Positions 1 to 64,000 of a stretch of DNA of 64,000 nucleotides are shown here, one piece after another. Numbering within the stretch: position 1 is the first letter of the stretch; every line of letters begins with the position of its first letter. The stretch is from a bacterium (GTDB taxonomy: Bacteria > Zhuqueibacterota > Zhuqueibacteria > Residuimicrobiales > Krinioviventaceae): NCBI GenBank assembly GCA_963674595.2, contig CAXXFV010000014.1, forward strand, positions 96,001-160,000. Reading direction: 5' to 3'. Both the position numbers and the translations under genes were made by a program. Below the pieces are notes generated by a model. The model did no database searches, was not told the DNA's origin, and saw nothing but the letters and a program-made list of their open reading frames with translations.

Positions 1-2
1 TA

Positions 3-659
3 TCCCCAGCCGGCTCTGCTATTATTCGGATAGTTAGGATATTGAGTTTCAATGTCCGGTCTTGCCCCTTCTAGAAGAGAAGCGTCGCCAATATAAACAT
101 TCTCCCCATTTTCTTGATTATAAATTTTTACAGACTCGACACCAATATCATCCAAAACCCAACCTGTTACCGGAATACTACTACGTACTGTTGAGCCGGA
201 TTCAGGCGTATCAAAGGAACCAAATGGCGGAGACGTATCATCGCCTTCCCGGTAAAGATTTATATTAACTTCAGTCTCATCACCGATAACCGTTGTATCC
301 TTTGGTGAAGAAATTGTGATTACACCAAATTCAGTCTCAGCATATACTATACCGTCATAAAAATCATCTGTTTTGGGAATAATTTCAAAATATCCTTCTC
401 CTTTACCAGCATTCGGAATCATCTCCAGCCAATCTTTGTTTGACCGAATCTTCCATTCAATATTCGGATCTTTTTGAGTATCAACATAAACCCGGGTTCT
501 ATTTTTCATTTTTTCAATTTCTCTGTCAAAATACGCCATATTCACACGTTCTTTGGACAAAGTTATCTTTTTCTGCGAATCTTCTTGTGCGTTTACCTGC
601 AATTGAAAAAACATAATTATGGCCAAAATTAGCAGGTAAAGGGTCCCGGTCCGTTTCAT
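3..659 (-). CDS. Secreted protein, truncated by the window edge (BACON-like domain plus a PPFGSFDTP...GWVLDDIGV domain); missing from the ORF track
   Basis: ATG at 659 opens MKRTGTLYLLILAIIMFFQLQVNAQ (signal peptide-like). The frame stays open to the window start and reads ...WKIRSNKDWLEMIPNAGKGEG...PPFGSFDTP...VTGWVLDDIGVESVKIY...EGARPDIE...RAGWG. Confidence 0.8.
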   Translation of the reverse strand, partial: MKRTGTLYLLILAIIMFFQLQVNAQEDSQKKITLSKERVNMAYFDREIEKMKNRTRVYVDTQKDPNIEWKIRSNKDWLEMIPNAGKGEGYFEIIPKTDDFYDGIVYAETEFGVITISSPKDTTVIGDETEVNINLYREGDDTSPPFGSFDTPESGSTVRSSIPVTGWVLDDIGVESVKIYNQENGENVYIGDASLLEGARPDIETQYPNYPNNSRAGWG

Positions 660-890
660 AATTTCCTTCCTGTTTTAATCGTACAATTTGTCCGGTTGAT
701 GGGACAAATTTACTTTACAAATAGAATTAATTATTGTTTATCAATATCAGAACAACAGAATTAACAAAGAGTTAGAAAAATGTTAGTTTTTGGATATATG
801 AGATGATTCAAGAACTATGCCACTATCTGTAAATAAATAGCATATATACAAAAAAAGGCAATCCTGAATAAAGATTGCCTTTTGTATAAC
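590..890. repeat. Intergenic module copy 1 (gene start + palindrome + sigma54-like box + terminator)
   Basis: Aligns by eye with about 3575-3875 and 7825-8115 (shared gtttcat, ttKtcc-N8-ggaMaa, ttaacaaa, aaatgtta, ttcaagaaytrtgcc, aaataaata, aaaaaagg). Boundaries are approximate. Confidence 0.85.
845..888 (-). terminator. Intrinsic terminator
   Basis: aaaaggcaatc-N9-gattgcctttt hairpin with a U-run on the minus strand, just after the stop at 905. Confidence 0.8.
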
Positions 891-904
891 TCAAAATATT
901 TTCC

Positions 905-3292
905 TTATTTTACCAGCAACACTTTTTGAGTCTGTGTTACTTTGTCTGTCTGCATGCGGATCAGATAAGCCCCGGAAGGCACTTTGCTTCCGTTTTCATT
1001 CGTTGCATCCCAAGACACCTGATAACTGCCTGCTGGTTGATTGCTGCTGTAAAGTGTCTTGATAAAAGAACCAAGGGTATTGTAAACGGATATTTCTACA
1101 CGTTCCTCTTTGGCTAATTGATAGGCAACTGTCGTTGTGGGATTAAAGGGATTCGGATAAGCCGCAAACAACTGCGTGGTCACAGGCAATGCATCAATAT
1201 TAACGGACGTAGAAGCAATAACATTCCGTTCACCTTCAATATTAACCTCGGAAAGGCGGTACGTATAATCTGCTTCTGCTGCAACTGTTTTATCTGTAAA
1301 AGTGTATTCCGTTCGGCTTGAGGTGTTTCCCTGGCCCCAAAGGGCTGTGTGTGTTTTGTAAGATGAAATTGTCATCCATGTTTGATTATCCAATGAACGT
1401 TCTAGAATAAATCCCAAATTATCAGTTTCACTTTCGGTGACCCATTCCAAAACAATAGTCTTTCCTTCTGATTGAGCAGAAAAAGAAGAGAGTTCTACAG
1501 GAAGAGATCCGTCATTAGTGGTAACGTTGGCAGGATTTTCCGTTCCCGAAGCGATGAGATAAAGCTCCTGACCAGTGTTTCCGTTGTATTCGCAGACATG
1601 CACACGGTAAGTGGTTGACGCACTCAATCCGCTGACGGATACGCTGGTTCCGGTTCCATTGTAAACACAGTACCATCCACTGGAGGCGATTTGGTCGCCG
1701 GAACCAAATATAGTATTGGCGGAATAAGTGGTTGCATCTACCGGGCCTGCTGTGCCGGAGGAAGCAACCGCTATGAAAACAGCACAATATTCACCGTCAC
1801 CACGTGTCCAATCCACGGTTGTTGATGTGTTTGAAGTATTGGAAAAGGTAGTAGATACAGCCTGAGTGACCGGAGCAATATCTTCGGAAAGTGTCCACAA
1901 GGAGAATCCATCGATTCCCGATAATGTCACGGTGTTGGCGCCCGTATCCACTTTACCATGCTGGTTGGTCCAGTTCGTTCCGCTATCAATGGATTTGAAC
2001 AATCTAAGGATGGACTCGTCAAGGCTGTTCAGTTCGGTGCTGAAATAATTAAAGGCTAAAGTGGCATTCAATCCAGTATTCATGCCGGGCGAAATATTAT
2101 ATTGCCGTAAAATGCTTCCCGCAACAATATTGTTGGCTTGCGCATGGTGTCGGGTGATACTTGTTTCTCCCATATTAGCAGACGTAGTGATTACCGCCCC
2201 CAGGCCACCGACATCTTGCGAAGAGATATTACTTAAAGAACGGGTCGTTGTAATAGAGCCGCTGGTTCCGTAAAAGACACCGTTATATTCTCTTAATGTG
2301 CCGTTGCTGCCAATCGTTACAGTCTGGCCGTTCAAGTCCATGTCGCTATTAAGGATGAGGTTGCCGCTGACCATGATGCCCGATTCAAGTGTTGGAGATG
2401 AAGACGACGAAATCACCAGGTTTTTTACGTTTGGATCTCCGGAAATGCTCACTTCCGAATTTCCGTCCCATTTAAAGATGCCAACATTATCCCCTGAGCC
2501 GGGAATACCATCACTCCAGTTTGCCTCAGTACTCCAGTCACTGCTGGACGTGCCAAGCCACGTAATAAAAGCCTCAGAATCGGTCCAATTCCCATCATCC
2601 ATATTGTTTAAAGTACCGTTGTGTCCATTTCCTGAAGCATCCGTAAGAGTCGTGCCGCTGCTTTGATCAAATTTATAATAAGCAAGCAAGCCGCTTTCAC
2701 TGCCTGAAAGGGCTCTATACATATTATCTCTTATCTGTTGGGCACTACGGGCTGTATTCCAAATTCGCACCTCATCCATCCCTCCGTGAAAATATGTATT
2801 ATTATAACGACCCTGCCACCCAAGATAAAGGTCATTATCACTTGAAACTATACTGCTGAAAGAGTAAATGGAACCATCCAGAACACCGTTAAAATAAAAA
2901 CGCAGAGTTGAGCCATTCCAAACCATGGCGACATGGGTCCATTCTCCGACCGAAATGGCACTACTGGTTGATTGTAATGAGCCAGAAAGTCGAGAATAAA
3001 CTTCACCAGTGGTTAATATATTCAACCAGCCTAAACCGGTATCTTCTGAGCTTATATAATCCTGGGAGATGACACGGTTATACGAAGCTCCAGATAGACT
3101 TGATATGTTAACCCAAACTTCAACAGTCAGGGCGCTTAAGGTGCCCGGATCGACTACAAATCCACAGTCAACATATTCAGTAGTCGCGTCTCCGCCAAAG
3201 TAGAGACAATTTCCAGGTCCATTCACTGCACTTTCGGCAAAAATATTGTTTGATATAAGCAGGATGCTTAAAAATACCCAAATCTTTTTCAT
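905..3292 (-). CDS. Secreted LamG/ConA-like + FN3-like protein with T9SS-type (FlgD-Ig) C-terminal domain
   Basis: Start at 3292 (MKKIWVF) follows AAGGAG. LamG-like motifs WTHVAMVWNG...FYFNG...GMDEVRIWN. Tail SLPVELSSF...AYPNPFNP...TQKVLLVK. Confidence 0.85.
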   Translation of the reverse strand: MKKIWVFLSILLISNNIFAESAVNGPGNCLYFGGDATTEYVDCGFVVDPGTLSALTVEVWVNISSLSGASYNRVISQDYISSEDTGLGWLNILTTGEVYSRLSGSLQSTSSAISVGEWTHVAMVWNGSTLRFYFNGVLDGSIYSFSSIVSSDNDLYLGWQGRYNNTYFHGGMDEVRIWNTARSAQQIRDNMYRALSGSESGLLAYYKFDQSSGTTLTDASGNGHNGTLNNMDDGNWTDSEAFITWLGTSSSDWSTEANWSDGIPGSGDNVGIFKWDGNSEVSISGDPNVKNLVISSSSSPTLESGIMVSGNLILNSDMDLNGQTVTIGSNGTLREYNGVFYGTSGSITTTRSLSNISSQDVGGLGAVITTSANMGETSITRHHAQANNIVAGSILRQYNISPGMNTGLNATLAFNYFSTELNSLDESILRLFKSIDSGTNWTNQHGKVDTGANTVTLSGIDGFSLWTLSEDIAPVTQAVSTTFSNTSNTSTTVDWTRGDGEYCAVFIAVASSGTAGPVDATTYSANTIFGSGDQIASSGWYCVYNGTGTSVSVSGLSASTTYRVHVCEYNGNTGQELYLIASGTENPANVTTNDGSLPVELSSFSAQSEGKTIVLEWVTESETDNLGFILERSLDNQTWMTISSYKTHTALWGQGNTSSRTEYTFTDKTVAAEADYTYRLSEVNIEGERNVIASTSVNIDALPVTTQLFAAYPNPFNPTTTVAYQLAKEERVEISVYNTLGSFIKTLYSSNQPAGSYQVSWDATNENGSKVPSGAYLIRMQTDKVTQTQKVLLVK

Positions 3293-3574
3293 AATATCTC
3301 CTTTCCAGTAAGAATTTCCAGTTTTCAGCATACCGCATGTTCAAAATTAGAAGATCATGAGCTCTTATTGCTTAAAAAATGTGTACTATTTACACAAAAT
3401 TAGACTTGAAAAAACTACAATAGTAAAGTTTCTTTAAAATAATATAGAAAAAAAGCACTTTATAGTTTTCGTCCATTATATTTCAATAATCCTGATGCCC
3501 ACCGACATGTAACATTTATTGAGTATTTTCCAAAAGAATAAGATGAATTATAAACGTATATTTCCATTATGAAT

Positions 3575-3875
3575 CTCTTGGATTTTTATCTGAAATTGAA
3601 AAATAAAAATCAATAATTTAAAGATAAATTATTTTGCAGTCCGTTTCATCACAAGCGTTCCAAATTATCATTCATTTTTTCCGATAGATAGGAAAATTCT
3701 TCCTAATAAATAGAACCAATTTCTATTTATCAATTTCTATAAAAACTTTATTAACAAAAATTTGTCAAAAATGTTACGTTTAGGATATTTAAAAAACTTC
3801 AAGAATTATGCCATTATCTACAAATAAATAACATAACAAAAAAAGGGAATCTGTTTAAACAGGTTCCCTTTAATA
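3575..3875. repeat. Intergenic module copy 2, including a decayed MKRT- gene start
   Basis: Minus strand reads ATGAAACGGACTGCAAAATAA...tttttcaatttcagataaaaatccaagagattca, similar to the 5' end of the gene starting at 659. Confidence 0.8.
3838..3871 (-). terminator. Intrinsic terminator
   Basis: aaagggaatctgtttaaacaggttcccttt hairpin flanked by an A-run, downstream of the stop at 3897. Confidence 0.8.
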
Positions 3876-3896
3876 AATCATTTAAATCTCTTAATT

Positions 3897-5069
3897 TTAT
3901 TTTACCAGCAACACTTTATGAGTCTGTGTTACTTTGTCTGTCTGCATGCGGATCAGATAGGCCCCGGAAGGCACCTTGCTTCCGTTTTCATCCGTACCAT
4001 TCCAGTTAACCTGATAACTACCGGCTGGTTGATTGCTGCTGTAAAGTGTCTTGATAAAAGAACCAAGGGTATTGTAAACGGATATTTCTACACGTTCCTC
4101 TTTGGCTAATTGATAGGCAACTGTCGTTGTGGGATTAAAGGGATTCGGATAAGCCGCAAACAACTGCGTGATCATGGGCAAAGCATCAATATGAACAGAT
4201 GTGGAAGCAATCACATTCCGTTCCCCTTCAATACTAACCTCGGACAGACGGTAGGTATAATCCGCCTCTACTTCAACGGTTTTATCGATAAAAGCGTATT
4301 CGGTCCGGTTTGATGTACTGCCCTGGCCTTGAAGATCAACATGCGTTTTGTATGAAGCAATGGTTTTCCAAACCACATTATCAGTAGATTTTTCGAGAAT
4401 AAATCCCAAATTATCAGTTTCGCTTTCGGTTGCCCATTTTATTTCAACGTTTTGATTTATTTGTTGAGCAGTAAAAGAAGATAATTCGACTGGAAGAGAT
4501 GATTCTGATGTCGTAATAGTCTCATAATTCCAATTATTATGTTGACCTGTTGAAGTATAAAAGTCAAGTATTATTTCGGCAACATTGGCAATAGGAGTTG
4601 CCGTACCATTATCGAAAAAACTTGTAAATGTTGTTGTCGTGCCATTACCGATCCATTTGTTTGCACTAAGCGTCATCGTTTGGATTGTCGCACCATTTTT
4701 GTCTTTAAAAGTGATAGATGATCCATCATCTGCTGTATTATTACCATACGAAGTAAAAGACATGTTTTCAAAAGTAAAATCATCTACTCCATAAGCAAGA
4801 ATGGTATGGCTGCTATTATTACCGGCAAACATAGCAGTACCATCGTTTGTCATTTGATTACTGACGACGATAATAGAGTTATTTTGTACTGTTTTATAAC
4901 CACTTCCACCAGAATCAGAATTACCTAAATTAGCAAAATTGGTTTGTGCAATAGTCGTTTGTAAAGCACCCCAAGCCAAGACCAAAAAGAAAATTTTGAC
5001 TGAATAGTTAATGCCTCCTGATAAAAATCCTTGCTTTAAATACAATAATAGTTTTTGTAACAATTTCAT
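3897..5069 (-). CDS. Secreted protein with unknown N-terminal domain and T9SS-type C-terminal domain
   Basis: ATG at 5069 follows AGAGGAGG. Tail SLPVELSSF...AYPNPFNP...THKVLLVK. Confidence 0.8.
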   Translation of the reverse strand: MKLLQKLLLYLKQGFLSGGINYSVKIFFLVLAWGALQTTIAQTNFANLGNSDSGGSGYKTVQNNSIIVVSNQMTNDGTAMFAGNNSSHTILAYGVDDFTFENMSFTSYGNNTADDGSSITFKDKNGATIQTMTLSANKWIGNGTTTTFTSFFDNGTATPIANVAEIILDFYTSTGQHNNWNYETITTSESSLPVELSSFTAQQINQNVEIKWATESETDNLGFILEKSTDNVVWKTIASYKTHVDLQGQGSTSNRTEYAFIDKTVEVEADYTYRLSEVSIEGERNVIASTSVHIDALPMITQLFAAYPNPFNPTTTVAYQLAKEERVEISVYNTLGSFIKTLYSSNQPAGSYQVNWNGTDENGSKVPSGAYLIRMQTDKVTQTHKVLLVK

Positions 5070-5258
5070 CCATGAACCTCCTCTAAATGATAAAAATAAG
5101 AACACCTTATTAACAATTATAAACAAGCTTTTTAATCATGCTTTAATTCTAATACATGATTCTATTACATAAAAAAGGCATTCCTGAGATAGAAATTAAG
5201 AATAATTCTTTCACAAAGTGGAATTGAATGGTACTGTTTAAAAATTAAACAAATTATC

Positions 5259-6228
5259 TGTAAGAAAAGCAAGCGTTGTTTACAAAATATCGGGATAAAA
5301 ATATTGAATTAGTTTTTCTTCAGGAGTTAGTCCATCAATGCCTTTATGAGGTCTTACTCCGTTGTAATAATTGACAAATCTTTTTAGCTCATTTTTACGA
5401 TGGGCTGATGATTTAAAAACAGTTTTATTATGCCAAAGCTCGATAAGAGTTCGTATAACTCTTTCAGCTTTGCCATTTGTTTGCGGCCTTTTAACTTTGG
5501 TAAATTTTTGTTCAATACCATGTTCTTTGCACAACTTCATAAACTCATGATTATTCGGATCACCTCGGTACTCTCGACCATTATCAGTATAAAATTGTTC
5601 TATTGTATATGGACATTCATCCACGACTTGCTCCAAAAACTTTTTAGCTGAATATTGGGTTTTATCAGGTAAAATAGTAGCATACAGTTCTCTGGAAAAG
5701 TCATCAATGGCCACAAACAGGTATTCCGTTCGTTCAAAAGGAGATTCCCCCTTAATTAAGGGAAGTTTTTTAGTGTCACCATGTATCATTTGTCCTGGAT
5801 AGTCTTTATTATATCGCTTGGCCTGACGTTTTAGCTTGTCCTCAAGTTTTTTTTCGATTTTAGCCAAACGTTTAATGCCGTATTTTAAACAGCGAAAACG
5901 CTTGTTTACACTCTTGTGAATTGAATAATCTTTTTGTCGGCCATTATGGATTATTTTATAAATTGTAGGTCGACTGACATGAAACTCTCGTGCTAAATCA
6001 CAAACACGTCTTTTTTCGGAAAAATACAATGTGCAAACTTTTTCCCGTTGAATCGGCGTTAATCTGGTCTTTTTATGAATTACCATAGGATCTCCTTTTA
6101 TTAAAATTTAGGAAATCCCGAAATTGCAAACAACGTTAAATTTGCTTCTCATGAATTGAATCCTATCTCTTTATAAGGAACGGATTCAATTCATGAGAAA
6201 ACTGTAAACAACTCTAATTTAATTTACA
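5259..6228 (-). mobile_element. IS481-family insertion sequence, 970 bp
   Basis: Ends are 5'-TGT...ACA-3'. Imperfect 26-bp inverted repeats lie at 5259-5284 and 6203-6228 (core GTTGTTTACA). The 7-bp direct repeat AATTATC flanks both sides (5252-5258, 6229-6235). Confidence 0.9.
5280..6086 (-). CDS. IS481-family DDE transposase (HTH + integrase core)
   Basis: HTH LAREFHVSRPTIYK. DDE core: HGDTK, IDDFSR, TDNGREY, PQTNGKAERVIRT, YNGVRPHKGI. Confidence 0.9.
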   Translation of the reverse strand: MVIHKKTRLTPIQREKVCTLYFSEKRRVCDLAREFHVSRPTIYKIIHNGRQKDYSIHKSVNKRFRCLKYGIKRLAKIEKKLEDKLKRQAKRYNKDYPGQMIHGDTKKLPLIKGESPFERTEYLFVAIDDFSRELYATILPDKTQYSAKKFLEQVVDECPYTIEQFYTDNGREYRGDPNNHEFMKLCKEHGIEQKFTKVKRPQTNGKAERVIRTLIELWHNKTVFKSSAHRKNELKRFVNYYNGVRPHKGIDGLTPEEKLIQYFYPDIL

Positions 6229-6294
6229 AATTATCTTAAAAAATCAACCTTAAACAACTACTTTAAAAAATGTTCCTTTTTCAACATTCGGATA

Positions 6295-7560
6295 TTACTT
6301 GACCAATAATACCTTTTGCGTTTGTGTTCCCTGCCCTGTCTGCATCCGAATTAAATAAGTTCCTGTAGGAATATTATTGCCTGCCTCATCCGTACCGTTC
6401 CAGTCAACCTGATAACTACCTGCCGACTGGTGACTGCAATAAAGTGTTTTTATGTGTGAACCAAGAGTGTTATAAACGGATATTTCCACATCAGTCTCTT
6501 TTGACAGTTGGTATCTGACCGTTGTTGAAGGATTAAAAGGATTCGGATAAGCGGCAAACAACTGCGTGGTTGTTGGCAATGCTTCAACCTGAACAGATGT
6601 GGAAGCAACAACATTTTTTTTACCTTCAATACTAACATCGGAAAGACGATAAGTATAATTCGCTTCACTTGCAATAGTCTTGTCTGTAAAAGAGTATTCT
6701 GTTCGGCTTGAGGTGTCGCCCTGGCCTTGAAGATCAACATGCGTTTTGTATGAAGCAATGGTCGTCCAGAACGTTTTGTCCTGCGAACGCTCCAAAACAA
6801 ACCCAAGGTTATCTTTTTCACTTTCGGTGACCCATTCCAAAACAATAGTCTTTCCTTCAGATTGAGCAGAAAAAGAAGAGAGTTCTACAGGTAGAGAAAC
6901 GTCTGTTCCCGAGACCCGTATATTATCAAACCCGAATTCTTCATTTGCCTGATCTGCACTTCCCATAATTCTTATTTGCAGACTTGAACCTGACGAAGGA
7001 ATGTTATATGTGAATTCGGCAAAAGCAGGACTTAAGGCCGGTCCCTCGGCCGTACCATCAGCATCTGCATCTTCTGACATATAATCATCATTTACATTGG
7101 CTGCTATAAATTGTGCCAAAGTAGTAAAACTGCCGCCATCATAAGCATATTGTATTCTAAGGTACTCTTCCTGTTCATAAGCAGAGCCACTATTATTATT
7201 TCCGGCAACAAGTATTTTAATCTGAAGATTGGTATAAGACGAAACATCAATTGAATTTAGTGTACAATAACAAGGTTCATCAGTAGCGCGTCCATTATCT
7301 GTATCCTCCGCATAGAAGAAATAGCTTCCCTGATACACGGTAAATGGATCTGTCGGTGTTACCTGTGCAGCCGTTGCTCTTTCCCACCAGTCATCTGAAG
7401 TAGTAGTTTGCCCGCCAGTAACCGTATAACCAGATGTTGTTTCAAAATCAACAGTTTGAAGGGTGGTTTGCCCAAATAAATTCACAGGAAATATACCCAA
7501 AAGACATGTCATGAATATTTTTAAAACTCTAGATGTACACCTAGCAATACCAATTTTCAT
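6295..7560 (-). CDS. Secreted protein (lectin/MAM-like N-terminal domain) with T9SS-type C-terminal domain
   Basis: Signal-like N-terminus and a beta-rich domain (FGFDNIRVSG). Tail SLPVELSSF...AYPNPFNP...TQKVLLVK. Confidence 0.8.
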   Translation of the reverse strand: MKIGIARCTSRVLKIFMTCLLGIFPVNLFGQTTLQTVDFETTSGYTVTGGQTTTSDDWWERATAAQVTPTDPFTVYQGSYFFYAEDTDNGRATDEPCYCTLNSIDVSSYTNLQIKILVAGNNNSGSAYEQEEYLRIQYAYDGGSFTTLAQFIAANVNDDYMSEDADADGTAEGPALSPAFAEFTYNIPSSGSSLQIRIMGSADQANEEFGFDNIRVSGTDVSLPVELSSFSAQSEGKTIVLEWVTESEKDNLGFVLERSQDKTFWTTIASYKTHVDLQGQGDTSSRTEYSFTDKTIASEANYTYRLSDVSIEGKKNVVASTSVQVEALPTTTQLFAAYPNPFNPSTTVRYQLSKETDVEISVYNTLGSHIKTLYCSHQSAGSYQVDWNGTDEAGNNIPTGTYLIRMQTGQGTQTQKVLLVK

Positions 7561-7824
7561 AGCTTTGTTCCTTTCGGTTTTAAGAGAATACTAATAAGGT
7601 TATTTTCATAAATTATTCAAAATTTCAATACCAGTGCATTCATCAACATGGCAAAGTTCTTTTAAAAATATTCTGTTCTCACACGGTTGAAACTGGTTCC
7701 TGAAAAAATATGCTTCCGTTTTAATCTGTTTCATTTCAATAATCATAATAAATATATGCAAACAGATAGATGTTATCAAGTGTTTTTATATGAAAACAAG
7801 TATGAATGATATTTTCACAAGGAT

Positions 7825-8115
7825 ATTTTGGACTTTTGAAAAATAAAAATTATTATAAAGTAAAAATTTGGTATCGGTCTGTTTCATCATAAACTTGCCA
7901 AATTTATGGTTCCTTTTGTCCGGTATATAGGACAATTTTTCCCAAAAAAATAAAACTAATTTCCATCCATCAACCCCCTAACAACCTTATTAACAAAAAT
8001 TTGCGATAAATGTTACATTTGGGATATATAAAAAACTTCAAGAATTGTGCCGTTATCTGCAAATAAATAGCACATATACAAAAAAAGGAACCTTTTAAGA
8101 GGTTCCCTTTTGGAT
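7825..8115. repeat. Intergenic module copy 3, including a decayed M(M)KQT- gene start
   Basis: Same ordered motifs as copies 1 and 2. Minus strand reads ATGATGAAACAGACCGAT...ttttatttttcaaaag. Confidence 0.8.
8080..8111 (-). terminator. Intrinsic terminator
   Basis: aaaaggaacctt-ttaa-gaggttcccttt hairpin with an A-run, after the stop at 8160. Confidence 0.75.
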
Positions 8116-8159
8116 ACAATTTCTTTTAGAATATTAGATGTTAAAAATTCACCCGGGTA

Positions 8160-10130
8160 TTATTTTATCAATAGTACTTTCTCAGTCTGTGTTACTTTGT
8201 CTGTCTGCATGCGGATCAGATAGGCCCCGGAAGGCACCTTGCTTCCGTTTTCATTCGTTGCATCCCAAGACACCTGATAACTGCCTGCTGGTTGATTGCT
8301 GCTGTAAAGTGTCTTGATAAAAGAACCAAGGGTATTGTAAACGGATATTTCTACACGTTCCTCTTTGGCTAATTGATAGGCAACTGTCGTTGTGGGATTA
8401 AAGGGATTCGGATAAGCCGCAAACAACTGCGTGATCATGGGCAAAGCATCAATATGAACAGATGTGGAAGCAATCACATTCCGTTCCCCTTCAATACTAA
8501 CCTCGGACAGACGGTAGGTATAATCCGCCTCTGCTTCAACGGTTTTATCGATAAAAGCGTATTCGGTCCGGTTTGATGTACTGCCCTGGCCTTCAAGTAC
8601 GCTGTGGGTCTGGTACGAAGCAATTGTCGTCCAGGACAACTCGTCCAAAGAACGCTCCAGAACAAATCCCAAATTATCGGTTTCGCTTTCGGTGGCCCAT
8701 TCCAAAATCACAGCTTGTTCTTCACATTTAGCAAAAAAAGAGGACAGCTCAACCGGCAAGGAAGCATCTCCGTTGGAAAGCGGCTCATTACTGAGGCTGC
8801 CCGAGACGGTCCCTTTGTCCAGAGTCAAACCGGCGTTTTCCACAATCACTCCCTGGACAACACCTGTCGCATCCGAAGCAACATCACCTGTTAAAAAGTA
8901 CCATGTACCACCTATGCCGATTGAGCTGGAAAAACTTGAAAATGTTGCCGAATTTCCATCACCAGGGTCGCTTCCTACCGTAGAGCCGATTTGAGAATCT
9001 GATCCGAATGTTGCATCAGCAGATGCCCATAGTTTGAGATTAGAGAGTCCGGTACGTGTGCCGTTCAGTTTAATGGCGGCATCTGTCAGGGAAGCGCCCG
9101 CCACATCGCCGGTTAATTGAAAACGTCCGATCACCTGGTCTGTACTTCCTCGTGTGACGTCAGGCGTAAAGCTGCTGCCGTTGGTAAAAGTCACATTTAC
9201 GTTATCTGTGGTAAACGTTTCTATACCGCCATAAGCCGTACCCTGCGCGTTGATGGCGTAAGCCTGATAGTAATAGGTCGTTCCCGGTGCAAGTGATCCG
9301 ATGGATTCGCTGAATTCGCTGGTTTCAGCACCGTTTACATCCTGGGTGACACCTGCATCACCGATATAAGGTTTTGTATCGGTTGAAGAATACACCACGC
9401 CGCGTTCCGTGATGGCATTACCACCGTCACTCGTAATATTACCACCCAAAGTGGCCGATGTTTGGGAAACCGATGCTGCCGCCAAAGTTGTTAAAGCTGC
9501 TTCAGTCGGAGGTGTTGTACTTGCTTCATAATAAATATTAATATCATCCACAGCAAAATCATTACCTATGGCAGCAGACTGAGCATTGGTCAATGTAAGA
9601 GTTGGACGTGTGGAGGTTGCTGTAAACGAACCGTAAAGACGGGTCCAGATATGATAAGAAGTGCAGGTCAGGGTACCGATGACTTCCGCATCAGCCTTGA
9701 ATGTCAGAGAAGCATGGGCATTAGCATCGGTAACATCCATAATCCAGGCAGACAAATCATATTTTTGTCCGACAATCAAATCCTGACTGGGTGTTCCCTG
9801 CCAAACGATCGCTGAAGTATTGGTAGCCCCATTCGCAATGAACATGAGGCCGTCTCCGGTAGTGTGATCTGTTCCATCAACCCAACCCCAATGAAAATCA
9901 TAGGCGCTATAGCCGACACTATAAAATCCCTCAGATTCCAGTTCATTATTAACACCGGGTACATCAGCGACATAGCCATAATCACTCGAAAACGCGGTAT
10001 TACCGGATGAAAAATCGCCATTATTAACAACGATCCTTTCGAGAGCAATCGCGGGCATATTGGAACCGACAAACAATATAACTATTGCTACAATCGCACT
10101 GAATAAAATTCTAAATTGGTTTCTATCCAT
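8160..10130 (-). CDS. Secreted protein (CBM-like + FN3-like domains) with T9SS-type C-terminal domain
   Basis: DHTTGDGLMFIANG domain. FN3-like SATLGGNITSDGG..ITERGVVYS..GTTYYYQAYAIN. Shared tail. Confidence 0.85.
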   Translation of the reverse strand: MDRNQFRILFSAIVAIVILFVGSNMPAIALERIVVNNGDFSSGNTAFSSDYGYVADVPGVNNELESEGFYSVGYSAYDFHWGWVDGTDHTTGDGLMFIANGATNTSAIVWQGTPSQDLIVGQKYDLSAWIMDVTDANAHASLTFKADAEVIGTLTCTSYHIWTRLYGSFTATSTRPTLTLTNAQSAAIGNDFAVDDINIYYEASTTPPTEAALTTLAAASVSQTSATLGGNITSDGGNAITERGVVYSSTDTKPYIGDAGVTQDVNGAETSEFSESIGSLAPGTTYYYQAYAINAQGTAYGGIETFTTDNVNVTFTNGSSFTPDVTRGSTDQVIGRFQLTGDVAGASLTDAAIKLNGTRTGLSNLKLWASADATFGSDSQIGSTVGSDPGDGNSATFSSFSSSIGIGGTWYFLTGDVASDATGVVQGVIVENAGLTLDKGTVSGSLSNEPLSNGDASLPVELSSFFAKCEEQAVILEWATESETDNLGFVLERSLDELSWTTIASYQTHSVLEGQGSTSNRTEYAFIDKTVEAEADYTYRLSEVSIEGERNVIASTSVHIDALPMITQLFAAYPNPFNPTTTVAYQLAKEERVEISVYNTLGSFIKTLYSSNQPAGSYQVSWDATNENGSKVPSGAYLIRMQTDKVTQTEKVLLIK

Positions 10131-10312
10131 ATTTTTTAACTCCTGAAAAATTCTTCCCTATTTTTTTTGGATTAATGTTAAAAAATTCTTACATTATATC
10201 AATTAAAGTATGTTAAGATTGGTAAAACTTGACATTTTAACAAATCAGAGATAGAGGGCATTTGCACTGCCGTTTCCTGATTTCTCTCCAATATTCAAAG
10301 TTATACACTTTT

Positions 10313-12052
10313 ATGATAAAAAATTCGATTACGAGATGCATTCTAAGCATCATACTGTTTTTAGCTACAACGGTCCTATCAGCACATTCAAAACCTTTTG
10401 ATTTCAAGTCAGAGATAGGCCGTCTGGACTCACTTGGAACTCGTGAATTTCGTTTGGCGGTTGATTCGCTTTATTTTCAACTGGACCGTATCAATGATCC
10501 GGTGCAAAAAAAAGCATTAACAGAAAAAGTGTTTTCCATTACCGCCGCCAGGGATGAGATGGCCCATATACGATCACTGGCCTATCCGGTTATCTATCCA
10601 GATTCCATACGAGTCCGCTATCTGAATAAAGCATTCAAACTTGCTAAAAAATTAAAATCGAAAAAAGAAATGGCCTGGCTGGAAGAACGACGCTGCCGTT
10701 ACTATATGGAAAAGGCACGTTATGATTCTGCAATGATCAGCATATTAAAAATAAGGGATGATTACAGACCTGTTCCGGGCAGTGATGAATATATAAACAT
10801 TGAAAATCTTTTAGGGGACATATACTATAAAGCAGGCTTGTACGAACAGGCCCAAAAAGTATATCTGGGCATTCTAGATGAATATAAAAAGAGCAATCAG
10901 TGGAACTTTTGGCGCCCTTTTGTCATCATGAACAACATAGGCCTCGTAGGAATCAAAACAAAAAATTATCAGCTGGCTATTAACTGGTTCAATGAAACGT
11001 TACGAATGGCTGATATCCACCTGACGATTCCGGAAAAAAATAACATAGTAGCATTCACATTGGTAAAATTAATGGAATGTTATATAAAAATCGGTCGTAA
11101 TGCGGAGGCCCGAAAATATTTAAAAAAGGTGGAATCAATCCCACAAGATGAGATATATGCTGATGTTCAGCAGGAACTGATGTTTTGGAAAAGCAACCTC
11201 TTGTTAAAGGAAGGAAATCCTAAAGGTGCACTTGTTCAGGTGCAATCGCTTTTAACCTATGCAGATGAAAGACCGGCATTTGTAAGGTTTAATGCCGAAA
11301 TTGATTTGTTGCTGTCTCACATCTATAAAGCCTTGAATAATCCTGACAAGTCGTTACATTACCTGGAGAACTATACAGTCGTTCATGATTCTCTGAAAAA
11401 CAAAAGTCACTCTGTTCATTCATTAATGCTTCTTGCCAATAAGGACCTTCAGCTTGCTAAAGAAAAATTGCGGGCATCACATCGGGAAAAGATGTATATG
11501 ATCTCCATACTTTTATTTATGGTGATCGTTTTACTGGTTGTTTCACTGCTCTACTGGCGCCTCTATTTATCAAAATTACAACTTGTTAATAAAACTGTTG
11601 AAAAAGAAATTCAAAGGGAAAAACAAACCATACAAAAATATCAGGAGGATGTTGCCGGTCTTTCAACTGAAAAGTACCATAGTGAACTTGATGATTTGAT
11701 CGACCAATTACAAAAACTGGTTGCTGAAGAAAAAATTTATCTTGATCCGGAACTAAATATTCAAAAAACAGCTCAGTATTTATCAACAAACCGTACCTAT
11801 CTATCGACTGCCATAAATAGTTTTTATGATATGAATTTCCCTTCCTATATCAACCAACTAAGGATACAGGAATCCATAGACCTGATTTCAAAGGGTTATA
11901 CTTCAAAGCTCACATTAGAAGCTTTGGCAATGCAATCCGGGTTTTCCAGCCGGACTGTATTCATCACGGCCTTTAAAAAATATACCGGTGTCCCCCCTTC
12001 GTTTTTTATCAAAAATTATAAAAGTTACTTAAACAAACCGGTGCTGCAATAA
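10313..12052 (+). CDS. Membrane-spanning TPR-sensor / AraC-family transcriptional regulator
   Basis: N-terminal signal, TPR-like helices, a TM segment (YMISILLFMVIVLLVVSLLYW) and an AraC HTH (YLDPELNI...TNRTYLS...SGFSSRTVFITAFKKYTGVPPS). Confidence 0.9.
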   Translation: MIKNSITRCILSIILFLATTVLSAHSKPFDFKSEIGRLDSLGTREFRLAVDSLYFQLDRINDPVQKKALTEKVFSITAARDEMAHIRSLAYPVIYPDSIRVRYLNKAFKLAKKLKSKKEMAWLEERRCRYYMEKARYDSAMISILKIRDDYRPVPGSDEYINIENLLGDIYYKAGLYEQAQKVYLGILDEYKKSNQWNFWRPFVIMNNIGLVGIKTKNYQLAINWFNETLRMADIHLTIPEKNNIVAFTLVKLMECYIKIGRNAEARKYLKKVESIPQDEIYADVQQELMFWKSNLLLKEGNPKGALVQVQSLLTYADERPAFVRFNAEIDLLLSHIYKALNNPDKSLHYLENYTVVHDSLKNKSHSVHSLMLLANKDLQLAKEKLRASHREKMYMISILLFMVIVLLVVSLLYWRLYLSKLQLVNKTVEKEIQREKQTIQKYQEDVAGLSTEKYHSELDDLIDQLQKLVAEEKIYLDPELNIQKTAQYLSTNRTYLSTAINSFYDMNFPSYINQLRIQESIDLISKGYTSKLTLEALAMQSGFSSRTVFITAFKKYTGVPPSFFIKNYKSYLNKPVLQ

Positions 12053-12096
12053 CTTAATCTTTGCCTATTAACCATTCCTGCCAAAAAATCACAACC

Positions 12097-15000
12097 TCAT
12101 TTTATCAACAAAACTTTCTCAGTCTGTGTCACTTTTTCAGTCTGCATGCGAATAAAAAAAGTTCCGGAAGGCACCTTGCTGCCGTTTTCATCTGTGGCGT
12201 TCCAGTTAACCCGATAACGACCTGCCGGCTGAGTGCTGTAATTAAGTATTTTTATATGTGAACCAAGAGTGTTGTATACGGATATTTGCACATGCGTCTC
12301 TTTGGCCAGTTGATATGTAACTGTTGTCAAGGGGTTAAAGGGATTTGGATAAGCAGCAAATAACTGCATAGTCTCAGGCAAAGCTTCAATATGAACAGAT
12401 GTTGAAGCAATGACTTTCTGTTGTCCTTCAATATTAACCTCGGAAAGTCGATAAGTATAATCAGCTTCATTTGTAACGGCTTTATCGGTAAAAGTATATT
12501 CGGTCCGGCTTGATGTGGTTCCCTGTCCCTCAAGAGTATTGTGCGTCAGGTACGATGCAATTGTAACCCAGGACAGTTTATCCTGCGAACGCTCTAAAAC
12601 AAAACCAAGATTATCTCTTTCACTTTCGGTCACCCACTCCAAAACCACAAATTGACCTTCAGACCGGGCGGTAAAAGAAGATAGTTCTACGGGAAGAGAT
12701 ACATCCTCTCCGTTTAGCCATGAGAGAAAAGGATAGCCGTTGTTAATGGAACAACTGCAATCCATGTCCCAGTAATCATTATTGCCGTTCGCCGTTTCTG
12801 CTTCAAAATCCCAGTCAGAATCCGTAAAAGTAGCAAGCGTTTTCATTTCTGCTGTGATTTTAGGTGTACCTTTGCCGGTATCGTTTTGATCTGTGGTTTC
12901 CGAATCGTAAAAACAATCGGTCACACTGGCCGAATTAGAACCTACCAGCCCGCCTGTGGCAGAAGAACCGGAAACACTGCCCTTGGCATAACTTTTATTC
13001 AGCGTTGCGCCTGAGATATTTGAACCTGCCAAACCGCCCACATCTGATGTGCCGAAAACACTGCCGTTGGCATAACAGTTATTCACTTCAGAGCTAAACT
13101 GGTTGCTTCCCACCAGTCCACCCACATCCGTTGAGCCCGACACACTGGTATTGGCATAACACTGGCCAAGCAGTGCATTATAATTACTTCCGGCCAGGCC
13201 CCCCACATTGACATTCCCTGTTACACTGCCGGTCGTATAACACTTTTTCACGGTGCTGGATGTATGTATATGACCTATCAAACCTCCAACATTATTGACG
13301 CCGGTAATATTGACATTAATCAACCCCAAATTTTTTATTACAGCTCCATTTATATAACCAAACAATCCGATATAACTGGGTGCCGCTCTGTTGATGGTCA
13401 GGCTGTTGATGGTAAAAGATTGACCGTCGTAAGAGCCGGTAAAATCGTCCGAGCCGTTTCCAATGGTCAAAAATCCGGTACCGCCATTCCAGGTACTGGT
13501 TGCAGACGCATCAATGTCTGCGGTTTGTTTATAATACTTGTTCCAATAATTGATACTCAGGGACAGCCAGCCAAGGTTTTCCAAATTGGCAATCTGGTAA
13601 GGATCGCCGCTTGATCCGTCACCGTTTGCAGGCTGTGTAGCTATCCAGTTAAGTGACTCATCGCTGCCGTCCTGCCAACTCAGATAGGGATAACCGATGT
13701 TGATTGCCTGGTTATAATCCATATCCCAGACATCGTCGCTGCCGTTGGCGGTCTCTGTTGCAAAGTCCCAATTGGCATCGGTAAAGGTCAGATGAATTTT
13801 CATAAAAGTTGTTGTTGTGGGCTCTCCTTTACCGGTGTCGTTTTGCCCGGAGATCCATTGGTCATAAAAGCTCTCACTAACCGTGGAAACGTTATCGCCT
13901 ACGAGACCGCCTGTCTCGGATGAGCCAGAGACATTACCGGCTGCATAACATCTGTTGACTGTTCCTCCTGCATTCCGACCAATCAATCCGCCAACGTCTG
14001 ATGTGCCGGAGACATTGCCCCGCGCATAACATTTTTGTACTGTGGCGGAAATATAATTATAGCCCACCAGTCCACCTACAACCGAGGCGCCGTTAACGCC
14101 GGCCATAGAATAACACTGCTCAAGGGCAGCATTATAGCTCATGCCCGCAATACCCCCAACATTATTGTTACCGCTGACATTACCGGTAGAGTAACACTTT
14201 CTTACTGTCGAGCCGGCTCTATTGTTACCCACCAGACAACCCACATCATAATTGCCGGTAATATCAACATTGAGCAATGCAATATTTTCCAGGGTGGCAC
14301 TGTTTGTATAGCCAAACAATCCGACATCACTTGTTGATGACCGGTCAATGGTCAATCCGGAAATGGTATATAACTGGCCGTTATAAGATCCGCTAAATTC
14401 GGTGGTACTGTTACCAACGGGCGAAAATCCGGCGCCGTTGAACCAGGTGCCGGTTGTTGAAGCATCGATATTTTCAGTTTGAATATAGTGTTGGTCCCAT
14501 TTATTTGCGAACATATTGAGCCAGGCCAGCTCACTCAGGGATGCGATCTGGTAAGGATTGCTGCTGGAACCGGTACCCGCTGCCGGTTTGGCCGGAATAG
14601 ATACATCTGAACCATCCTGCCAACTGAGATAGGGGTAACAGCCACCAATGCTGCCGGTATAGTCCATGTCCCAGATGTTATTGCTGCCATTGTTTATCTC
14701 CACTTCCAGGTCCCACCCGGCATTGAAAAAGGTACTGAATGTCTGCATGGCCTGTGTGGTTTTGGGGACGCCCTTGCCGCTATTGTCACTTCGTCCGGTA
14801 GTTTCGCCGTCAAAAAAGCTGCTGGTCACGGTGGCAGAATTGGCCCCGACCAAACCGCCAACATCGGATGTACCGGTGACGCTGCCCCGGGCATAACATT
14901 TATCTATAGTTGCGGAGTTGGTGTTTGCACCCGTCAGACCGCCAATATCGGAAGTGCCGGAAATTTCAGCTGCGGAATAACAGTTGCGTACCATACAATT

Positions 15001-17601
15001 ATTATTGCTGCCGGTCACACCGCCCACATCAGACGTGCCGGAGACACTGCCGGTAGTGTAACACTGGACAATAGTGGCTGAAGAGTTTACCCCGGCTATT
15101 CCGCCCACATACTGGCCGCCGGTTATATCCGCACCGGTCAAAGCAATGTTTTTGATCTCGGCGCCATTCAAAAAGCCAAAAAGCCCAATAAAATTTTCAG
15201 ACGCCCGGCTTATTTGCAGGTTATCAATGGCATAGCCCTGGCCGTCATAAAATCCGCTAAAATCGTTTGCCAGGGCGCCAATGGGGGGAAATCCGGCCCC
15301 ATCATCCAGAGCACTGCTTTCCGAGGCATCAATGTCAGCAATTTGAATAAAATATTTACCCCATTCCGTCGAATTCTGGCTGACCCAATACAGATTTTCA
15401 AATGTGGCAATCTGGTAGGGAGCACCGCTGGAACCATCACCACTTGTCGGGGCCACCGGCAACATATCCAGTGAAATGGCAGCACCGTCCTGCCAGCTCA
15501 GGTAAGGATAGCCGCTGTTGATGGCCTCCGAATAATCCAAATCCCAGCGATCAGCCGTGCCGTTGTCGGTTTCCCGTTCAAAATCCCAGCCGGCATCAGT
15601 AAAAGTAGCGAGTGTTTTCATCTCGGCAGTGGATTTTGGTAGTCCTCTGTCTGAATCAATTAAACCGCAGAGTTCACTATCATAAAAACTGTTTTCCGCA
15701 GTGTTGCTGCCATCGCCTATCAAACCGCCAAAATCAAAGGAAGCGGAGACAGTGCCTGCTGCGTAACAATGGGCAACCGTTCCGGCATTGAGTCCAACCA
15801 GACCTCCGGTGTGATTATTCCCGTTTACAGTGACTCTTGCATAGCAATATCTCACTGTATTTGTCGAATATCCCACCAGCCCGCCGATGGCGAAATGTCC
15901 TTCAACACTGCCGTTTGCATAACTGTTAGAGACAATACCCTTGCTATTACCTAAAAGTCCGCCGACCTGGTTATTATTACTACTGACATCGGCGTTTGCA
16001 TAACATTTGTTGATGGTAGAATAATAATTCATGTTTCCCACCAATCCGCCTACATTATTTGCGCCGGTTACGGAACCCGTAGAATAACACTTGGAAATTG
16101 AAGAGTAGCCGTCACAGTTGCCAACAAGGGCGCCAACCTGATTATCACCGGAAACCGTTGCGTTTTTTATCCCCATATTTTGAATCTCTGCCCCGTTTGT
16201 ATTACCAAAAAGTCCCACATTATTTTGAAACGAATAATTAAGTGAGGCATTGGAAATTCGATAGTTCTGGCCATTATAGGTGCCGGAAAAAGAATTATTC
16301 GGGTTGCCGATGACAGGTAAACCTGCCTGACCATTGAATGTGTTTGCAGACGAGGCGTCAATGTTGGTAGTTTGAATGTAAAATTTGTTCCATTTATCAC
16401 GATTCAAACCGATCCACGCCAGATCTTCTATGCTTGTAATTTGGTAGGGATTGCCCTCGGTTCCGTCACCGGCAGGTGTGGCGGGAAACAGTGGCAGCGA
16501 TGTGGCTGCTTCGTCCTGCCAGCTCAGGTAAGGATAGCCATTGTTGGTTGCTCCTGAAAAGTCCATATCCCAAAGATCGCCTGTACCATTGTGTGTTTCC
16601 CATTCAAAATCCCAATCAAAATTGAGAAACGTCGACAATGTTTTCATTTCAACAGTTGATCTGGGCGTTCCTTTACCTGTATCGTTACAGCCGGAGGTTT
16701 GAGCGTCATAAAAGCTGTCACTCACGCTGCCGGTGTTTTCACCCACTAATCCGCCAAAGTCAAAATTTGCTGAAACACTGCCGGTAGAATAACAATGAGT
16801 AACTGTTACCCCGTTGTTAAAGCCCACCAGGCCGCCAGTATGGTTATTGCCCGAGACATCTCCGGCAGCATAGCAGTTGTTTATTTCTCGTTGTTGTGAG
16901 TAGCCTGCCAGACCACCTACGGCATAAACACCATGGACATTACCCTTGGCAAATGATCTTTTAATAATTCCTCTACAATTACCTATAAGTCCACCAACTT
17001 GATTTTGGTTACCTGTGACATCCGCGTTTGAATAACTGCTGACAATGGTTGCATAATATTCTAAATAACCCGCCAATCCACCAACATTGGAATGCCCGTT
17101 TACGGTTCCGGTAGAATGACACCCTCTTATTATAGAATAGCCGTGAACATTACCGACAATAGCGCCAACCTGATCATAACCGCAAATATTAACGTTTCTC
17201 ATGTCCAGGTATTGGATGGTTGCATCATTGACAGCGCCGAATAGTCCACAGTTGTTATTATCAGAACGATTGATATATAAATCAGTAATACGATAGTTCT
17301 GGCCGTTATATGAACCGGAAAATTTATGTGTTAGATTACCTATGGGCAAGAAGCCATCATATGTAAGATTGTCGTTTACATTCCAGGCATGGGTCTCAGA
17401 GGCGTCAATATTGGCGGTTTGCTCGAAATTGGAGTCCCATGAAGCCGAATTGGTGCTGATCCAGAGGAGGTGATCCAAAGTGGAAACCTCATAAGGAACA
17501 TCCGATGTGCCGGAACCCGGCGGTTGGGTGCCGTCGGCAAACAAATTATTAATCCCCAATATTAACAATACCACTATGAATCGCAATGTTTTCATATTCA
17601 T
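12097..17601 (-). CDS. Giant GLUG-repeat secreted protein (5 modules) with T9SS-type C-terminal domain
   Basis: Five modules each begin G.G[TS]...PY[EQ][IV] and end GYP[YF]LSW or similar. Many VGGLVG (GLUG) repeats. Shared tail. Confidence 0.9.
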   Translation of the reverse strand: MNMKTLRFIVVLLILGINNLFADGTQPPGSGTSDVPYEVSTLDHLLWISTNSASWDSNFEQTANIDASETHAWNVNDNLTYDGFLPIGNLTHKFSGSYNGQNYRITDLYINRSDNNNCGLFGAVNDATIQYLDMRNVNICGYDQVGAIVGNVHGYSIIRGCHSTGTVNGHSNVGGLAGYLEYYATIVSSYSNADVTGNQNQVGGLIGNCRGIIKRSFAKGNVHGVYAVGGLAGYSQQREINNCYAAGDVSGNNHTGGLVGFNNGVTVTHCYSTGSVSANFDFGGLVGENTGSVSDSFYDAQTSGCNDTGKGTPRSTVEMKTLSTFLNFDWDFEWETHNGTGDLWDMDFSGATNNGYPYLSWQDEAATSLPLFPATPAGDGTEGNPYQITSIEDLAWIGLNRDKWNKFYIQTTNIDASSANTFNGQAGLPVIGNPNNSFSGTYNGQNYRISNASLNYSFQNNVGLFGNTNGAEIQNMGIKNATVSGDNQVGALVGNCDGYSSISKCYSTGSVTGANNVGGLVGNMNYYSTINKCYANADVSSNNNQVGGLLGNSKGIVSNSYANGSVEGHFAIGGLVGYSTNTVRYCYARVTVNGNNHTGGLVGLNAGTVAHCYAAGTVSASFDFGGLIGDGSNTAENSFYDSELCGLIDSDRGLPKSTAEMKTLATFTDAGWDFERETDNGTADRWDLDYSEAINSGYPYLSWQDGAAISLDMLPVAPTSGDGSSGAPYQIATFENLYWVSQNSTEWGKYFIQIADIDASESSALDDGAGFPPIGALANDFSGFYDGQGYAIDNLQISRASENFIGLFGFLNGAEIKNIALTGADITGGQYVGGIAGVNSSATIVQCYTTGSVSGTSDVGGVTGSNNNCMVRNCYSAAEISGTSDIGGLTGANTNSATIDKCYARGSVTGTSDVGGLVGANSATVTSSFFDGETTGRSDNSGKGVPKTTQAMQTFSTFFNAGWDLEVEINNGSNNIWDMDYTGSIGGCYPYLSWQDGSDVSIPAKPAAGTGSSSNPYQIASLSELAWLNMFANKWDQHYIQTENIDASTTGTWFNGAGFSPVGNSTTEFSGSYNGQLYTISGLTIDRSSTSDVGLFGYTNSATLENIALLNVDITGNYDVGCLVGNNRAGSTVRKCYSTGNVSGNNNVGGIAGMSYNAALEQCYSMAGVNGASVVGGLVGYNYISATVQKCYARGNVSGTSDVGGLIGRNAGGTVNRCYAAGNVSGSSETGGLVGDNVSTVSESFYDQWISGQNDTGKGEPTTTTFMKIHLTFTDANWDFATETANGSDDVWDMDYNQAINIGYPYLSWQDGSDESLNWIATQPANGDGSSGDPYQIANLENLGWLSLSINYWNKYYKQTADIDASATSTWNGGTGFLTIGNGSDDFTGSYDGQSFTINSLTINRAAPSYIGLFGYINGAVIKNLGLINVNITGVNNVGGLIGHIHTSSTVKKCYTTGSVTGNVNVGGLAGSNYNALLGQCYANTSVSGSTDVGGLVGSNQFSSEVNNCYANGSVFGTSDVGGLAGSNISGATLNKSYAKGSVSGSSATGGLVGSNSASVTDCFYDSETTDQNDTGKGTPKITAEMKTLATFTDSDWDFEAETANGNNDYWDMDCSCSINNGYPFLSWLNGEDVSLPVELSSFTARSEGQFVVLEWVTESERDNLGFVLERSQDKLSWVTIASYLTHNTLEGQGTTSSRTEYTFTDKAVTNEADYTYRLSEVNIEGQQKVIASTSVHIEALPETMQLFAAYPNPFNPLTTVTYQLAKETHVQISVYNTLGSHIKILNYSTQPAGRYRVNWNATDENGSKVPSGTFFIRMQTEKVTQTEKVLLIK

Positions 17602-17656
17602 GTTCCTTAACCCGGTTTTTTCTAATAATTATAAAAATCAGTGTAATGGACTGTAA

Positions 17657-17986
17657 TTATAAAAAAGATAAAAGTTCCAGCAGGTTGTCTTTGGGAACCA
17701 AACCATCGGCACCAGCCCGAAGGGCTTTATCACGGTATTTTCCACCGGTATAATCTGAAATGGCGATAATCCTTGATTCAGGAAAATATTGTTTTATCTG
17801 TTCAATAATTTTAAAACATAGGGCTTTATTCATGTCCATCAATACAAAATCCGGTTTGAATTGACTGTATGCAAAAATTATATCCCGACCTTCATCAAGC
17901 TCTAAAAACCCGTCTTTATCTGTGGTAATAAAATGACGTAAAAAAGTCCTGAATCTTTTGTTATCGCTGATTAATAGATATTTCAT
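17657..17986 (-). CDS. Stand-alone response-regulator receiver domain
   Basis: KPDFVLMD...IIAIS...ALRAGADGLVPK. The acidic pocket is partly degenerate (SD instead of DD). Confidence 0.8.
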   Translation of the reverse strand: MKYLLISDNKRFRTFLRHFITTDKDGFLELDEGRDIIFAYSQFKPDFVLMDMNKALCFKIIEQIKQYFPESRIIAISDYTGGKYRDKALRAGADGLVPKDNLLELLSFL

Positions 17987-18123
17987 TATTTAAATTTTAT
18001 AAATTGTAAAAATAGTTCGGTTTAATGTAATTATTTTTACAAATAAATAAATGAGGGAGAGCGCACTATTTTCTATGCGTTAACGCACAAAAGAGGGGAA
18101 ATTTAACAGGCAGGTATAAACGT

Positions 18124-18777
18124 TCAGAATAATAAATCTTTATTTTGGAGAGAAAATTTTAATAAATTCCTTGAGCTGTTTAAATTCAACTTTGATGTAA
18201 TATTGACCTTGTGATTTTCAACAGTTCGCTTTGAAATAAACATAGTCTGAGCTATTTCCTGATTTGACTTTAATTCAGCAACCAGAGATAGTACTTTTTT
18301 CTCTGTTACAGTAAGGCTGCTAATCAGCTCAATGATTTTCTGATTCTCTGTTTTTACTTTAGCTTTATCAATCAAAAACTCATATAGATCATCACTTATA
18401 TAATGTTTCCCTGCTATTACATTATCAATCGCTTTGATAATATTAATAACAGCATCATCTTTTAGTACATAGCCGCGAATTCCAGAGTCCAACGCTTTAT
18501 AAAATATTTTTTTATCACGATGCATTGTTAATAGTATAATTCCAGTATCACAATTTTTCTCAACCAATTTAGACGCAATGTCAAGTCCGTTTAATCCGGG
18601 CATTTCAAAATCAAGGATCGCTATATCCGGATTATAATCATTGATCAGTTGTAAAGCCTCTGTTCCATCACCCGTTTCTGCTAAAATTTTATAAGAAGCG
18701 ATCGATTCAAGTTCACGGCGCACACCGGAAAGGAATAACGGATGGTCATCTGCAATAATAATTGTAGTTTCACTCAT
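18124..18777 (-). CDS. NarL/LuxR-family response regulator
   Basis: IIIADDHP...ILDFEMPGLNG...YVLKD, plus a LuxR HTH (LTVTEKKVL..SNQEIAQ..ISKRTVENH). Confidence 0.95.
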   Translation of the reverse strand: MSETTIIIADDHPLFLSGVRRELESIASYKILAETGDGTEALQLINDYNPDIAILDFEMPGLNGLDIASKLVEKNCDTGIILLTMHRDKKIFYKALDSGIRGYVLKDDAVINIIKAIDNVIAGKHYISDDLYEFLIDKAKVKTENQKIIELISSLTVTEKKVLSLVAELKSNQEIAQTMFISKRTVENHKVNITSKLNLNSSRNLLKFSLQNKDLLF

Positions 18778-20641
18778 TTTCGATATTCTTTTTTAATTTA
18801 TAATCTAATTTAATAAATGTTCCACCCTCATTATAGGGCTCTATATTTAAATCAGCGTTAATCATTCGTGCTCGTTCATACATCCCGACAAGTCCCAATC
18901 CGCTTGATTTTATATTGCCGGTTGTTATATCTCTAGAGATACCAACTCCATTATCTCTTATTTCCATAGAAATAATTTGATCTGATTTTTTTATAAATAC
19001 AGACGCCTCAGTTGCTTTGGAATGCCTGACAATATTATTCAAACTTTCCTGAATAATTCTGTAAAAATTAATTTCATCATGCTTTGGTATCAGCTCATCA
19101 ATATCATCAATTTCATAATAAAAATTAATATCGGATGTTTCGGACAAATTTTCAACTATAGTTTCAATGGCCGTTGTTAAACCAAGCTGGTCCAAATGCT
19201 GCGGTCTCAGGTTATAAATAATATTTCTGACATCCTGAATGGTTTCCCCGGATAAATCACTAACCTGCGTTAAGGAATGTTGAATGTTTTTATCAGTTGA
19301 TTTTCGAATTTCTGTCAAAAGCATATTTTTAATAATTAACAATTTTTGACCGATGCTGTCATGCAACTCTAGCGCAATCCGGTTCCGTTCACTCTCTTGC
19401 GACTCTATTAATTTCATGGTAAACTGTTCTTTTATTTTGCTTCCCCTCTTCACAGCTTCCAGTTCTTTCTGCTGTGCCAGTTCTTTCTGCCTGTAAGTAT
19501 AGGTATAATGATAAACGGCAATCCATATCAGGGATATAACAAAAAACAATGCACCAAAATGTAAAACTGTAACACTGTAACTAAAAGCAGAATCCGAAAA
19601 CTTTGAATAAAATAAGGTAATTTCTAAAATTGCAAACATGAGAAAAACAGACATACCAGCAAATAATAATTTTGCCGTATATTCTCCGGTTTTTACACTT
19701 TTAACCATAACGAAAATGCAGATAATCATGTTAAGCGTAAGGGAAATTAAAAAATAGTTTACAATATCAGGAAAAGTAATAGTCGTAAAATTTATAAGGA
19801 CGATGCTCATTAACAGCACGAAAAAATGAAAAAGCCAGATGCTTTTTAAAATTTTTCTGTATTCCTGCCCTAATATTTGCTCAATAGCGAAAAAGGCGCT
19901 TATGACAGCACACATGAGTGAAATATAATCCAGGTGATAATATAAATTTGGAAAAGGTAAAAGGATGTGCAAAAACGGATTGTTACTGGAAATAAAAACT
20001 GCCAATGATAGCAAAAAAACACCTATACCTATTAATAATGCAGATTGATCATAGGTCACGTAAAACAGCAAAATAATTATACCTGTTATTAAAAAAATGA
20101 CGGCAAAAGAAAAATCATCTATATTGCGAACAAAAAATTCTTTACAAATTTTATCAAAAGAAACGATTAAAACATTCCATTTAAATACGGTTAATTTTTT
20201 TCCGGGAAAAATTTTGACGCTTATAATATCCCCTTTGTTGTAATCAGGAAGAGAAATTAAAAGATCATCCCAGCGAAAAAAGGCATCATTTTTTTCAGAT
20301 ACACCTGCCCCAACTTTTTGAATCAAGCGTCCATTGATATAAACCATCATTGGATTGTTTACACGTTTAAAATAAAGGGCCGGATGCCTTTCTCTAAATT
20401 CCGGTAATTCTGTACTAAACCAAACAATGCTTGATTCAGTCCTTTCAATATCTTTTAAATTAGTCAAGTTTTTCCAGGATGCCGAATCAGATACAGAATC
20501 ATCGAGCCGGTATTGCCAACCTGTTAACATAATACTGTTTTCATCCAAGGCTTTAACGCTCCTGACAAACGGACTGGAAAGCATTAACAACAAGGCTAAC
20601 GAATTTATGAGATATTTTACCTTAAAACCCATCATATACAA
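18770..20641 (-). CDS. Multi-TM sensor histidine kinase (HisKA_3, 7TM-DISM-like input)
   Basis: ERNRIALELHDSIGQ, QESLNNIVRHSKA, IRDNGVG, GLGLVGMYER; about 7 hydrophobic segments. Confidence 0.9.
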   Translation of the reverse strand: MYMMGFKVKYLINSLALLLMLSSPFVRSVKALDENSIMLTGWQYRLDDSVSDSASWKNLTNLKDIERTESSIVWFSTELPEFRERHPALYFKRVNNPMMVYINGRLIQKVGAGVSEKNDAFFRWDDLLISLPDYNKGDIISVKIFPGKKLTVFKWNVLIVSFDKICKEFFVRNIDDFSFAVIFLITGIIILLFYVTYDQSALLIGIGVFLLSLAVFISSNNPFLHILLPFPNLYYHLDYISLMCAVISAFFAIEQILGQEYRKILKSIWLFHFFVLLMSIVLINFTTITFPDIVNYFLISLTLNMIICIFVMVKSVKTGEYTAKLLFAGMSVFLMFAILEITLFYSKFSDSAFSYSVTVLHFGALFFVISLIWIAVYHYTYTYRQKELAQQKELEAVKRGSKIKEQFTMKLIESQESERNRIALELHDSIGQKLLIIKNMLLTEIRKSTDKNIQHSLTQVSDLSGETIQDVRNIIYNLRPQHLDQLGLTTAIETIVENLSETSDINFYYEIDDIDELIPKHDEINFYRIIQESLNNIVRHSKATEASVFIKKSDQIISMEIRDNGVGISRDITTGNIKSSGLGLVGMYERARMINADLNIEPYNEGGTFIKLDYKLKKNIENE

Positions 20642-21080
20642 CTTAAGTTATGTTTACACCAATACATTACCAAATGTATAATAAATATCTTATTTAAAAT
20701 ATCAATTACTAAAATAGTATTTACAGCCGAAAAAAGTTGTTAACATTTCAACTGTTTTAATTACTTGTCTGGTATTAATAACAAAATAGCCCCAAATCAC
20801 CAATTCGGCTTCTTATTAATAAACATTGTAAGCGTCGGCTATGACGCCAATCGGATCAGCAGTCATGGTGATCTATATCTTTAATTTCCGCTTGCTTTTT
20901 AAGGCTTTTATTATATAATTTAAAGAGTTATCATTGTTGCTCCGGCAAGAATAAAAACGGATGTAATAAATCAACTGTAAAAAAAATAACAGTGTAAAAA
21001 GTAAAACAAATTAATTTTTATGCTTTCAATTCTAATTTTTACCTTATAAATAATTTTATAAAATTACAAGGGGTTAATTT

Positions 21081-21896
21081 ATGAAAAAATATAAAAAAGC
21101 AAAAAAACTAATTTTACTTTTTTTATTGATTATCGGTTTCGGATGCAAAACCAGGTTAACAGAACCGGAAACAGAAGACAAATATCTCAGTATTTCAGAT
21201 ATTACTAATATCTTGTGGACCCTGGAAGCATGTGATTCAGTAGATCAGCAGCTTAATATCGATTCTTATCTAACGTTCCATCTTGTTTATGATACAACTG
21301 AATTTTGGGGTGATGATGGATGTAATAAATACACCGGCATATATTACATACAAAATGATAGTATTTTACTAAATGATTTTTCTATAACTTGTATGGGGTG
21401 TTGGCCTACAACATCATTTCCGATTAATTTTTTTTTCAATCCTCATAAACTTTTCATATTTAAAGATAGCCTGCAAATTATCTCTGACAATTGGGTATAC
21501 CACTTAAAAAGTGACTTTACAAAAAGTATTGAAAAAAGTGGGCTTGTAAACACCTGGCAGTTAATATTTTCAAGTGACCCTGATTATGAAATTATATCAT
21601 ACTACCAATATGTTACCAATCTGATACTTGATAATAACAGATGTTTTAATTTAAATTTTGTTTCCACATTTGAGAATGATTCCACTTATAATTATACTAC
21701 CGGCATTTACGGAATTAAAAATGATGACTCATTTATGTTTTATCATCGATATGGTGGTTCAAGAAGATTTAAAGCACGGAGGTTTCGATCTAAAATTTTA
21801 AATTCAACAATTTACAACGTAGAAAACGACACACTTACCTTATCAAATCTTTCTGATAATACAATATTTAGATTTGAAAAACTTGAGTATGATTAA
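21081..21896 (+). CDS. Lipoprotein with a META (HslJ-like) domain
   Basis: Lipobox IIGFGC. WTL...FWGDDGCNKYTGIY...ITCMGC pattern. Confidence 0.65.
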   Translation: MKKYKKAKKLILLFLLIIGFGCKTRLTEPETEDKYLSISDITNILWTLEACDSVDQQLNIDSYLTFHLVYDTTEFWGDDGCNKYTGIYYIQNDSILLNDFSITCMGCWPTTSFPINFFFNPHKLFIFKDSLQIISDNWVYHLKSDFTKSIEKSGLVNTWQLIFSSDPDYEIISYYQYVTNLILDNNRCFNLNFVSTFENDSTYNYTTGIYGIKNDDSFMFYHRYGGSRRFKARRFRSKILNSTIYNVENDTLTLSNLSDNTIFRFEKLEYD

Positions 21897-21946
21897 ATTG
21901 AGGATACAATCTTCATCCAAATCACAAAAGCATCAAGCTTCTTATA

Positions 21947-23440
21947 TCAATCCTTTACCCATTCCCGTGACCGTTCAACGGCCTGATGCCACTTTTGTGT
22001 CATCTGTTTGACTTTATCTTTTTCCATTTCAGGTTTAAAGGATTTATCAACCTGCCACAACTTTTGAATATCAACGACATCTTTCCAATATCCGGTTGCA
22101 AGGCCGGCCAGATAGGCTGCTCCCAAAGCGGTAGTTTCAGCAATTTTAGGCCGTATAAGCGGAATTCCCAAAACATCGGATTGGAACTGCATCAGCATAT
22201 TATTAGCGGTTGCTCCCCCATCGACACGCAGTTCATTAATTTTAATTCCCGAATCGGCTTCCATGGCTTCAATCACGTCCAACGTTTGAAAAGCAATGGC
22301 TTCCAGCGCTGCACGGGCAATATGTCCGGCCGTGGTTCCCCGTGTCATTCCCACAATCGTACCCCGGGCAAACTGGTCCCAGTATGGCGCACCAAGTCCG
22401 GCAAAAGCAGGCACAAAATAAACGTCTCCATTGTCATCAACACTCCCGGCCAGTTTTTCAACATCTGCGGATGAAGAAATAATTCCCAGACCGTCCCGTA
22501 ACCACTGCACAACAGCGCCGGCAATAAAAATACTGCCTTCAAGAGCATAAACAGTTTCGCCATTTATTTGCCAGGCAATTGTAGTGAGCAAATTATTTTT
22601 AGATTTGATTGGTTTATTCCCGGTATTGACAACCAAAAACGAGCCTGTTCCATAGGTATTTTTTACCATTCCGGACTGCGTACACATTTGTCCAAAAAGT
22701 GCAGCCTGCTGGTCACCGGCCATACCGGCAACAGGAATAGATGCACTGAACAGAGGTCCTTTAGTTTGACCATATATTTCACTGCAAGAACAGACTTTTG
22801 GCAAAATGCTCGCAGGAATATCCAACAAATCAAGAATCTCCTGGTCCCACTCTAATGTATGAATATTGTACAAAAGCGTTCGGCTGGCATTGGTTACATC
22901 GGTAACATGTTTTTGCCCGCCGGTTAAATTCCACACAAGCCAACTGTCAACCGTGCCGAAAGCCAGCTTGCCCTGTTCAGCCAGGTCACGTGCTCCCTTA
23001 ACATTTTCTAGCAGCCATTTGACTTTGGTACCGGAAAAATACGCATCAATAAGCAAGCCTGTTTTCTTTTTAATCATTTCAGCATGACCTGCCGCTGCCA
23101 ATTCACGACAATACTCGGCGGTTCGTCTGTCCTGCCAAACAATGGCATTGTGAATGGGCTCACCGGTTTCCCGGTTCCACAAGATTGTTGTTTCACGCTG
23201 ATTGGTAATGCCGATGGCCTGAATATCATCAGCACATAAACCGGTATTTGACAAGGCCTCAACCGCCACTTGTGACTGGGTCTGCCAAATTTCCTGAGCA
23301 TTGTGTTCCACCCAGCCTGGTTTTGGAAATATTTGTTGAAACTCTTGCTGCGCTTTTCCCTTTATATTTCCCTGGTAATCAAAAATAATAGCTCTGGAAC
23401 TAGTCGTGCCCTGGTCAAGTGCTAAAATATATTTTGCCAT
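21947..23440 (-). CDS. glpK: Glycerol kinase
   Basis: [47 protein letters not shown]. Start at 23440 follows GGGAG. Confidence 0.97.
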
Positions 23441-23532
23441 CAACGTCTCCCATTTGCTCATAAAAAACCACAGTTACACATCATGTTATTAATAATAAAA
23501 ATATGATTTTTATAAGCAACAAAAATTTTATT

Positions 23533-23772
23533 CTATTTGTTCTTTTCCTTGAGGGTCCCCAGGCATTCTTCGGCATGTTTGCACCATTTAGCACAGCCGG
23601 TATCTATTTTTGGATTTCGCACATCTTTATGGCATTTAGGACAGGGCCGAACCGGTTCGTCCTTCCAAAACTCTATTTCTTCACCACAAAAAGGGCACAA
23701 AACATCATAAATATCTTCCGGTTTCCAGAACCTGAGGTCCTGTCCCGGACAGCGGTGCTTTTCCATAACCAC
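23533..23772 (-). CDS. Small Cys-rich (zinc-ribbon/Fe-S-like) protein
   Basis: CPGQD...CPFCGEEIEFWKDE..CPKC...GCAKWCKHAEEC; 8 Cys in 79 aa; coupled to the upstream gene. Confidence 0.75.
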   Translation of the reverse strand: MVMEKHRCPGQDLRFWKPEDIYDVLCPFCGEEIEFWKDEPVRPCPKCHKDVRNPKIDTGCAKWCKHAEECLGTLKEKNK

Positions 23773-23775
23773 CTC

Positions 23776-24372
23776 TTATAATAATCCCAAACAAACCCTT
23801 CCGGCCAAAACAGCCGCATCTTCGGTTGACAAGACATGTTTTATCGAGGCATCAAAAAGGAGTTCCGCGTCAGGCGGAAACTCTTCATCACCCAACCGGT
23901 ATAAAAGCGTTACATACAATTTGCCAAACACATGAATACGGGCGCCAAAATCGCCTACGTCAATCGGCTGCCAGTTATACCGGTTCAGATTTTTTTTTAA
24001 TAAATCGATATCATTACCAAATCGATTCACCATCGGGCGTATGGAACGCGCTAAAAACGGTTCATAATAAAAAATCCCGCCTGGAAGCTGTCTAAAGGAA
24101 ATCAATTCACTTGTTTCGTTTATTTTAAGGTCATTAAGTAGATAGTGCAACAGCAATATACGGTCACCCGGCTTGGCGGGCTCATTTTGTTCTCGAAACA
24201 ACTGAAAATCAGGCATGCGCAGGGTCATATCAGCGCCAAGGAATTTTAAGGAAAGGGTATTGTTTAAAGGTATCGGCAGTCCCAGACGGGAACATCTTTT
24301 ATTCAAATCAACATCTGCCAGTTTTTCTATCGCCAGTTTTACAGCCTCTTTATGTCCGTTTTCCTTAGACAT
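23776..24372 (-). CDS. DUF3786-family protein (commonly associated with acs/corrinoid clusters)
   Basis: ILLLHYL...ISFRQLPGG..Y..PF...GDEEFPP..LLFD...EDA. Confidence 0.8.
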   Translation of the reverse strand: MSKENGHKEAVKLAIEKLADVDLNKRCSRLGLPIPLNNTLSLKFLGADMTLRMPDFQLFREQNEPAKPGDRILLLHYLLNDLKINETSELISFRQLPGGIFYYEPFLARSIRPMVNRFGNDIDLLKKNLNRYNWQPIDVGDFGARIHVFGKLYVTLLYRLGDEEFPPDAELLFDASIKHVLSTEDAAVLAGRVCLGLL

Positions 24373-24481
24373 TAAAAGTCCGTTTTATATGATGAATAGA
24401 AAAAATCTGAAACGGAACTGTGTTATCCTTAATATTTTGATGCAACTCTTTAAACAAAAAAAAACTCACCTTTATTTCAAA

Positions 24482-26392
24482 TTATGGTTTCTTGTATAAT
24501 TTTTCAACAGACGGAAAAAATTTTAATTCGGTATGCGGTAAAAACAGGGCACCGGTATATTGGTTCATATATCCCGGGTCCGTACTCAATTCAATATAAG
24601 TCATTCGTCTTGCCAGGTCTGTTTGCCGTTGCCGGTAATCCTGAGACACCAGGACCATATATGCCCCCATTAAGGAAGAATTTCCAATATAATGATATTT
24701 TTCCCGAGGAACATCCGGCACGAGACCAAGGACAATTGCTTTTTCAATATCAAGAAAACGCCCAAATCCACCGGCGATATAAATATTGGCAACATCATCA
24801 AAACCAATTCCCACCTGTTCAAGCATTAAAGAACAGGCGGAATAGATAGCTGCTTTGGCCCGGATAATATTTTCAATATCCAGCTCACTGATTGTAATGT
24901 CCTTATCCAGACCACTTTTTTCTTTGGGTACAATAATATAACGGCTTATTCGGCCATCAGATATGATGACATCAGAGGAGCGGGAACGGTTTAATTTGCC
25001 GGCAGCATCAATCCATCCGGTCAGAAATAGATTAGCCAGTAAGGAAATCATCCCTGTTCCACAAATACCTTTTGGAGGCACATCACCGATGGTTTGATAT
25101 GAAGCAATACCGGTTTCCGGATCGACATCAACCCGCTCAATAGCTCCAATAGCAGCCCGCATACCATATTCTATCCCCCCTCCTTCAAAAGCAGGACCGG
25201 CTGAGCAGGCACAGGTCATTAAAAAATCGCGATTACCAACGACCAGTTCACCATTTGTACCGACATCAATAAAAAGATGAATATCCTCCGTGTTTGCGGC
25301 AATGTCCGTACAAAGTAATCCGGAGGTAATATCTCCGCCGACATAACTGCCGACGCTCGGAGATAAATATACCCAGGATTGAGGACTGATTTGCAGTCCG
25401 ACCTGTTCGGCTGTTAAATAGGGGGCTTCCAGGATGGTCGGTGTATAAGGTTCCAACCGGATATATTCCGGTTTCAGCCCCAACAACAAATGGACCATTG
25501 TTGTATTTCCGGCAATCACAGCGTTACAAACCTGAACAGGATTAACGTGATGCCCTTTGCAAACCTGAACAACAAGTTTGTTGATTGTTTTTAAAATCCG
25601 GGATCGCAGTTCAGCAAGCCGCTCCGGTTTTTGTGCATAATTAATACGACTGATAACATCCAAACCACAATGGATCTGGTCATTATACGCCGTTCGCGTT
25701 GCAATTGCTTTAGCTAATGGCAAAAATACGAGCTGAACAGCAACCGTTGTTGTTCCAATATCGATGGCAATACCATAATGCTGTGTAGATTCATCACCGG
25801 CTTCCAATTCGATAACATGATATCGGTCCGATTCACGAATCAGCGTTACCGTTACTTTACCATCCTGCTCGCGCAGTGTATCGGCAACCTTTTGAAGCAC
25901 GGGTAAAGGATATTGTACATGTTTTTTGCCCCAATCCGCCTGAATGGCCCGGGTCAATCGGTCCAGGTCCGACAAACCATCCTCATACTGGGGTTTTGGA
26001 ACATTCACGACCCATTTTAAAGCAAGCGGATCAAACTGCCAGTCGGCCGGCAGCAGGTCATGCCGGATAAGGCAGGTGTCATCTGTTTCATCAACAAATT
26101 TCCCAACCTGACTGCCGCTCTGTTCAAGAATTTCGACAACAATGTCAAAATTTAAAACTTTGGTTTTACAGGCAAGAACAAATCCTTCGGACATTGTCGA
26201 AGGTAATAAAACACCGAGACTGTCGGAATCTACATCGCCCTTTAAAATACGCACTATACATTTTCCGCAAGTGCCCTTTCCGCCGCACGGAAGATCAATA
26301 TCAATCTCTGCATATCGCGCGGCCATGATTAATGGCGTACCTTCAGCAACCTCAACAGTCTTTCCAAAAGGTTGAAATGTTACTCGCGGCAT
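24482..26392 (-). CDS. acsV: ATP-dependent reductive activator of corrinoid proteins (RACo/AcsV; 2Fe-2S + ASKHA)
   Basis: CGGKGTCGKC...LAC; DIGTTT; GNTTM; DVGTNGE; SAGPAFEGG; AGGFG. Confidence 0.9.
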   Translation of the reverse strand: MPRVTFQPFGKTVEVAEGTPLIMAARYAEIDIDLPCGGKGTCGKCIVRILKGDVDSDSLGVLLPSTMSEGFVLACKTKVLNFDIVVEILEQSGSQVGKFVDETDDTCLIRHDLLPADWQFDPLALKWVVNVPKPQYEDGLSDLDRLTRAIQADWGKKHVQYPLPVLQKVADTLREQDGKVTVTLIRESDRYHVIELEAGDESTQHYGIAIDIGTTTVAVQLVFLPLAKAIATRTAYNDQIHCGLDVISRINYAQKPERLAELRSRILKTINKLVVQVCKGHHVNPVQVCNAVIAGNTTMVHLLLGLKPEYIRLEPYTPTILEAPYLTAEQVGLQISPQSWVYLSPSVGSYVGGDITSGLLCTDIAANTEDIHLFIDVGTNGELVVGNRDFLMTCACSAGPAFEGGGIEYGMRAAIGAIERVDVDPETGIASYQTIGDVPPKGICGTGMISLLANLFLTGWIDAAGKLNRSRSSDVIISDGRISRYIIVPKEKSGLDKDITISELDIENIIRAKAAIYSACSLMLEQVGIGFDDVANIYIAGGFGRFLDIEKAIVLGLVPDVPREKYHYIGNSSLMGAYMVLVSQDYRQRQTDLARRMTYIELSTDPGYMNQYTGALFLPHTELKFFPSVEKLYKKP

Positions 26393-26417
26393 TTTATAAA
26401 CCTGCTTTCATAATAAT

Positions 26418-27755
26418 CTAGTTCAACCTTGTTTTAATATAACTTTCCAGATCAGCCGCCTCCTGGGGACCAACAAGAACCTTCCACCCGGACAGGCTTT
26501 CCTCGAGTTCACCACTGATTTGGGCAACATATCCGGGTATAATAATATCACGGCCTTTTACCAGCGAATCCAAATCTATTTCTTTGGCAAATTTCCCGAT
26601 ATACCCCCCGGAAAATTTACCGGCAGCCCAGGCCGTTAAAACACTCATGCCTTCGCATTCAGGCACCAGCAGCCAGGCACTGGTTCCGCTGTTTTCAATT
26701 TCTCCGGAAACAATAAAATAGGTCAATGAAAAATTAGTGGTGACAAAGACCGGAGATTCCGGGGTTGGTTCACCGACGGCATAGAGTTTGGGTTCAACCT
26801 GAATCGGTTTTTGCGGGTCCGTGTAAATATTGAGCCGCAACGTCATTAACGTAGCCAACTGTGCCGCATCAAAAGCGGGAAGCACACAAATTCCGCCATA
26901 TTTGCTGATTTCCGTAACAGCGAGCGCGGTCTCTTCATATAAATCATTCGTGTTTAAAACCGTCAAACTGGGGTAGCCCAAAGGTTTAAAATTATCTTTC
27001 AATGCCATACGACGTGCGATTGAATTGGTTTGAAAACGTTCGGCCAGAGAGCAAGTATTAAAATTAAGAATAAGGTTATTGAAACCACTTTCCTTAATTT
27101 CGCTCGTTAAAGAAACAAGCTCATTCAAATCCGGACCGGTAACAGCCAATGCATGTTCGTTTTTCTGAGCAGCGTCAACCAGTTCTTTGTAATTTTCTTT
27201 GGTTGCACAGGCGATAACACTGTGTGAGCCTTTAACAGCTTCTGCGGCGGCTACCAGCGCACTCGCACTAGCGCTGTTCAGCACCAGAGGACGTTTGACG
27301 GTTTCCCATGCTTTTTTTGCCACGGAAGCAAACTTTTCATTGTCTGTTCCCTTTTGGGTTACAGAAACCATATCGATGATCAATGTCTCTCCGACCCGTT
27401 CCAGAACGTAATCGGAAATTTGTTTTAGTGTTTTATCAATGGTGCCTTCATCATCCGTATCGTTTATATTAATCGCCAGCGCAGTTTGATTGACAAATGT
27501 TTTTTCATGGCGATATAAAACCGTTTCATCGCCAAGTTTTAATTTTTTATCCGGTCCCAGCTCAATAACTTTAACCGGCGGTTCACTGGCCGCACCCAAC
27601 ACTTGTTTTGCTTCATCGGAAGCATAGGGGCATTCTGATAAATCCGCTTTTTTTGCGGCAAGTTTCATTGCAAAAGCCAGACAAGTGTTGGAACCACATT
27701 CTTTACAATTGGTTTTGGGAAGCAATTTTTGAATTTGCAAACCTGTTAATGCCAT
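26418..27755 (-). CDS. acsC: Corrinoid iron-sulfur protein, large subunit
   Basis: LPKTNCKECGSNTCLAFAMKL..ECPY; LRLNIYTDPQKP; TTNFSLTYF; GMSVLTAWAAGKF. Confidence 0.95.
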   Translation of the reverse strand: MALTGLQIQKLLPKTNCKECGSNTCLAFAMKLAAKKADLSECPYASDEAKQVLGAASEPPVKVIELGPDKKLKLGDETVLYRHEKTFVNQTALAININDTDDEGTIDKTLKQISDYVLERVGETLIIDMVSVTQKGTDNEKFASVAKKAWETVKRPLVLNSASASALVAAAEAVKGSHSVIACATKENYKELVDAAQKNEHALAVTGPDLNELVSLTSEIKESGFNNLILNFNTCSLAERFQTNSIARRMALKDNFKPLGYPSLTVLNTNDLYEETALAVTEISKYGGICVLPAFDAAQLATLMTLRLNIYTDPQKPIQVEPKLYAVGEPTPESPVFVTTNFSLTYFIVSGEIENSGTSAWLLVPECEGMSVLTAWAAGKFSGGYIGKFAKEIDLDSLVKGRDIIIPGYVAQISGELEESLSGWKVLVGPQEAADLESYIKTRLN

Positions 27756-27771
27756 TTTGAATATTCCTCCG

Positions 27772-30700
27772 TTATTGGTTCTTCTTGTCCATTAATTTTG
27801 CAATAGTACGTTTAACAGCTTTAACAGCGTCCGGGTTATACATGATCATAATATCCGCACCTGCATACAATAGATTTATAGCCGTAGCGGTTTCCCACAT
27901 GGCGGCACGTTTTGCCAGTTCTCCCCAGGCAGGAAAATCAGATTCCGGCGCTTTAACTTCTTTAATTTTGGCACACTCCTGGCCGGGTGCAACGATCATC
28001 GGGCCTGCCAGCATTTTATCGCCATTTAATCCTGTGAGACGGATTCTTTCGATAACAGAGTAGGTGTATTCAATCCCATACCCGGCGGCACCGGTCATGG
28101 GGTCCATGATAATCTGTTCCGGTTTTATGTCCATATTTGTCAGGAGAATATTCATCTGCTTGGCGATGTTGACATCAATCGGACTCTGGGATACAAGTGA
28201 ATGTCCATAGGCCATAGCGGCACCGGCAATTGTTCGGTAATTATCCTGTTCTACCCAGTTTAACAAGAGATTTTCACCGGCACATGCCTGGGCGACGGCT
28301 TTAAGCACTTCATTATTTCGGTCAAAATTACTGTGACCGGTAATGATCAACGGAACATCGACAGCCGCTAGTACCTCTTTAACCACCTGCACAGCCTGCT
28401 CCGGGGTTCTGTTTCCTTTTTCAGGATGGGTTCCTTCAAGCCGAACACTGATCAAATCAGCGCCGAATTTTTCCACACAAAGTTTCGCCATTTCCGCAGG
28501 ATTTTTCAACGTGTCACCATAGTAACCGGCCAAAACAGGCGGGAATTTTTCACTGACCAGATCAAAAACTTCCATAGCAACAAGAGGAGCATTAGGCATT
28601 TCACCTTCCCATAAATGAAAAGGCATACAGGTCTGTCCGCCTACCTGATATGTTTTTCCGCGTGTACCGCCTTCTGCTTTAGTCGCTCCAAGTTTTACCT
28701 TCCAAACAGGTACTTCACAACTTTCTTTGGGAACAGTAAAAGCGGTTACAGCACTTAGACGCTCTTTAGCGGTCGGACCGGCAGGCAGTTCCGGTTCTTT
28801 GACAATTTCTACCTTTTCTTCCGATTTTACAGGTTCCTTAAAAGTAATCGATCTTTCTTCTCCGAGAAATTTTTCGCCAAGAGTTGAAATAATTTCCCGT
28901 ACAATTTCCTTAGCCATAACGGATTTGAGTTCATCAGAAACTTCTTTTTTCAACTCTTGTTTTAATTGAGCCAATTGTTCGGGTGTCATGGGTTCATCCT
29001 CTTTTTCAGAAACATCTTTTGTTTCCGTAATTATTATTGATTCGACAGGTTCCTTTTTATCCGTTTCAACAGGTGATTCTGATGAAGAAATTTGCGACAA
29101 GTCTGACATTGTTAATGCCGGATGGTTCACTTTTTCCATATACTGTCTGACAGCATCAGCTTCAGTAGAAATAGTTTCGTCGGCAATTTTTTCCATCAGA
29201 TCCGCTGCATCCTGTTCCTGAAATCGCTTTTGCAGATCATCAGCCAGTAGATCTTTTAACTCTTTTGTCATCCAGACAAGACGTTTATGCCCGCCTTCTG
29301 CAAAAAGGAATTTTTTCGAAGTTAAAAAGACCTTTCCGCATCCCATAAAACCGGGTGTCTGCTGGCCGCCGCCGACACTTCCGGCTAAAGACGAAAAAGT
29401 CATTCCAACCGGGGTGTTGCCCTGATACTCGCGATTAACAGCCATAATTCCATTACATTCCGGGATGTAAGCACAAATAACTTCAAAACATCCACAGCTT
29501 GTCATTGGCCGGTCCATAATGGAATAGGCACAAAAACTGGACACGGATTTATGGCTGTTGGTGTAGACATATTCGTCAACACCTTTCCAAATACCTTTTA
29601 CAGGGTCAACTAAATCACCTTTTTTAACCGGCTGATTGGGACCGGTTTCGTCGATTTCAAAAGCGGCTTTACCGTCAAGCCAGTTATAGGCGCCGCAAAG
29701 TCCGAGTCGTTCCGGGGTAATAATACATACATGGTCCGGGGCAAAAGATTGACACAACAAACAGGAATAAAAAGTATCTACAGAATCATCCGTCATGGCT
29801 TCCAACCGGCGGTTGCGTTCATCATAAACCTTACGGGCAATAGCAATACGTTCTTCAACAACTTTTTGGTCGGTAATCAATGTGACCTTAACTTTATCAA
29901 CAATGGCCGGGTAATCGGATAAAAACTTGGCGTGAATAATTTCGCCATAATCTTTCAGTCGCACGCCTTTTGCAAAAGCATCTCTGGAAACACGCGTCCA
30001 GACAATATCCCGCTGTCCCATGTGCCAGATACCTTCCGCACCATTGACAAGATGGTGAATTTGGCGTTCGAGGATCGGTTCAAAATCAGACTGCATTTTG
30101 CGGCCCGCCACCTGGACCCAAATGCCCAGGGGAAGCACTGTTCCCGGTTCTATGGTATCAATATCCGGACCGATAATATCGATTTCGCCGTCATTAATTT
30201 CATCCAGTTCTACCGAGGTTACAAATTCAAAAGCCTGTGATTTATTACCACCAAATTCAGCGTGGACATCGTTTTTGCGAATTCTTTCGCCTTCAAACGC
30301 CGGGCCGTATGAAACAGGAATCGGTACTTTGGTAATTTTAATTTTGCATCCGCGAACTTCAAGCGCCTTTTCCACAATGATATCATGAGGGACCTGCGAA
30401 ACGACATGTTCATAAGTACATACACCTGTCGGTAAAATTTGCGGTATATCCGTATCTGCAATAACCGGGAAACCATAATTAATGGCCCCTGCTGCGAGAG
30501 CATATTTATCAGGAGTTACCGTACCGAAAGCCAGAACAAAGGCAAAAATTCTGTTTTTATTATATTTTAAATTTTTCTCAAAATCACCGGGTTTAACACC
30601 GCCAAAAGAAAGGGCGGCCCGGTTAGCAAATCCAAGTGCATAAATTAATGCGGAAACATCATTACCAAAAGGTACAAGCCGTGTTTCCCATCCAAGCTGA

Positions 30701-31272
30701 ATTCCCTCTTCAGCCAATTGTTTGGAAAAATGGTTTCCGTTTAGCCCGCCTCCCATAAAAACATACAGATTTTTTTCCTGCAATTCTCTGGCTATTTTAA
30801 CGGCAATTTCATTTGTCGGCGCTGCTCCGGTAATAGCGGCAAATCCGGGCGCTGTTCCATCGACAAATTCGATGCCTCTTTCACGCATAATCAAATCGCT
30901 TGCGGCACCCAGCCAAATATCATCAACCGGATGCGGACCGGTAATATACTTGCAGGCTTCAATAATTTCACAGGCAAACAAAGCCGCAACACCGGCATCC
31001 AGGGTACTTCCTAAATATGGCAGCCAGACTTTTTCAGATGGTCGTTCCGGCAATAGCTCTTTTGCACGTTTTAATATATCTCTCAGGTCCGCCAATGTTT
31101 CTGCTTTTTTACCGATAAATGAATAAATGACCGGCAAAAAATAAGCTGTATCCGGGAACCCGACTGCCTGGGATTCTCCTTTTATCTTAATCGCCTCATC
31201 AAGTTTCGATTCAGCGCGAGCAACCCATTCTACAGCACCGTCAATGGCGCTGCTGCATATCAGTTTAGACAT
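27772..31272 (-). CDS. acsB: Fusion of acetyl-CoA synthase (AcsB) and corrinoid Fe-S protein small subunit (AcsD)
   Basis: A-cluster motifs SCLLCQSFAPDHVC, LGLCGA and MTSCGCFE. After a charged linker come AcsD motifs LGATKAEGGTR, SPIDVNIAKQ and GYGIEYTYSVIERIRL. One uninterrupted 1166-aa ORF. Confidence 0.92.
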   Translation of the reverse strand: MSKLICSSAIDGAVEWVARAESKLDEAIKIKGESQAVGFPDTAYFLPVIYSFIGKKAETLADLRDILKRAKELLPERPSEKVWLPYLGSTLDAGVAALFACEIIEACKYITGPHPVDDIWLGAASDLIMRERGIEFVDGTAPGFAAITGAAPTNEIAVKIARELQEKNLYVFMGGGLNGNHFSKQLAEEGIQLGWETRLVPFGNDVSALIYALGFANRAALSFGGVKPGDFEKNLKYNKNRIFAFVLAFGTVTPDKYALAAGAINYGFPVIADTDIPQILPTGVCTYEHVVSQVPHDIIVEKALEVRGCKIKITKVPIPVSYGPAFEGERIRKNDVHAEFGGNKSQAFEFVTSVELDEINDGEIDIIGPDIDTIEPGTVLPLGIWVQVAGRKMQSDFEPILERQIHHLVNGAEGIWHMGQRDIVWTRVSRDAFAKGVRLKDYGEIIHAKFLSDYPAIVDKVKVTLITDQKVVEERIAIARKVYDERNRRLEAMTDDSVDTFYSCLLCQSFAPDHVCIITPERLGLCGAYNWLDGKAAFEIDETGPNQPVKKGDLVDPVKGIWKGVDEYVYTNSHKSVSSFCAYSIMDRPMTSCGCFEVICAYIPECNGIMAVNREYQGNTPVGMTFSSLAGSVGGGQQTPGFMGCGKVFLTSKKFLFAEGGHKRLVWMTKELKDLLADDLQKRFQEQDAADLMEKIADETISTEADAVRQYMEKVNHPALTMSDLSQISSSESPVETDKKEPVESIIITETKDVSEKEDEPMTPEQLAQLKQELKKEVSDELKSVMAKEIVREIISTLGEKFLGEERSITFKEPVKSEEKVEIVKEPELPAGPTAKERLSAVTAFTVPKESCEVPVWKVKLGATKAEGGTRGKTYQVGGQTCMPFHLWEGEMPNAPLVAMEVFDLVSEKFPPVLAGYYGDTLKNPAEMAKLCVEKFGADLISVRLEGTHPEKGNRTPEQAVQVVKEVLAAVDVPLIITGHSNFDRNNEVLKAVAQACAGENLLLNWVEQDNYRTIAGAAMAYGHSLVSQSPIDVNIAKQMNILLTNMDIKPEQIIMDPMTGAAGYGIEYTYSVIERIRLTGLNGDKMLAGPMIVAPGQECAKIKEVKAPESDFPAWGELAKRAAMWETATAINLLYAGADIMIMYNPDAVKAVKRTIAKLMDKKNQ

Positions 31273-33214
31273 CCAGTTCTCTCCTATCTTTCATATCATA
31301 CAGCTTGCGTTCCATCTTTTTGTTGATGCCCAGTTTTTCTCTGGCATTGTCAAGTAAGGTCATTATTTTATCAAAGGCAGCATCTGCTTCTTCACAAACA
31401 TGGAATGATCCGCCAAACAAATCTTTAGCATCTTGGTGTAAAAATTTGTCAACATTTTCCGATCCGGAAACATAAAAGGGATGCCCTAAAATAACGTCCA
31501 CACCGGAGGCGACAAAATAACAACCAATGGAAATTGCCTTTTCGCTCATCCATTCCGGAGCGACACCCACGGCCGGAATTAAGGAAAGATCATCTCCCAA
31601 ACCGCCTTCAAGAACAATTTCCGTACCCGCTTCCAGAATTCTTGAATTATCAACGCAGCTCCCCATATGCAGGACAGGCGGAATTCCGACGGCTTCACAA
31701 ACTTCACGCAATCCGCTACCAGCCTGTTCCAACGCCGTTTCAGGGGTCAATCTCCCCTGTTTTGCCGAAGCAATAGCAGCACAACCGGTTTTAAGGACCA
31801 GTACATTTTCTTTAATCAGTTTTTGAGTCAGAGTGTTAATGTAATCGTCCAGTTTTTCTTTCGGATTGTTACAACCGACAATTCCAACAACACCCTTTAT
31901 TCGGCCCTGAATAATAGCATCATTCAAAGGTCTAAAAGAGGCGCGGTAGCTGCCGCCCAGCATATATTTGATCGCATCAACACTAAATCCGGCAATAAGC
32001 GGTTTTGTTTCGGATGGTATGGCAACCTTTTTGGAATCACGATTTTTATAATTATCAATAGCGCGTTTTATCAGTTCTTTTGCGGATGATAATGCATCAT
32101 CTTCGTCAAAAACGTGATGGAACGCACCGGCGGTTTTGGCAATGGCCGATGTTGAAACAATTTGCGTATGATAAGCAGCGGCAACTTCCGGCAGACTGGG
32201 CATACAACATTGCACATCGATTACCATAACTTCAACAGCACCGGTAATAACAGCAAGCTCCTGCTGTAGAAAATTTCCGGCAACCGGAATACCATGCCGC
32301 ATCAATATTTCATTGGCGGTACAGCATATACCGGCCAGGGTTATACCTTTTGCACCGGCTTTTTTAGCATAATCCACAATATCCGGCGCACAGACAGCAA
32401 CAGCCAGCATTTCGGACAATTCCGGTTCGTGGCCGTGCACCACAATATTAACAGTATCTTCTTTTAAAACACCAAGGTTTGACTGGCTTTTAACCGGGGC
32501 CGGTGTTCCAAAAAGGATATCGGAAGCCATGGTGGCAATTCGTGAACCGCCCCATCCGTCAGCTAAAGAAGTGCGAAAAGCCTGGCGTAATATGCTCTGG
32601 TAGTCGTGATCAACACCCATGTGTGTACGGTGCATGGATTCGACAGCCATTCGGTCGATTCCCTGAGGAGCAACATCCTGATTTTTCCAAATACTTGACT
32701 GTTTTTCCGGCGCCAGGTTAAGAGTTTTTAACAGTTCTTCCTGTGATGTGAATTCCTGCAAAAATATATTGGCCAAATCAAGCGCAATTTCTGAATCACT
32801 GCGGTCGTCGGTTTCTATTTGATAGGCTTTGGCCGCTCTGTACAAGGCTTTTTTATCCTTAATTTCATAGCCGTTACCGTTTCCTTCGGCAACTTTTTTC
32901 AGGCGTAAAACAAGATGACGGCCATGGTCGGAATGGGCAGCGGCGCCGCCGACAACCTGACGTAAAAAATTTCGGGCAACGATTGTATCTGCATTGGCTC
33001 CACAGATACCGAGGGGCGACCTTGGTGTAATTCGGCAGGGTCCCATGTGACAAATTCGGCAGCAAACACCGGTCGTACCGAATTTGCAGGAATTTCGCTG
33101 AGTTTCAACCCGGGTAAAACAGGTTTCAATACAGTCGGTAGCAGCTTTTAATAACATTTCACTTGAGGCAGCATCGGAAACGCGTTCCTCAATTTTAATT
33201 GGTTCCTTTGGCAT
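31265..33214 (-). CDS. cooS: Anaerobic Ni-Fe carbon-monoxide dehydrogenase catalytic subunit
   Basis: CKFGTTGVCCRICHMGPC; AAHSDHGRH; HGHEP; GICCTANE; VGCNN; TGCA; GSCVDNSR; PEWMSEKA. Confidence 0.95.
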   Translation of the reverse strand: MPKEPIKIEERVSDAASSEMLLKAATDCIETCFTRVETQRNSCKFGTTGVCCRICHMGPCRITPRSPLGICGANADTIVARNFLRQVVGGAAAHSDHGRHLVLRLKKVAEGNGNGYEIKDKKALYRAAKAYQIETDDRSDSEIALDLANIFLQEFTSQEELLKTLNLAPEKQSSIWKNQDVAPQGIDRMAVESMHRTHMGVDHDYQSILRQAFRTSLADGWGGSRIATMASDILFGTPAPVKSQSNLGVLKEDTVNIVVHGHEPELSEMLAVAVCAPDIVDYAKKAGAKGITLAGICCTANEILMRHGIPVAGNFLQQELAVITGAVEVMVIDVQCCMPSLPEVAAAYHTQIVSTSAIAKTAGAFHHVFDEDDALSSAKELIKRAIDNYKNRDSKKVAIPSETKPLIAGFSVDAIKYMLGGSYRASFRPLNDAIIQGRIKGVVGIVGCNNPKEKLDDYINTLTQKLIKENVLVLKTGCAAIASAKQGRLTPETALEQAGSGLREVCEAVGIPPVLHMGSCVDNSRILEAGTEIVLEGGLGDDLSLIPAVGVAPEWMSEKAISIGCYFVASGVDVILGHPFYVSGSENVDKFLHQDAKDLFGGSFHVCEEADAAFDKIMTLLDNAREKLGINKKMERKLYDMKDRRELDV

Positions 33215-33290
33215 ATAGATTATTCTCCCATTGTTCAGGTGGAAAGCCGCAAGGTATATTTTTATATTCTATTTCTGTTTTCGATTATTT

Positions 33291-34052
33291 TCAAATTCCA
33301 ATATCCGCAATCATTTTTTTCAAAATTACTACAACGTCATTATTGTCAGGTAATGAAATAAAACTTTTTCCGTCTTCAGCATAATCAGCCAATTCAGAAT
33401 TTTCCGGCAGGGCAACAATAAAATCAGCATTGGTGATATTTTGTAAATCATTAATAAAACGTGGTTCTCTATCACTCCTCAACCGGTTGATAATAATAGC
33501 GAGCTTGTCGTATTCAACACCCATTTCATGGGTCAAATCAAACAAACGTTTTATCGTATCGACTCCCCTGGCAGACGGATCTGTAACCATCACCATCAAA
33601 TTCACTTTTTGCACAATACGTCTGGATAAATTTTCCAAACCAGCCTCATTGTCCAACACAACATAAGGATAGTTTGATGCAATTTCACCCAGCGCTGCTT
33701 TTAACACATTATTGGCATAACAATAACAACCCGGTCCTTCGGGGCGCCCCATGGTTATCAGATCAAAATCATCAGCCTCAACCAGGCTTTCGGATATTTT
33801 CAATTCCAGCAACTGCTGTTTGGAAATTCCGCTGGCCATTCCTTTACCGGCAATTTGCCGGGCTTCTTCACGGACTCCGCCAATTGTCACATCAGTATGG
33901 ACACCAAGTGCGGCATCCAGACAATTATTGGGATCAGCATCAACAGCAAGGACAGGTCTTTTATTGTTTCGTATCAACTGGGTCACCAATAAAGCAGCAC
34001 AGGTTGTTTTTCCCACACCACCTTTACCGGTAACGGCTATAATATAACTCAT
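33291..34052 (-). CDS. cooC: CooC/AcsF-type nickel-insertion ATPase
   Basis: GKGGVGKTT; VDADP; GPGCYCYAN; DNEAGLENLSRR. Confidence 0.9.
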   Translation of the reverse strand: MSYIIAVTGKGGVGKTTCAALLVTQLIRNNKRPVLAVDADPNNCLDAALGVHTDVTIGGVREEARQIAGKGMASGISKQQLLELKISESLVEADDFDLITMGRPEGPGCYCYANNVLKAALGEIASNYPYVVLDNEAGLENLSRRIVQKVNLMVMVTDPSARGVDTIKRLFDLTHEMGVEYDKLAIIINRLRSDREPRFINDLQNITNADFIVALPENSELADYAEDGKSFISLPDNNDVVVILKKMIADIGI

Positions 34053-34130
34053 TCTTCTCTTTTATTTTAAAATCAAAACATCAAAATTTATATAAAGGAC
34101 TATCTTGCTATCCTTTATAACACATAAAAA

Positions 34131-34904
34131 TTAATTTGTTAATATTTTTTCATAAAGTTCCTGAAAAACAGATTGCATTTCAGCATCGACATACTCTAAC
34201 GCAGACAATCCATCCCGGTCAGCTTTACGGATAGATTCAGAATAGGGTATAAAACCAAGGAATTCATGATTCGGCAGTGATTCTATAAGATAGTTTTTAT
34301 CTTCCTCGCTGGTTACTTTATTGGCAACAAAGCGGATATTTTTCAGGCCGATTTCCTGCGCCATACGCTGTACACGGAAAGCGCTGTCGATTGAACGTTT
34401 TCCCGGTTCAACCACAACAATCATGGTATCCACTCCGCGGGCTGTTGCCCGTCCCAAATGTTCAACACCAGCCTCCATGTCCAGCACCAGCGCGTCGTCT
34501 TTAAACAAAACAAGGTCGGTGACAAGCGCACGTAACAACACACTTTCAGGACAAGCGCATCCGCTTCCCCCCTGTTCAATAGCGCCGAGTACGAGCAAAG
34601 CAATTCCGTTATGCATGGTGGCATAGTTTTCAGCAATATCCGAAACTTCCGGATTTATCTTAAACATCTGCCCATACTGCTTTACTTTGGCGCCGGTCCG
34701 CTCTTCTATTAAGGCAATCTGCTCAGAGATAGGAATAATTTCTTTTTGTTTCTCTTCGGGAATTCCAAGAGCGGCGGCAAGGTTCGCATCCGGGTCTGCA
34801 TCAACAGCTAACACCCGTTTACCTTGTTTGGCCATCATAAGCGTTAAAGCGGCGGCAAGAGTAGACTTGCCGACACCGCCTTTACCGGAAATAGCAATTT
34901 TCAT
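34131..34904 (-). CDS. cooC: CooC nickel-insertion ATPase
   Basis: GKGGVGKST; GSGCACPE; DMEAGVEHLGR. Confidence 0.9.
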   Translation of the reverse strand: MKIAISGKGGVGKSTLAAALTLMMAKQGKRVLAVDADPDANLAAALGIPEEKQKEIIPISEQIALIEERTGAKVKQYGQMFKINPEVSDIAENYATMHNGIALLVLGAIEQGGSGCACPESVLLRALVTDLVLFKDDALVLDMEAGVEHLGRATARGVDTMIVVVEPGKRSIDSAFRVQRMAQEIGLKNIRFVANKVTSEEDKNYLIESLPNHEFLGFIPYSESIRKADRDGLSALEYVDAEMQSVFQELYEKILTN

Positions 34905-34916
34905 AATATCTTTCGT

Positions 34917-36005
34917 TTAAAAACCGTATTTTTGTTTCATGGCAGCAGACAATTGCTGCGTCATCTCAAATACCTTTTCAGCATCATCCGGTTCCATTGA
35001 TCCGGTACCGCAGGATGGTGTTACAAGGGCCTGCTCAATAATAAGCTGTTTATCAATACCCTTGGAAGCCAGGTGATCTATCATTTTTTCAAAATGATTG
35101 ACCATACTATCCAAAGTTTGTTCGCGGATGGCTGTAGAAGTCGGCACAACACCCCAGGCCAGGGCTCCGCCCCGTTCCAGGTGGGCTTTAACGGAATCTG
35201 CGTACATGGCAATGGTTTCGCCGTATTCAAAGGCATCAAAATTAACAATATCAACACCGGCATCGATCAGGATGCTCCATTCCGTATTACCGCAACAGTG
35301 AATAGCAGCCAACGCATTATCAGCGTGAACAGCTTCAATAACCTCAGCTAAATGGGCGACAACATCTTCCCGTTTTACGGAAACATAGGTAGAGCTGCCG
35401 AAAGCAGAAAGTATCGGTTCGTCTATGAAACAGATAATTTTTTCAGCAAAAGGTTGGAATTTCTGGATCTGCCAGCGGCATTTCATAGCCAGTGCTTTAA
35501 TCACAACATCACGAAACTCTTCATTATAATAGATAGCCCGTTTATTTTCGTCAACAATCGTCAAAGCAAAACTACAGGGGCCGGTTGTTTGTACTTTAAC
35601 AAATGGTAATTTTGTTCCCATTGATTGCAGTTTTTGCTCCAAAGCATAAACACCTTTGGAAAATTCATTACTGATCTGCATGGCAGAACAATCACCTGTC
35701 CCGTCATCAGGGTCCATGGCAAGCATATAAGCTTCGTAAAACTCGGCAAAAGCTTCGGAATAATCGCCGGAGGTATCGAAAAACATACGACCTTTTTCAC
35801 GGTCAATCTGAGCACAGGGCAATCCTTCGGAATATTGAATTTCCATTTGTTCATTCAAACCCAATTTGGGAAGCTGCGGCCAAAAAGGAGCCTGTGTTAA
35901 CTTGGAAACCGAAACATCGACGGCATGGTTAATATCTGTAAACGGCATACTGCCGATTCCGGTTGCTAAAAATTTTGGTTTAAAGGACATAACAGAATTC
36001 TCCAC
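34917..36005 (-). CDS. Core (folate-independent, MesB-like) methionine synthase, MetE C-terminal barrel only
   Basis: ATGIGSMP, FWPQLP, KVQTTGP, FIDEP; Zn-ligand-like HCCG...NFDA...TPSCG; 362 aa with no N-terminal MetE barrel. Confidence 0.75.
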   Translation of the reverse strand: MENSVMSFKPKFLATGIGSMPFTDINHAVDVSVSKLTQAPFWPQLPKLGLNEQMEIQYSEGLPCAQIDREKGRMFFDTSGDYSEAFAEFYEAYMLAMDPDDGTGDCSAMQISNEFSKGVYALEQKLQSMGTKLPFVKVQTTGPCSFALTIVDENKRAIYYNEEFRDVVIKALAMKCRWQIQKFQPFAEKIICFIDEPILSAFGSSTYVSVKREDVVAHLAEVIEAVHADNALAAIHCCGNTEWSILIDAGVDIVNFDAFEYGETIAMYADSVKAHLERGGALAWGVVPTSTAIREQTLDSMVNHFEKMIDHLASKGIDKQLIIEQALVTPSCGTGSMEPDDAEKVFEMTQQLSAAMKQKYGF

Positions 36006-36025
36006 ATTATTTTTGTATAAAAATA

Positions 36026-36916
36026 TTAAACATTATTAACGGCATCTTTAATTGCTCTGATATGAGCAGGTGTTGTTCCACAGCAGCCGCCAATAATTTT
36101 GGCACCGGCTTTAATAATTGCAGGTGTTAAAGCTGCCATTTGTTCAGGGCTGTCAGGGAAAACATCTTTTCCGCCTATATTTTGCGGTAAACCGGCATTT
36201 GCGTGAACAAGAATGGGAATGTCACCGATAACTGTTTTCATTTCAGTAACAATATCAATCATTCGTTCCAATCCGTTTCCACAGTTTGTACCAATAATAT
36301 GTGCGCCGGCTTCAATGGCGGCTTTAGCCGCATCTATTGGTGCAACACCCATCATTGACCGATATTCACCGGATACTGTTTTTTCAAGCGTAAACGTGCA
36401 AATAACTTCACAGTTTGTATTTTCACGCGCCGCACGGATGGCTAAACAGGCTTCATCAATGGCACTCATCGTTTCCACACAAATAGCATCTGCGCCGCCT
36501 TCTTCCAGGGCTATAACCTGCTCCTTAAAAGCGTTATACAAATCGTCTTCCGTTACATCACCCATAACCAGCATTTTACCGGTAGGGCCGACAGATGCAA
36601 TAACCCAGTTTACCTCACCAGCCGCTTTTCTGGAAATTTCAGCAGCAGCACGATTCAGTTCACTAACCCGGTCTGCTAATCCATAGTGTTCAAGTTTATA
36701 ACTTGTGCCGCCAAAACTGTTTGTTTCAATCATGTCACTACCGGCTGCTATATAACTTTTGGCAATATCCAATACATCATCCGGTCTGTCAATACACCAT
36801 AACTCGGGGCAATCACCCGGCTGCAAACCTTTGGCTTGAAGAAATGTACCCCATGCACCATCAGATATAAGAATTCTCCCCTCATTAATTGCGTCTACAA
36901 TTCGACCTCTGGTCAT
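36026..36916 (-). CDS. Stand-alone homocysteine S-methyltransferase domain (MetH N-terminal-like)
   Basis: SDGAWGT, ETNSFG, SVGPTG, GTNCGNG, ANAGLP, IIGGCCGTTP. Start at 36916 follows GGAGGAG. Confidence 0.9.
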   Translation of the reverse strand: MTRGRIVDAINEGRILISDGAWGTFLQAKGLQPGDCPELWCIDRPDDVLDIAKSYIAAGSDMIETNSFGGTSYKLEHYGLADRVSELNRAAAEISRKAAGEVNWVIASVGPTGKMLVMGDVTEDDLYNAFKEQVIALEEGGADAICVETMSAIDEACLAIRAARENTNCEVICTFTLEKTVSGEYRSMMGVAPIDAAKAAIEAGAHIIGTNCGNGLERMIDIVTEMKTVIGDIPILVHANAGLPQNIGGKDVFPDSPEQMAALTPAIIKAGAKIIGGCCGTTPAHIRAIKDAVNNV

Positions 36917-36944
36917 TTTAATCTCCTCCAATTTAGAATTCATG

Positions 36945-37994
36945 TTATGTATTTCGTATAACAAGTTCCGGCTGCAAAACATGCTGATTAAGAGTTATAT
37001 CATCTCCTTTTAAATGTCGATGAATAATTTCTGATGACAATGCAGCCATTTCACTGTAATGCGGATCAATTGATGTAATAGCAGGGGTAAAAAAACGGGC
37101 CACATCCGTATTCCCATAACTAACGAGTGAAATCTGGTCCTGCATTTTAAAACCCCATTCACCGAGTCTTCCTACGAGACGAACGGCGTCTATGTCATCA
37201 CAACAAAAAATACCTGATATCTGTTTTTCCTGAATAAACTCTTTGGTAACCAAACTTATATCTTTAATAAAATGACATTCGCGATTGTTGCCGTCCCGTT
37301 GAATAAAATTTTTAAAAGTCTCCTGCATAACTTCCTGAATCATATTTCTGCCAAGCCAGATATTATTTTTAATATAGGCAAGAGCCTTATTTGTTCCTTC
37401 CAATAAATATTGTACGGCACGACGGACACCCAAATCATAACTTTGAATCACATAGGGGAAATAAGAACCCACCATTGTATGATTTAAAAGAGTTACCAAT
37501 GTTTTACCGGTTTGCAGCCGTTTATAAAATAATGCGGTTTTGGATTCGTCAAAGGTGGGTACCATAATAACCGCTTCATATCGCGAATTAATCAAGGTAC
37601 CCACCAGACGAATTTCCTCCTCGTAATTGTTATAGTCTATAAATATTTCAACCTGACGACCAAGGGAATCGGCTTTTTGCCGTAAATAATGAATTAACTG
37701 TTCAGTCTGTGAAGAGAAAAATGGGACGATAACACCCCATATCTTTTTACAGGGGCCAAGATCAGCAATAAATGATCCCATACCGGGTTTTTGAACAATA
37801 AAACCTTCATCAGATAAAATTTTCAATACGGTTTTTGCCGTTTCTCGGGAAACTTTATGTTTGCTTTGAATTTCGTTAATGGAATCAATACGTGTTCCGG
37901 GAGGGATTTTCTGTGTCAGGATGGTGTTTTTATACTGCTCTACCAATTTCTGGTAGATAGGGACAAATTGAGATTTTTCGTTATCCCTTTTCAT
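36945..37994 (-). CDS. GntR-HTH / LacI-type effector-domain transcriptional regulator
   Basis: VSRETA..L.DEGFI...GMGSF HTH; C-terminal GIFCCDD..ISLVSYGN..PAITSID..PELVIR. Confidence 0.88.
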   Translation of the reverse strand: MKRDNEKSQFVPIYQKLVEQYKNTILTQKIPPGTRIDSINEIQSKHKVSRETAKTVLKILSDEGFIVQKPGMGSFIADLGPCKKIWGVIVPFFSSQTEQLIHYLRQKADSLGRQVEIFIDYNNYEEEIRLVGTLINSRYEAVIMVPTFDESKTALFYKRLQTGKTLVTLLNHTMVGSYFPYVIQSYDLGVRRAVQYLLEGTNKALAYIKNNIWLGRNMIQEVMQETFKNFIQRDGNNRECHFIKDISLVTKEFIQEKQISGIFCCDDIDAVRLVGRLGEWGFKMQDQISLVSYGNTDVARFFTPAITSIDPHYSEMAALSSEIIHRHLKGDDITLNQHVLQPELVIRNT

Positions 37995-38002
37995 AGTTGA
38001 AT

Positions 38003-38031
38003 ATAATAATAAATGAAAAACAAAAAAGCAA
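38003..38031 (-). promoter_or_regulatory. Putative sigma70 promoter giving a near-leaderless transcript
   Basis: TTGCTT-17 bp-TATTAT ends 8 nt before the ATG at 37994; no SD sequence. Confidence 0.45.
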
Positions 38032-38202
38032 GAAATAATCACATCACATCACATTAAATACAACCTTTCTATATGTTTGACTAATCACCCCGATAATAAT
38101 AATACCTACCTTTTTTAACATATTGAACTCGACAGCTTGCTTAATAAAAGTCAATTCCATAAATTTGGCTATAAAAAAATGTTATTTTAATACGGAATTG
38201 CC

Positions 38203-39177
38203 ATGGAATATATTAACTATTTTATCCTGATCCCGCTTGTAATATTAACAGCCATTCTAATTATTCAAAACCACAGGCTGACAAAATACATCAAACAACC
38301 AAAAGATACAAACTGGGATGTGTTATTAAACAGCCAGCAAAACCTGGAACAAAATATTCAAAACATCTCCCTTAACCTGCAAAATCAAATGCAACATACA
38401 CAGCAGACGATTAATACAAGACTCGACAAGTCAACTGATTTGATGAGGCTTTTAAACCAGGACCTCGGCCATATTCATGAAATTGGCGAACAAATTCGTG
38501 ACTTTCACAATATATTACATGCTCCCAAATTAAGAGGCATCATGGGAGAAAAAATATTACAGGATATGCTTTATCAAGTTCTTCCAAGAGAACAATTAAA
38601 GTTTCAGTACCGGTTTTCTAACGGCCAAAGAGTAGATGTGCTGATATTAACAGATAAAGGCGGTATTCCCGTTGATGCCAAATTCCCCATTGAAAATTTT
38701 AAAAAAGCAGAAAGTGCCGACTCGAAAGAGCATGAGTTAATTTTTCAAAAAAGATTTATTCGTGATGTTAAAACGCATATCGAAACAGTCAGCAGAAAAT
38801 ACATCCTGCCGGAAGAAAACACAACAGACTTTGCCGTTATATACATCCCTGCCGAAGCAATATACCTTCATGTTCAAAAATATCAGTCAGTTTTTAAATT
38901 TGCACAAGCCAAAAATGTATTTATTACATCGCCAAATACATTTTATTTTTTCCTTCAGACTTTGTTGTTCGGCATGGAGAGCCTGAAAGTAGAAAAAAAT
39001 TCTCAAAAAATTATTCAAACTTTAAAAACACTGACCCACGATTTTCAGTTCCTGGTAAAAGATTTAAATACATTTTTAAATCATCTTACCAATACAAAAA
39101 ACGCGGCAGACCGCTTTCAAACATCGTTTTATGATTTTCATAAAAAATTGGGGAATATTAATAAGGAAGGATTTTAA
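38203..39177 (+). CDS. rmuC: DNA recombination protein RmuC family
   Basis: PKLRGIMGE, VDAKFP, KYILP..TTDFAVIYIPAEAIY, TSPNT. Confidence 0.88.
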   Translation: MEYINYFILIPLVILTAILIIQNHRLTKYIKQPKDTNWDVLLNSQQNLEQNIQNISLNLQNQMQHTQQTINTRLDKSTDLMRLLNQDLGHIHEIGEQIRDFHNILHAPKLRGIMGEKILQDMLYQVLPREQLKFQYRFSNGQRVDVLILTDKGGIPVDAKFPIENFKKAESADSKEHELIFQKRFIRDVKTHIETVSRKYILPEENTTDFAVIYIPAEAIYLHVQKYQSVFKFAQAKNVFITSPNTFYFFLQTLLFGMESLKVEKNSQKIIQTLKTLTHDFQFLVKDLNTFLNHLTNTKNAADRFQTSFYDFHKKLGNINKEGF

Positions 39178-39184
39178 ATCAAAT

Positions 39185-39598
39185 TTACCGAAACATGGCT
39201 TTTATACTGCCCCATGTATGGCGGGTGCTGGATATCTGGGGAGAAACCGTCAAAATATTATCATAAGGAATTGCCTGGTCTGTTGTTGTAATAATATCCA
39301 GTTTATAATAATAAGACCGGCCATTGGACTTGAAAACCGTATCATCAATAAACTTGTAGGTTTTTTCAAAAGATTGAGCAGCATCAACCTCGATAAATTT
39401 TACTTCGGTATAATTTATATTATCGAAACTTCGGTATAATTTATAACCTTTAACATCAGACTCGGCACTGACATACCATTTTAATTCAACCTTATCGACA
39501 CCGGTTTCAGCATTAAATCGGGTAATAACAGCTCCGGCATGCGACTGTGAATAAATAAAAATAATTGCAAAAATTGTAATAATTGATTTAATTTTCAT
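39185..39598 (-). CDS. Small secreted Ig/FN3-like protein with C-terminal TWGSIKAMFR motif
   Basis: Signal peptide; VELKW..E.DVKGYKLYRS..Y.FID..YYYKL; terminal TWGSIKAMFR. Confidence 0.75.
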   Translation of the reverse strand: MKIKSIITIFAIIFIYSQSHAGAVITRFNAETGVDKVELKWYVSAESDVKGYKLYRSFDNINYTEVKFIEVDAAQSFEKTYKFIDDTVFKSNGRSYYYKLDIITTTDQAIPYDNILTVSPQISSTRHTWGSIKAMFR

Positions 39599-39785
39599 AA
39601 GTTTCCTATTTAACCATTGTACTAAATTTACTAATTATATTAAAAAAGTCAAGTATTTTTATAAGTTAAGATGTTAAAAAATTTCAAAATTCCTTGTTGA
39701 CATTTGCATTTTTTTTTCTAAATTTTAGAAAAACAATTTGTAGTTTGCCAAGACAATTTGTCTTGAATATCACGGAGAGTAAATC

Positions 39786-40646
39786 TTGGCAAGGAAAGGG
39801 TCATACCCGGCAGGCACTAACAACGAAGATTCTCTTGATCGTTACTTGCGGGAAATTAGCGAAGTTGAGCTTTTAAAACCCGAAGAAGAGATAGAGTATG
39901 CAAAGAGAATCAGACTCGGTGACCAGGAAGCACTGGAAAAACTCACCAAAGCCAATCTTCGCTTTGTTGTAAGTGTGGCCAAGCAATATCAAAACCAAGG
40001 ACTTTCGCTTGGCGACCTGATAAATGCCGGAAATTTGGGCCTCATTAAAGCAGCAACACGGTTTGATGAAACAAGAGGATTTAAATTTATTTCCTATGCC
40101 GTGTGGTGGATTAGACAGTCTATTCTTCAAGCTTTGGCTGAACAGTCGAGAATTGTAAGGCTGCCCCTAAACAGAATAGGTGCGCTTAATAAAATTGAAA
40201 AAATTTTTACAGCGCTAGAACAAAAGTACGAGAGAGAACCTTCAGCGAGCGAAATCGCTAAAGTCCTAAAAGTATCAACGGCCGAAGTTAACGATGCTTT
40301 GAACACTCCTGCTACACATCTTTCATTAGATGCACCTTTCAGTCAAGAAGAAGAAAACAGTCTGTTAGACATTATAGAAAACAGTGAACAACCACCACCG
40401 GACGACAATCTGCTTGATGAATCTCTACACATAGAGATAGAAAGAGCCTTATCGACCCTGGATAACAGAGAGGCAGAAGTTGTAAGACTTTATTTTGGTC
40501 TTGGAATAGAGCATTCTTATACTCTTGAAGAAATTGGTGAAAAGTTTAATTTAACGCGTGAAAGAGTTCGCCAAATTAAAGAAAAAGCACTAAGGCGATT
40601 GCAGCACAATTATAGAAGTAAAATTCTGAGAAAATACCTCGGATAA
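39786..40646 (+). CDS. RpoD/SigA-family sigma factor (short, lacking region 1.1)
   Basis: [55 protein letters not shown] start. Confidence 0.93.
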
Positions 40647-40688
40647 TTACTTGAACCAGAAACAATTAGACTCTTGACCATTTTTTTC

Positions 40689-40717
40689 TTGACAAAGCGC
40701 AAATAAGTTATTATATT
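40689..40717 (+). promoter_or_regulatory. Putative sigma70 promoter
   Basis: TTGACA-17 bp-TATATT upstream of the M23 gene. Confidence 0.6.
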
Positions 40718-40841
40718 CCTATCGGCTTATGCGCCTACCTCTCAAATTTAAAAAGTACCTCCAAGATTAATGATGATGTATATTGTCCAAAATGAAACCA
40801 ACAAATGATCGGCTGCATTAACAAAATCGCAAAGGAAAGAG

Positions 40842-41765
40842 ATGTTCGGTAAACATATTAAACTCATCTATTTTTCTTTGGGGGATTCGGAGGCGAAGCA
40901 AATTAGTTTGGGATGGAAGAAGATTGTTGGGTATTGTGTACTAATTTTTGCCGTTTTACTTGTCACCACATTCCTCACACTTGAATTTTTTACCGATGTG
41001 TACCATGATTGGAAAGTGGCTCATCTTTCAAAAGCAAACTACCAACTGGAAGAAATGCTTAACGAGATGGGCAAAAAAGTCCAAATCATTGAAGGTAAAG
41101 TTCAACTCTTGGAAAAAGAGGACGATGATTTAAGAGTTTTTGTAGACTTGCCGTCCATTAACAAAGACGTTAGGAAACTCGGTGTTGGTGGACATGCACC
41201 GGAAACCTATGCAAGCTATTCTATATTGAATGAAAACTCTGCAAACGAAGCTGTTCAGATAAAACGCCTTATTGATAATCTCGATCAGCGGATTGACCTC
41301 GCTTCTAAAAGCTATGGGGAAATTATCACCCAGCACAATAAAAACCTAAGGACTCTAAAACAGACTCCTTCTATTCGCCCATTACTTGGTGGTCGTATAA
41401 GCGACAAATTCGGCATACGTCTTGACCCTTTTGTCGACCAATTTAGAAAACACGACGGTGTCGATATTTCAGCGCCACGAGGAACAGACGTTTACGCAAC
41501 AGCAGACGGCAAGGTTATTGAAGTTGTCACAAAATACCGTCCAAATCATGGTTACGGAAAACAAGTTAGAATAGACCATGGTAACGGGCTGATAACACGA
41601 TATGCTCACCTGCAAAAAGTTCTTGTTAAACCCGGTGAACGTATTACAAGACATACTGTTATCGGCAAAGTTGGTGACACCGGACGTTCAACCGGACCCC
41701 ATTTACATTACGAAGTGATCAATAATGGTACACCGGTTGATCCGGCAACATATATGATAGATTAA
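40842..41765 (+). CDS. M23-family metallopeptidase
   Basis: HDGVD, ATADG, YAHL, TGRSTGPHLHYEV; TM segment plus coiled coil. Confidence 0.93.
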   Translation: MFGKHIKLIYFSLGDSEAKQISLGWKKIVGYCVLIFAVLLVTTFLTLEFFTDVYHDWKVAHLSKANYQLEEMLNEMGKKVQIIEGKVQLLEKEDDDLRVFVDLPSINKDVRKLGVGGHAPETYASYSILNENSANEAVQIKRLIDNLDQRIDLASKSYGEIITQHNKNLRTLKQTPSIRPLLGGRISDKFGIRLDPFVDQFRKHDGVDISAPRGTDVYATADGKVIEVVTKYRPNHGYGKQVRIDHGNGLITRYAHLQKVLVKPGERITRHTVIGKVGDTGRSTGPHLHYEVINNGTPVDPATYMID

Positions 41766-41786
41766 AAAATTTTAAAATAAATTAAT

Positions 41787-41818
41787 AAAGCCTGCCACTT
41801 TTGTCAGGCTTTTTTTTT
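41787..41818 (+). terminator. Intrinsic terminator
   Basis: aaagcctg-N-caggctt followed by a long T-run. Confidence 0.8.
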
Positions 41819-41838
41819 ATCTAAACTAAAAGAAAATA

Positions 41839-42855
41839 ATGAAAAATATTATCTATATATATCTGTTTTTATATTCAAGTATCGGTACAGCTTTTTCCCA
41901 GCCAATTCTTACACCACAGTATTTACAAAAAGGTATTGAATCCGGTATTTCAGAAGACTATCAACAAGCATTGGAATTTTTTGAACAGGTAAAAAAAGAA
42001 TACCCGGATCATCCGGCTGGATATTTTTTTAGTGCCGCTATTATACAATCGCAAATGATGGACTTTGAAACCAAACAATGGGAAAAACAATTCTATAAGG
42101 AAATAAACAACGCCATAAAAATTGCTTCCAAAGCAATCCACAATGAGCCTGAAAATCCACACATGCTTTTTTTTCATGGCGCTGCCATGTCCTATAAAAG
42201 TTTTCAATTAGCACGGGATGGTAAATATATTAAAGCAATCAAAATAGCCCTCGTTGCTATTGATGAACTTGAAAAAGTAACAGAAATAGACACCCTTTTT
42301 TGTGATGCCTACCTTGGTGTGGGAAGCTATAATTATTGGCGCAGCCAGATAACAGAAAAACTATCCTGGCTGCCATTTTTCCCAAATAACAAAAATGCCG
42401 GAATAGAATTAATAAAAAAAGCCGTTGACTGCAGCTATTATTCAAAATGGGCAGCGCTTTCAAACTTGAGCTGGATATATATTCAGGAAGAAAATTATAC
42501 ACAAGCAATTTATTGTGCAAAGGAAGGACTGCAACAATTTCCTGAAAGCCGGTTTTTCTTATGGCCCTTGGGTGACGCTTTTTACAAAAATAAAGAATAT
42601 GAAAAATCAATTGAAATTTATCAAAAACTGTTGCTTTCCGTTAAAAGCGAAACAATAAATAATCATTATAATGAAATTTTACTGCATGTAAAACTGGCTG
42701 AATGCTTTTTTAATTTAAAAAATTCTGAATTTTCTAAAATGCATTGTGAAAAGGCATTATCCCTTACACCGGATAAAGAGGTAAAAAAACGGGCTAATTC
42801 TAAAAAAGATAGAGCAAAAGAACTGCTTAAAGAAATATCCGCTAACAACTTGTAA
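41839..42855 (+). CDS. Secreted TPR-repeat protein
   Basis: Signal peptide and repeated TPR-like helices (YPDHPAGYF, DAYLGVGSYNYW). Confidence 0.75.
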   Translation: MKNIIYIYLFLYSSIGTAFSQPILTPQYLQKGIESGISEDYQQALEFFEQVKKEYPDHPAGYFFSAAIIQSQMMDFETKQWEKQFYKEINNAIKIASKAIHNEPENPHMLFFHGAAMSYKSFQLARDGKYIKAIKIALVAIDELEKVTEIDTLFCDAYLGVGSYNYWRSQITEKLSWLPFFPNNKNAGIELIKKAVDCSYYSKWAALSNLSWIYIQEENYTQAIYCAKEGLQQFPESRFFLWPLGDAFYKNKEYEKSIEIYQKLLLSVKSETINNHYNEILLHVKLAECFFNLKNSEFSKMHCEKALSLTPDKEVKKRANSKKDRAKELLKEISANNL

Positions 42856-43088
42856 ATTGACGGCAAAATATACATTTTTTTACTTGTAATTCATTTAGAG
42901 TATATGTATAATTATGCCGAATAATGCAAGCTGCATCTCATAACTTAACCAAAAAGTAATAAATTCGGGTCAGGTTTACAATTTCAAGGCGTGAATAGCT
43001 CCCACTCCTGAATATGGGATTTTTCGAATATTAAAATCCATACCTTAATACGAACCGTCTGTTTAAATTAGCCAAAGGGAGAAAATGA

Positions 43089-44108
43089 ATGATACACAAT
43101 CCTTTTCTTGAAAAAATTGCAAAAGCCCAAAAAGAAAAAAGACGTCTGGTGGCCCCACTTGTCGGATTTCCCGGAGTAAATATAACGGGCAATACCATAA
43201 AATTAGCCCAACAAAATTTTGGACAGCATTATAAAATAGTAAAAGAAATTGCCAGAGTCTTTGAACCGGATATTATTTTTCCTTTAATGGACCTTGCTGT
43301 GGAAGCAAACGCCCTGGGACAATATACCGTATTTCCACAACAGGAATCTGCTACAGTCGTAAAATCCGATTTTTCAATTGATGATCTTGCTGCTAAAGAA
43401 AATGTAAACATTGCCTTTGATACGCGCCTTATCGGTTATCTTGAAACAATGAAATTAATGAGCATTGGACTTTCAGACTCTATTCTAAGAGGCGCCTATG
43501 TAACTGGTCCCTATTCTCTGGCTGCACTAATTATGGGAGCAGATCAGGCAGCGATGGCAACTGTTTTACAGCCGGATGATTTACATACTCTTTGTCAATT
43601 CACAACGGAAAAAATTTTAGAGTATGTGAGATTGCTAATTGCCTCAGGTGCTCAAACAATTTGTATTCTAGAACCCAGCGCCGTAATGCTTGGTCCAAAT
43701 GAGTTTGCCGCGTTTTCAGGTTCTTATGTACAATATATTATTGAAAGCTGCAAGTATACCGGAATAGCAACAATTTATCATACATGTGGCAACACCATGC
43801 ATCTTATTAATAAAATGGTGGAAACAGGTGTCAGTGCGCTTAGTCTTGATTCACAGGAAGTTGGTGTTGACCTGCCGTCAGTTGCCAAGCAAGTTCCCCC
43901 GGAAGTTATTATTATGGGCAACATTAATCCAACAGGAAGTTTACTAAACGGAACACCTGAACAGGTTGAAAAAGAGGTAACCGAACTTTTGCAACAAATG
44001 GCCCCATTTCCTAATTTTGTTTTAAGCACCGGATGCGACTTGCCTCAGGAAACCCCTATTGAAAACATACATGCTTTTATGAGTACCGGTAAAAAATATC
44101 GGTTATAA
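43089..44108 (+). CDS. Uroporphyrinogen decarboxylase-fold methyltransferase (MtaA/CmuA-like)
   Basis: DLAVEANALG, TGPYSLA, IYHTCGN, MGNINP, FVLSTGCDLP..TPIENI (HxC...C Zn motif). Confidence 0.85.
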   Translation: MIHNPFLEKIAKAQKEKRRLVAPLVGFPGVNITGNTIKLAQQNFGQHYKIVKEIARVFEPDIIFPLMDLAVEANALGQYTVFPQQESATVVKSDFSIDDLAAKENVNIAFDTRLIGYLETMKLMSIGLSDSILRGAYVTGPYSLAALIMGADQAAMATVLQPDDLHTLCQFTTEKILEYVRLLIASGAQTICILEPSAVMLGPNEFAAFSGSYVQYIIESCKYTGIATIYHTCGNTMHLINKMVETGVSALSLDSQEVGVDLPSVAKQVPPEVIIMGNINPTGSLLNGTPEQVEKEVTELLQQMAPFPNFVLSTGCDLPQETPIENIHAFMSTGKKYRL

Positions 44109-44146
44109 AAATGTATCCTTTGGTCCACTTGTTAAAAGTGGACCTT

Positions 44147-44602
44147 TCAATTAATCCGTCTTTTAGAATACAATCGCCATTCACAAAATATAATAAATAG
44201 TATCCAAAGGGGAGACAATAAAAGCGGGATTTCCGGCCAAAACAAACCGATCTCTAATGATTTCCATGAAAAGGGAAAAAACCAGTAATAACCGTTTGCC
44301 AGGTGCTTTTGAAAAAAATCCAGCAACAAATGAAGGAATACACCGAAAAAGGTATTAGAATAAAACGTGTAACGAACAGACGGTCGGAAAAACTCTCCTG
44401 CCAACAGCACAACAAAAACAAGAAAAACCGGTGTATGCATGGCAACCGTATATTTGTATAAAGAAGGCCATATAATATAAATCGGGCGGGTAATAATATC
44501 AGGTAAAATAATGCCAAGGTAAAAAAATATCCTATAGGCATCATTTTTACGAAAAGATGAGATAAAATAGGTCGAGGCAGTATGAGTAATCAGATCAGGC
44601 AT
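44147..44602 (-). CDS. Membrane metal-dependent hydrolase (YdjM-like)
   Basis: MPDLITH, LPD, H...HLLLD, FFPFSW. Confidence 0.7.
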   Translation of the reverse strand: MPDLITHTASTYFISSFRKNDAYRIFFYLGIILPDIITRPIYIIWPSLYKYTVAMHTPVFLVFVVLLAGEFFRPSVRYTFYSNTFFGVFLHLLLDFFQKHLANGYYWFFPFSWKSLEIGLFWPEIPLLLSPLWILFIIFCEWRLYSKRRIN

Positions 44603-45048
44603 CAGATTTTTTCAAAATAGAATTTTACAAAATGAAAACGATAGGCCCGTAAGAATAACAATAAAATGACAATAACCGGTAAAACTGAAGCAAGGATTTT
44701 GATACGTCTGTATTTGGCAGGCCGTAAATCCACGAGTTCCAAGCGGTCCGGACTGGTAAATTTTGCCCGCAACGTTACAAACTCATTGACATGCAAATTA
44801 TCTGCTAAACCCTGCACGTAGAAAAATTTACCCAAATATTTTATATAAAATCCACGAGATGTAATTTTATTAACAGTTGTTTCAGTTCCGATTGTAATAG
44901 TATAACCGTTATATTTTTGTGGTTCCCGAAGGCAGTCTTTTAAAGTCACATAGGGGAAATTAATCTTACCCCAGATCATGAAAAATATTAGAAACAATAA
45001 CCAAATAAAAATACGTGTCACACGTAAAAATGGTTTATCATTTATCAA
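44602..45048 (-). CDS. Hypothetical membrane protein (start uncertain)
   Basis: Two TM segments around a possible OB-like region; coupled to both neighbours. Confidence 0.55.
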   Translation of the reverse strand: MINDKPFLRVTRIFIWLLFLIFFMIWGKINFPYVTLKDCLREPQKYNGYTITIGTETTVNKITSRGFYIKYLGKFFYVQGLADNLHVNEFVTLRAKFTSPDRLELVDLRPAKYRRIKILASVLPVIVILLLFLRAYRFHFVKFYFEKI

Positions 45049-45826
45049 TATGCCCTTTAAAAACTTCATTAACCACCTGAAAAATTGTATCATGCAATAA
45101 ACCATTGGAAGCAATGACATTACCGGTCCACATAGGGTCATCTTCATTGGCAAAATCTGTAATTAATCCACCGGCCTCTTTAATAATCAGGGAGCCGGCA
45201 GCAATATCCCAGGGTCCAAGTTTAATTTCCCAAAAACCATCACACCGTCCGCAGGCCAAATGGCAAAAATCAAGTGCAACAGATCCGGCCCTGCGAATGC
45301 CGCTGACTTGCTTAAAAAGCTGTTGAAAAGATTTTAAATATAAATCAAGATATTCCTTTGAACGGAAAGGAAATCCGGTAGCCAGCAAAGCAACTCCAGG
45401 ATCGGCTATAGCGGAAACATGTATTGGAGTATTATCCAAAAATGCGCCTTTTCCCTTTTCAGCATGAAACAACTCATCGCGTAAAGGATCATAAACAACA
45501 CCCAGAATTATTTCATTGTCCTTTTCCAATGCTATGGATACCGCAAAAGCCGGATAATTATGAATAAAGTTTGTCGTACCGTCTAAAGGATCGATAATCC
45601 AGCGAAAACCACCGCTTTCTTGACGCAAGGATTCTTCTGCCAGAATTTTATGGTCTGGAAATTCTTTTTTAATAATATCAATTATAATCTCTTCTGACTC
45701 TTTATCAATATCAGTAACAAAATCAAATGCAAGCTTTCTATCAGCGTTTTTGCTTTGAATTGTTCCTGCATTTTGTTTAATAAATTTGCCAGCTTCCTTC
45801 GCAGCCTTAATCGCTGTTTTTATCAT
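45038..45826 (-). CDS. suhB: Inositol monophosphatase family
   Basis: WIIDPLDGTTNF, RRAGSVALD, WDIAAG..I..EAGG. Confidence 0.93.
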   Translation of the reverse strand: MIKTAIKAAKEAGKFIKQNAGTIQSKNADRKLAFDFVTDIDKESEEIIIDIIKKEFPDHKILAEESLRQESGGFRWIIDPLDGTTNFIHNYPAFAVSIALEKDNEIILGVVYDPLRDELFHAEKGKGAFLDNTPIHVSAIADPGVALLATGFPFRSKEYLDLYLKSFQQLFKQVSGIRRAGSVALDFCHLACGRCDGFWEIKLGPWDIAAGSLIIKEAGGLITDFANEDDPMWTGNVIASNGLLHDTIFQVVNEVFKGHIDK

Positions 45827-45839
45827 TATTGGCCCTTTT

Positions 45840-48199
45840 TCATTTACGCAATCGAACAACAGTTACCCCGGAATCCCCTTCATTCCAATATCCTAATCTG
45901 AATTTGCTCACCTGCGGATGATTTTGTAAAAACTGGCCAATCCCCTGCCGCAGTTTTCCTGTCCCCTTGCCGTGAACAATTCGTATCTCTTCTAATCCGG
46001 TTAACAGTGTTTCATCAATAAACCGGTCAACAGCCTCCCTCGCATCCTCTTCTGTCATGCCCCGCAAATCAATTTCATTTAATAAAGATTCATCTGAAGA
46101 TAAATTAATATTTACAAGTGACTTTTTTTGCTTTTGGCGTTTGGTTTTAATTAAATCCGTTACCAGCAATTTCATTTTAACACCTTCAACCTGAACCAAA
46201 ACACGATTTTGTTTATCTTTTTCGGACAGCACTTTACCGACGGTCCCCATTGTTTTCCACTTTACAAAGTCACCAATTTGTATGGGTTCCTGCTCAGAAA
46301 TATTCGGTGTTTCTTCTTTAACGTCTTTTTTAATTTTTTCAATTTTTTTTGCTTCATCTTTTAACAAGCTTTTAGTATCACGGATACTGTTTTTATCGGC
46401 ATTTTTTTCTTTAATTTCCTTAACCGCCAATTCAACAGCTACATTAGCCTGCCGGATTATTTCTTCAGCCTCTTCAACAGCTCTTCTTTTAATTAGTTTT
46501 TCTTCCCGTTTAATTTTGCTTGTTTTTTCCCCATATAGTTCAAGCAAACCATCCAATTCAGACTGTTTGATGGAATTTTTGGAAACCATATCTTTATTTT
46601 GCTGGCGCAACTGCTCCAGTTCCAGTAATAAACTTTCCATCTTGCCTTTGTGCCCGCCTATAATACTCCTTGCACGATTCAGGATTTCATTAGAGATTCC
46701 CATTCGTTTGGCAATTTCAAAAGCATAGCTTGAGCCGGGCAAACCGGGCATAAAACGATAGGTCGGTTCCAGCGTTTCGATTTTAAATTCCATGGATCCG
46801 TTTTCCACGTCCGGTGTTTCATGGGCAAAGACTTTTAAAGCGCCATGATGAGTTGTTACAACAGACAGACATTTTCGGGCTGTTAACCGTTCCAGTAAGG
46901 ACATTGCCAAAGCAGTCCCTTCTTCCGGGTCTGTTCCGGAACCGATTTCATCAATTAAAACCAGGCTATTTAGATCTGCATTTTCAGAAATCACGTGCAG
47001 ATTTTGTAAATGGGCTGAAAAAGTTGACAGATCATTTTCAATGGACTGCTGATCGCCAATGCAGGAAAAAATACTTTCAAAACAACCGATTTTGGAATGC
47101 GGTAAAGCGGGAATATGTAATCCGCATAGAGTCATCAATGTTAATAGACCTATAGTTTTCAAGGTAACGGTTTTACCGCCTGCATTTGGACCACTGATAA
47201 TGAGCGTATGAAATTTTTCACCCAGTATAATGTCAAGTGGAACCGTCGCCTTTTCTCCCAGTCTTTGTACCAGCAGAGGGTGCCGTGCTGAAGCCAGGTG
47301 TAAAAATGGTCGATCCACGAGTTCAACCTGTTGTGCATTTAAAACACGCGAATAATCTGCTTTTGCGTAGAGCAAATCAAATTTGGCAAGAATTTTCAAA
47401 TTGTGGCTTAGAGTTACAACATCATTATGGACAAGATTTGAAAGCTCGAATAAAATACGTTCAATCTCTTTGGTCTCTTCTGTTTGCAGTTCCCTGACAC
47501 GATTATTGTCGTCAAGTGTTTCCAAAGGTTCAACAAAATAACTGGCGCCACTGGCTGATTGGCCGTGGACAAGGCCCTTAATCTTTCTTTTATATTCATC
47601 TTTAACAACCAGCACCAAACGCCCCTCGCGAACCGAGATAACATTTTCCTGCAAAAACCCTTGTGAGCCAAGGTTCTTTTGTAACGATTCGATTTTCCGG
47701 CGTACAGCCTCTTGCGCCCTTTTAATGTCCCGGCGAATTTGCGCCAGTTTTGGACTTGCCGAATCTTTTACTTCAAAGGTATCTACATCAATACATCGAA
47801 TGATCTCTTTTTCAAGAGAATCGATAATTACCAGTGGTTTGATCAATTTTTTTAAAAAGGGATTTTTTCTTCACGAGACTTGAAATAGGATACCAACCGT
47901 CTCACTAAAATCAACATTTTGGCAAGATCTGCAAATTCCTCCTGCCGCAGTATAGTGCCGACAAGTTTGGCTCTTTTTAAAACAGTACGAATATCTGAAA
48001 GCCCTTCTAATGGAACAGCCTGATCATAGGATATCAGGTCCCGAAGTTCGGTCACTTGCGACAAAATTAAATATCGAAATTTAGTATCGGTAATCGGTGT
48101 TAGTTCGAGGGCTAATTCTTTTCCCAAAGGGGATATTGCATATTGTGATAAATTTTCACAAACTTTATCAAATTCTAAAACCTTAAAAAGTGATTCCAA
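45840..48199 (-). pseudogene. mutS2: Endonuclease MutS2 split by a one-base frameshift (48199-47852 and 47846-45840)
   Basis: N-part LEFDKV. C-part ARHPLL, ISGPNAGGKT, LSTFSAH, DEIGSGTDP, and an Smr domain (DLRG..IVHGKGTG). One extra T at CCCTTTTTAAAAAAA joins the two frames. Confidence 0.85.
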
Positions 48200-48205
48200 C
48201 TGGGG

Positions 48206-48895
48206 TTATCTCCGTAATTTTTTCGCCAATTCCTGAGCTCTTTTTTTCTCATTATCAATTATGCGGTCCTTTTCCTTGTCACTAATAGAGTTCAAGTGGT
48301 CAACGGACGTATCTATGGCTTTTTCAAGGTTTTCTTTGCCGGATTTTGGCATATCTTTAAGAATGTCCTGAGATTCATTGGTTTTATCCAGCACACTTTG
48401 TACAGCTTTACCAGCTTGTGGTACAAAATAACTTATGGAATCAACAATTAATGAAGCAAATTTTTTCAAGTGAGGAGCCAGGTATGATTGTTCTTCAACA
48501 TTTTTAATGTTTGACTTTGGAAAAAAGGAAATACTTAATATTAAAATACTCGTTAAAAACGCCCCCTGAAAAAAACCAAATAACGCACCAACAAACTGGT
48601 TTAAAAGTTTATTCGTTTTCGGCTTGAATAGTCCTGCATATAATTTTACGAAAAACCAGATACCTATTTTTGCAAGTATAAGTACTATTATTATACTGAT
48701 ATAAGCACTAATTTTACTAATATTCTGAAACTTTGACAGGATATAGGGATTTACTAAAACATAAAATTTAAGGGCAATTAACAATGAAATAAACCACCCT
48801 GTAAACCCAAGCAGTTCGTTAACCATCCCCCTTTTCGTTCCAAAAAACACAAAAGTTGTAATAATAATTATTATTATAATATCCGGATAAGACAT
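48206..48895 (-). CDS. CvpA (colicin V production) family membrane protein
   Basis: D...G.KRG...E..GW; LNQFVGALFG; typical position next to mutS2. Confidence 0.8.
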   Translation of the reverse strand: MSYPDIIIIIIITTFVFFGTKRGMVNELLGFTGWFISLLIALKFYVLVNPYILSKFQNISKISAYISIIIVLILAKIGIWFFVKLYAGLFKPKTNKLLNQFVGALFGFFQGAFLTSILILSISFFPKSNIKNVEEQSYLAPHLKKFASLIVDSISYFVPQAGKAVQSVLDKTNESQDILKDMPKSGKENLEKAIDTSVDHLNSISDKEKDRIIDNEKKRAQELAKKLRR

Positions 48896-48994
48896 TTCGT
48901 CACCTAAAATTAAAAATCAATACGCATAAAAAAAGTGAATAAAGTCGATATTATCATTCCTTTATTCACTTTTAAAATACCTATGTCAAAAATA

Positions 48995-49438
48995 TTAATT
49001 TAACTTTTGGCGAACAAGCTCATTAATTGTTTTACCGTCAGCACGTCCTTTAACCTGAGCCATAATCACAGGCATTACCTTTCCCAAATCTTTAATAGAA
49101 ATCGCATCAACTTGCTGTATGGCACTGTCTACAATTTTTTCAATCTCTTCAGAACTTAACGGCTTTGGTAAATAAGCTTGAATAATATCGAGTTCAAATT
49201 TTTCTTTTTTAGCAAGATCATGGCGTCCAGCTTCTTCATAAGCCGTAATCGCTTCACGCCGTTTCTTTGCAGCACTCGTTAAAACTGATAGTTCTTCATC
49301 CGAGGTAAGATCTGCTCTTTTATCAATAGCCGCATCTTTAAGATTACCTCGAAGCAGGCGAATTGTTGTTAACTTTTCTTTTTCGCCCGATTTCATTGCG
49401 GCTTTCATATCATCAGTAAGTTTCTTAAATACGCTCAT
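48995..49438 (-). CDS. GatB/YqeY domain protein
   Basis: DMKAAMKSGEK, KKRREAI..Y..AGR.DL, YLPKPLS, DLGKVM, GRADGK. Confidence 0.93.
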   Translation of the reverse strand: MSVFKKLTDDMKAAMKSGEKEKLTTIRLLRGNLKDAAIDKRADLTSDEELSVLTSAAKKRREAITAYEEAGRHDLAKKEKFELDIIQAYLPKPLSSEEIEKIVDSAIQQVDAISIKDLGKVMPVIMAQVKGRADGKTINELVRQKLN

Positions 49439-49470
49439 TTGAACTCCAGAGGTTAAAAAGATAATAGAAA

Positions 49471-49665
49471 TTATCTTTCCATCATTTGCAATTTACGCAT
49501 TTTGCGTCGAGCGGTATTAAGCTTTCTCTTTTTTCTTTCACTGGGCTTTTCATACTGCTGATGCTTTTTAATATCAGACATCAATCCAGATTTTTCACAA
49601 GCTTTAGTGAAACGTTTCAGAGCTCTTTCAAAAGCTTCGCCCTCACGTACCCTTATTCCAGGCAT
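49471..49665 (-). CDS. rpsU: 30S ribosomal protein S21
   Basis: ERALKRF...YEKPSERKKRK. Confidence 0.95.
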   Translation of the reverse strand: MPGIRVREGEAFERALKRFTKACEKSGLMSDIKKHQQYEKPSERKKRKLNTARRKMRKLQMMER

Positions 49666-49826
49666 GAACTATTCAACCTCCTTTCCATATTAAGATATCG
49701 TTTTTCTCTTGACAGAAAATATAGGCATTCCCACTTTCAAAATCAAGGTATTTTTCATTTAAAGCATTAAAACAAGACAAAGTAACTTTTTAAATTTCAA
49801 TCAGGTAACTATGCCTTATTTTTCTA

Positions 49827-50168
49827 TCATCCCGGAGGCCACTGCATGGAACGACCGCCAAGCAAATGTAGATGAATATGAAAAACAGTCTGGCCACCGT
49901 CTTCATTACAATTCAAAACGATTCTATAACCACCTTTAGCGATTCCTGCCTCATCTGCCAATTTTTGAGCCGCCAGAATCATTTTTCCGATGAGTTGTTC
50001 ATCCTCAACCCCGGCCTCATTTATTGAGGCAATGTGTTTTTTGGGAATGACCAATAAATGAACTGGAGCCTGCGGAGAAATATCTTTAAAGGCCAAAACA
50101 TTTTGGTCTTCATAAACGATTTGAGCAGGTATTTCCTTGTTTATAATTTTACAAAATAAACATGACAT
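49827..50168 (-). CDS. HIT-family nucleotide-binding protein
   Basis: CLFCKI, PQAPVH, GQTVFHIHLHLLGGR..WPPG. Confidence 0.95.
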   Translation of the reverse strand: MSCLFCKIINKEIPAQIVYEDQNVLAFKDISPQAPVHLLVIPKKHIASINEAGVEDEQLIGKMILAAQKLADEAGIAKGGYRIVLNCNEDGGQTVFHIHLHLLGGRSMQWPPG

Positions 50169-50192
50169 AACGATTACCTCACAGTCAAAAGG

Positions 50193-50903
50193 TTAAATAT
50201 CTTTTACCTGATTTAAAATTTTTACGATGCCCGTAATGGCCGCCGTTTCGCTTTTTAACCTTCTCGGACCAAGACTTGTCAGCATTACATGATGATCTAA
50301 AGCTGATTTTATTTCATTTTCACTAAAGCCGCCTTCAGGCCCGATAAACAAAACAGCGCTATCATTATTCTGAAAATCATTTTCACAATCTACAGCTTTT
50401 TCATGAGCAATGTAACATGGTATATCTTTATATTTTTTAAAAGCCTCGTCCAAAGACAACAAATCGAATATTTCCGGACAACGGGTTCTGCCGCATTGTT
50501 TCATGGCGGAAAGCGCTTTTGAATGCCATCTTTCCATTCGGACCTTATCAACAATGGTATGTTCCGTTATAATTGGCTGAAAAGCCGTCACGCCAATTTC
50601 CGTCCCCTTTTCAATAATCAGGTCCCAATTTCCACTTTTTAGTAAAGCCTGAGCTAAAATTAATTTAAATCGCGGTTCAGAATAATTGTTAACAACACTT
50701 TTGATTTTAACCACAAGCTTAAAATTTTCAATTTTGGTAATGGTCCCTTTATAAAGGTGTCCCTTTCCGTCGGTTGCATTTATGTTTTCACCGACAGTTT
50801 TGCGTAAAACTTTGGCAGCATGACGAAATTCGTCATCCGTTAAAACAAATGAATCATTATGAACATTTTCAGGTAGCACATAAAAAAAACTGTCATGAGA
50901 CAT
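50193..50903 (-). CDS. rsmE: 16S rRNA m3U1498 methyltransferase
   Basis: H..KVLR, EKGTEIGV, QCGR, IGPEGGFS, LGPRRLKSETA. Confidence 0.93.
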   Translation of the reverse strand: MSHDSFFYVLPENVHNDSFVLTDDEFRHAAKVLRKTVGENINATDGKGHLYKGTITKIENFKLVVKIKSVVNNYSEPRFKLILAQALLKSGNWDLIIEKGTEIGVTAFQPIITEHTIVDKVRMERWHSKALSAMKQCGRTRCPEIFDLLSLDEAFKKYKDIPCYIAHEKAVDCENDFQNNDSAVLFIGPEGGFSENEIKSALDHHVMLTSLGPRRLKSETAAITGIVKILNQVKDI

Positions 50904-52202
50904 TTAAAACCAAACTCCCAAATCAATAATAAATTCAGTTTCATTGTTATCATTCATAGCACATTCCAGACGGAAAATATCAACATAAGGCAAATGAATA
51001 TGAATGCCCAGTCCAAAACCGGAATATAAATCTTTTACAGATAAATTGTAATCCTTTTTCCAGACAGTTCCCGTATCATAAAAAACAGCGCCGCTTATGC
51101 CAAAGGGTAAATTGCTGCTATAGGCGCCAAGCAAATCACTATTTGTATCCAAATCTATATACTGTATTGGTAAAAGAGGAAAACGCATTTCAGCGCTTGC
51201 TAAAAAGCGGTTATCCCCTTCCATACGCGTATTGAAATATCCCCGTATCCTTTCCGTGTAACCGAGAAATTTACGACTGTAAACAGGAATACCTCCGCCG
51301 GCCAAATCCACTGCCGCACGGACACCTATGGACACCTCTTTGATAACGGGTTGGTATCTGCGAAAATCAAACCCGTATCGAATAAAATCAATTGATTCCA
51401 AATCTGTTGTTTTAACGGCATAGGATTGCAGATACCAGCCTTTTTTCGGGTATTGATGTAAATCACGCGTATCATAACGAAAATCGAAACCCAGGCTGGG
51501 CAACCGATCAACAGTTGTTTTTGACGCCGTTACAGCAGTATATTCGGAAGGAACCTTTAAACTCTGATAACCGCATAATAATGAAAAAAAAGTATGGTAT
51601 CCCCAGCGTTTACCGATTGATACACTTATACCGCGCTGAACCTCATAAAACCGTTCAAACTCTAAACTTTGGCTGCGCATTTTTCTGGCATAAATTTTAA
51701 TATCTGAAAATAATTTAGCACGTCCGCCAAACCAGGGGTTAGAGTAATAAAACTTGACACCGGGATTATAACCAAACCATACAGAACCATCAACAACAGT
51801 ATTTCGCCCGCGAAAATTCTGATGTAAAAGCCCGGCACCATAGGACAGCTTTTTCCAGTCCCGTTCATTTCGATAAACAAAAGGATAAGGAAAAAGATAC
51901 CATCTTTCGGCAACAATAACGATCAAAACCGTTCCGTTTTCACTGGGAACAGGTTGTATTTCCACACGGGTAAATAATTGGGTATTTAACAATCTTTTTT
52001 GGTCTTCAAACAAGAGCTTTGCATTTAAAGTATCCCCTATTTTTGATTTCATTTCCCGCAAGATAACATCACGCTTTGTATGATTATTTCCCACCAGAAT
52101 AATTTCTATTATCTTGGTCGAATCAAAAACATCTTCGAATTCCTGACCATACAAAACACCGACCAATAGAATAAAAATAAAAATGCGTTGTAAAAGCTTC
52201 AT
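50904..52202 (-). CDS. Omp85 (BamA/TamA-like) outer-membrane protein with one POTRA domain
   Basis: GNNHTKRDVILREM, NFRGRN, YDTRD, IRGY, FYDTG; ends in F. Confidence 0.8.
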   Translation of the reverse strand: MKLLQRIFIFILLVGVLYGQEFEDVFDSTKIIEIILVGNNHTKRDVILREMKSKIGDTLNAKLLFEDQKRLLNTQLFTRVEIQPVPSENGTVLIVIVAERWYLFPYPFVYRNERDWKKLSYGAGLLHQNFRGRNTVVDGSVWFGYNPGVKFYYSNPWFGGRAKLFSDIKIYARKMRSQSLEFERFYEVQRGISVSIGKRWGYHTFFSLLCGYQSLKVPSEYTAVTASKTTVDRLPSLGFDFRYDTRDLHQYPKKGWYLQSYAVKTTDLESIDFIRYGFDFRRYQPVIKEVSIGVRAAVDLAGGGIPVYSRKFLGYTERIRGYFNTRMEGDNRFLASAEMRFPLLPIQYIDLDTNSDLLGAYSSNLPFGISGAVFYDTGTVWKKDYNLSVKDLYSGFGLGIHIHLPYVDIFRLECAMNDNNETEFIIDLGVWF

Positions 52203-53356
52203 TATAATTTATTAAAAATCCTAAAAGTTATACGCCAATCATCAATGGAGGTATTTAAGGGTCGGGCAATATCTATTCGTACCAGTCCGTCAATTAACTG
52301 AAGAGAAACGCCTGCATCGTACATCCAGTCAACAGAATTCAGATCATCGAATAGTGAACTTTTTTGTTTCAAACACCAGGCATCACCACCTTCAATGAAA
52401 AGACCCATCATGGTTGATTCTATGGAAGGGACCCAACCCAAAGGTAAGGCCTGAATGATCTGACCCCCAAAATCATAGTAAATTTTCCAGTACAATAAAT
52501 TTTGACCCTGACTGTAATGGTCCGGGAACCCGACTAATCCGCCGATGCCTCCCAATTTGCTGATGTGCTGAGGAGCCAAACTTCCCTTTCCAACACCAAA
52601 TAATGTTCTAAAGATAATTTTTTGTTCGTAAAAGGTTGGTAAATAATAACGGGTGTCAAAAAACATTCCATGTGTTTTAAAATCACCAAATGTTTTCTCA
52701 AATATTCCTTCAAGATAAAATCCCTTATGCGGGAAATAGACGTTATCACGCCAATCCAATAAAACCGATAATTTGAATTTCTGTTCATCCCCTTCAACGA
52801 TGCCGGGATTCGGACGATAGGTTTTACTATTTCCTAAAATAGACGAAGCATAATCGCCGGATTTTTCCATATCCAGATATTTATAATTTTCGTATGTTAA
52901 CCTGACAAAATGTTGAAATTTAACTTGTTTATCAAAAACAATCCGAAACCCTTCTTTACCAAAATAATCCCTAAAGTCCTCATGAAGAAATAACCCAGCC
53001 AAAGAATTTTCCAACTGACCAATCATCCAGTTTTCATTTGTCGCTGTTTCCCTGAAAATACCCGCACGAAACAGCAATCGATTTTGTGCAAAAAATTGTT
53101 TTTCTAATTCACCTGAATATTGCCACTTTTCACTTTCAATACCATAAGCACATCCACCTAACAACTTTAACGATTTGTTTAATGTTGGTTGATAGGCAAT
53201 TCCCACATGCGGGACAATTCCTTCAACACGGTTAAAATAACTTTGTGACCAAAATTCAAAATGTTTCGCTTGAGGGTCATCATCATATTTATCATAACCG
53301 AATTGAGCAAAAGCAACAGAACCATACAATAATAAAATTAAAAATATATTTCTCAT
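52202..53356 (-). CDS. Outer-membrane beta-barrel protein (Omp85/DUF5686-like)
   Basis: FNRVEG, DWRDN..P.KG, LGGIGGLVGF, RIDIARPL. Confidence 0.65.
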   Translation of the reverse strand: MRNIFLILLLYGSVAFAQFGYDKYDDDPQAKHFEFWSQSYFNRVEGIVPHVGIAYQPTLNKSLKLLGGCAYGIESEKWQYSGELEKQFFAQNRLLFRAGIFRETATNENWMIGQLENSLAGLFLHEDFRDYFGKEGFRIVFDKQVKFQHFVRLTYENYKYLDMEKSGDYASSILGNSKTYRPNPGIVEGDEQKFKLSVLLDWRDNVYFPHKGFYLEGIFEKTFGDFKTHGMFFDTRYYLPTFYEQKIIFRTLFGVGKGSLAPQHISKLGGIGGLVGFPDHYSQGQNLLYWKIYYDFGGQIIQALPLGWVPSIESTMMGLFIEGGDAWCLKQKSSLFDDLNSVDWMYDAGVSLQLIDGLVRIDIARPLNTSIDDWRITFRIFNKL

Positions 53357-53458
53357 AAAAAGCCTTAAATATCACACACAAAACATCTGAAAGATCAGTA
53401 AACGATCAAATAAAAAAATGTTTTTATAAATAATTTGATTCAAACAAGATAGATTATT

Positions 53459-53908
53459 TTATTTCTTTAAATTTTTAGTCATCTCAACCCGGGTCCCTCT
53501 TTCACCAAAATAATATTGTACGTCATCCATCAAAGTTCGTACGATAAAAACGCCTCGGCCACTATCTTTGTAGAGGTTTTCAGGAGCTAACGGATCAGCT
53601 ATACCATGAGGATCAAAACCTCTGCCCTCATCCTCAATTGAAATAAACAATTTGGATTTTGAAATTCTGAATTCCAAGTTCACCTGTTTTTTAATATCTT
53701 TTTTATTCCCATGAATAATTGCATTGGCAACAACTTCTGTTATTGCTATTGACAAACTCTCCTGTTCATCTTCGGATAAACCAGCGAGTTTTGCAATTTT
53801 TTCGGCTTCAGCTTCTACAATTCGAATCTGGTCAGGATCGCTCGGAATAGCCATTTTTAAAATTCGGTCTTTTGCCAAAAGCACCTCAAACCATTTTAAA
53901 TTTTCCAC
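53459..53908 (-). CDS. RsbW-like anti-sigma factor / HATPase
   Basis: EVVANAIIHGN, DEGRGFD, SGRGVFIVRTLMDDV. Confidence 0.88.
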   Translation of the reverse strand: MENLKWFEVLLAKDRILKMAIPSDPDQIRIVEAEAEKIAKLAGLSEDEQESLSIAITEVVANAIIHGNKKDIKKQVNLEFRISKSKLFISIEDEGRGFDPHGIADPLAPENLYKDSGRGVFIVRTLMDDVQYYFGERGTRVEMTKNLKK

Positions 53909-53966
53909 AGACTAGCTAATTTTTGCGTTCAATTCAACATCAGGAATCAGAATATATACAAAATAT

Positions 53967-55859
53967 TTATAAAGTCCAATTCAATATCAACTCGATATTA
54001 TTAAAATAATACTTTTTCTGATTTACAGGCTCTACAACATAACGAACAGCATCAAAAAATAAACGGCTCTTTTTTGAAATATTATAATTAAGCCTAAGTA
54101 CGGGTCCGTAACTATTGTATTGCCCCTGTTTTTCTTTAATATTTTCACCATAAATGTTTGTTGAATGCCGCCATTCTGTTCTTTTATGATATCGAAATCC
54201 GGCGTAAAGATTAAAATACAAACTAAACTGGTAATTAAGATATGAATTAATCCAGAGACTATTTCGGGTCAACAGTATTTTTTCTGCCCACTGCTCCCAT
54301 GATAATTGTCCGTTTTCTTCAAGCTGAAGGCGGAAATCACTTAACAACCGGGTCCTCGGCATGAGCTTTATAGCCACAGAATCTTCCATGGCAAACTTGC
54401 GGAATACAAAACTTTTTATAGTAACTGCAGGCTCCTCAAAATCATAATCAACATAATTTGCCAGTACTTCAAATGTTTGCTTTAATTTAAAAGATGATGA
54501 CGGTTGATAATATAACGAAGGTCTTAGTCGAAATATTCTGTTCCAGTTATTATCCGCACTTCGCTCACCGAATATATAAACCATGTGGTACAGGTTTACA
54601 CCAAGCTGCATTTCAAAAAGAAAATCATCCCGAAATTTATGAAAATAAGTTATGTTTGAATTTATTCGCAATTCATCCCTGTCATCAAAATTATTTGTAT
54701 CCGGTGTATCATATTGAAATTTTGACGCTGACATATATGTAGACAAGGAATCTTTTGATGTCAAATGAACATAATTGACCCAGGACAAGGTAGTCCGTTT
54801 GCTTTCATTGTTTGGCGTTACAAATGCTGTGCGCCTGGAAAAAGGAGTAGAGACATTGCCAACATCAATGTCATAGGTTTGTTCCTGTGACCAATATGAA
54901 ATGTTCATTTTACTCAGTAAATCATTTTTTCTATAAACCAAAGCAACAGAGTTTGAAACCTGCTGATCATTCCTTTTTCTCTTTTTTTCATCCGTTGTCG
55001 GGCCAAAAGAACTTACCTGAACATCTTTAAACAAAATCCGACTTGACAAATTTATATCTAAAAACGACGCTGCACGATAGATTAAATTATTTTCAATTCC
55101 ACGATTGTTCTCAGACAAACTCTCCACATCGCCGTATATTGAAGAATAATTATCGCGCTGTTGATTTTGCCAAAAAATCCTGAGAGAATCCGACGTACCA
55201 GGATTAAAAGTCCGGCTTACATGGTACACGGCGAGATGATTGTTGTTGTTCCTGTTTTTATATTTATCATCATCCAGCAACAAACTCAGGCTGTGACGAT
55301 AATCTTCATATTCAATATTTTTTGTTTTAAACTCTAAATTGTAATTAATCCCATTATCGGTTTGTTCAAAACGGGATTCTCTTTTAGGGCCGGCCTTTCC
55401 TGCCAAATAATATTTTACACCGGGATTAAATTGAAAACCCAAATAACCTGAATAAATTCGGCTGTCATTATTATAACCCGATTGCCGGTCCACAAAAATT
55501 ATGGATTGTCCACCGGCTAACAACTGTAAACCGGACAATGGAGAATAGCCAATTTTGAACAATGCATTTTGATCATCCTTCCATTTGTCCTCTTCGGTGC
55601 TAAGCTTTAGCATGGAACTCTTGAAATTCTCAGCCACCAGAAAATATAACTTGGGAGAAAGATTAAAAGATTTGTTTAAATTATAATTCCAGACATACGT
55701 ATTAAATTCCTGACGAAACCCAATTTCACTATTAGGGGCCTGAATACTATTGACTAAAAAAGGAGGTGTTTGTGCAAAAAGAAACCTGCCTAAAATAATA
55801 TCAGACAATATAATAATGACAACCCCCACAAATAACAAACGGAATTTTTGTGCAAACAA
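53967..55859 (-). CDS. Hypothetical outer-membrane beta-barrel protein
   Basis: 630-aa ORF with a signal-like N-terminus and alternating aromatic beta-strand patterns. Confidence 0.6.
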   Translation of the reverse strand: MFAQKFRLLFVGVVIIILSDIILGRFLFAQTPPFLVNSIQAPNSEIGFRQEFNTYVWNYNLNKSFNLSPKLYFLVAENFKSSMLKLSTEEDKWKDDQNALFKIGYSPLSGLQLLAGGQSIIFVDRQSGYNNDSRIYSGYLGFQFNPGVKYYLAGKAGPKRESRFEQTDNGINYNLEFKTKNIEYEDYRHSLSLLLDDDKYKNRNNNNHLAVYHVSRTFNPGTSDSLRIFWQNQQRDNYSSIYGDVESLSENNRGIENNLIYRAASFLDINLSSRILFKDVQVSSFGPTTDEKKRKRNDQQVSNSVALVYRKNDLLSKMNISYWSQEQTYDIDVGNVSTPFSRRTAFVTPNNESKRTTLSWVNYVHLTSKDSLSTYMSASKFQYDTPDTNNFDDRDELRINSNITYFHKFRDDFLFEMQLGVNLYHMVYIFGERSADNNWNRIFRLRPSLYYQPSSSFKLKQTFEVLANYVDYDFEEPAVTIKSFVFRKFAMEDSVAIKLMPRTRLLSDFRLQLEENGQLSWEQWAEKILLTRNSLWINSYLNYQFSLYFNLYAGFRYHKRTEWRHSTNIYGENIKEKQGQYNSYGPVLRLNYNISKKSRLFFDAVRYVVEPVNQKKYYFNNIELILNWTL

Positions 55860-55920
55860 GTCTATAATAGGTCGTCACCTGTATAAAATTCAGATACCAG
55901 TTACTAATATGTAAAGTAAT

Positions 55921-56610
55921 TTAAGACAGGGGTGTTTTGGGCTTTGAATCTTTAAAATATTCATTGGGCACTTTTGTTGGAACAATGGCCCCACCGGATA
56001 TGACAAGCTTTAAAGCTTCTTCAACGGATATTGGTAAAAGTTGCACGTCCTCTTTAGGAACAAACAGTAAAAATCCGGAAGTAGGATTCGGGGTTGTGGG
56101 TAAAAAGATACTGTAAACATCATCCGCTAAACGTTCCTGGACCAGACCGCGGGTATCCTGAGTAATAAAACCAATCGAGTAAATACCTTTTCGTGGATAT
56201 TCTATTAAAGCTGCACGTTTAAATACTTCACTGTGATCAGATAAAAAAGCCTGACTGATTTGTTGAAAGGTAGAATAAATATGCCGAACAACCGGAATAC
56301 GATGTAATAACAGTTCGCTCCATGAAAACAATTTTTTGCCAAAATAATTTTTGGCAATAAAACCGACAACTAAGATTAACAAAATTAAGGCCAGTATACC
56401 CAAACCAGGTATTGTACCAAACTCATTTACTATTCCCAGGCTTTTAAATATGGCCGAAGTCACATACTCGCTCAACAATCCGTCAATTATAACAAATAAT
56501 TGAAAAACAACATAAATAGTTAAAGCCAGCGGTGCAAGCACCAACAAACCTGTAAAAAAATAGCCTTTAATACGGCTATTTAAAAATCTTTTCACTTGTT
56601 TTGGAGACAT
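55921..56610 (-). CDS. DUF502 membrane protein
   Basis: FFTGLLVLAP, IEYPRKG, FLPTTPNPTSGF, ISGG. Confidence 0.9.
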   Translation of the reverse strand: MSPKQVKRFLNSRIKGYFFTGLLVLAPLALTIYVVFQLFVIIDGLLSEYVTSAIFKSLGIVNEFGTIPGLGILALILLILVVGFIAKNYFGKKLFSWSELLLHRIPVVRHIYSTFQQISQAFLSDHSEVFKRAALIEYPRKGIYSIGFITQDTRGLVQERLADDVYSIFLPTTPNPTSGFLLFVPKEDVQLLPISVEEALKLVISGGAIVPTKVPNEYFKDSKPKTPLS

Positions 56611-56632
56611 ATATTTTCAAAATTCTCAATTA

Positions 56633-56929
56633 TTAACGGAATAAAATAATTATCTCGTCCTCTTTTCCATATCCATTTTTATAAGCTTCTTTTTTCAATC
56701 GGGCCATATCGTTTTTTAAACTGTCTAATTCATTTTCAAGCCACTTTTGTTTTGCCTTTTCAATAGCAATGTCCCTTTGAAGTTTTTTGTTTTCTGAATA
56801 AAGTTTGAATTGTCTGATAAAACCTGATTTCCCGGATAGAAAGGAAAATAAAAGTAATAAAATACCAATTCCCCAAAAATATTTTGGTACGAGGAATTTC
56901 GTAAAAAAAGTCGAGAGTGTATTTTTCAT
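56633..56929 (-). CDS. FtsB/DivIC-like septum formation initiator
   Basis: TM segment + coiled coil + A..GY.K.DE; directly downstream of eno. Confidence 0.7.
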   Translation of the reverse strand: MKNTLSTFFTKFLVPKYFWGIGILLLLFSFLSGKSGFIRQFKLYSENKKLQRDIAIEKAKQKWLENELDSLKNDMARLKKEAYKNGYGKEDEIIILFR

Positions 56930-56945
56930 GATGCTAAAACCAGAT

Positions 56946-56975
56946 AAAAAGCCCCAAGGTTAAAAACCTTGAGGC
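56946..56975 (-). terminator. Intrinsic terminator after eno
   Basis: aaaaagccccaaggtt-aa-aaccttgaggc hairpin. Confidence 0.7.
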
Positions 56976-56986
56976 AATAAAAAAAA

Positions 56987-58300
<1,314 letters not shown>

Positions 58301-58420
58301 TTAATTAATATTTTCCTTCAGATTTATTATCTGAAACTAATAAAAAATGTGATCTGTAATATAAAACAAGCAAGGCAAAAATGAAATAATTTTCTTTTGT
58401 AATAATAAAGTAAATAATAA

Positions 58421-59914
58421 TTACAGCAATAAATAAGCTATAAAAGCACCGCTAACAGCACATAAAACATTAACAACATCATTCGTCATCCATGGAAGAC
58501 CACGTGCGTGACGTGTTTCCTGCCCATTACAGTGAATTGTTTTTTCCGTGTTTTTATTACAAACAGGACAGACATTTATCGCTTGTACTGTGGCACCAAG
58601 AATACTGTCCAAAAAACAAGCCGCTATTCCAGCCGTTAAAAGTGCAACACTTTCTTTGAGTCCTAAAATTCCGGGAGAATGATGCGGACCAGATAAACTG
58701 CTCAAGCCAATCAACACCAACGCCCCTAAAACGGCACCCAGGGTACCAAGCAGCGTAATGCCACCTGAGGTACCGGCTGGAACATGTCTAAAGGTAATCA
58801 CAGACCTTGGTGTGCTTTTGGAAAATACACCGATTTCTGTTGCCCAGGTATCTGCCATAACAGATGCCAGAGAAGCGACAAAGAGTAAATAAAATATATC
58901 GTTTTCAGTAAAAAACCAAACCAGAAGCAAAAGACCGGCAACTCCGCCATTAGCAAAAACCTGACAGATATCACGACATCCGCCCTTTTCAACGATATCA
59001 GAGGTGTTTTGTTTCAAATTTTTTCCGACTTTGGAAAGTAAACTGGATAAAATAAAAAAAGCCAATATCGGTATGGTAAAAGCGATCCTGCCGATGCCGA
59101 ATACCAGTGTTCCCAGACAAAAAGTTGCAACAGCACCGGTCGGACTTAGAAATCCGGCCTTAACAGAAATAACAGCAACCAGTAACGCAAGAATGGCTCC
59201 GACAGAAAAACAAAGAATATCACCTGACGAATGAGACACCAGGTAATATAGAGTAAAGGCCGAACCCAGAGGAACTGTTAAATTATCACTGCCTTTATAA
59301 GAAACAAGCTCACAGGCAGTTGCGATAACACCAACGAGAACAGCAATCCATAATCTTGACAAATAGGTAGTTGTTAATTCCTGCTGCAGGGGATACCAGT
59401 TTAGACAGGCAAATACAATTACAACCGTAGAAATAAACATGGTTATCGAACCTTGGATTGATTTTTCATCAGAGCCGAATTTTAACATTTTTGGTGCTTT
59501 GATATTTTGACCGACTATAGCGGCTAGTGCGTCCGCAAGCGCGAGAATGAGCATGGCGGTAATAAGGACAAGCTTGAAATGATCCCAAAGGAAATAGACC
59601 AATATAATAAAAGATGCCGGATAAAACACAGTCCCCCAGGATAATCGGGCAGTCCCATGTATCTCAGGCAACCATTGTTTATAAACAGCAAAAGTAACAG
59701 CTAAAAGAAAAACACCGGCAATTGCCAGCAGCGTCCATTTTGACTGAAAAAAAAACGGTGTTATAGCTATTAAAAGTCCGGTCGTAATATGAACAATTTT
59801 GCGTATTGTTTCCGGGGAGCAGTTGGAAACTCTTTTAATTATTTTGGCAAAAACCAAAACAAAGATTAAAGCCGCAACAAAACAACCTGAAATATACCAG
59901 TCACTCATTCTCAT
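58421..59914 (-). CDS. Fusion of a phytol/dolichol-kinase-like (VTE5-like) domain and a DUF92 (VTE6-like) domain
   Basis: N-half RKIVH, ADALAAIVG, KSIQGS, DNLTVP. C-half QVFANGG, ADTWATEIG, GTSGGITLLGT, DSILGATVQ, NDVVN. Confidence 0.85.
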   Translation of the reverse strand: MRMSDWYISGCFVAALIFVLVFAKIIKRVSNCSPETIRKIVHITTGLLIAITPFFFQSKWTLLAIAGVFLLAVTFAVYKQWLPEIHGTARLSWGTVFYPASFIILVYFLWDHFKLVLITAMLILALADALAAIVGQNIKAPKMLKFGSDEKSIQGSITMFISTVVIVFACLNWYPLQQELTTTYLSRLWIAVLVGVIATACELVSYKGSDNLTVPLGSAFTLYYLVSHSSGDILCFSVGAILALLVAVISVKAGFLSPTGAVATFCLGTLVFGIGRIAFTIPILAFFILSSLLSKVGKNLKQNTSDIVEKGGCRDICQVFANGGVAGLLLLVWFFTENDIFYLLFVASLASVMADTWATEIGVFSKSTPRSVITFRHVPAGTSGGITLLGTLGAVLGALVLIGLSSLSGPHHSPGILGLKESVALLTAGIAACFLDSILGATVQAINVCPVCNKNTEKTIHCNGQETRHARGLPWMTNDVVNVLCAVSGAFIAYLLL

Positions 59915-60320
59915 TTAAAAAGTATTGTATTCTATATTTTGTTAATATTTATTCCAGATAACCTAATGTTAACATATCCCCAAGTTATCCACAAATTCAA
60001 AAAATAATTAAATTGTAAAAATCAATCACAAAATTATTTTTTAATAGATGAACTCAATTATTATACTTAGATCGATTCTTTACGCAACAACAAGGCAAAA
60101 TTTTAGCAATAAATATGCTATTGTTTTATATAGAGATAAGAAACAGCCAACCTCTTAACTCCATATTTTTCAACAATCATTTTTATAAAAAAAAGTCCCC
60201 GCAAAAACAAAAATTCCGGCCTTATTCGTATATTAGAAAAGTTAGACTAATAACAAAAAGTTATTCACATTTTATCAATATTCTTCAATTTCAATATTGA
60301 AATTAAATCAGCATCTGCTA

Positions 60321-61295
60321 TCAGTTTATATTCAACTTTGTACGGAAATGCTGAATAACATGAGTTAATATTTCGTCCAGTTGTACTTTAGGATCATATC
60401 CGATGGTTTTACGTGCTTTTGAAAGATCGGGAATTCGAATCCGCATGTCTTCAAATCCCTCTTCATAAGCCTGGTCGTAAGGTATATAAACAATTTCGGA
60501 TTTAGAGTTGGTCATTTTCACAATCTTTTCAGCCAGTTCTGAAATTGAAATCCCTTTGTCATTACCGATATTAAATACCTGGCCGACGGTTTCCGGGGTT
60601 TCCATTAGTCTAATAGAAGCGGCAACAACGTCCTGAACATAGGTAAAACAACGGACCTGCTTCCCATCACCATGAACAGTAATGGGTTCATTTTTTAGGG
60701 CCTGTGTTACGAATCGTGGGATGACCATTCCATATTGGCCTGTTTGCCGCGGACCGACTGTATTAAACAAGCGCATAATCACAGTTTCCAGGTTCTTTTC
60801 TTTATAATAGGCAAGCGCCAAAAACTCATCAATTGCCTTGGAACAGGAATAACTCCACCTGCTTTTTGTGGTCGGGCCCAACACACGATCAGCCTCTTCA
60901 TGAAAAGGGACATCTTCGCTTTTGCCGTATATTTCCGATGTTGATGTAATGAGCACTTTACGAAGGTATCGGCTAGCCAATCGTAATACCACATCCGTAC
61001 CTAATATATTTCGTTCTATAGTTTCTACCGGACTCTTGACGATCAATTCCACACCGACCGCAGCCGCCAGATGGTAAATAACATCACATTCACTCACCAA
61101 CCGGTCCATAACTGTTTCATTTAAAATATTTTCCACAGTAAGGTAAAAGTTGGGATTGCTTCTAAGATGATTGATATTTTCCAGACTGCCTGTCGAGAGA
61201 TCATCAATAACACATACTTTATAACCTTTTTCCAGCAATCTCTCAGCAAGATGAGAACCGATAAAACCGGCCCCACCCGTTATTAAAACCTGCAT
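60321..61295 (-). CDS. NAD-dependent nucleotide-sugar epimerase/dehydratase
   Basis: ITGGAGFIGSH, STSEIYG, YSCSK, RLFNTVGPRQ. Confidence 0.92.
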   Translation of the reverse strand: MQVLITGGAGFIGSHLAERLLEKGYKVCVIDDLSTGSLENINHLRSNPNFYLTVENILNETVMDRLVSECDVIYHLAAAVGVELIVKSPVETIERNILGTDVVLRLASRYLRKVLITSTSEIYGKSEDVPFHEEADRVLGPTTKSRWSYSCSKAIDEFLALAYYKEKNLETVIMRLFNTVGPRQTGQYGMVIPRFVTQALKNEPITVHGDGKQVRCFTYVQDVVAASIRLMETPETVGQVFNIGNDKGISISELAEKIVKMTNSKSEIVYIPYDQAYEEGFEDMRIRIPDLSKARKTIGYDPKVQLDEILTHVIQHFRTKLNIN

Positions 61296-61402
61296 TTAAT
61301 TGTACCTTCTTTTATGTTAAATAATAAATTCAAATTGACACACAAGGTAAAAAATCAACTCCACATTTCCAAACAAGAAATTCAGATCGTTTTAAGGTTA
61401 TA

Positions 61403-61438
61403 AAAAAAAAGCTTTTCCTTATACAAAGGAAAAGCTTT
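61403..61438 (-). terminator. Intrinsic terminator
   Basis: aaagcttttcctt-N-aaggaaaagcttt hairpin with an A-run. Confidence 0.75.
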
Positions 61439-61455
61439 ATCAGAAAAAGCAGAGA

Positions 61456-62214
61456 TTACCGGAAATTTATTCCAGCTCCCAGATTAAATCCTTTAAACTC
61501 ACCCAACGTATAATCAGCATTAACATGCAATAACGGCAGATTGATAACTAATCCGGCTGTTCCATGAAAAGTGGTGCTGCTGTAAGATTCTTTAGTAGAA
61601 CCGAGTTCGAGATCAAGGTTCGTTCTATCAACACCCGCGCCAATGTAAACTTCAAATAAAGATAATAAATCCTGACTGACAATCCCCTTCAGACTCATTG
61701 AATTTACAGCTCCAAAGGCATAGTCATCAGGTACATAAAATCCATTATAAATGGCCATAACAGCAACTTTTGGCAAAGCCGGCAATTGTAATAATCCTTT
61801 TTTAAGCCCAACACCAAAAAGAGTAACGGCATCATCTGTTTCGCCTCCGCCTATCGGGTAACGAAAAACACGACCGGTTACTTCAAAACCAAGCGGTAAA
61901 CCCAGGCTGCCGTGCAGAAAAGGCATTGCAACGAAATCGACATTTTCAAAAGGGTGACCAACCATATCTTTATATTTACTGGGGATAAATACGGCTACAC
62001 CACGCAAGCCAACATCAAAACCGCCAATCGAATGCACATCAGCCGTATGAAAATAACCACCGGCAGAAAAAGCACTAAACATATCCAAAACCTGTTCTAC
62101 TTCTTTTTCATCAATTTGAATAAAAACAGGGCTTTTGGCTGAAACAGGAAAGGCAATAGCTAAAATTAATACAAAAATAACTGGTAACAAAATTTTCTTC
62201 ATAACCACCTCCAA
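61456..62214 (-). CDS. Outer-membrane beta-barrel protein (DUF6588-like)
   Basis: Signal peptide; GYFHTA, GFDVG, LGLPLGFEV; terminal GINFR. Confidence 0.6.
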   Translation of the reverse strand: MEVVMKKILLPVIFVLILAIAFPVSAKSPVFIQIDEKEVEQVLDMFSAFSAGGYFHTADVHSIGGFDVGLRGVAVFIPSKYKDMVGHPFENVDFVAMPFLHGSLGLPLGFEVTGRVFRYPIGGGETDDAVTLFGVGLKKGLLQLPALPKVAVMAIYNGFYVPDDYAFGAVNSMSLKGIVSQDLLSLFEVYIGAGVDRTNLDLELGSTKESYSSTTFHGTAGLVINLPLLHVNADYTLGEFKGFNLGAGINFR

Positions 62215-62298
62215 GCTAAGGTGTACTATAGAAACATGAATTTAGGTAAATATATTAATTATCTGGTATTATGTCAACATCAAACTCAATTTATTTTC

Positions 62299-63396
62299 CT
62301 AGTTTTGTTTATTTTTTGTACCAACATACATTAAAATTGTGATAATTACATATAATAACACGGTTTGTATTAAAATAGTGATGCTGCCGGCTACATTAAG
62401 ATAAGGTAAAAGAGAAGCTGCCAAACCAAAGGTAAAACAAAGAGCATATATAAAAATAACAGCCTGTATTTTAGTCATGCCAAGATTAACAAGCCTGTGT
62501 GAAAAATGACTGTGGTCACCAACATATACAGGACGTTTTTCACGGATTCGGATAATTATAACCGATATAAGATCATAAATCGGAACACTTAGAACAATGA
62601 CAGGCAACACAACCGGCAGTAATGACGAACTGGTTTTTACAACATAGGAACTGGTCAACGAAAGTGATCCCAGCATAAAACCGATAAACAGGCTTCCCGT
62701 ATCTCCCATAAACACTTTGGCAGGAGCAAAATTGTATTTTAAAAACCCGACGATTGATCCCAATAAAGCGGCAAAAAGTAATGCGGAGAAAAACTGTGAT
62801 TGGCTGGCTGTAACCCATAGAAACACGGCACTAAAAATCGCGGCAATTCCGGCAGAAAGGCCGTCCATATTGTCTAAAAAATTAAAGGCATTACAAATTG
62901 CAACAATCCAAATTACAGAAACCAGAATATTTAAAAATTCAAAGGGCATAAAATCTGTTGAGGCCCCGTTCATTGCGGCAATCACCGCTGCGACAATTTG
63001 GACGATAAATTTGATTTTTGGGGAAAAATCCAATCCTTTGACATCATCCACCAAACCAATGGCTACCAACAGTGTTCCGCCTGTCAAAATAAACAATAAT
63101 TTGGGAAGTGCTTTATGGAAAAGAGGTAACTGGTCCGGCAGAAAAGGAAAAAACTCCTGAACCTTGCCGATATGCGGCACAGCTTTTAATAAAATAATTC
63201 CAATGACGACCGTTACAATAAAACCCAGATAAATTCCCATGCCGCCTAACAATGGCGTCGCTTTGCCATGGTCTTTTCTTCCTATTGGATGATCTTGAAT
63301 GTCATACTTGACAGCAGCTTTGATGGCGATAGACACAAAAACAAGCGAAGCCAACAAAGCTGAAATAAATACAGAAAAGTATATTAATATCCTCAT
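62299..63396 (-). CDS. MraY/WecA-family polyprenyl-phosphate sugar-1-phosphate transferase
   Basis: TPLLGG, GLVDD, NAFNFLDNMDGL, FMGDTGS, HFSHRL. Confidence 0.93.
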   Translation of the reverse strand: MRILIYFSVFISALLASLVFVSIAIKAAVKYDIQDHPIGRKDHGKATPLLGGMGIYLGFIVTVVIGIILLKAVPHIGKVQEFFPFLPDQLPLFHKALPKLLFILTGGTLLVAIGLVDDVKGLDFSPKIKFIVQIVAAVIAAMNGASTDFMPFEFLNILVSVIWIVAICNAFNFLDNMDGLSAGIAAIFSAVFLWVTASQSQFFSALLFAALLGSIVGFLKYNFAPAKVFMGDTGSLFIGFMLGSLSLTSSYVVKTSSSLLPVVLPVIVLSVPIYDLISVIIIRIREKRPVYVGDHSHFSHRLVNLGMTKIQAVIFIYALCFTFGLAASLLPYLNVAGSITILIQTVLLYVIITILMYVGTKNKQN

Positions 63397-64000
63397 AAAA
63401 TACCTTTATCCTTTAACAAACTTTGGTATAATAATTTAATGTCCTTAACAAGACGTTCCGTACAATAAAAGTCTCGTACTCTGTTTCTTCCATGTTCTCC
63501 AAACTCTTTTCGTAATTTATCATCCTCGATTAATAATGTTAATTTTAAAGCAAATTCATCACAATCATTGGATGGAACAACAAAACCATTTTCACCATTT
63601 TGAATGACATCAGACACCCCGCCGACATCGGTGGAAATAACCGGTTTACCTGCGGCCATGGCTTCTATAATCGATACCGGGGTGCCTTCATTTAATGACG
63701 TCAAAGCGACGATGTCACTAATTTTGTATATTTCATCGACGTCCTTTTCCCAACCGGTAAAAATTATAAAATTTTCAAGCCCAAGTTCCTTAACTCTATT
63801 TTGTAACGGTTCAAACAATTCTCCATCACCGACAACAAGAAACTTGACAGGTATTGATTTTGTTTTAACAATTTTCGCAACAACATTAATAAACAAATCG
63901 TGGTTTTTTATTGGTACCAATCGACCGACAATACTTACAACAATTTCATCGTGTTCGAGCCCGTATTTAACTCTTAAAGATTTATCTGTTTTCACCTCTA
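63393..64000 (-). CDS. GT4 glycosyltransferase, partial (5' end lies outside the window)
   Basis: VGRLVPIKN, VGDG, TSLNEGTPVSIIEAMAAG, STDVGG. Confidence 0.9.
   Translation of the reverse strand, partial: EVKTDKSLRVKYGLEHDEIVVSIVGRLVPIKNHDLFINVVAKIVKTKSIPVKFLVVGDGELFEPLQNRVKELGLENFIIFTGWEKDVDEIYKISDIVALTSLNEGTPVSIIEAMAAGKPVISTDVGGVSDVIQNGENGFVVPSNDCDEFALKLTLLIEDDKLRKEFGEHGRNRVRDFYCTERLVKDIKLLYQSLLKDKGIL

Follow-up and report, generated by a model that had tools for sequence, protein, structure and literature searches.

An AcsE-less CODH/ACS operon headed by two predicted zinc methyltransferases and found in many bacterial phyla

Introduction

The classical acetogen acs operon consists of acsA, acsB, acsC, acsD and acsE together with cooC and acsV. 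The window analyzed here, a stretch of 64,000 nucleotides of bacterial DNA, holds an operon with the carbonyl-branch genes, no acsE, and two methyltransferase genes at its head, which raises the question of how a methyl group would enter or leave its corrinoid protein, CFeSP. An earlier note on this DNA proposed a folate-independent transfer between CFeSP and sulfur compounds. We examined this proposal by profile searches, structure modelling, comparison with other genomes and a survey of the host genome.

Results

Gene content of the operon

The operon consists of eleven closely packed minus-strand genes at 23533-38042, with intergenic gaps of -8 to 109 nt in the ORF list. Each gene was searched by Pfam or NCBIfam, and the gene run was confirmed as previously described, with all genes at their positions, as follows.

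36945..38042, minus strand: regulator with GntR-type HTH and LacI-type sugar-binding (Peripla_BP_3) domains (Pfam PF00392, PF13377)
36026..36916, minus strand: hcyMT, stand-alone homocysteine S-methyltransferase domain protein, ~296 aa (PF02574, 237 bits)
34917..35990, minus strand: mesL, predicted MesB-like core-MetE-fold zinc methyltransferase, 357 aa (fold, motifs, synteny)
34131..34904, minus strand: CooC/AcsF-type nickel-insertion ATPase 1 (CbiA/ParA-type P-loop matches; kept adjoining mesL)
33291..34052, minus strand: CooC/AcsF-type nickel-insertion ATPase 2 (CbiA/AAA_31 matches; position kept)
31265..33214, minus strand: CooS/AcsA, Ni-CO dehydrogenase catalytic subunit (TIGR01702, 633 bits, cut-off 478; PF03063)
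27772..31272, minus strand: AcsB-AcsD fusion of acetyl-CoA synthase and CFeSP small subunit, 1166 aa (NF040764, NF003376)
26418..27755, minus strand: AcsC, CFeSP large subunit with Fe-S domain, TIM barrel and corrinoid domain (NF003195, 518 bits; PF03599, PF04060)
24482..26392, minus strand: RACo/AcsV, reductive activase of corrinoid (NF040756, 699 bits, below the cut-off of 800; Fer2, RACo_linker, Raco_middle, RACo_C_ter)
23776..24372, minus strand: DUF3786 protein (PF12654, 143 bits)
23533..23772, minus strand: Cys-rich zinc-ribbon protein, 79 aa, an accessory of variable position (weak zinc-ribbon matches)

By profile matches, the bacterial carbonyl-branch set of CooS/AcsA, AcsB, AcsC, AcsD, nickel maturases and RACo was complete in the operon. 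The AcsB part of the fusion (NF040764, 1047 bits, residues 10-725) is bacterial in type and includes the N-terminal domain. For the AcsD part (NF003376, 387 bits, residues 845-1161), the archaeal cdhD model gave 240 bits (cut-off 253) and the bacterial WLP_AcsD model 262 bits (cut-off 430). None of acsE, metF, folD and fhs was present in the window, as had been noted, and the matches of the genome to those families were all on other contigs.

A promoter and terminator scan of 21500-38600 gave no more sites than shuffled sequences (41 vs 39.2 and 20 vs 17.6, respectively). None of the 21 sequencing runs that a run search listed is registered as RNA. An Rfam search matched nothing in the window, and its sole match in eight Bacillota loci was a tRNA. 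SAM, T-box and cobalamin riboswitches were not found in the window or in the eight loci, which counts against the reading of the operon that we prefer below. Composition was weak evidence of recent transfer: the GC content of the operon was 0.431 vs 0.381 in the rest of the window, yet its third-position GC overlapped with that of other genes.

The MetE-like protein mesL

The start of mesL was trimmed to the ATG at 35990 (ORF 34917-36005), giving 357 aa, which matches the length of its relatives. No Pfam family, including PF01717 (Meth_synt_2), matched mesL even at E <= 10; NF002119 matched it weakly (34 bits), and PDB sequence searches with mesL, single or as a profile, gave nothing meaningful. 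The missing PF01717 and PDB matches count against the preferred reading. The AF2 model (pLDDT 95.7) showed a MetE/UroD fold with a single barrel, and Foldseek aligned it with MetE, UroD, MtaA-like proteins and 3RPD at E values of 1e-7 to 1e-6 and TM-scores (query) of 0.5-0.6. The protein lacks the N-terminal barrel of MetE, where the folate site is formed.

Across 36 diverse mesL relatives, H236, D257 and C332 were invariant, and S19, D195 and C238 were kept in at least 90%. Of 150 cluster representatives, 134 show H-x-C followed by D at +19 and a Cys 60-95 residues on, and three further fragments among them keep H-x-C and D and stop before the last Cys. The zinc-ligand spacing of mesL is that of the MesB-type enzyme. 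The modelled zinc ligands of the Dehalococcoides core-MetE are His215, Cys217, Asp236 and Cys312 (Deobald 2020, PMC7005905), and by published residue numbers the offsets are +2, +19 and +76 in CBDB1 vs +2, +19 and +75 for H236, C238, D257 and C332 of mesL. In addition, S19 (IGS) and D195 (DEP) correspond in alignments to the GS(Y/F)P and IDE(A/P) motifs of core MetE and 3RPD, a motif-based mapping with an hhalign probability of 1.4% for core MetE; the homocysteine-binding Ser and Asp of E. coli MetE are S433 and D599 (Price 2021, PMC7857596).

Ten proteins that NCBI names methionine synthase matched mesL over the full length at 216-300 bits and 34-41% identity. As an operational rule for MesB, a phmmer score of 130 bits or more against the D. 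mccartyi protein has been set (Price 2021, PMC7857596). In the family tree, rooted on the core MetE of the genome itself, the mesL clade was tight, and NCBI leaves its members "hypothetical"; this other core MetE (contig L012) matches PF01717 at 62 bits. Dehalococcoides was named in none of the distant mesL relatives listed by a second homology search. A complex prediction of AcsC (residues 60-445) with mesL gave a score of 0.00 without control runs and speaks neither for nor against an interaction.

The PF02574 protein hcyMT

The probable start of hcyMT is at 36916 (ORF 36026-36982), giving 296 aa, and the protein covers profile positions 1-283 of 283 of PF02574. GTNCG and GGCCG motifs are present, which we take to be the Zn-Cys triad of MetH; both methyltransferases retain zinc and substrate motifs. 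The identity of hcyMT was 36% to the YitJ and MetH domains of its own genome and 62-78% to copies from the modules of other phyla. In sequence, hcyMT resembles module 3 of MetH and MtgE. Stand-alone PF02574 subunits of the MtgE kind methylate homocysteine with the methyl group of a separate corrinoid protein (PMC12478193). The gene was directly upstream of mesL in 45 of the 68 loci with sufficient upstream DNA and missing from 23. The two genes adjoin although the same reaction is predicted for both, which counts against the preferred reading.

Distribution of the module in other genomes

A search of a one-genome-per-species collection gave 441 related stretches, from lineages including KSB1, Lentisphaerota, Planctomycetota, Verrucomicrobiota, Bacteroidota, Bacillota, Ignavibacteriota and Acidobacteriota; the carriers are mainly anaerobic heterotroph lineages. 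Among the fetched loci, 78 of 80, from a dozen or more phyla, keep mesL beside cooC, and because of this the gene arrangement is far beyond chance. The MetE-like gene, which had been tied to the acs genes from a single locus, is therefore a fixed part of a module elsewhere as well. Where loci extend far enough, the order was mesL-cooC-cooC-cooS-acsBD-acsC-raco, and the AcsB-AcsD fusion was one stop-free frame in 45 of the 47 related loci with both parts visible. The most constant gene of the module was mesL, which was lost in none of the loci fetched through mesL itself.

AcsE was found above the cut-off in 3 of 50 carrier genomes. A MetH-like ORF of at least 800 aa with a pterin domain was present in at least 26 of the 50 and MTHFR in 44, and both counts speak against the preferred reading. 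Within the phylum, 16 of the 19 AcsB-bearing genomes hold a mesL relative, and 16 of the 20 mesL-positive genomes hold AcsB, the exceptions being short contigs or a 31% relative. None of the 15 close-clade carriers of the phylum had an AcsE match at E <= 1e-55. One genome (G084) was the only one of the phylum with an unfused AcsB and an adjoining stand-alone AcsE-type ORF; its mesL relative is distant (41%) and on another contig.

The accessory genes were less constant. Orthologs of the GntR/Peripla_BP_3 regulator (56-64% identity) occupied the equivalent position in 6 of the 80 loci, from KSB1, "Cytophagia" or an unclassified bacterium, and those in loci L021 and L022 were confirmed by Pfam. 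DUF3786 followed RACo in two of three other genomes with downstream DNA fetched and was directly upstream of hcyMT in a Bacillota locus (L050). In 6 of the 80 loci, copies of the zinc-ribbon protein (62-68% identity) lay elsewhere in the neighborhood of the module, and the gene was absent downstream of the module in the three genomes checked. The genes upstream of the module vary between loci, with no methyl-sulfur transporter or lyase conserved adjoining it. A link to HgcA was unsupported beyond shared lineages (in the phylum, HgcA in 6 of 20 mesL-positive genomes vs 22 of 147 others).

Methyl metabolism of the host genome

The host genome is 97.6% complete. AcsE was absent from it: NF005719 matched just the pterin domain of MetH (175 bits, cut-off 259) and FolP, and a genome search with PF00809 likewise matched just MetH and FolP. 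Formate-THF ligase (FTHFS/Fhs) was not found in the genome, which therefore has no complete methyl branch starting from CO2. Elsewhere the genome encodes FolD, a full MetH and an MTHFR fusion that carries a second PF02574 domain, and folate-dependent methionine synthesis is thus available. We ruled out that MetH is a pseudogene: at the apparent frameshift, the contigs of two public runs are 2 bases shorter, and MetH then reads as one 1138-codon frame. A stand-alone corrinoid protein, MtgC-like and an orphan, is encoded at L013:1234-1866.

The folate independence claimed earlier was accordingly upheld in part: AcsE and FTHFS are missing from the genome, whereas FolD, the MTHFR fusion and the full MetH are present. 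With MetH, MTHFR and FolD present, the organism is not dependent on the operon route, which counts against the preferred reading. The analogy with Dehalococcoides, which has no MetF, no MetH and no CODH, fails, since MTHFR, MetH and CooS are all encoded here.

Discussion

Proposed function

The gene content, motifs, fold, conserved synteny and absence of AcsE are established. The operon is AcsE-less and headed by two predicted zinc enzymes, and its module recurs in anaerobes from many phyla; its probable task is direct methyl transfer between a B12 protein and homocysteine or methionine. We propose that the operon is a folate-independent methyl port from CH3-CFeSP to homocysteine, with a probability of about 0.5; we infer the homocysteine, the CFeSP partnership and the direction. 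AcsB would make or split acetyl-CoA, with the methyl group carried on the corrinoid of AcsC, whose partner AcsD is covalently joined to AcsB. CooS would interconvert CO and CO2, the two CooC proteins would insert nickel, and RACo would return the cobalt to the reduced state. Instead of AcsE and methyl-THF, the methyl port would be mesL, a putative zinc-thiolate methyltransferase of the MesB/core-MetE kind, with hcyMT as a candidate second methyltransferase, of the MetH-module-3 type, beside it in most module versions. The likeliest reaction would be CH3-Co(III)-CFeSP + homocysteine -> methionine + Co(I). The methyl group of acetyl-CoA would then become that of methionine, while CooS would oxidize CO to CO2 and reduce ferredoxin. 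Against this, MesB-like proteins may do something else in genomes where other methionine synthases exist (Price 2021, PMC7857596).

Alternative readings

It is possible, if rather unlikely, that the operon works in the synthetic direction, with mesL and/or hcyMT loading CFeSP from thioether or sulfonium donors and ACS joining the methyl group to CO that CooS makes from CO2. The donors could be methionine, S-methylmethionine, methanethiol/DMS or methylmercaptopropionate, and the benefit to fermenters would be an electron sink and additional acetyl-CoA that needs no folate branch. A precedent is MtsA of Methanosarcina, a zinc enzyme of the MetE/UroD superfamily, for which thioethers are methyl donors to corrinoid; on the other side, moving a methyl group from a thioether onto Co(I) is an uphill reaction, and methionine synthases are considered irreversible in practice. 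The residues aligning with the homocysteine-binding Ser/Asp of MetE are kept, which points to homocysteine or methionine rather than small thiols; the lack of a conserved methyl-sulfur transporter or lyase beside the module also speaks against this direction. The synthetic direction is favored by a full CODH with two maturases, which methyl supply of the Dehalococcoides type does without (Deobald 2020, PMC7005905). It also fits carriers that already have MetH and MTHFR, and a search of the window and eight Bacillota loci that gave no methionine-type riboswitch. In addition, mesL is conserved like the catalytic subunits (70-84% vs 61-87% for AcsB), in keeping with a central rather than a biosynthetic side role.

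That mesL is a non-homologous replacement of AcsE, i.e., a methyl-THF:CFeSP methyltransferase, is very improbable. It does fill the methyl-port place in AcsE-less modules, and MetE enzymes bind methyl-folate; however, it is a single barrel without the folate-site barrel, and folate-to-cobalt transfer would give the conserved zinc-thiol site no role. The characterized core-MetE, moreover, used methylcobalamin and not methyl-THF (Deobald 2020, PMC7005905; Price 2021, PMC7857596). An ordinary carbonyl branch is possible, if rather unlikely. Here, CFeSP would take the methyl group of methyl-THF without AcsE, via its own TIM barrels or an unrecognized enzyme, and the methyltransferases would be co-housed genes of methionine synthesis or serve another corrinoid protein, such as the MtgC-like orphan of this genome. 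Archaeal CoFeSP performs pterin methyl transfer alone according to a preprint (PMC13370988), and the AcsD part is close to the archaeal cdhD cut-off (240 vs 253) and far from that of WLP_AcsD (262 vs 430); the AcsB part, however, is bacterial in type, N-terminal domain included, and pterin binding by the CFeSP barrels of the module is unsupported. MTHFR in 44 and FTHFS in 34 of the 50 carrier genomes would suit such a branch, but FTHFS is absent from this one. Likewise, the modules without hcyMT (23/68) speak for co-housing, and the constancy of mesL, with a relative in 16 of the 19 ACS genomes of the phylum, speaks against it.

Comparison with known systems

In common with MesB/core-MetE of Dehalococcoides mccartyi (cbdbA481 = DET0516), mesL has one MetE-type barrel (~340-360 aa) with the zinc ligands His-x-Cys, Asp (not Glu) and Cys at equal spacing by published residue numbers, and it is accompanied by AcsC/AcsD, the constant companions of MesB, in a genome without AcsE. 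For D. mccartyi, direct methyl transfer from CoFeSP to homocysteine was proposed in two studies (Deobald 2020, PMC7005905; Price 2021, PMC7857596). Unlike its counterpart, mesL heads a full CODH/ACS operon with CooS, whereas Dehalococcoides lacks CODH and has its gene among SAM-cycle genes (PMC7005905). MesB is also the sole methionine synthase of Dehalococcoides, in contrast to a host genome with MetH, MTHFR and FolD. Furthermore, mesL belongs to a separate, very tight clade, and the likeness was judged from motifs and published descriptions. Some methanogens have mesB-acsCD operons in which a core methionine synthase gene is in an apparent operon with both CFeSP subunits (Price 2021, Fig 3B, PMC7857596). 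The present module differs from these in being bacterial and spread over many bacterial phyla, and in having an AcsB-AcsD fusion along with CooS, two CooC, RACo and DUF3786, in many cases with a PF02574 partner as well.

Like the acetogen acs operon, this one encodes bacterial-type CooS/AcsA, AcsB, AcsC, AcsD, CooC and RACo, but AcsE is lacking, AcsD is fused to AcsB, and predicted thiol methyltransferases are at the operon head. The genome also differs from one with a complete Wood-Ljungdahl pathway in lacking AcsE and Fhs, with FolD and the MTHFR-PF02574 fusion present. Price reportedly described in 2018 a split methionine synthase with PGA1_c13370 as the homocysteine-binding subunit. As a stand-alone PF02574 protein, hcyMT is like this MtgE/PGA1_c13370 subunit (PMC12478193). 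Unlike MtgE, no small corrinoid protein or pterin module adjoins hcyMT, CFeSP is the only corrinoid protein of the operon, and hcyMT stands beside another enzyme, unrelated in fold, for which the same reaction is predicted.

Significance

The underlying idea is already published (Deobald 2020, PMC7005905; Price 2021, PMC7857596). A literature search, with subscription journals outside its scope, found no description of the module, of the AcsB-AcsD fusion or of DUF3786 in such a context. Because surveys score the Wood-Ljungdahl pathway by the folate branch and AcsE, carriers of the module would be called "incomplete" or overlooked. The module is a defined set of six or seven proteins, suited to in vitro work.

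More speculatively, and with low probability in our estimate, the module may be a mobile, horizontally spread CODH/ACS variant in which homocysteine/methionine replaces tetrahydrofolate as the methyl carrier and which works near equilibrium in both directions. If so, anaerobic heterotrophs could draw the methyl groups of methionine from acetyl-CoA and, under excess reductant, make acetyl-CoA from S-methyl groups (of methionine and others) and CO2-derived CO, which would be a folate-free acetogenic electron sink missed by surveys that seek AcsE and the methyl branch. If the preferred reading, a methyl port from CH3-CFeSP to homocysteine, is true, the operon would be the first operon-level case, in testable organisms, for the CoFeSP-to-MesB transfer proposed by Deobald 2020 and Price 2021, and the direct route from CFeSP to homocysteine would be used even where the folate route exists.

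Gene content of the CODH/ACS operon

The operon genes were identified from the ORF list together with Pfam and NCBIfam scans. Every gene that the earlier note had named was present, and all of them were on the minus strand, with intergenic gaps of -8 to 109 nt.

Genes of the operon in the order of transcription (coordinates, strand, product and basis)
36945-38042, -, regulator with GntR HTH and Peripla_BP_3 domains (Pfam)
36026-36982, -, hcyMT, homocysteine S-methyltransferase (PF02574, 237 bits, full profile)
34917-36005, -, mesL, 362-aa frame (matched by no Pfam model even at E <= 10)
34131-34904, -, CooC-type ATPase (Pfam/NCBIfam scans)
33291-34052, -, second CooC-type ATPase (Pfam/NCBIfam scans)
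31265-33214, -, CooS (TIGR01702, 633 bits)
27772-31272, -, AcsB-AcsD fusion in a single 1166-aa frame (AcsB, NF040764, 1047 bits; AcsD, NF003376, 387 bits)
26418-27755, -, AcsC (Pfam/NCBIfam scans)
24482-26392, -, RACo/AcsV (Pfam/NCBIfam scans)
23776-24372, -, DUF3786 protein (Pfam)
23533-23772, -, Cys-rich zinc ribbon protein of 79 aa (small-ORF list)

The start of the MetE-like gene mesL was placed at ATG 35990, which is preceded by GGAG and gives a protein of 357 aa, the same length as its relatives. For hcyMT, the probable start is 36916, which corresponds to a protein of 296 aa. The operon encodes a complete CODH/ACS with the corrinoid Fe-S protein (CFeSP, AcsC plus AcsD), maturases, and an activase, and it contains no AcsE. 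Two zinc-thiol methyltransferase genes head the operon, and one of them is a constant part of the module.

Two other parts of the window were recorded. At 43089-44108 (+), 5 kb from the operon, lies a gene for a 339-aa URO-D-family protein, which scored 132 bits with the MtaA/CmuA model and 121 bits with the methylcobalamin:CoM methyltransferase model, both below the cut-off, and 79 bits with HemE; it may be a further corrinoid-dependent methyltransferase. Positions 905-17601 encode a series of large secreted proteins whose sorting domains are FlgD_ig and Por_Secre_tail (type IX secretion); one of them is a 1834-aa GLUG-repeat/M26-like protein. The GC content of this series varies from 0.35 to 0.50, and an rve-type integrase gene (5280-6086) splits it.

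Family, fold, and conserved residues of mesL

The only library match of mesL was to the archaeal methionine synthase model NF002119, which has a cut-off of 258 bits; mesL scored 34 bits. A word-indexed search found 5,722 related proteins at E <= 0.001, the best 120 of which were 77 to 85% identical, the window's own entry aside, and were mostly unnamed or "hypothetical." An exhaustive search gave 2,079 clusters at 50% identity, with 437 reaching E <= 1e-30. Some distant relatives (34 to 41% identical, 216 to 300 bits with phmmer) are named "methionine synthase" by NCBI, and NCBIfam models cover none of these.

Residue conservation was examined in 36 diverse members that were 29 to 62% identical to the query. 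The invariant residues included H236, D257, and C332, and S19, D195-E196-P197, and C238 were conserved in at least 90%. The resulting zinc pattern, H-x-C with D at +19 and C at +75, was complete in 134 of 150 cluster representatives, and three more, which are fragments, retained H-x-C and D and stopped short of the last Cys. Its spacing matches that of His215, Cys217, Asp236, and Cys312 modelled for the core MetE of Dehalococcoides in Deobald 2020 (PMC7005905), and both proteins have Asp at the position where MetE has Glu.

The AlphaFold model built from the 36-member alignment had a pLDDT of 95.7 and a pTM of 0.93. Foldseek matched it with MetE C-terminal barrels (E 1.6e-7 for 3l7r), with uroporphyrinogen decarboxylases, and with both the MtaA-like methyltransferase 4ay8 and the core synthase 3RPD; all were roughly equidistant, with TM-scores of 0.5 to 0.6 and identities of 9 to 15%. 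A profile comparison with a second core MetE of the source genome (described below) spanned the full length at a probability of just 1.4%. In this low-probability alignment the motifs were in register (IGS/GSYP, IDEP/IDEA, H-C-C/H-L-C, and PSCG/PDCG, mesL first), and the second core MetE could in turn be aligned with 3RPD. Homocysteine binding has been assigned to the Ser and Asp of the GS-type and IDE-type motifs in Price 2021 (PMC7857596).

In a FastTree phylogeny of 166 members rooted on the second core MetE, the 17 module-linked sequences formed one clade with a local support of 90, within a 22-row clade with a support of 100. The module clade was short-branched, with a mean depth of 0.32 compared with 0.71 for the median terminal branch, and the proteins named "methionine synthase" by NCBI fell outside it. 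We read mesL as a distinct, strongly constrained subclade of the MesB-like family.

Folate and methionine genes elsewhere in the genome

The source genome comprises 6.6 Mb in 37 contigs, with a completeness of 97.6% and a contamination of 5.1%. In it, PF00809 (pterin binding) matched only FolP, which adjoins a cdaA-like gene, and MetH. No AcsE was found in this genome, as NF005719 reached no more than 175 bits (MetH pterin domain; cut-off 259), with FolP at 25 bits, and a genome-wide search found no FTHFS. FolD is present on contig C16, and MTHFR occurs only once, as the C-terminal half of a 614-aa protein in which it is fused to a second PF02574 domain. The suggestion of a folate-independent module therefore stood in part: neither acsE nor fhs was found, but FolD, the MTHFR fusion, and MetH provide a folate route to methionine.

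The assembly breaks metH (contig C18, stretch L004) into two frames, of 219 and 925 aa, that overlap. Two letters at about position 6551 of L004 are missing in a single long contig from each of two public runs, which belong to different studies (X1, perhaps the source sample itself, and X3). Because removal of these two bases restores one frame of 1,138 codons, MetH is most likely intact, and the split probably reflects an assembly error or a polymorphism.

The second core MetE (C15, L012:1408-2433, +) is a 341-aa protein with a PF01717 score of 62 bits that adjoins an unrelated 402-aa ORF, and its closest solved relative is the B12-independent synthase 3RPD (E 2.5e-14). An orphan corrinoid protein of the MtgC/MtbC type (C6, L013:1234-1866, +; 210 aa; NF047996, 225 bits, below the cut-off) has a PRPP synthetase and a GHMP-type kinase as neighbors, with no adjoining methyltransferase gene; it could be a partner of hcyMT. 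A second folD-like stretch (C23:762820-763362) consists of four frame pieces, one with two TAA stops, and looks like a decayed copy.

Conservation of the module across phyla

A pattern scan with one genome per species gave 441 stretches encoding a mesL relative, and the best 80 (70 to 84% identical) were examined. Their titles named KSB1, Omnitrophota, Bacillota/Clostridia, Fibrobacterota/Chitinivibrionales, Bacteroidota, Acidobacteriota/Aminicenantes, Lentisphaerota, Zhuqueibacterota, Spirochaetota, Syntrophales, Ignavibacteriota, Planctomycetota, Verrucomicrobiota/Kiritimatiellales, and Sumerlaeota. When the gene order was read by tblastn with the window's proteins, mesL adjoined cooC in 78 of the 80 loci. 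The exceptions were one locus that stops right after mesL and a Sumerlaeota locus with diverged acs genes on the opposite strand. The order mesL-cooC-cooC-cooS-acsB-acsD-acsC-raco was kept to the end of each locus's available DNA, with cooC-mesL-cooC in three loci, and AcsB and AcsD formed a single frame in 45 of 47 loci.

Directly upstream of mesL, hcyMT was found in 45 of the 68 loci having at least 1.3 kb of upstream DNA; in loci lacking it, the upstream genes were mutually unrelated or on the opposite strand. The window's hcyMT shared 36% identity with the other PF02574 domains of the genome, compared with 62 to 78% with module copies elsewhere, and by these identities hcyMT is judged to travel with the module. 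Three loci labelled Verrucomicrobia/Verrucomicrobiota or Pontiellaceae (L073 6858-8558, L087 6811-8529, and L093 6886-8577) carry a second RACo-like activase and a 77- to 84-aa ORF ahead of hcyMT; this activase, which gave no match to the ferredoxin domain, is additional to the RACo at the module end. In one Bacillota MAG (L045 6200-7885), a formate-THF ligase gene shares the strand of hcyMT and is two genes upstream of it, placing the module beside a folate-branch gene.

Among 167 genomes of the window's phylum, mesL relatives were found in 20, the source genome included, and AcsB in 19, of which 16 also hold mesL. Both were absent from the 18 remaining genomes of the family to which the source genome belongs. 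Such a patchy occurrence, together with the high sequence identity between phyla, suggests that the module was transferred horizontally as a whole, a case to which base composition contributes little. It seems that the module either entered the source lineage by transfer or was lost by the relatives of this lineage.

AcsE and the folate branch in carrier genomes

For the carrier survey, 50 of the 80 loci were picked, with longer DNA favored; the genomes are MAGs of unstated completeness. The AcsE model scored above its cut-off in 3 of the 50. Further Bacillota carriers had stand-alone ORFs of 260 to 281 aa (224 to 251 bits on the AcsE model), which adjoined a PF02574-MTHFR fusion in all four cross-checked cases. 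A pterin domain within an ORF of at least 800 aa (MetH-like) was found in 26 carriers, FTHFS in 34, and MTHFR in 44. None of the 15 close-clade mesL carriers of the phylum set had an AcsE-model match at E <= 1e-55. In one phylum genome, G084, AcsB (752 aa) is not fused, and its contig also has, at a distance of 6 kb, an AcsE-type ORF of 271 aa (265 bits, one TAA within the match). The sole mesL relative in G084, at 41% identity, is on a separate contig. Taken together, the carrier and phylum counts indicate that the module typically lacks AcsE. MetH and MTHFR are found alongside it.

The mercury-methylation corrinoid protein HgcA (NF040863) scored above its cut-off in 20 of 51 module-carrying genomes but not in the source genome; within the phylum, it was present in 6 of the 20 genomes with a mesL relative and in 22 of the other 147. 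This link may merely reflect common lineages and habitats.

Proposed function of the module

The direction from CFeSP to homocysteine is proposed on thermodynamic grounds, since a thiolate accepts the methyl group of a methyl-corrinoid in a strongly favorable reaction. The mesL and hcyMT products would each take the methyl group from CH3-Co(III)-CFeSP and deliver it to homocysteine. The reverse flow, in which S-methyl donors would yield acetyl-CoA as an electron sink, is a less likely alternative. The same CFeSP-to-homocysteine transfer has been proposed for MesB in Deobald 2020 (PMC7005905) and Price 2021 (PMC7857596), and stand-alone PF02574 subunits serve separate corrinoid proteins (PMC12478193). 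MesB with CoFeSP is the closest known system, and the operon link described in the literature is mesB-acsCD, which some methanogens have. In contrast to both, the bacterial module includes CooS, has AcsD fused to AcsB, frequently has a PF02574 partner, and is spread widely among phyla; compared with MesB/CoFeSP, mesL also falls in a separate clade and the module coexists with a folate route. No description of the module was found in a full-text literature search, most subscription journals being outside its reach.

Several observations speak against a role in biosynthesis alone: the source genome and most carriers have MetH and MTHFR, SAM and T-box elements were not found in the window and eight Bacillota loci, two enzymes are predicted for one reaction, and the conservation of mesL equals that of AcsB. 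MesB-like proteins alongside other methionine synthases may have another job, as section 8 of Price 2021 (PMC7857596) notes. It is unlikely that mesL acts as a folate enzyme. Methyl-THF could instead be handled by CFeSP itself, as in archaea, where CFeSP carries out pterin methyl transfer according to a preprint (PMC13370988). Relative to the respective cut-offs, the AcsD part of the fusion comes nearer with the archaeal cdhD model than with the bacterial AcsD model, which is consistent with this alternative, itself less likely than the preferred reading. With methyl transfer from CFeSP to homocysteine as the preferred reading, the module would convert acetyl-CoA and homocysteine to methionine, CO2, CoA, and reduced ferredoxin.
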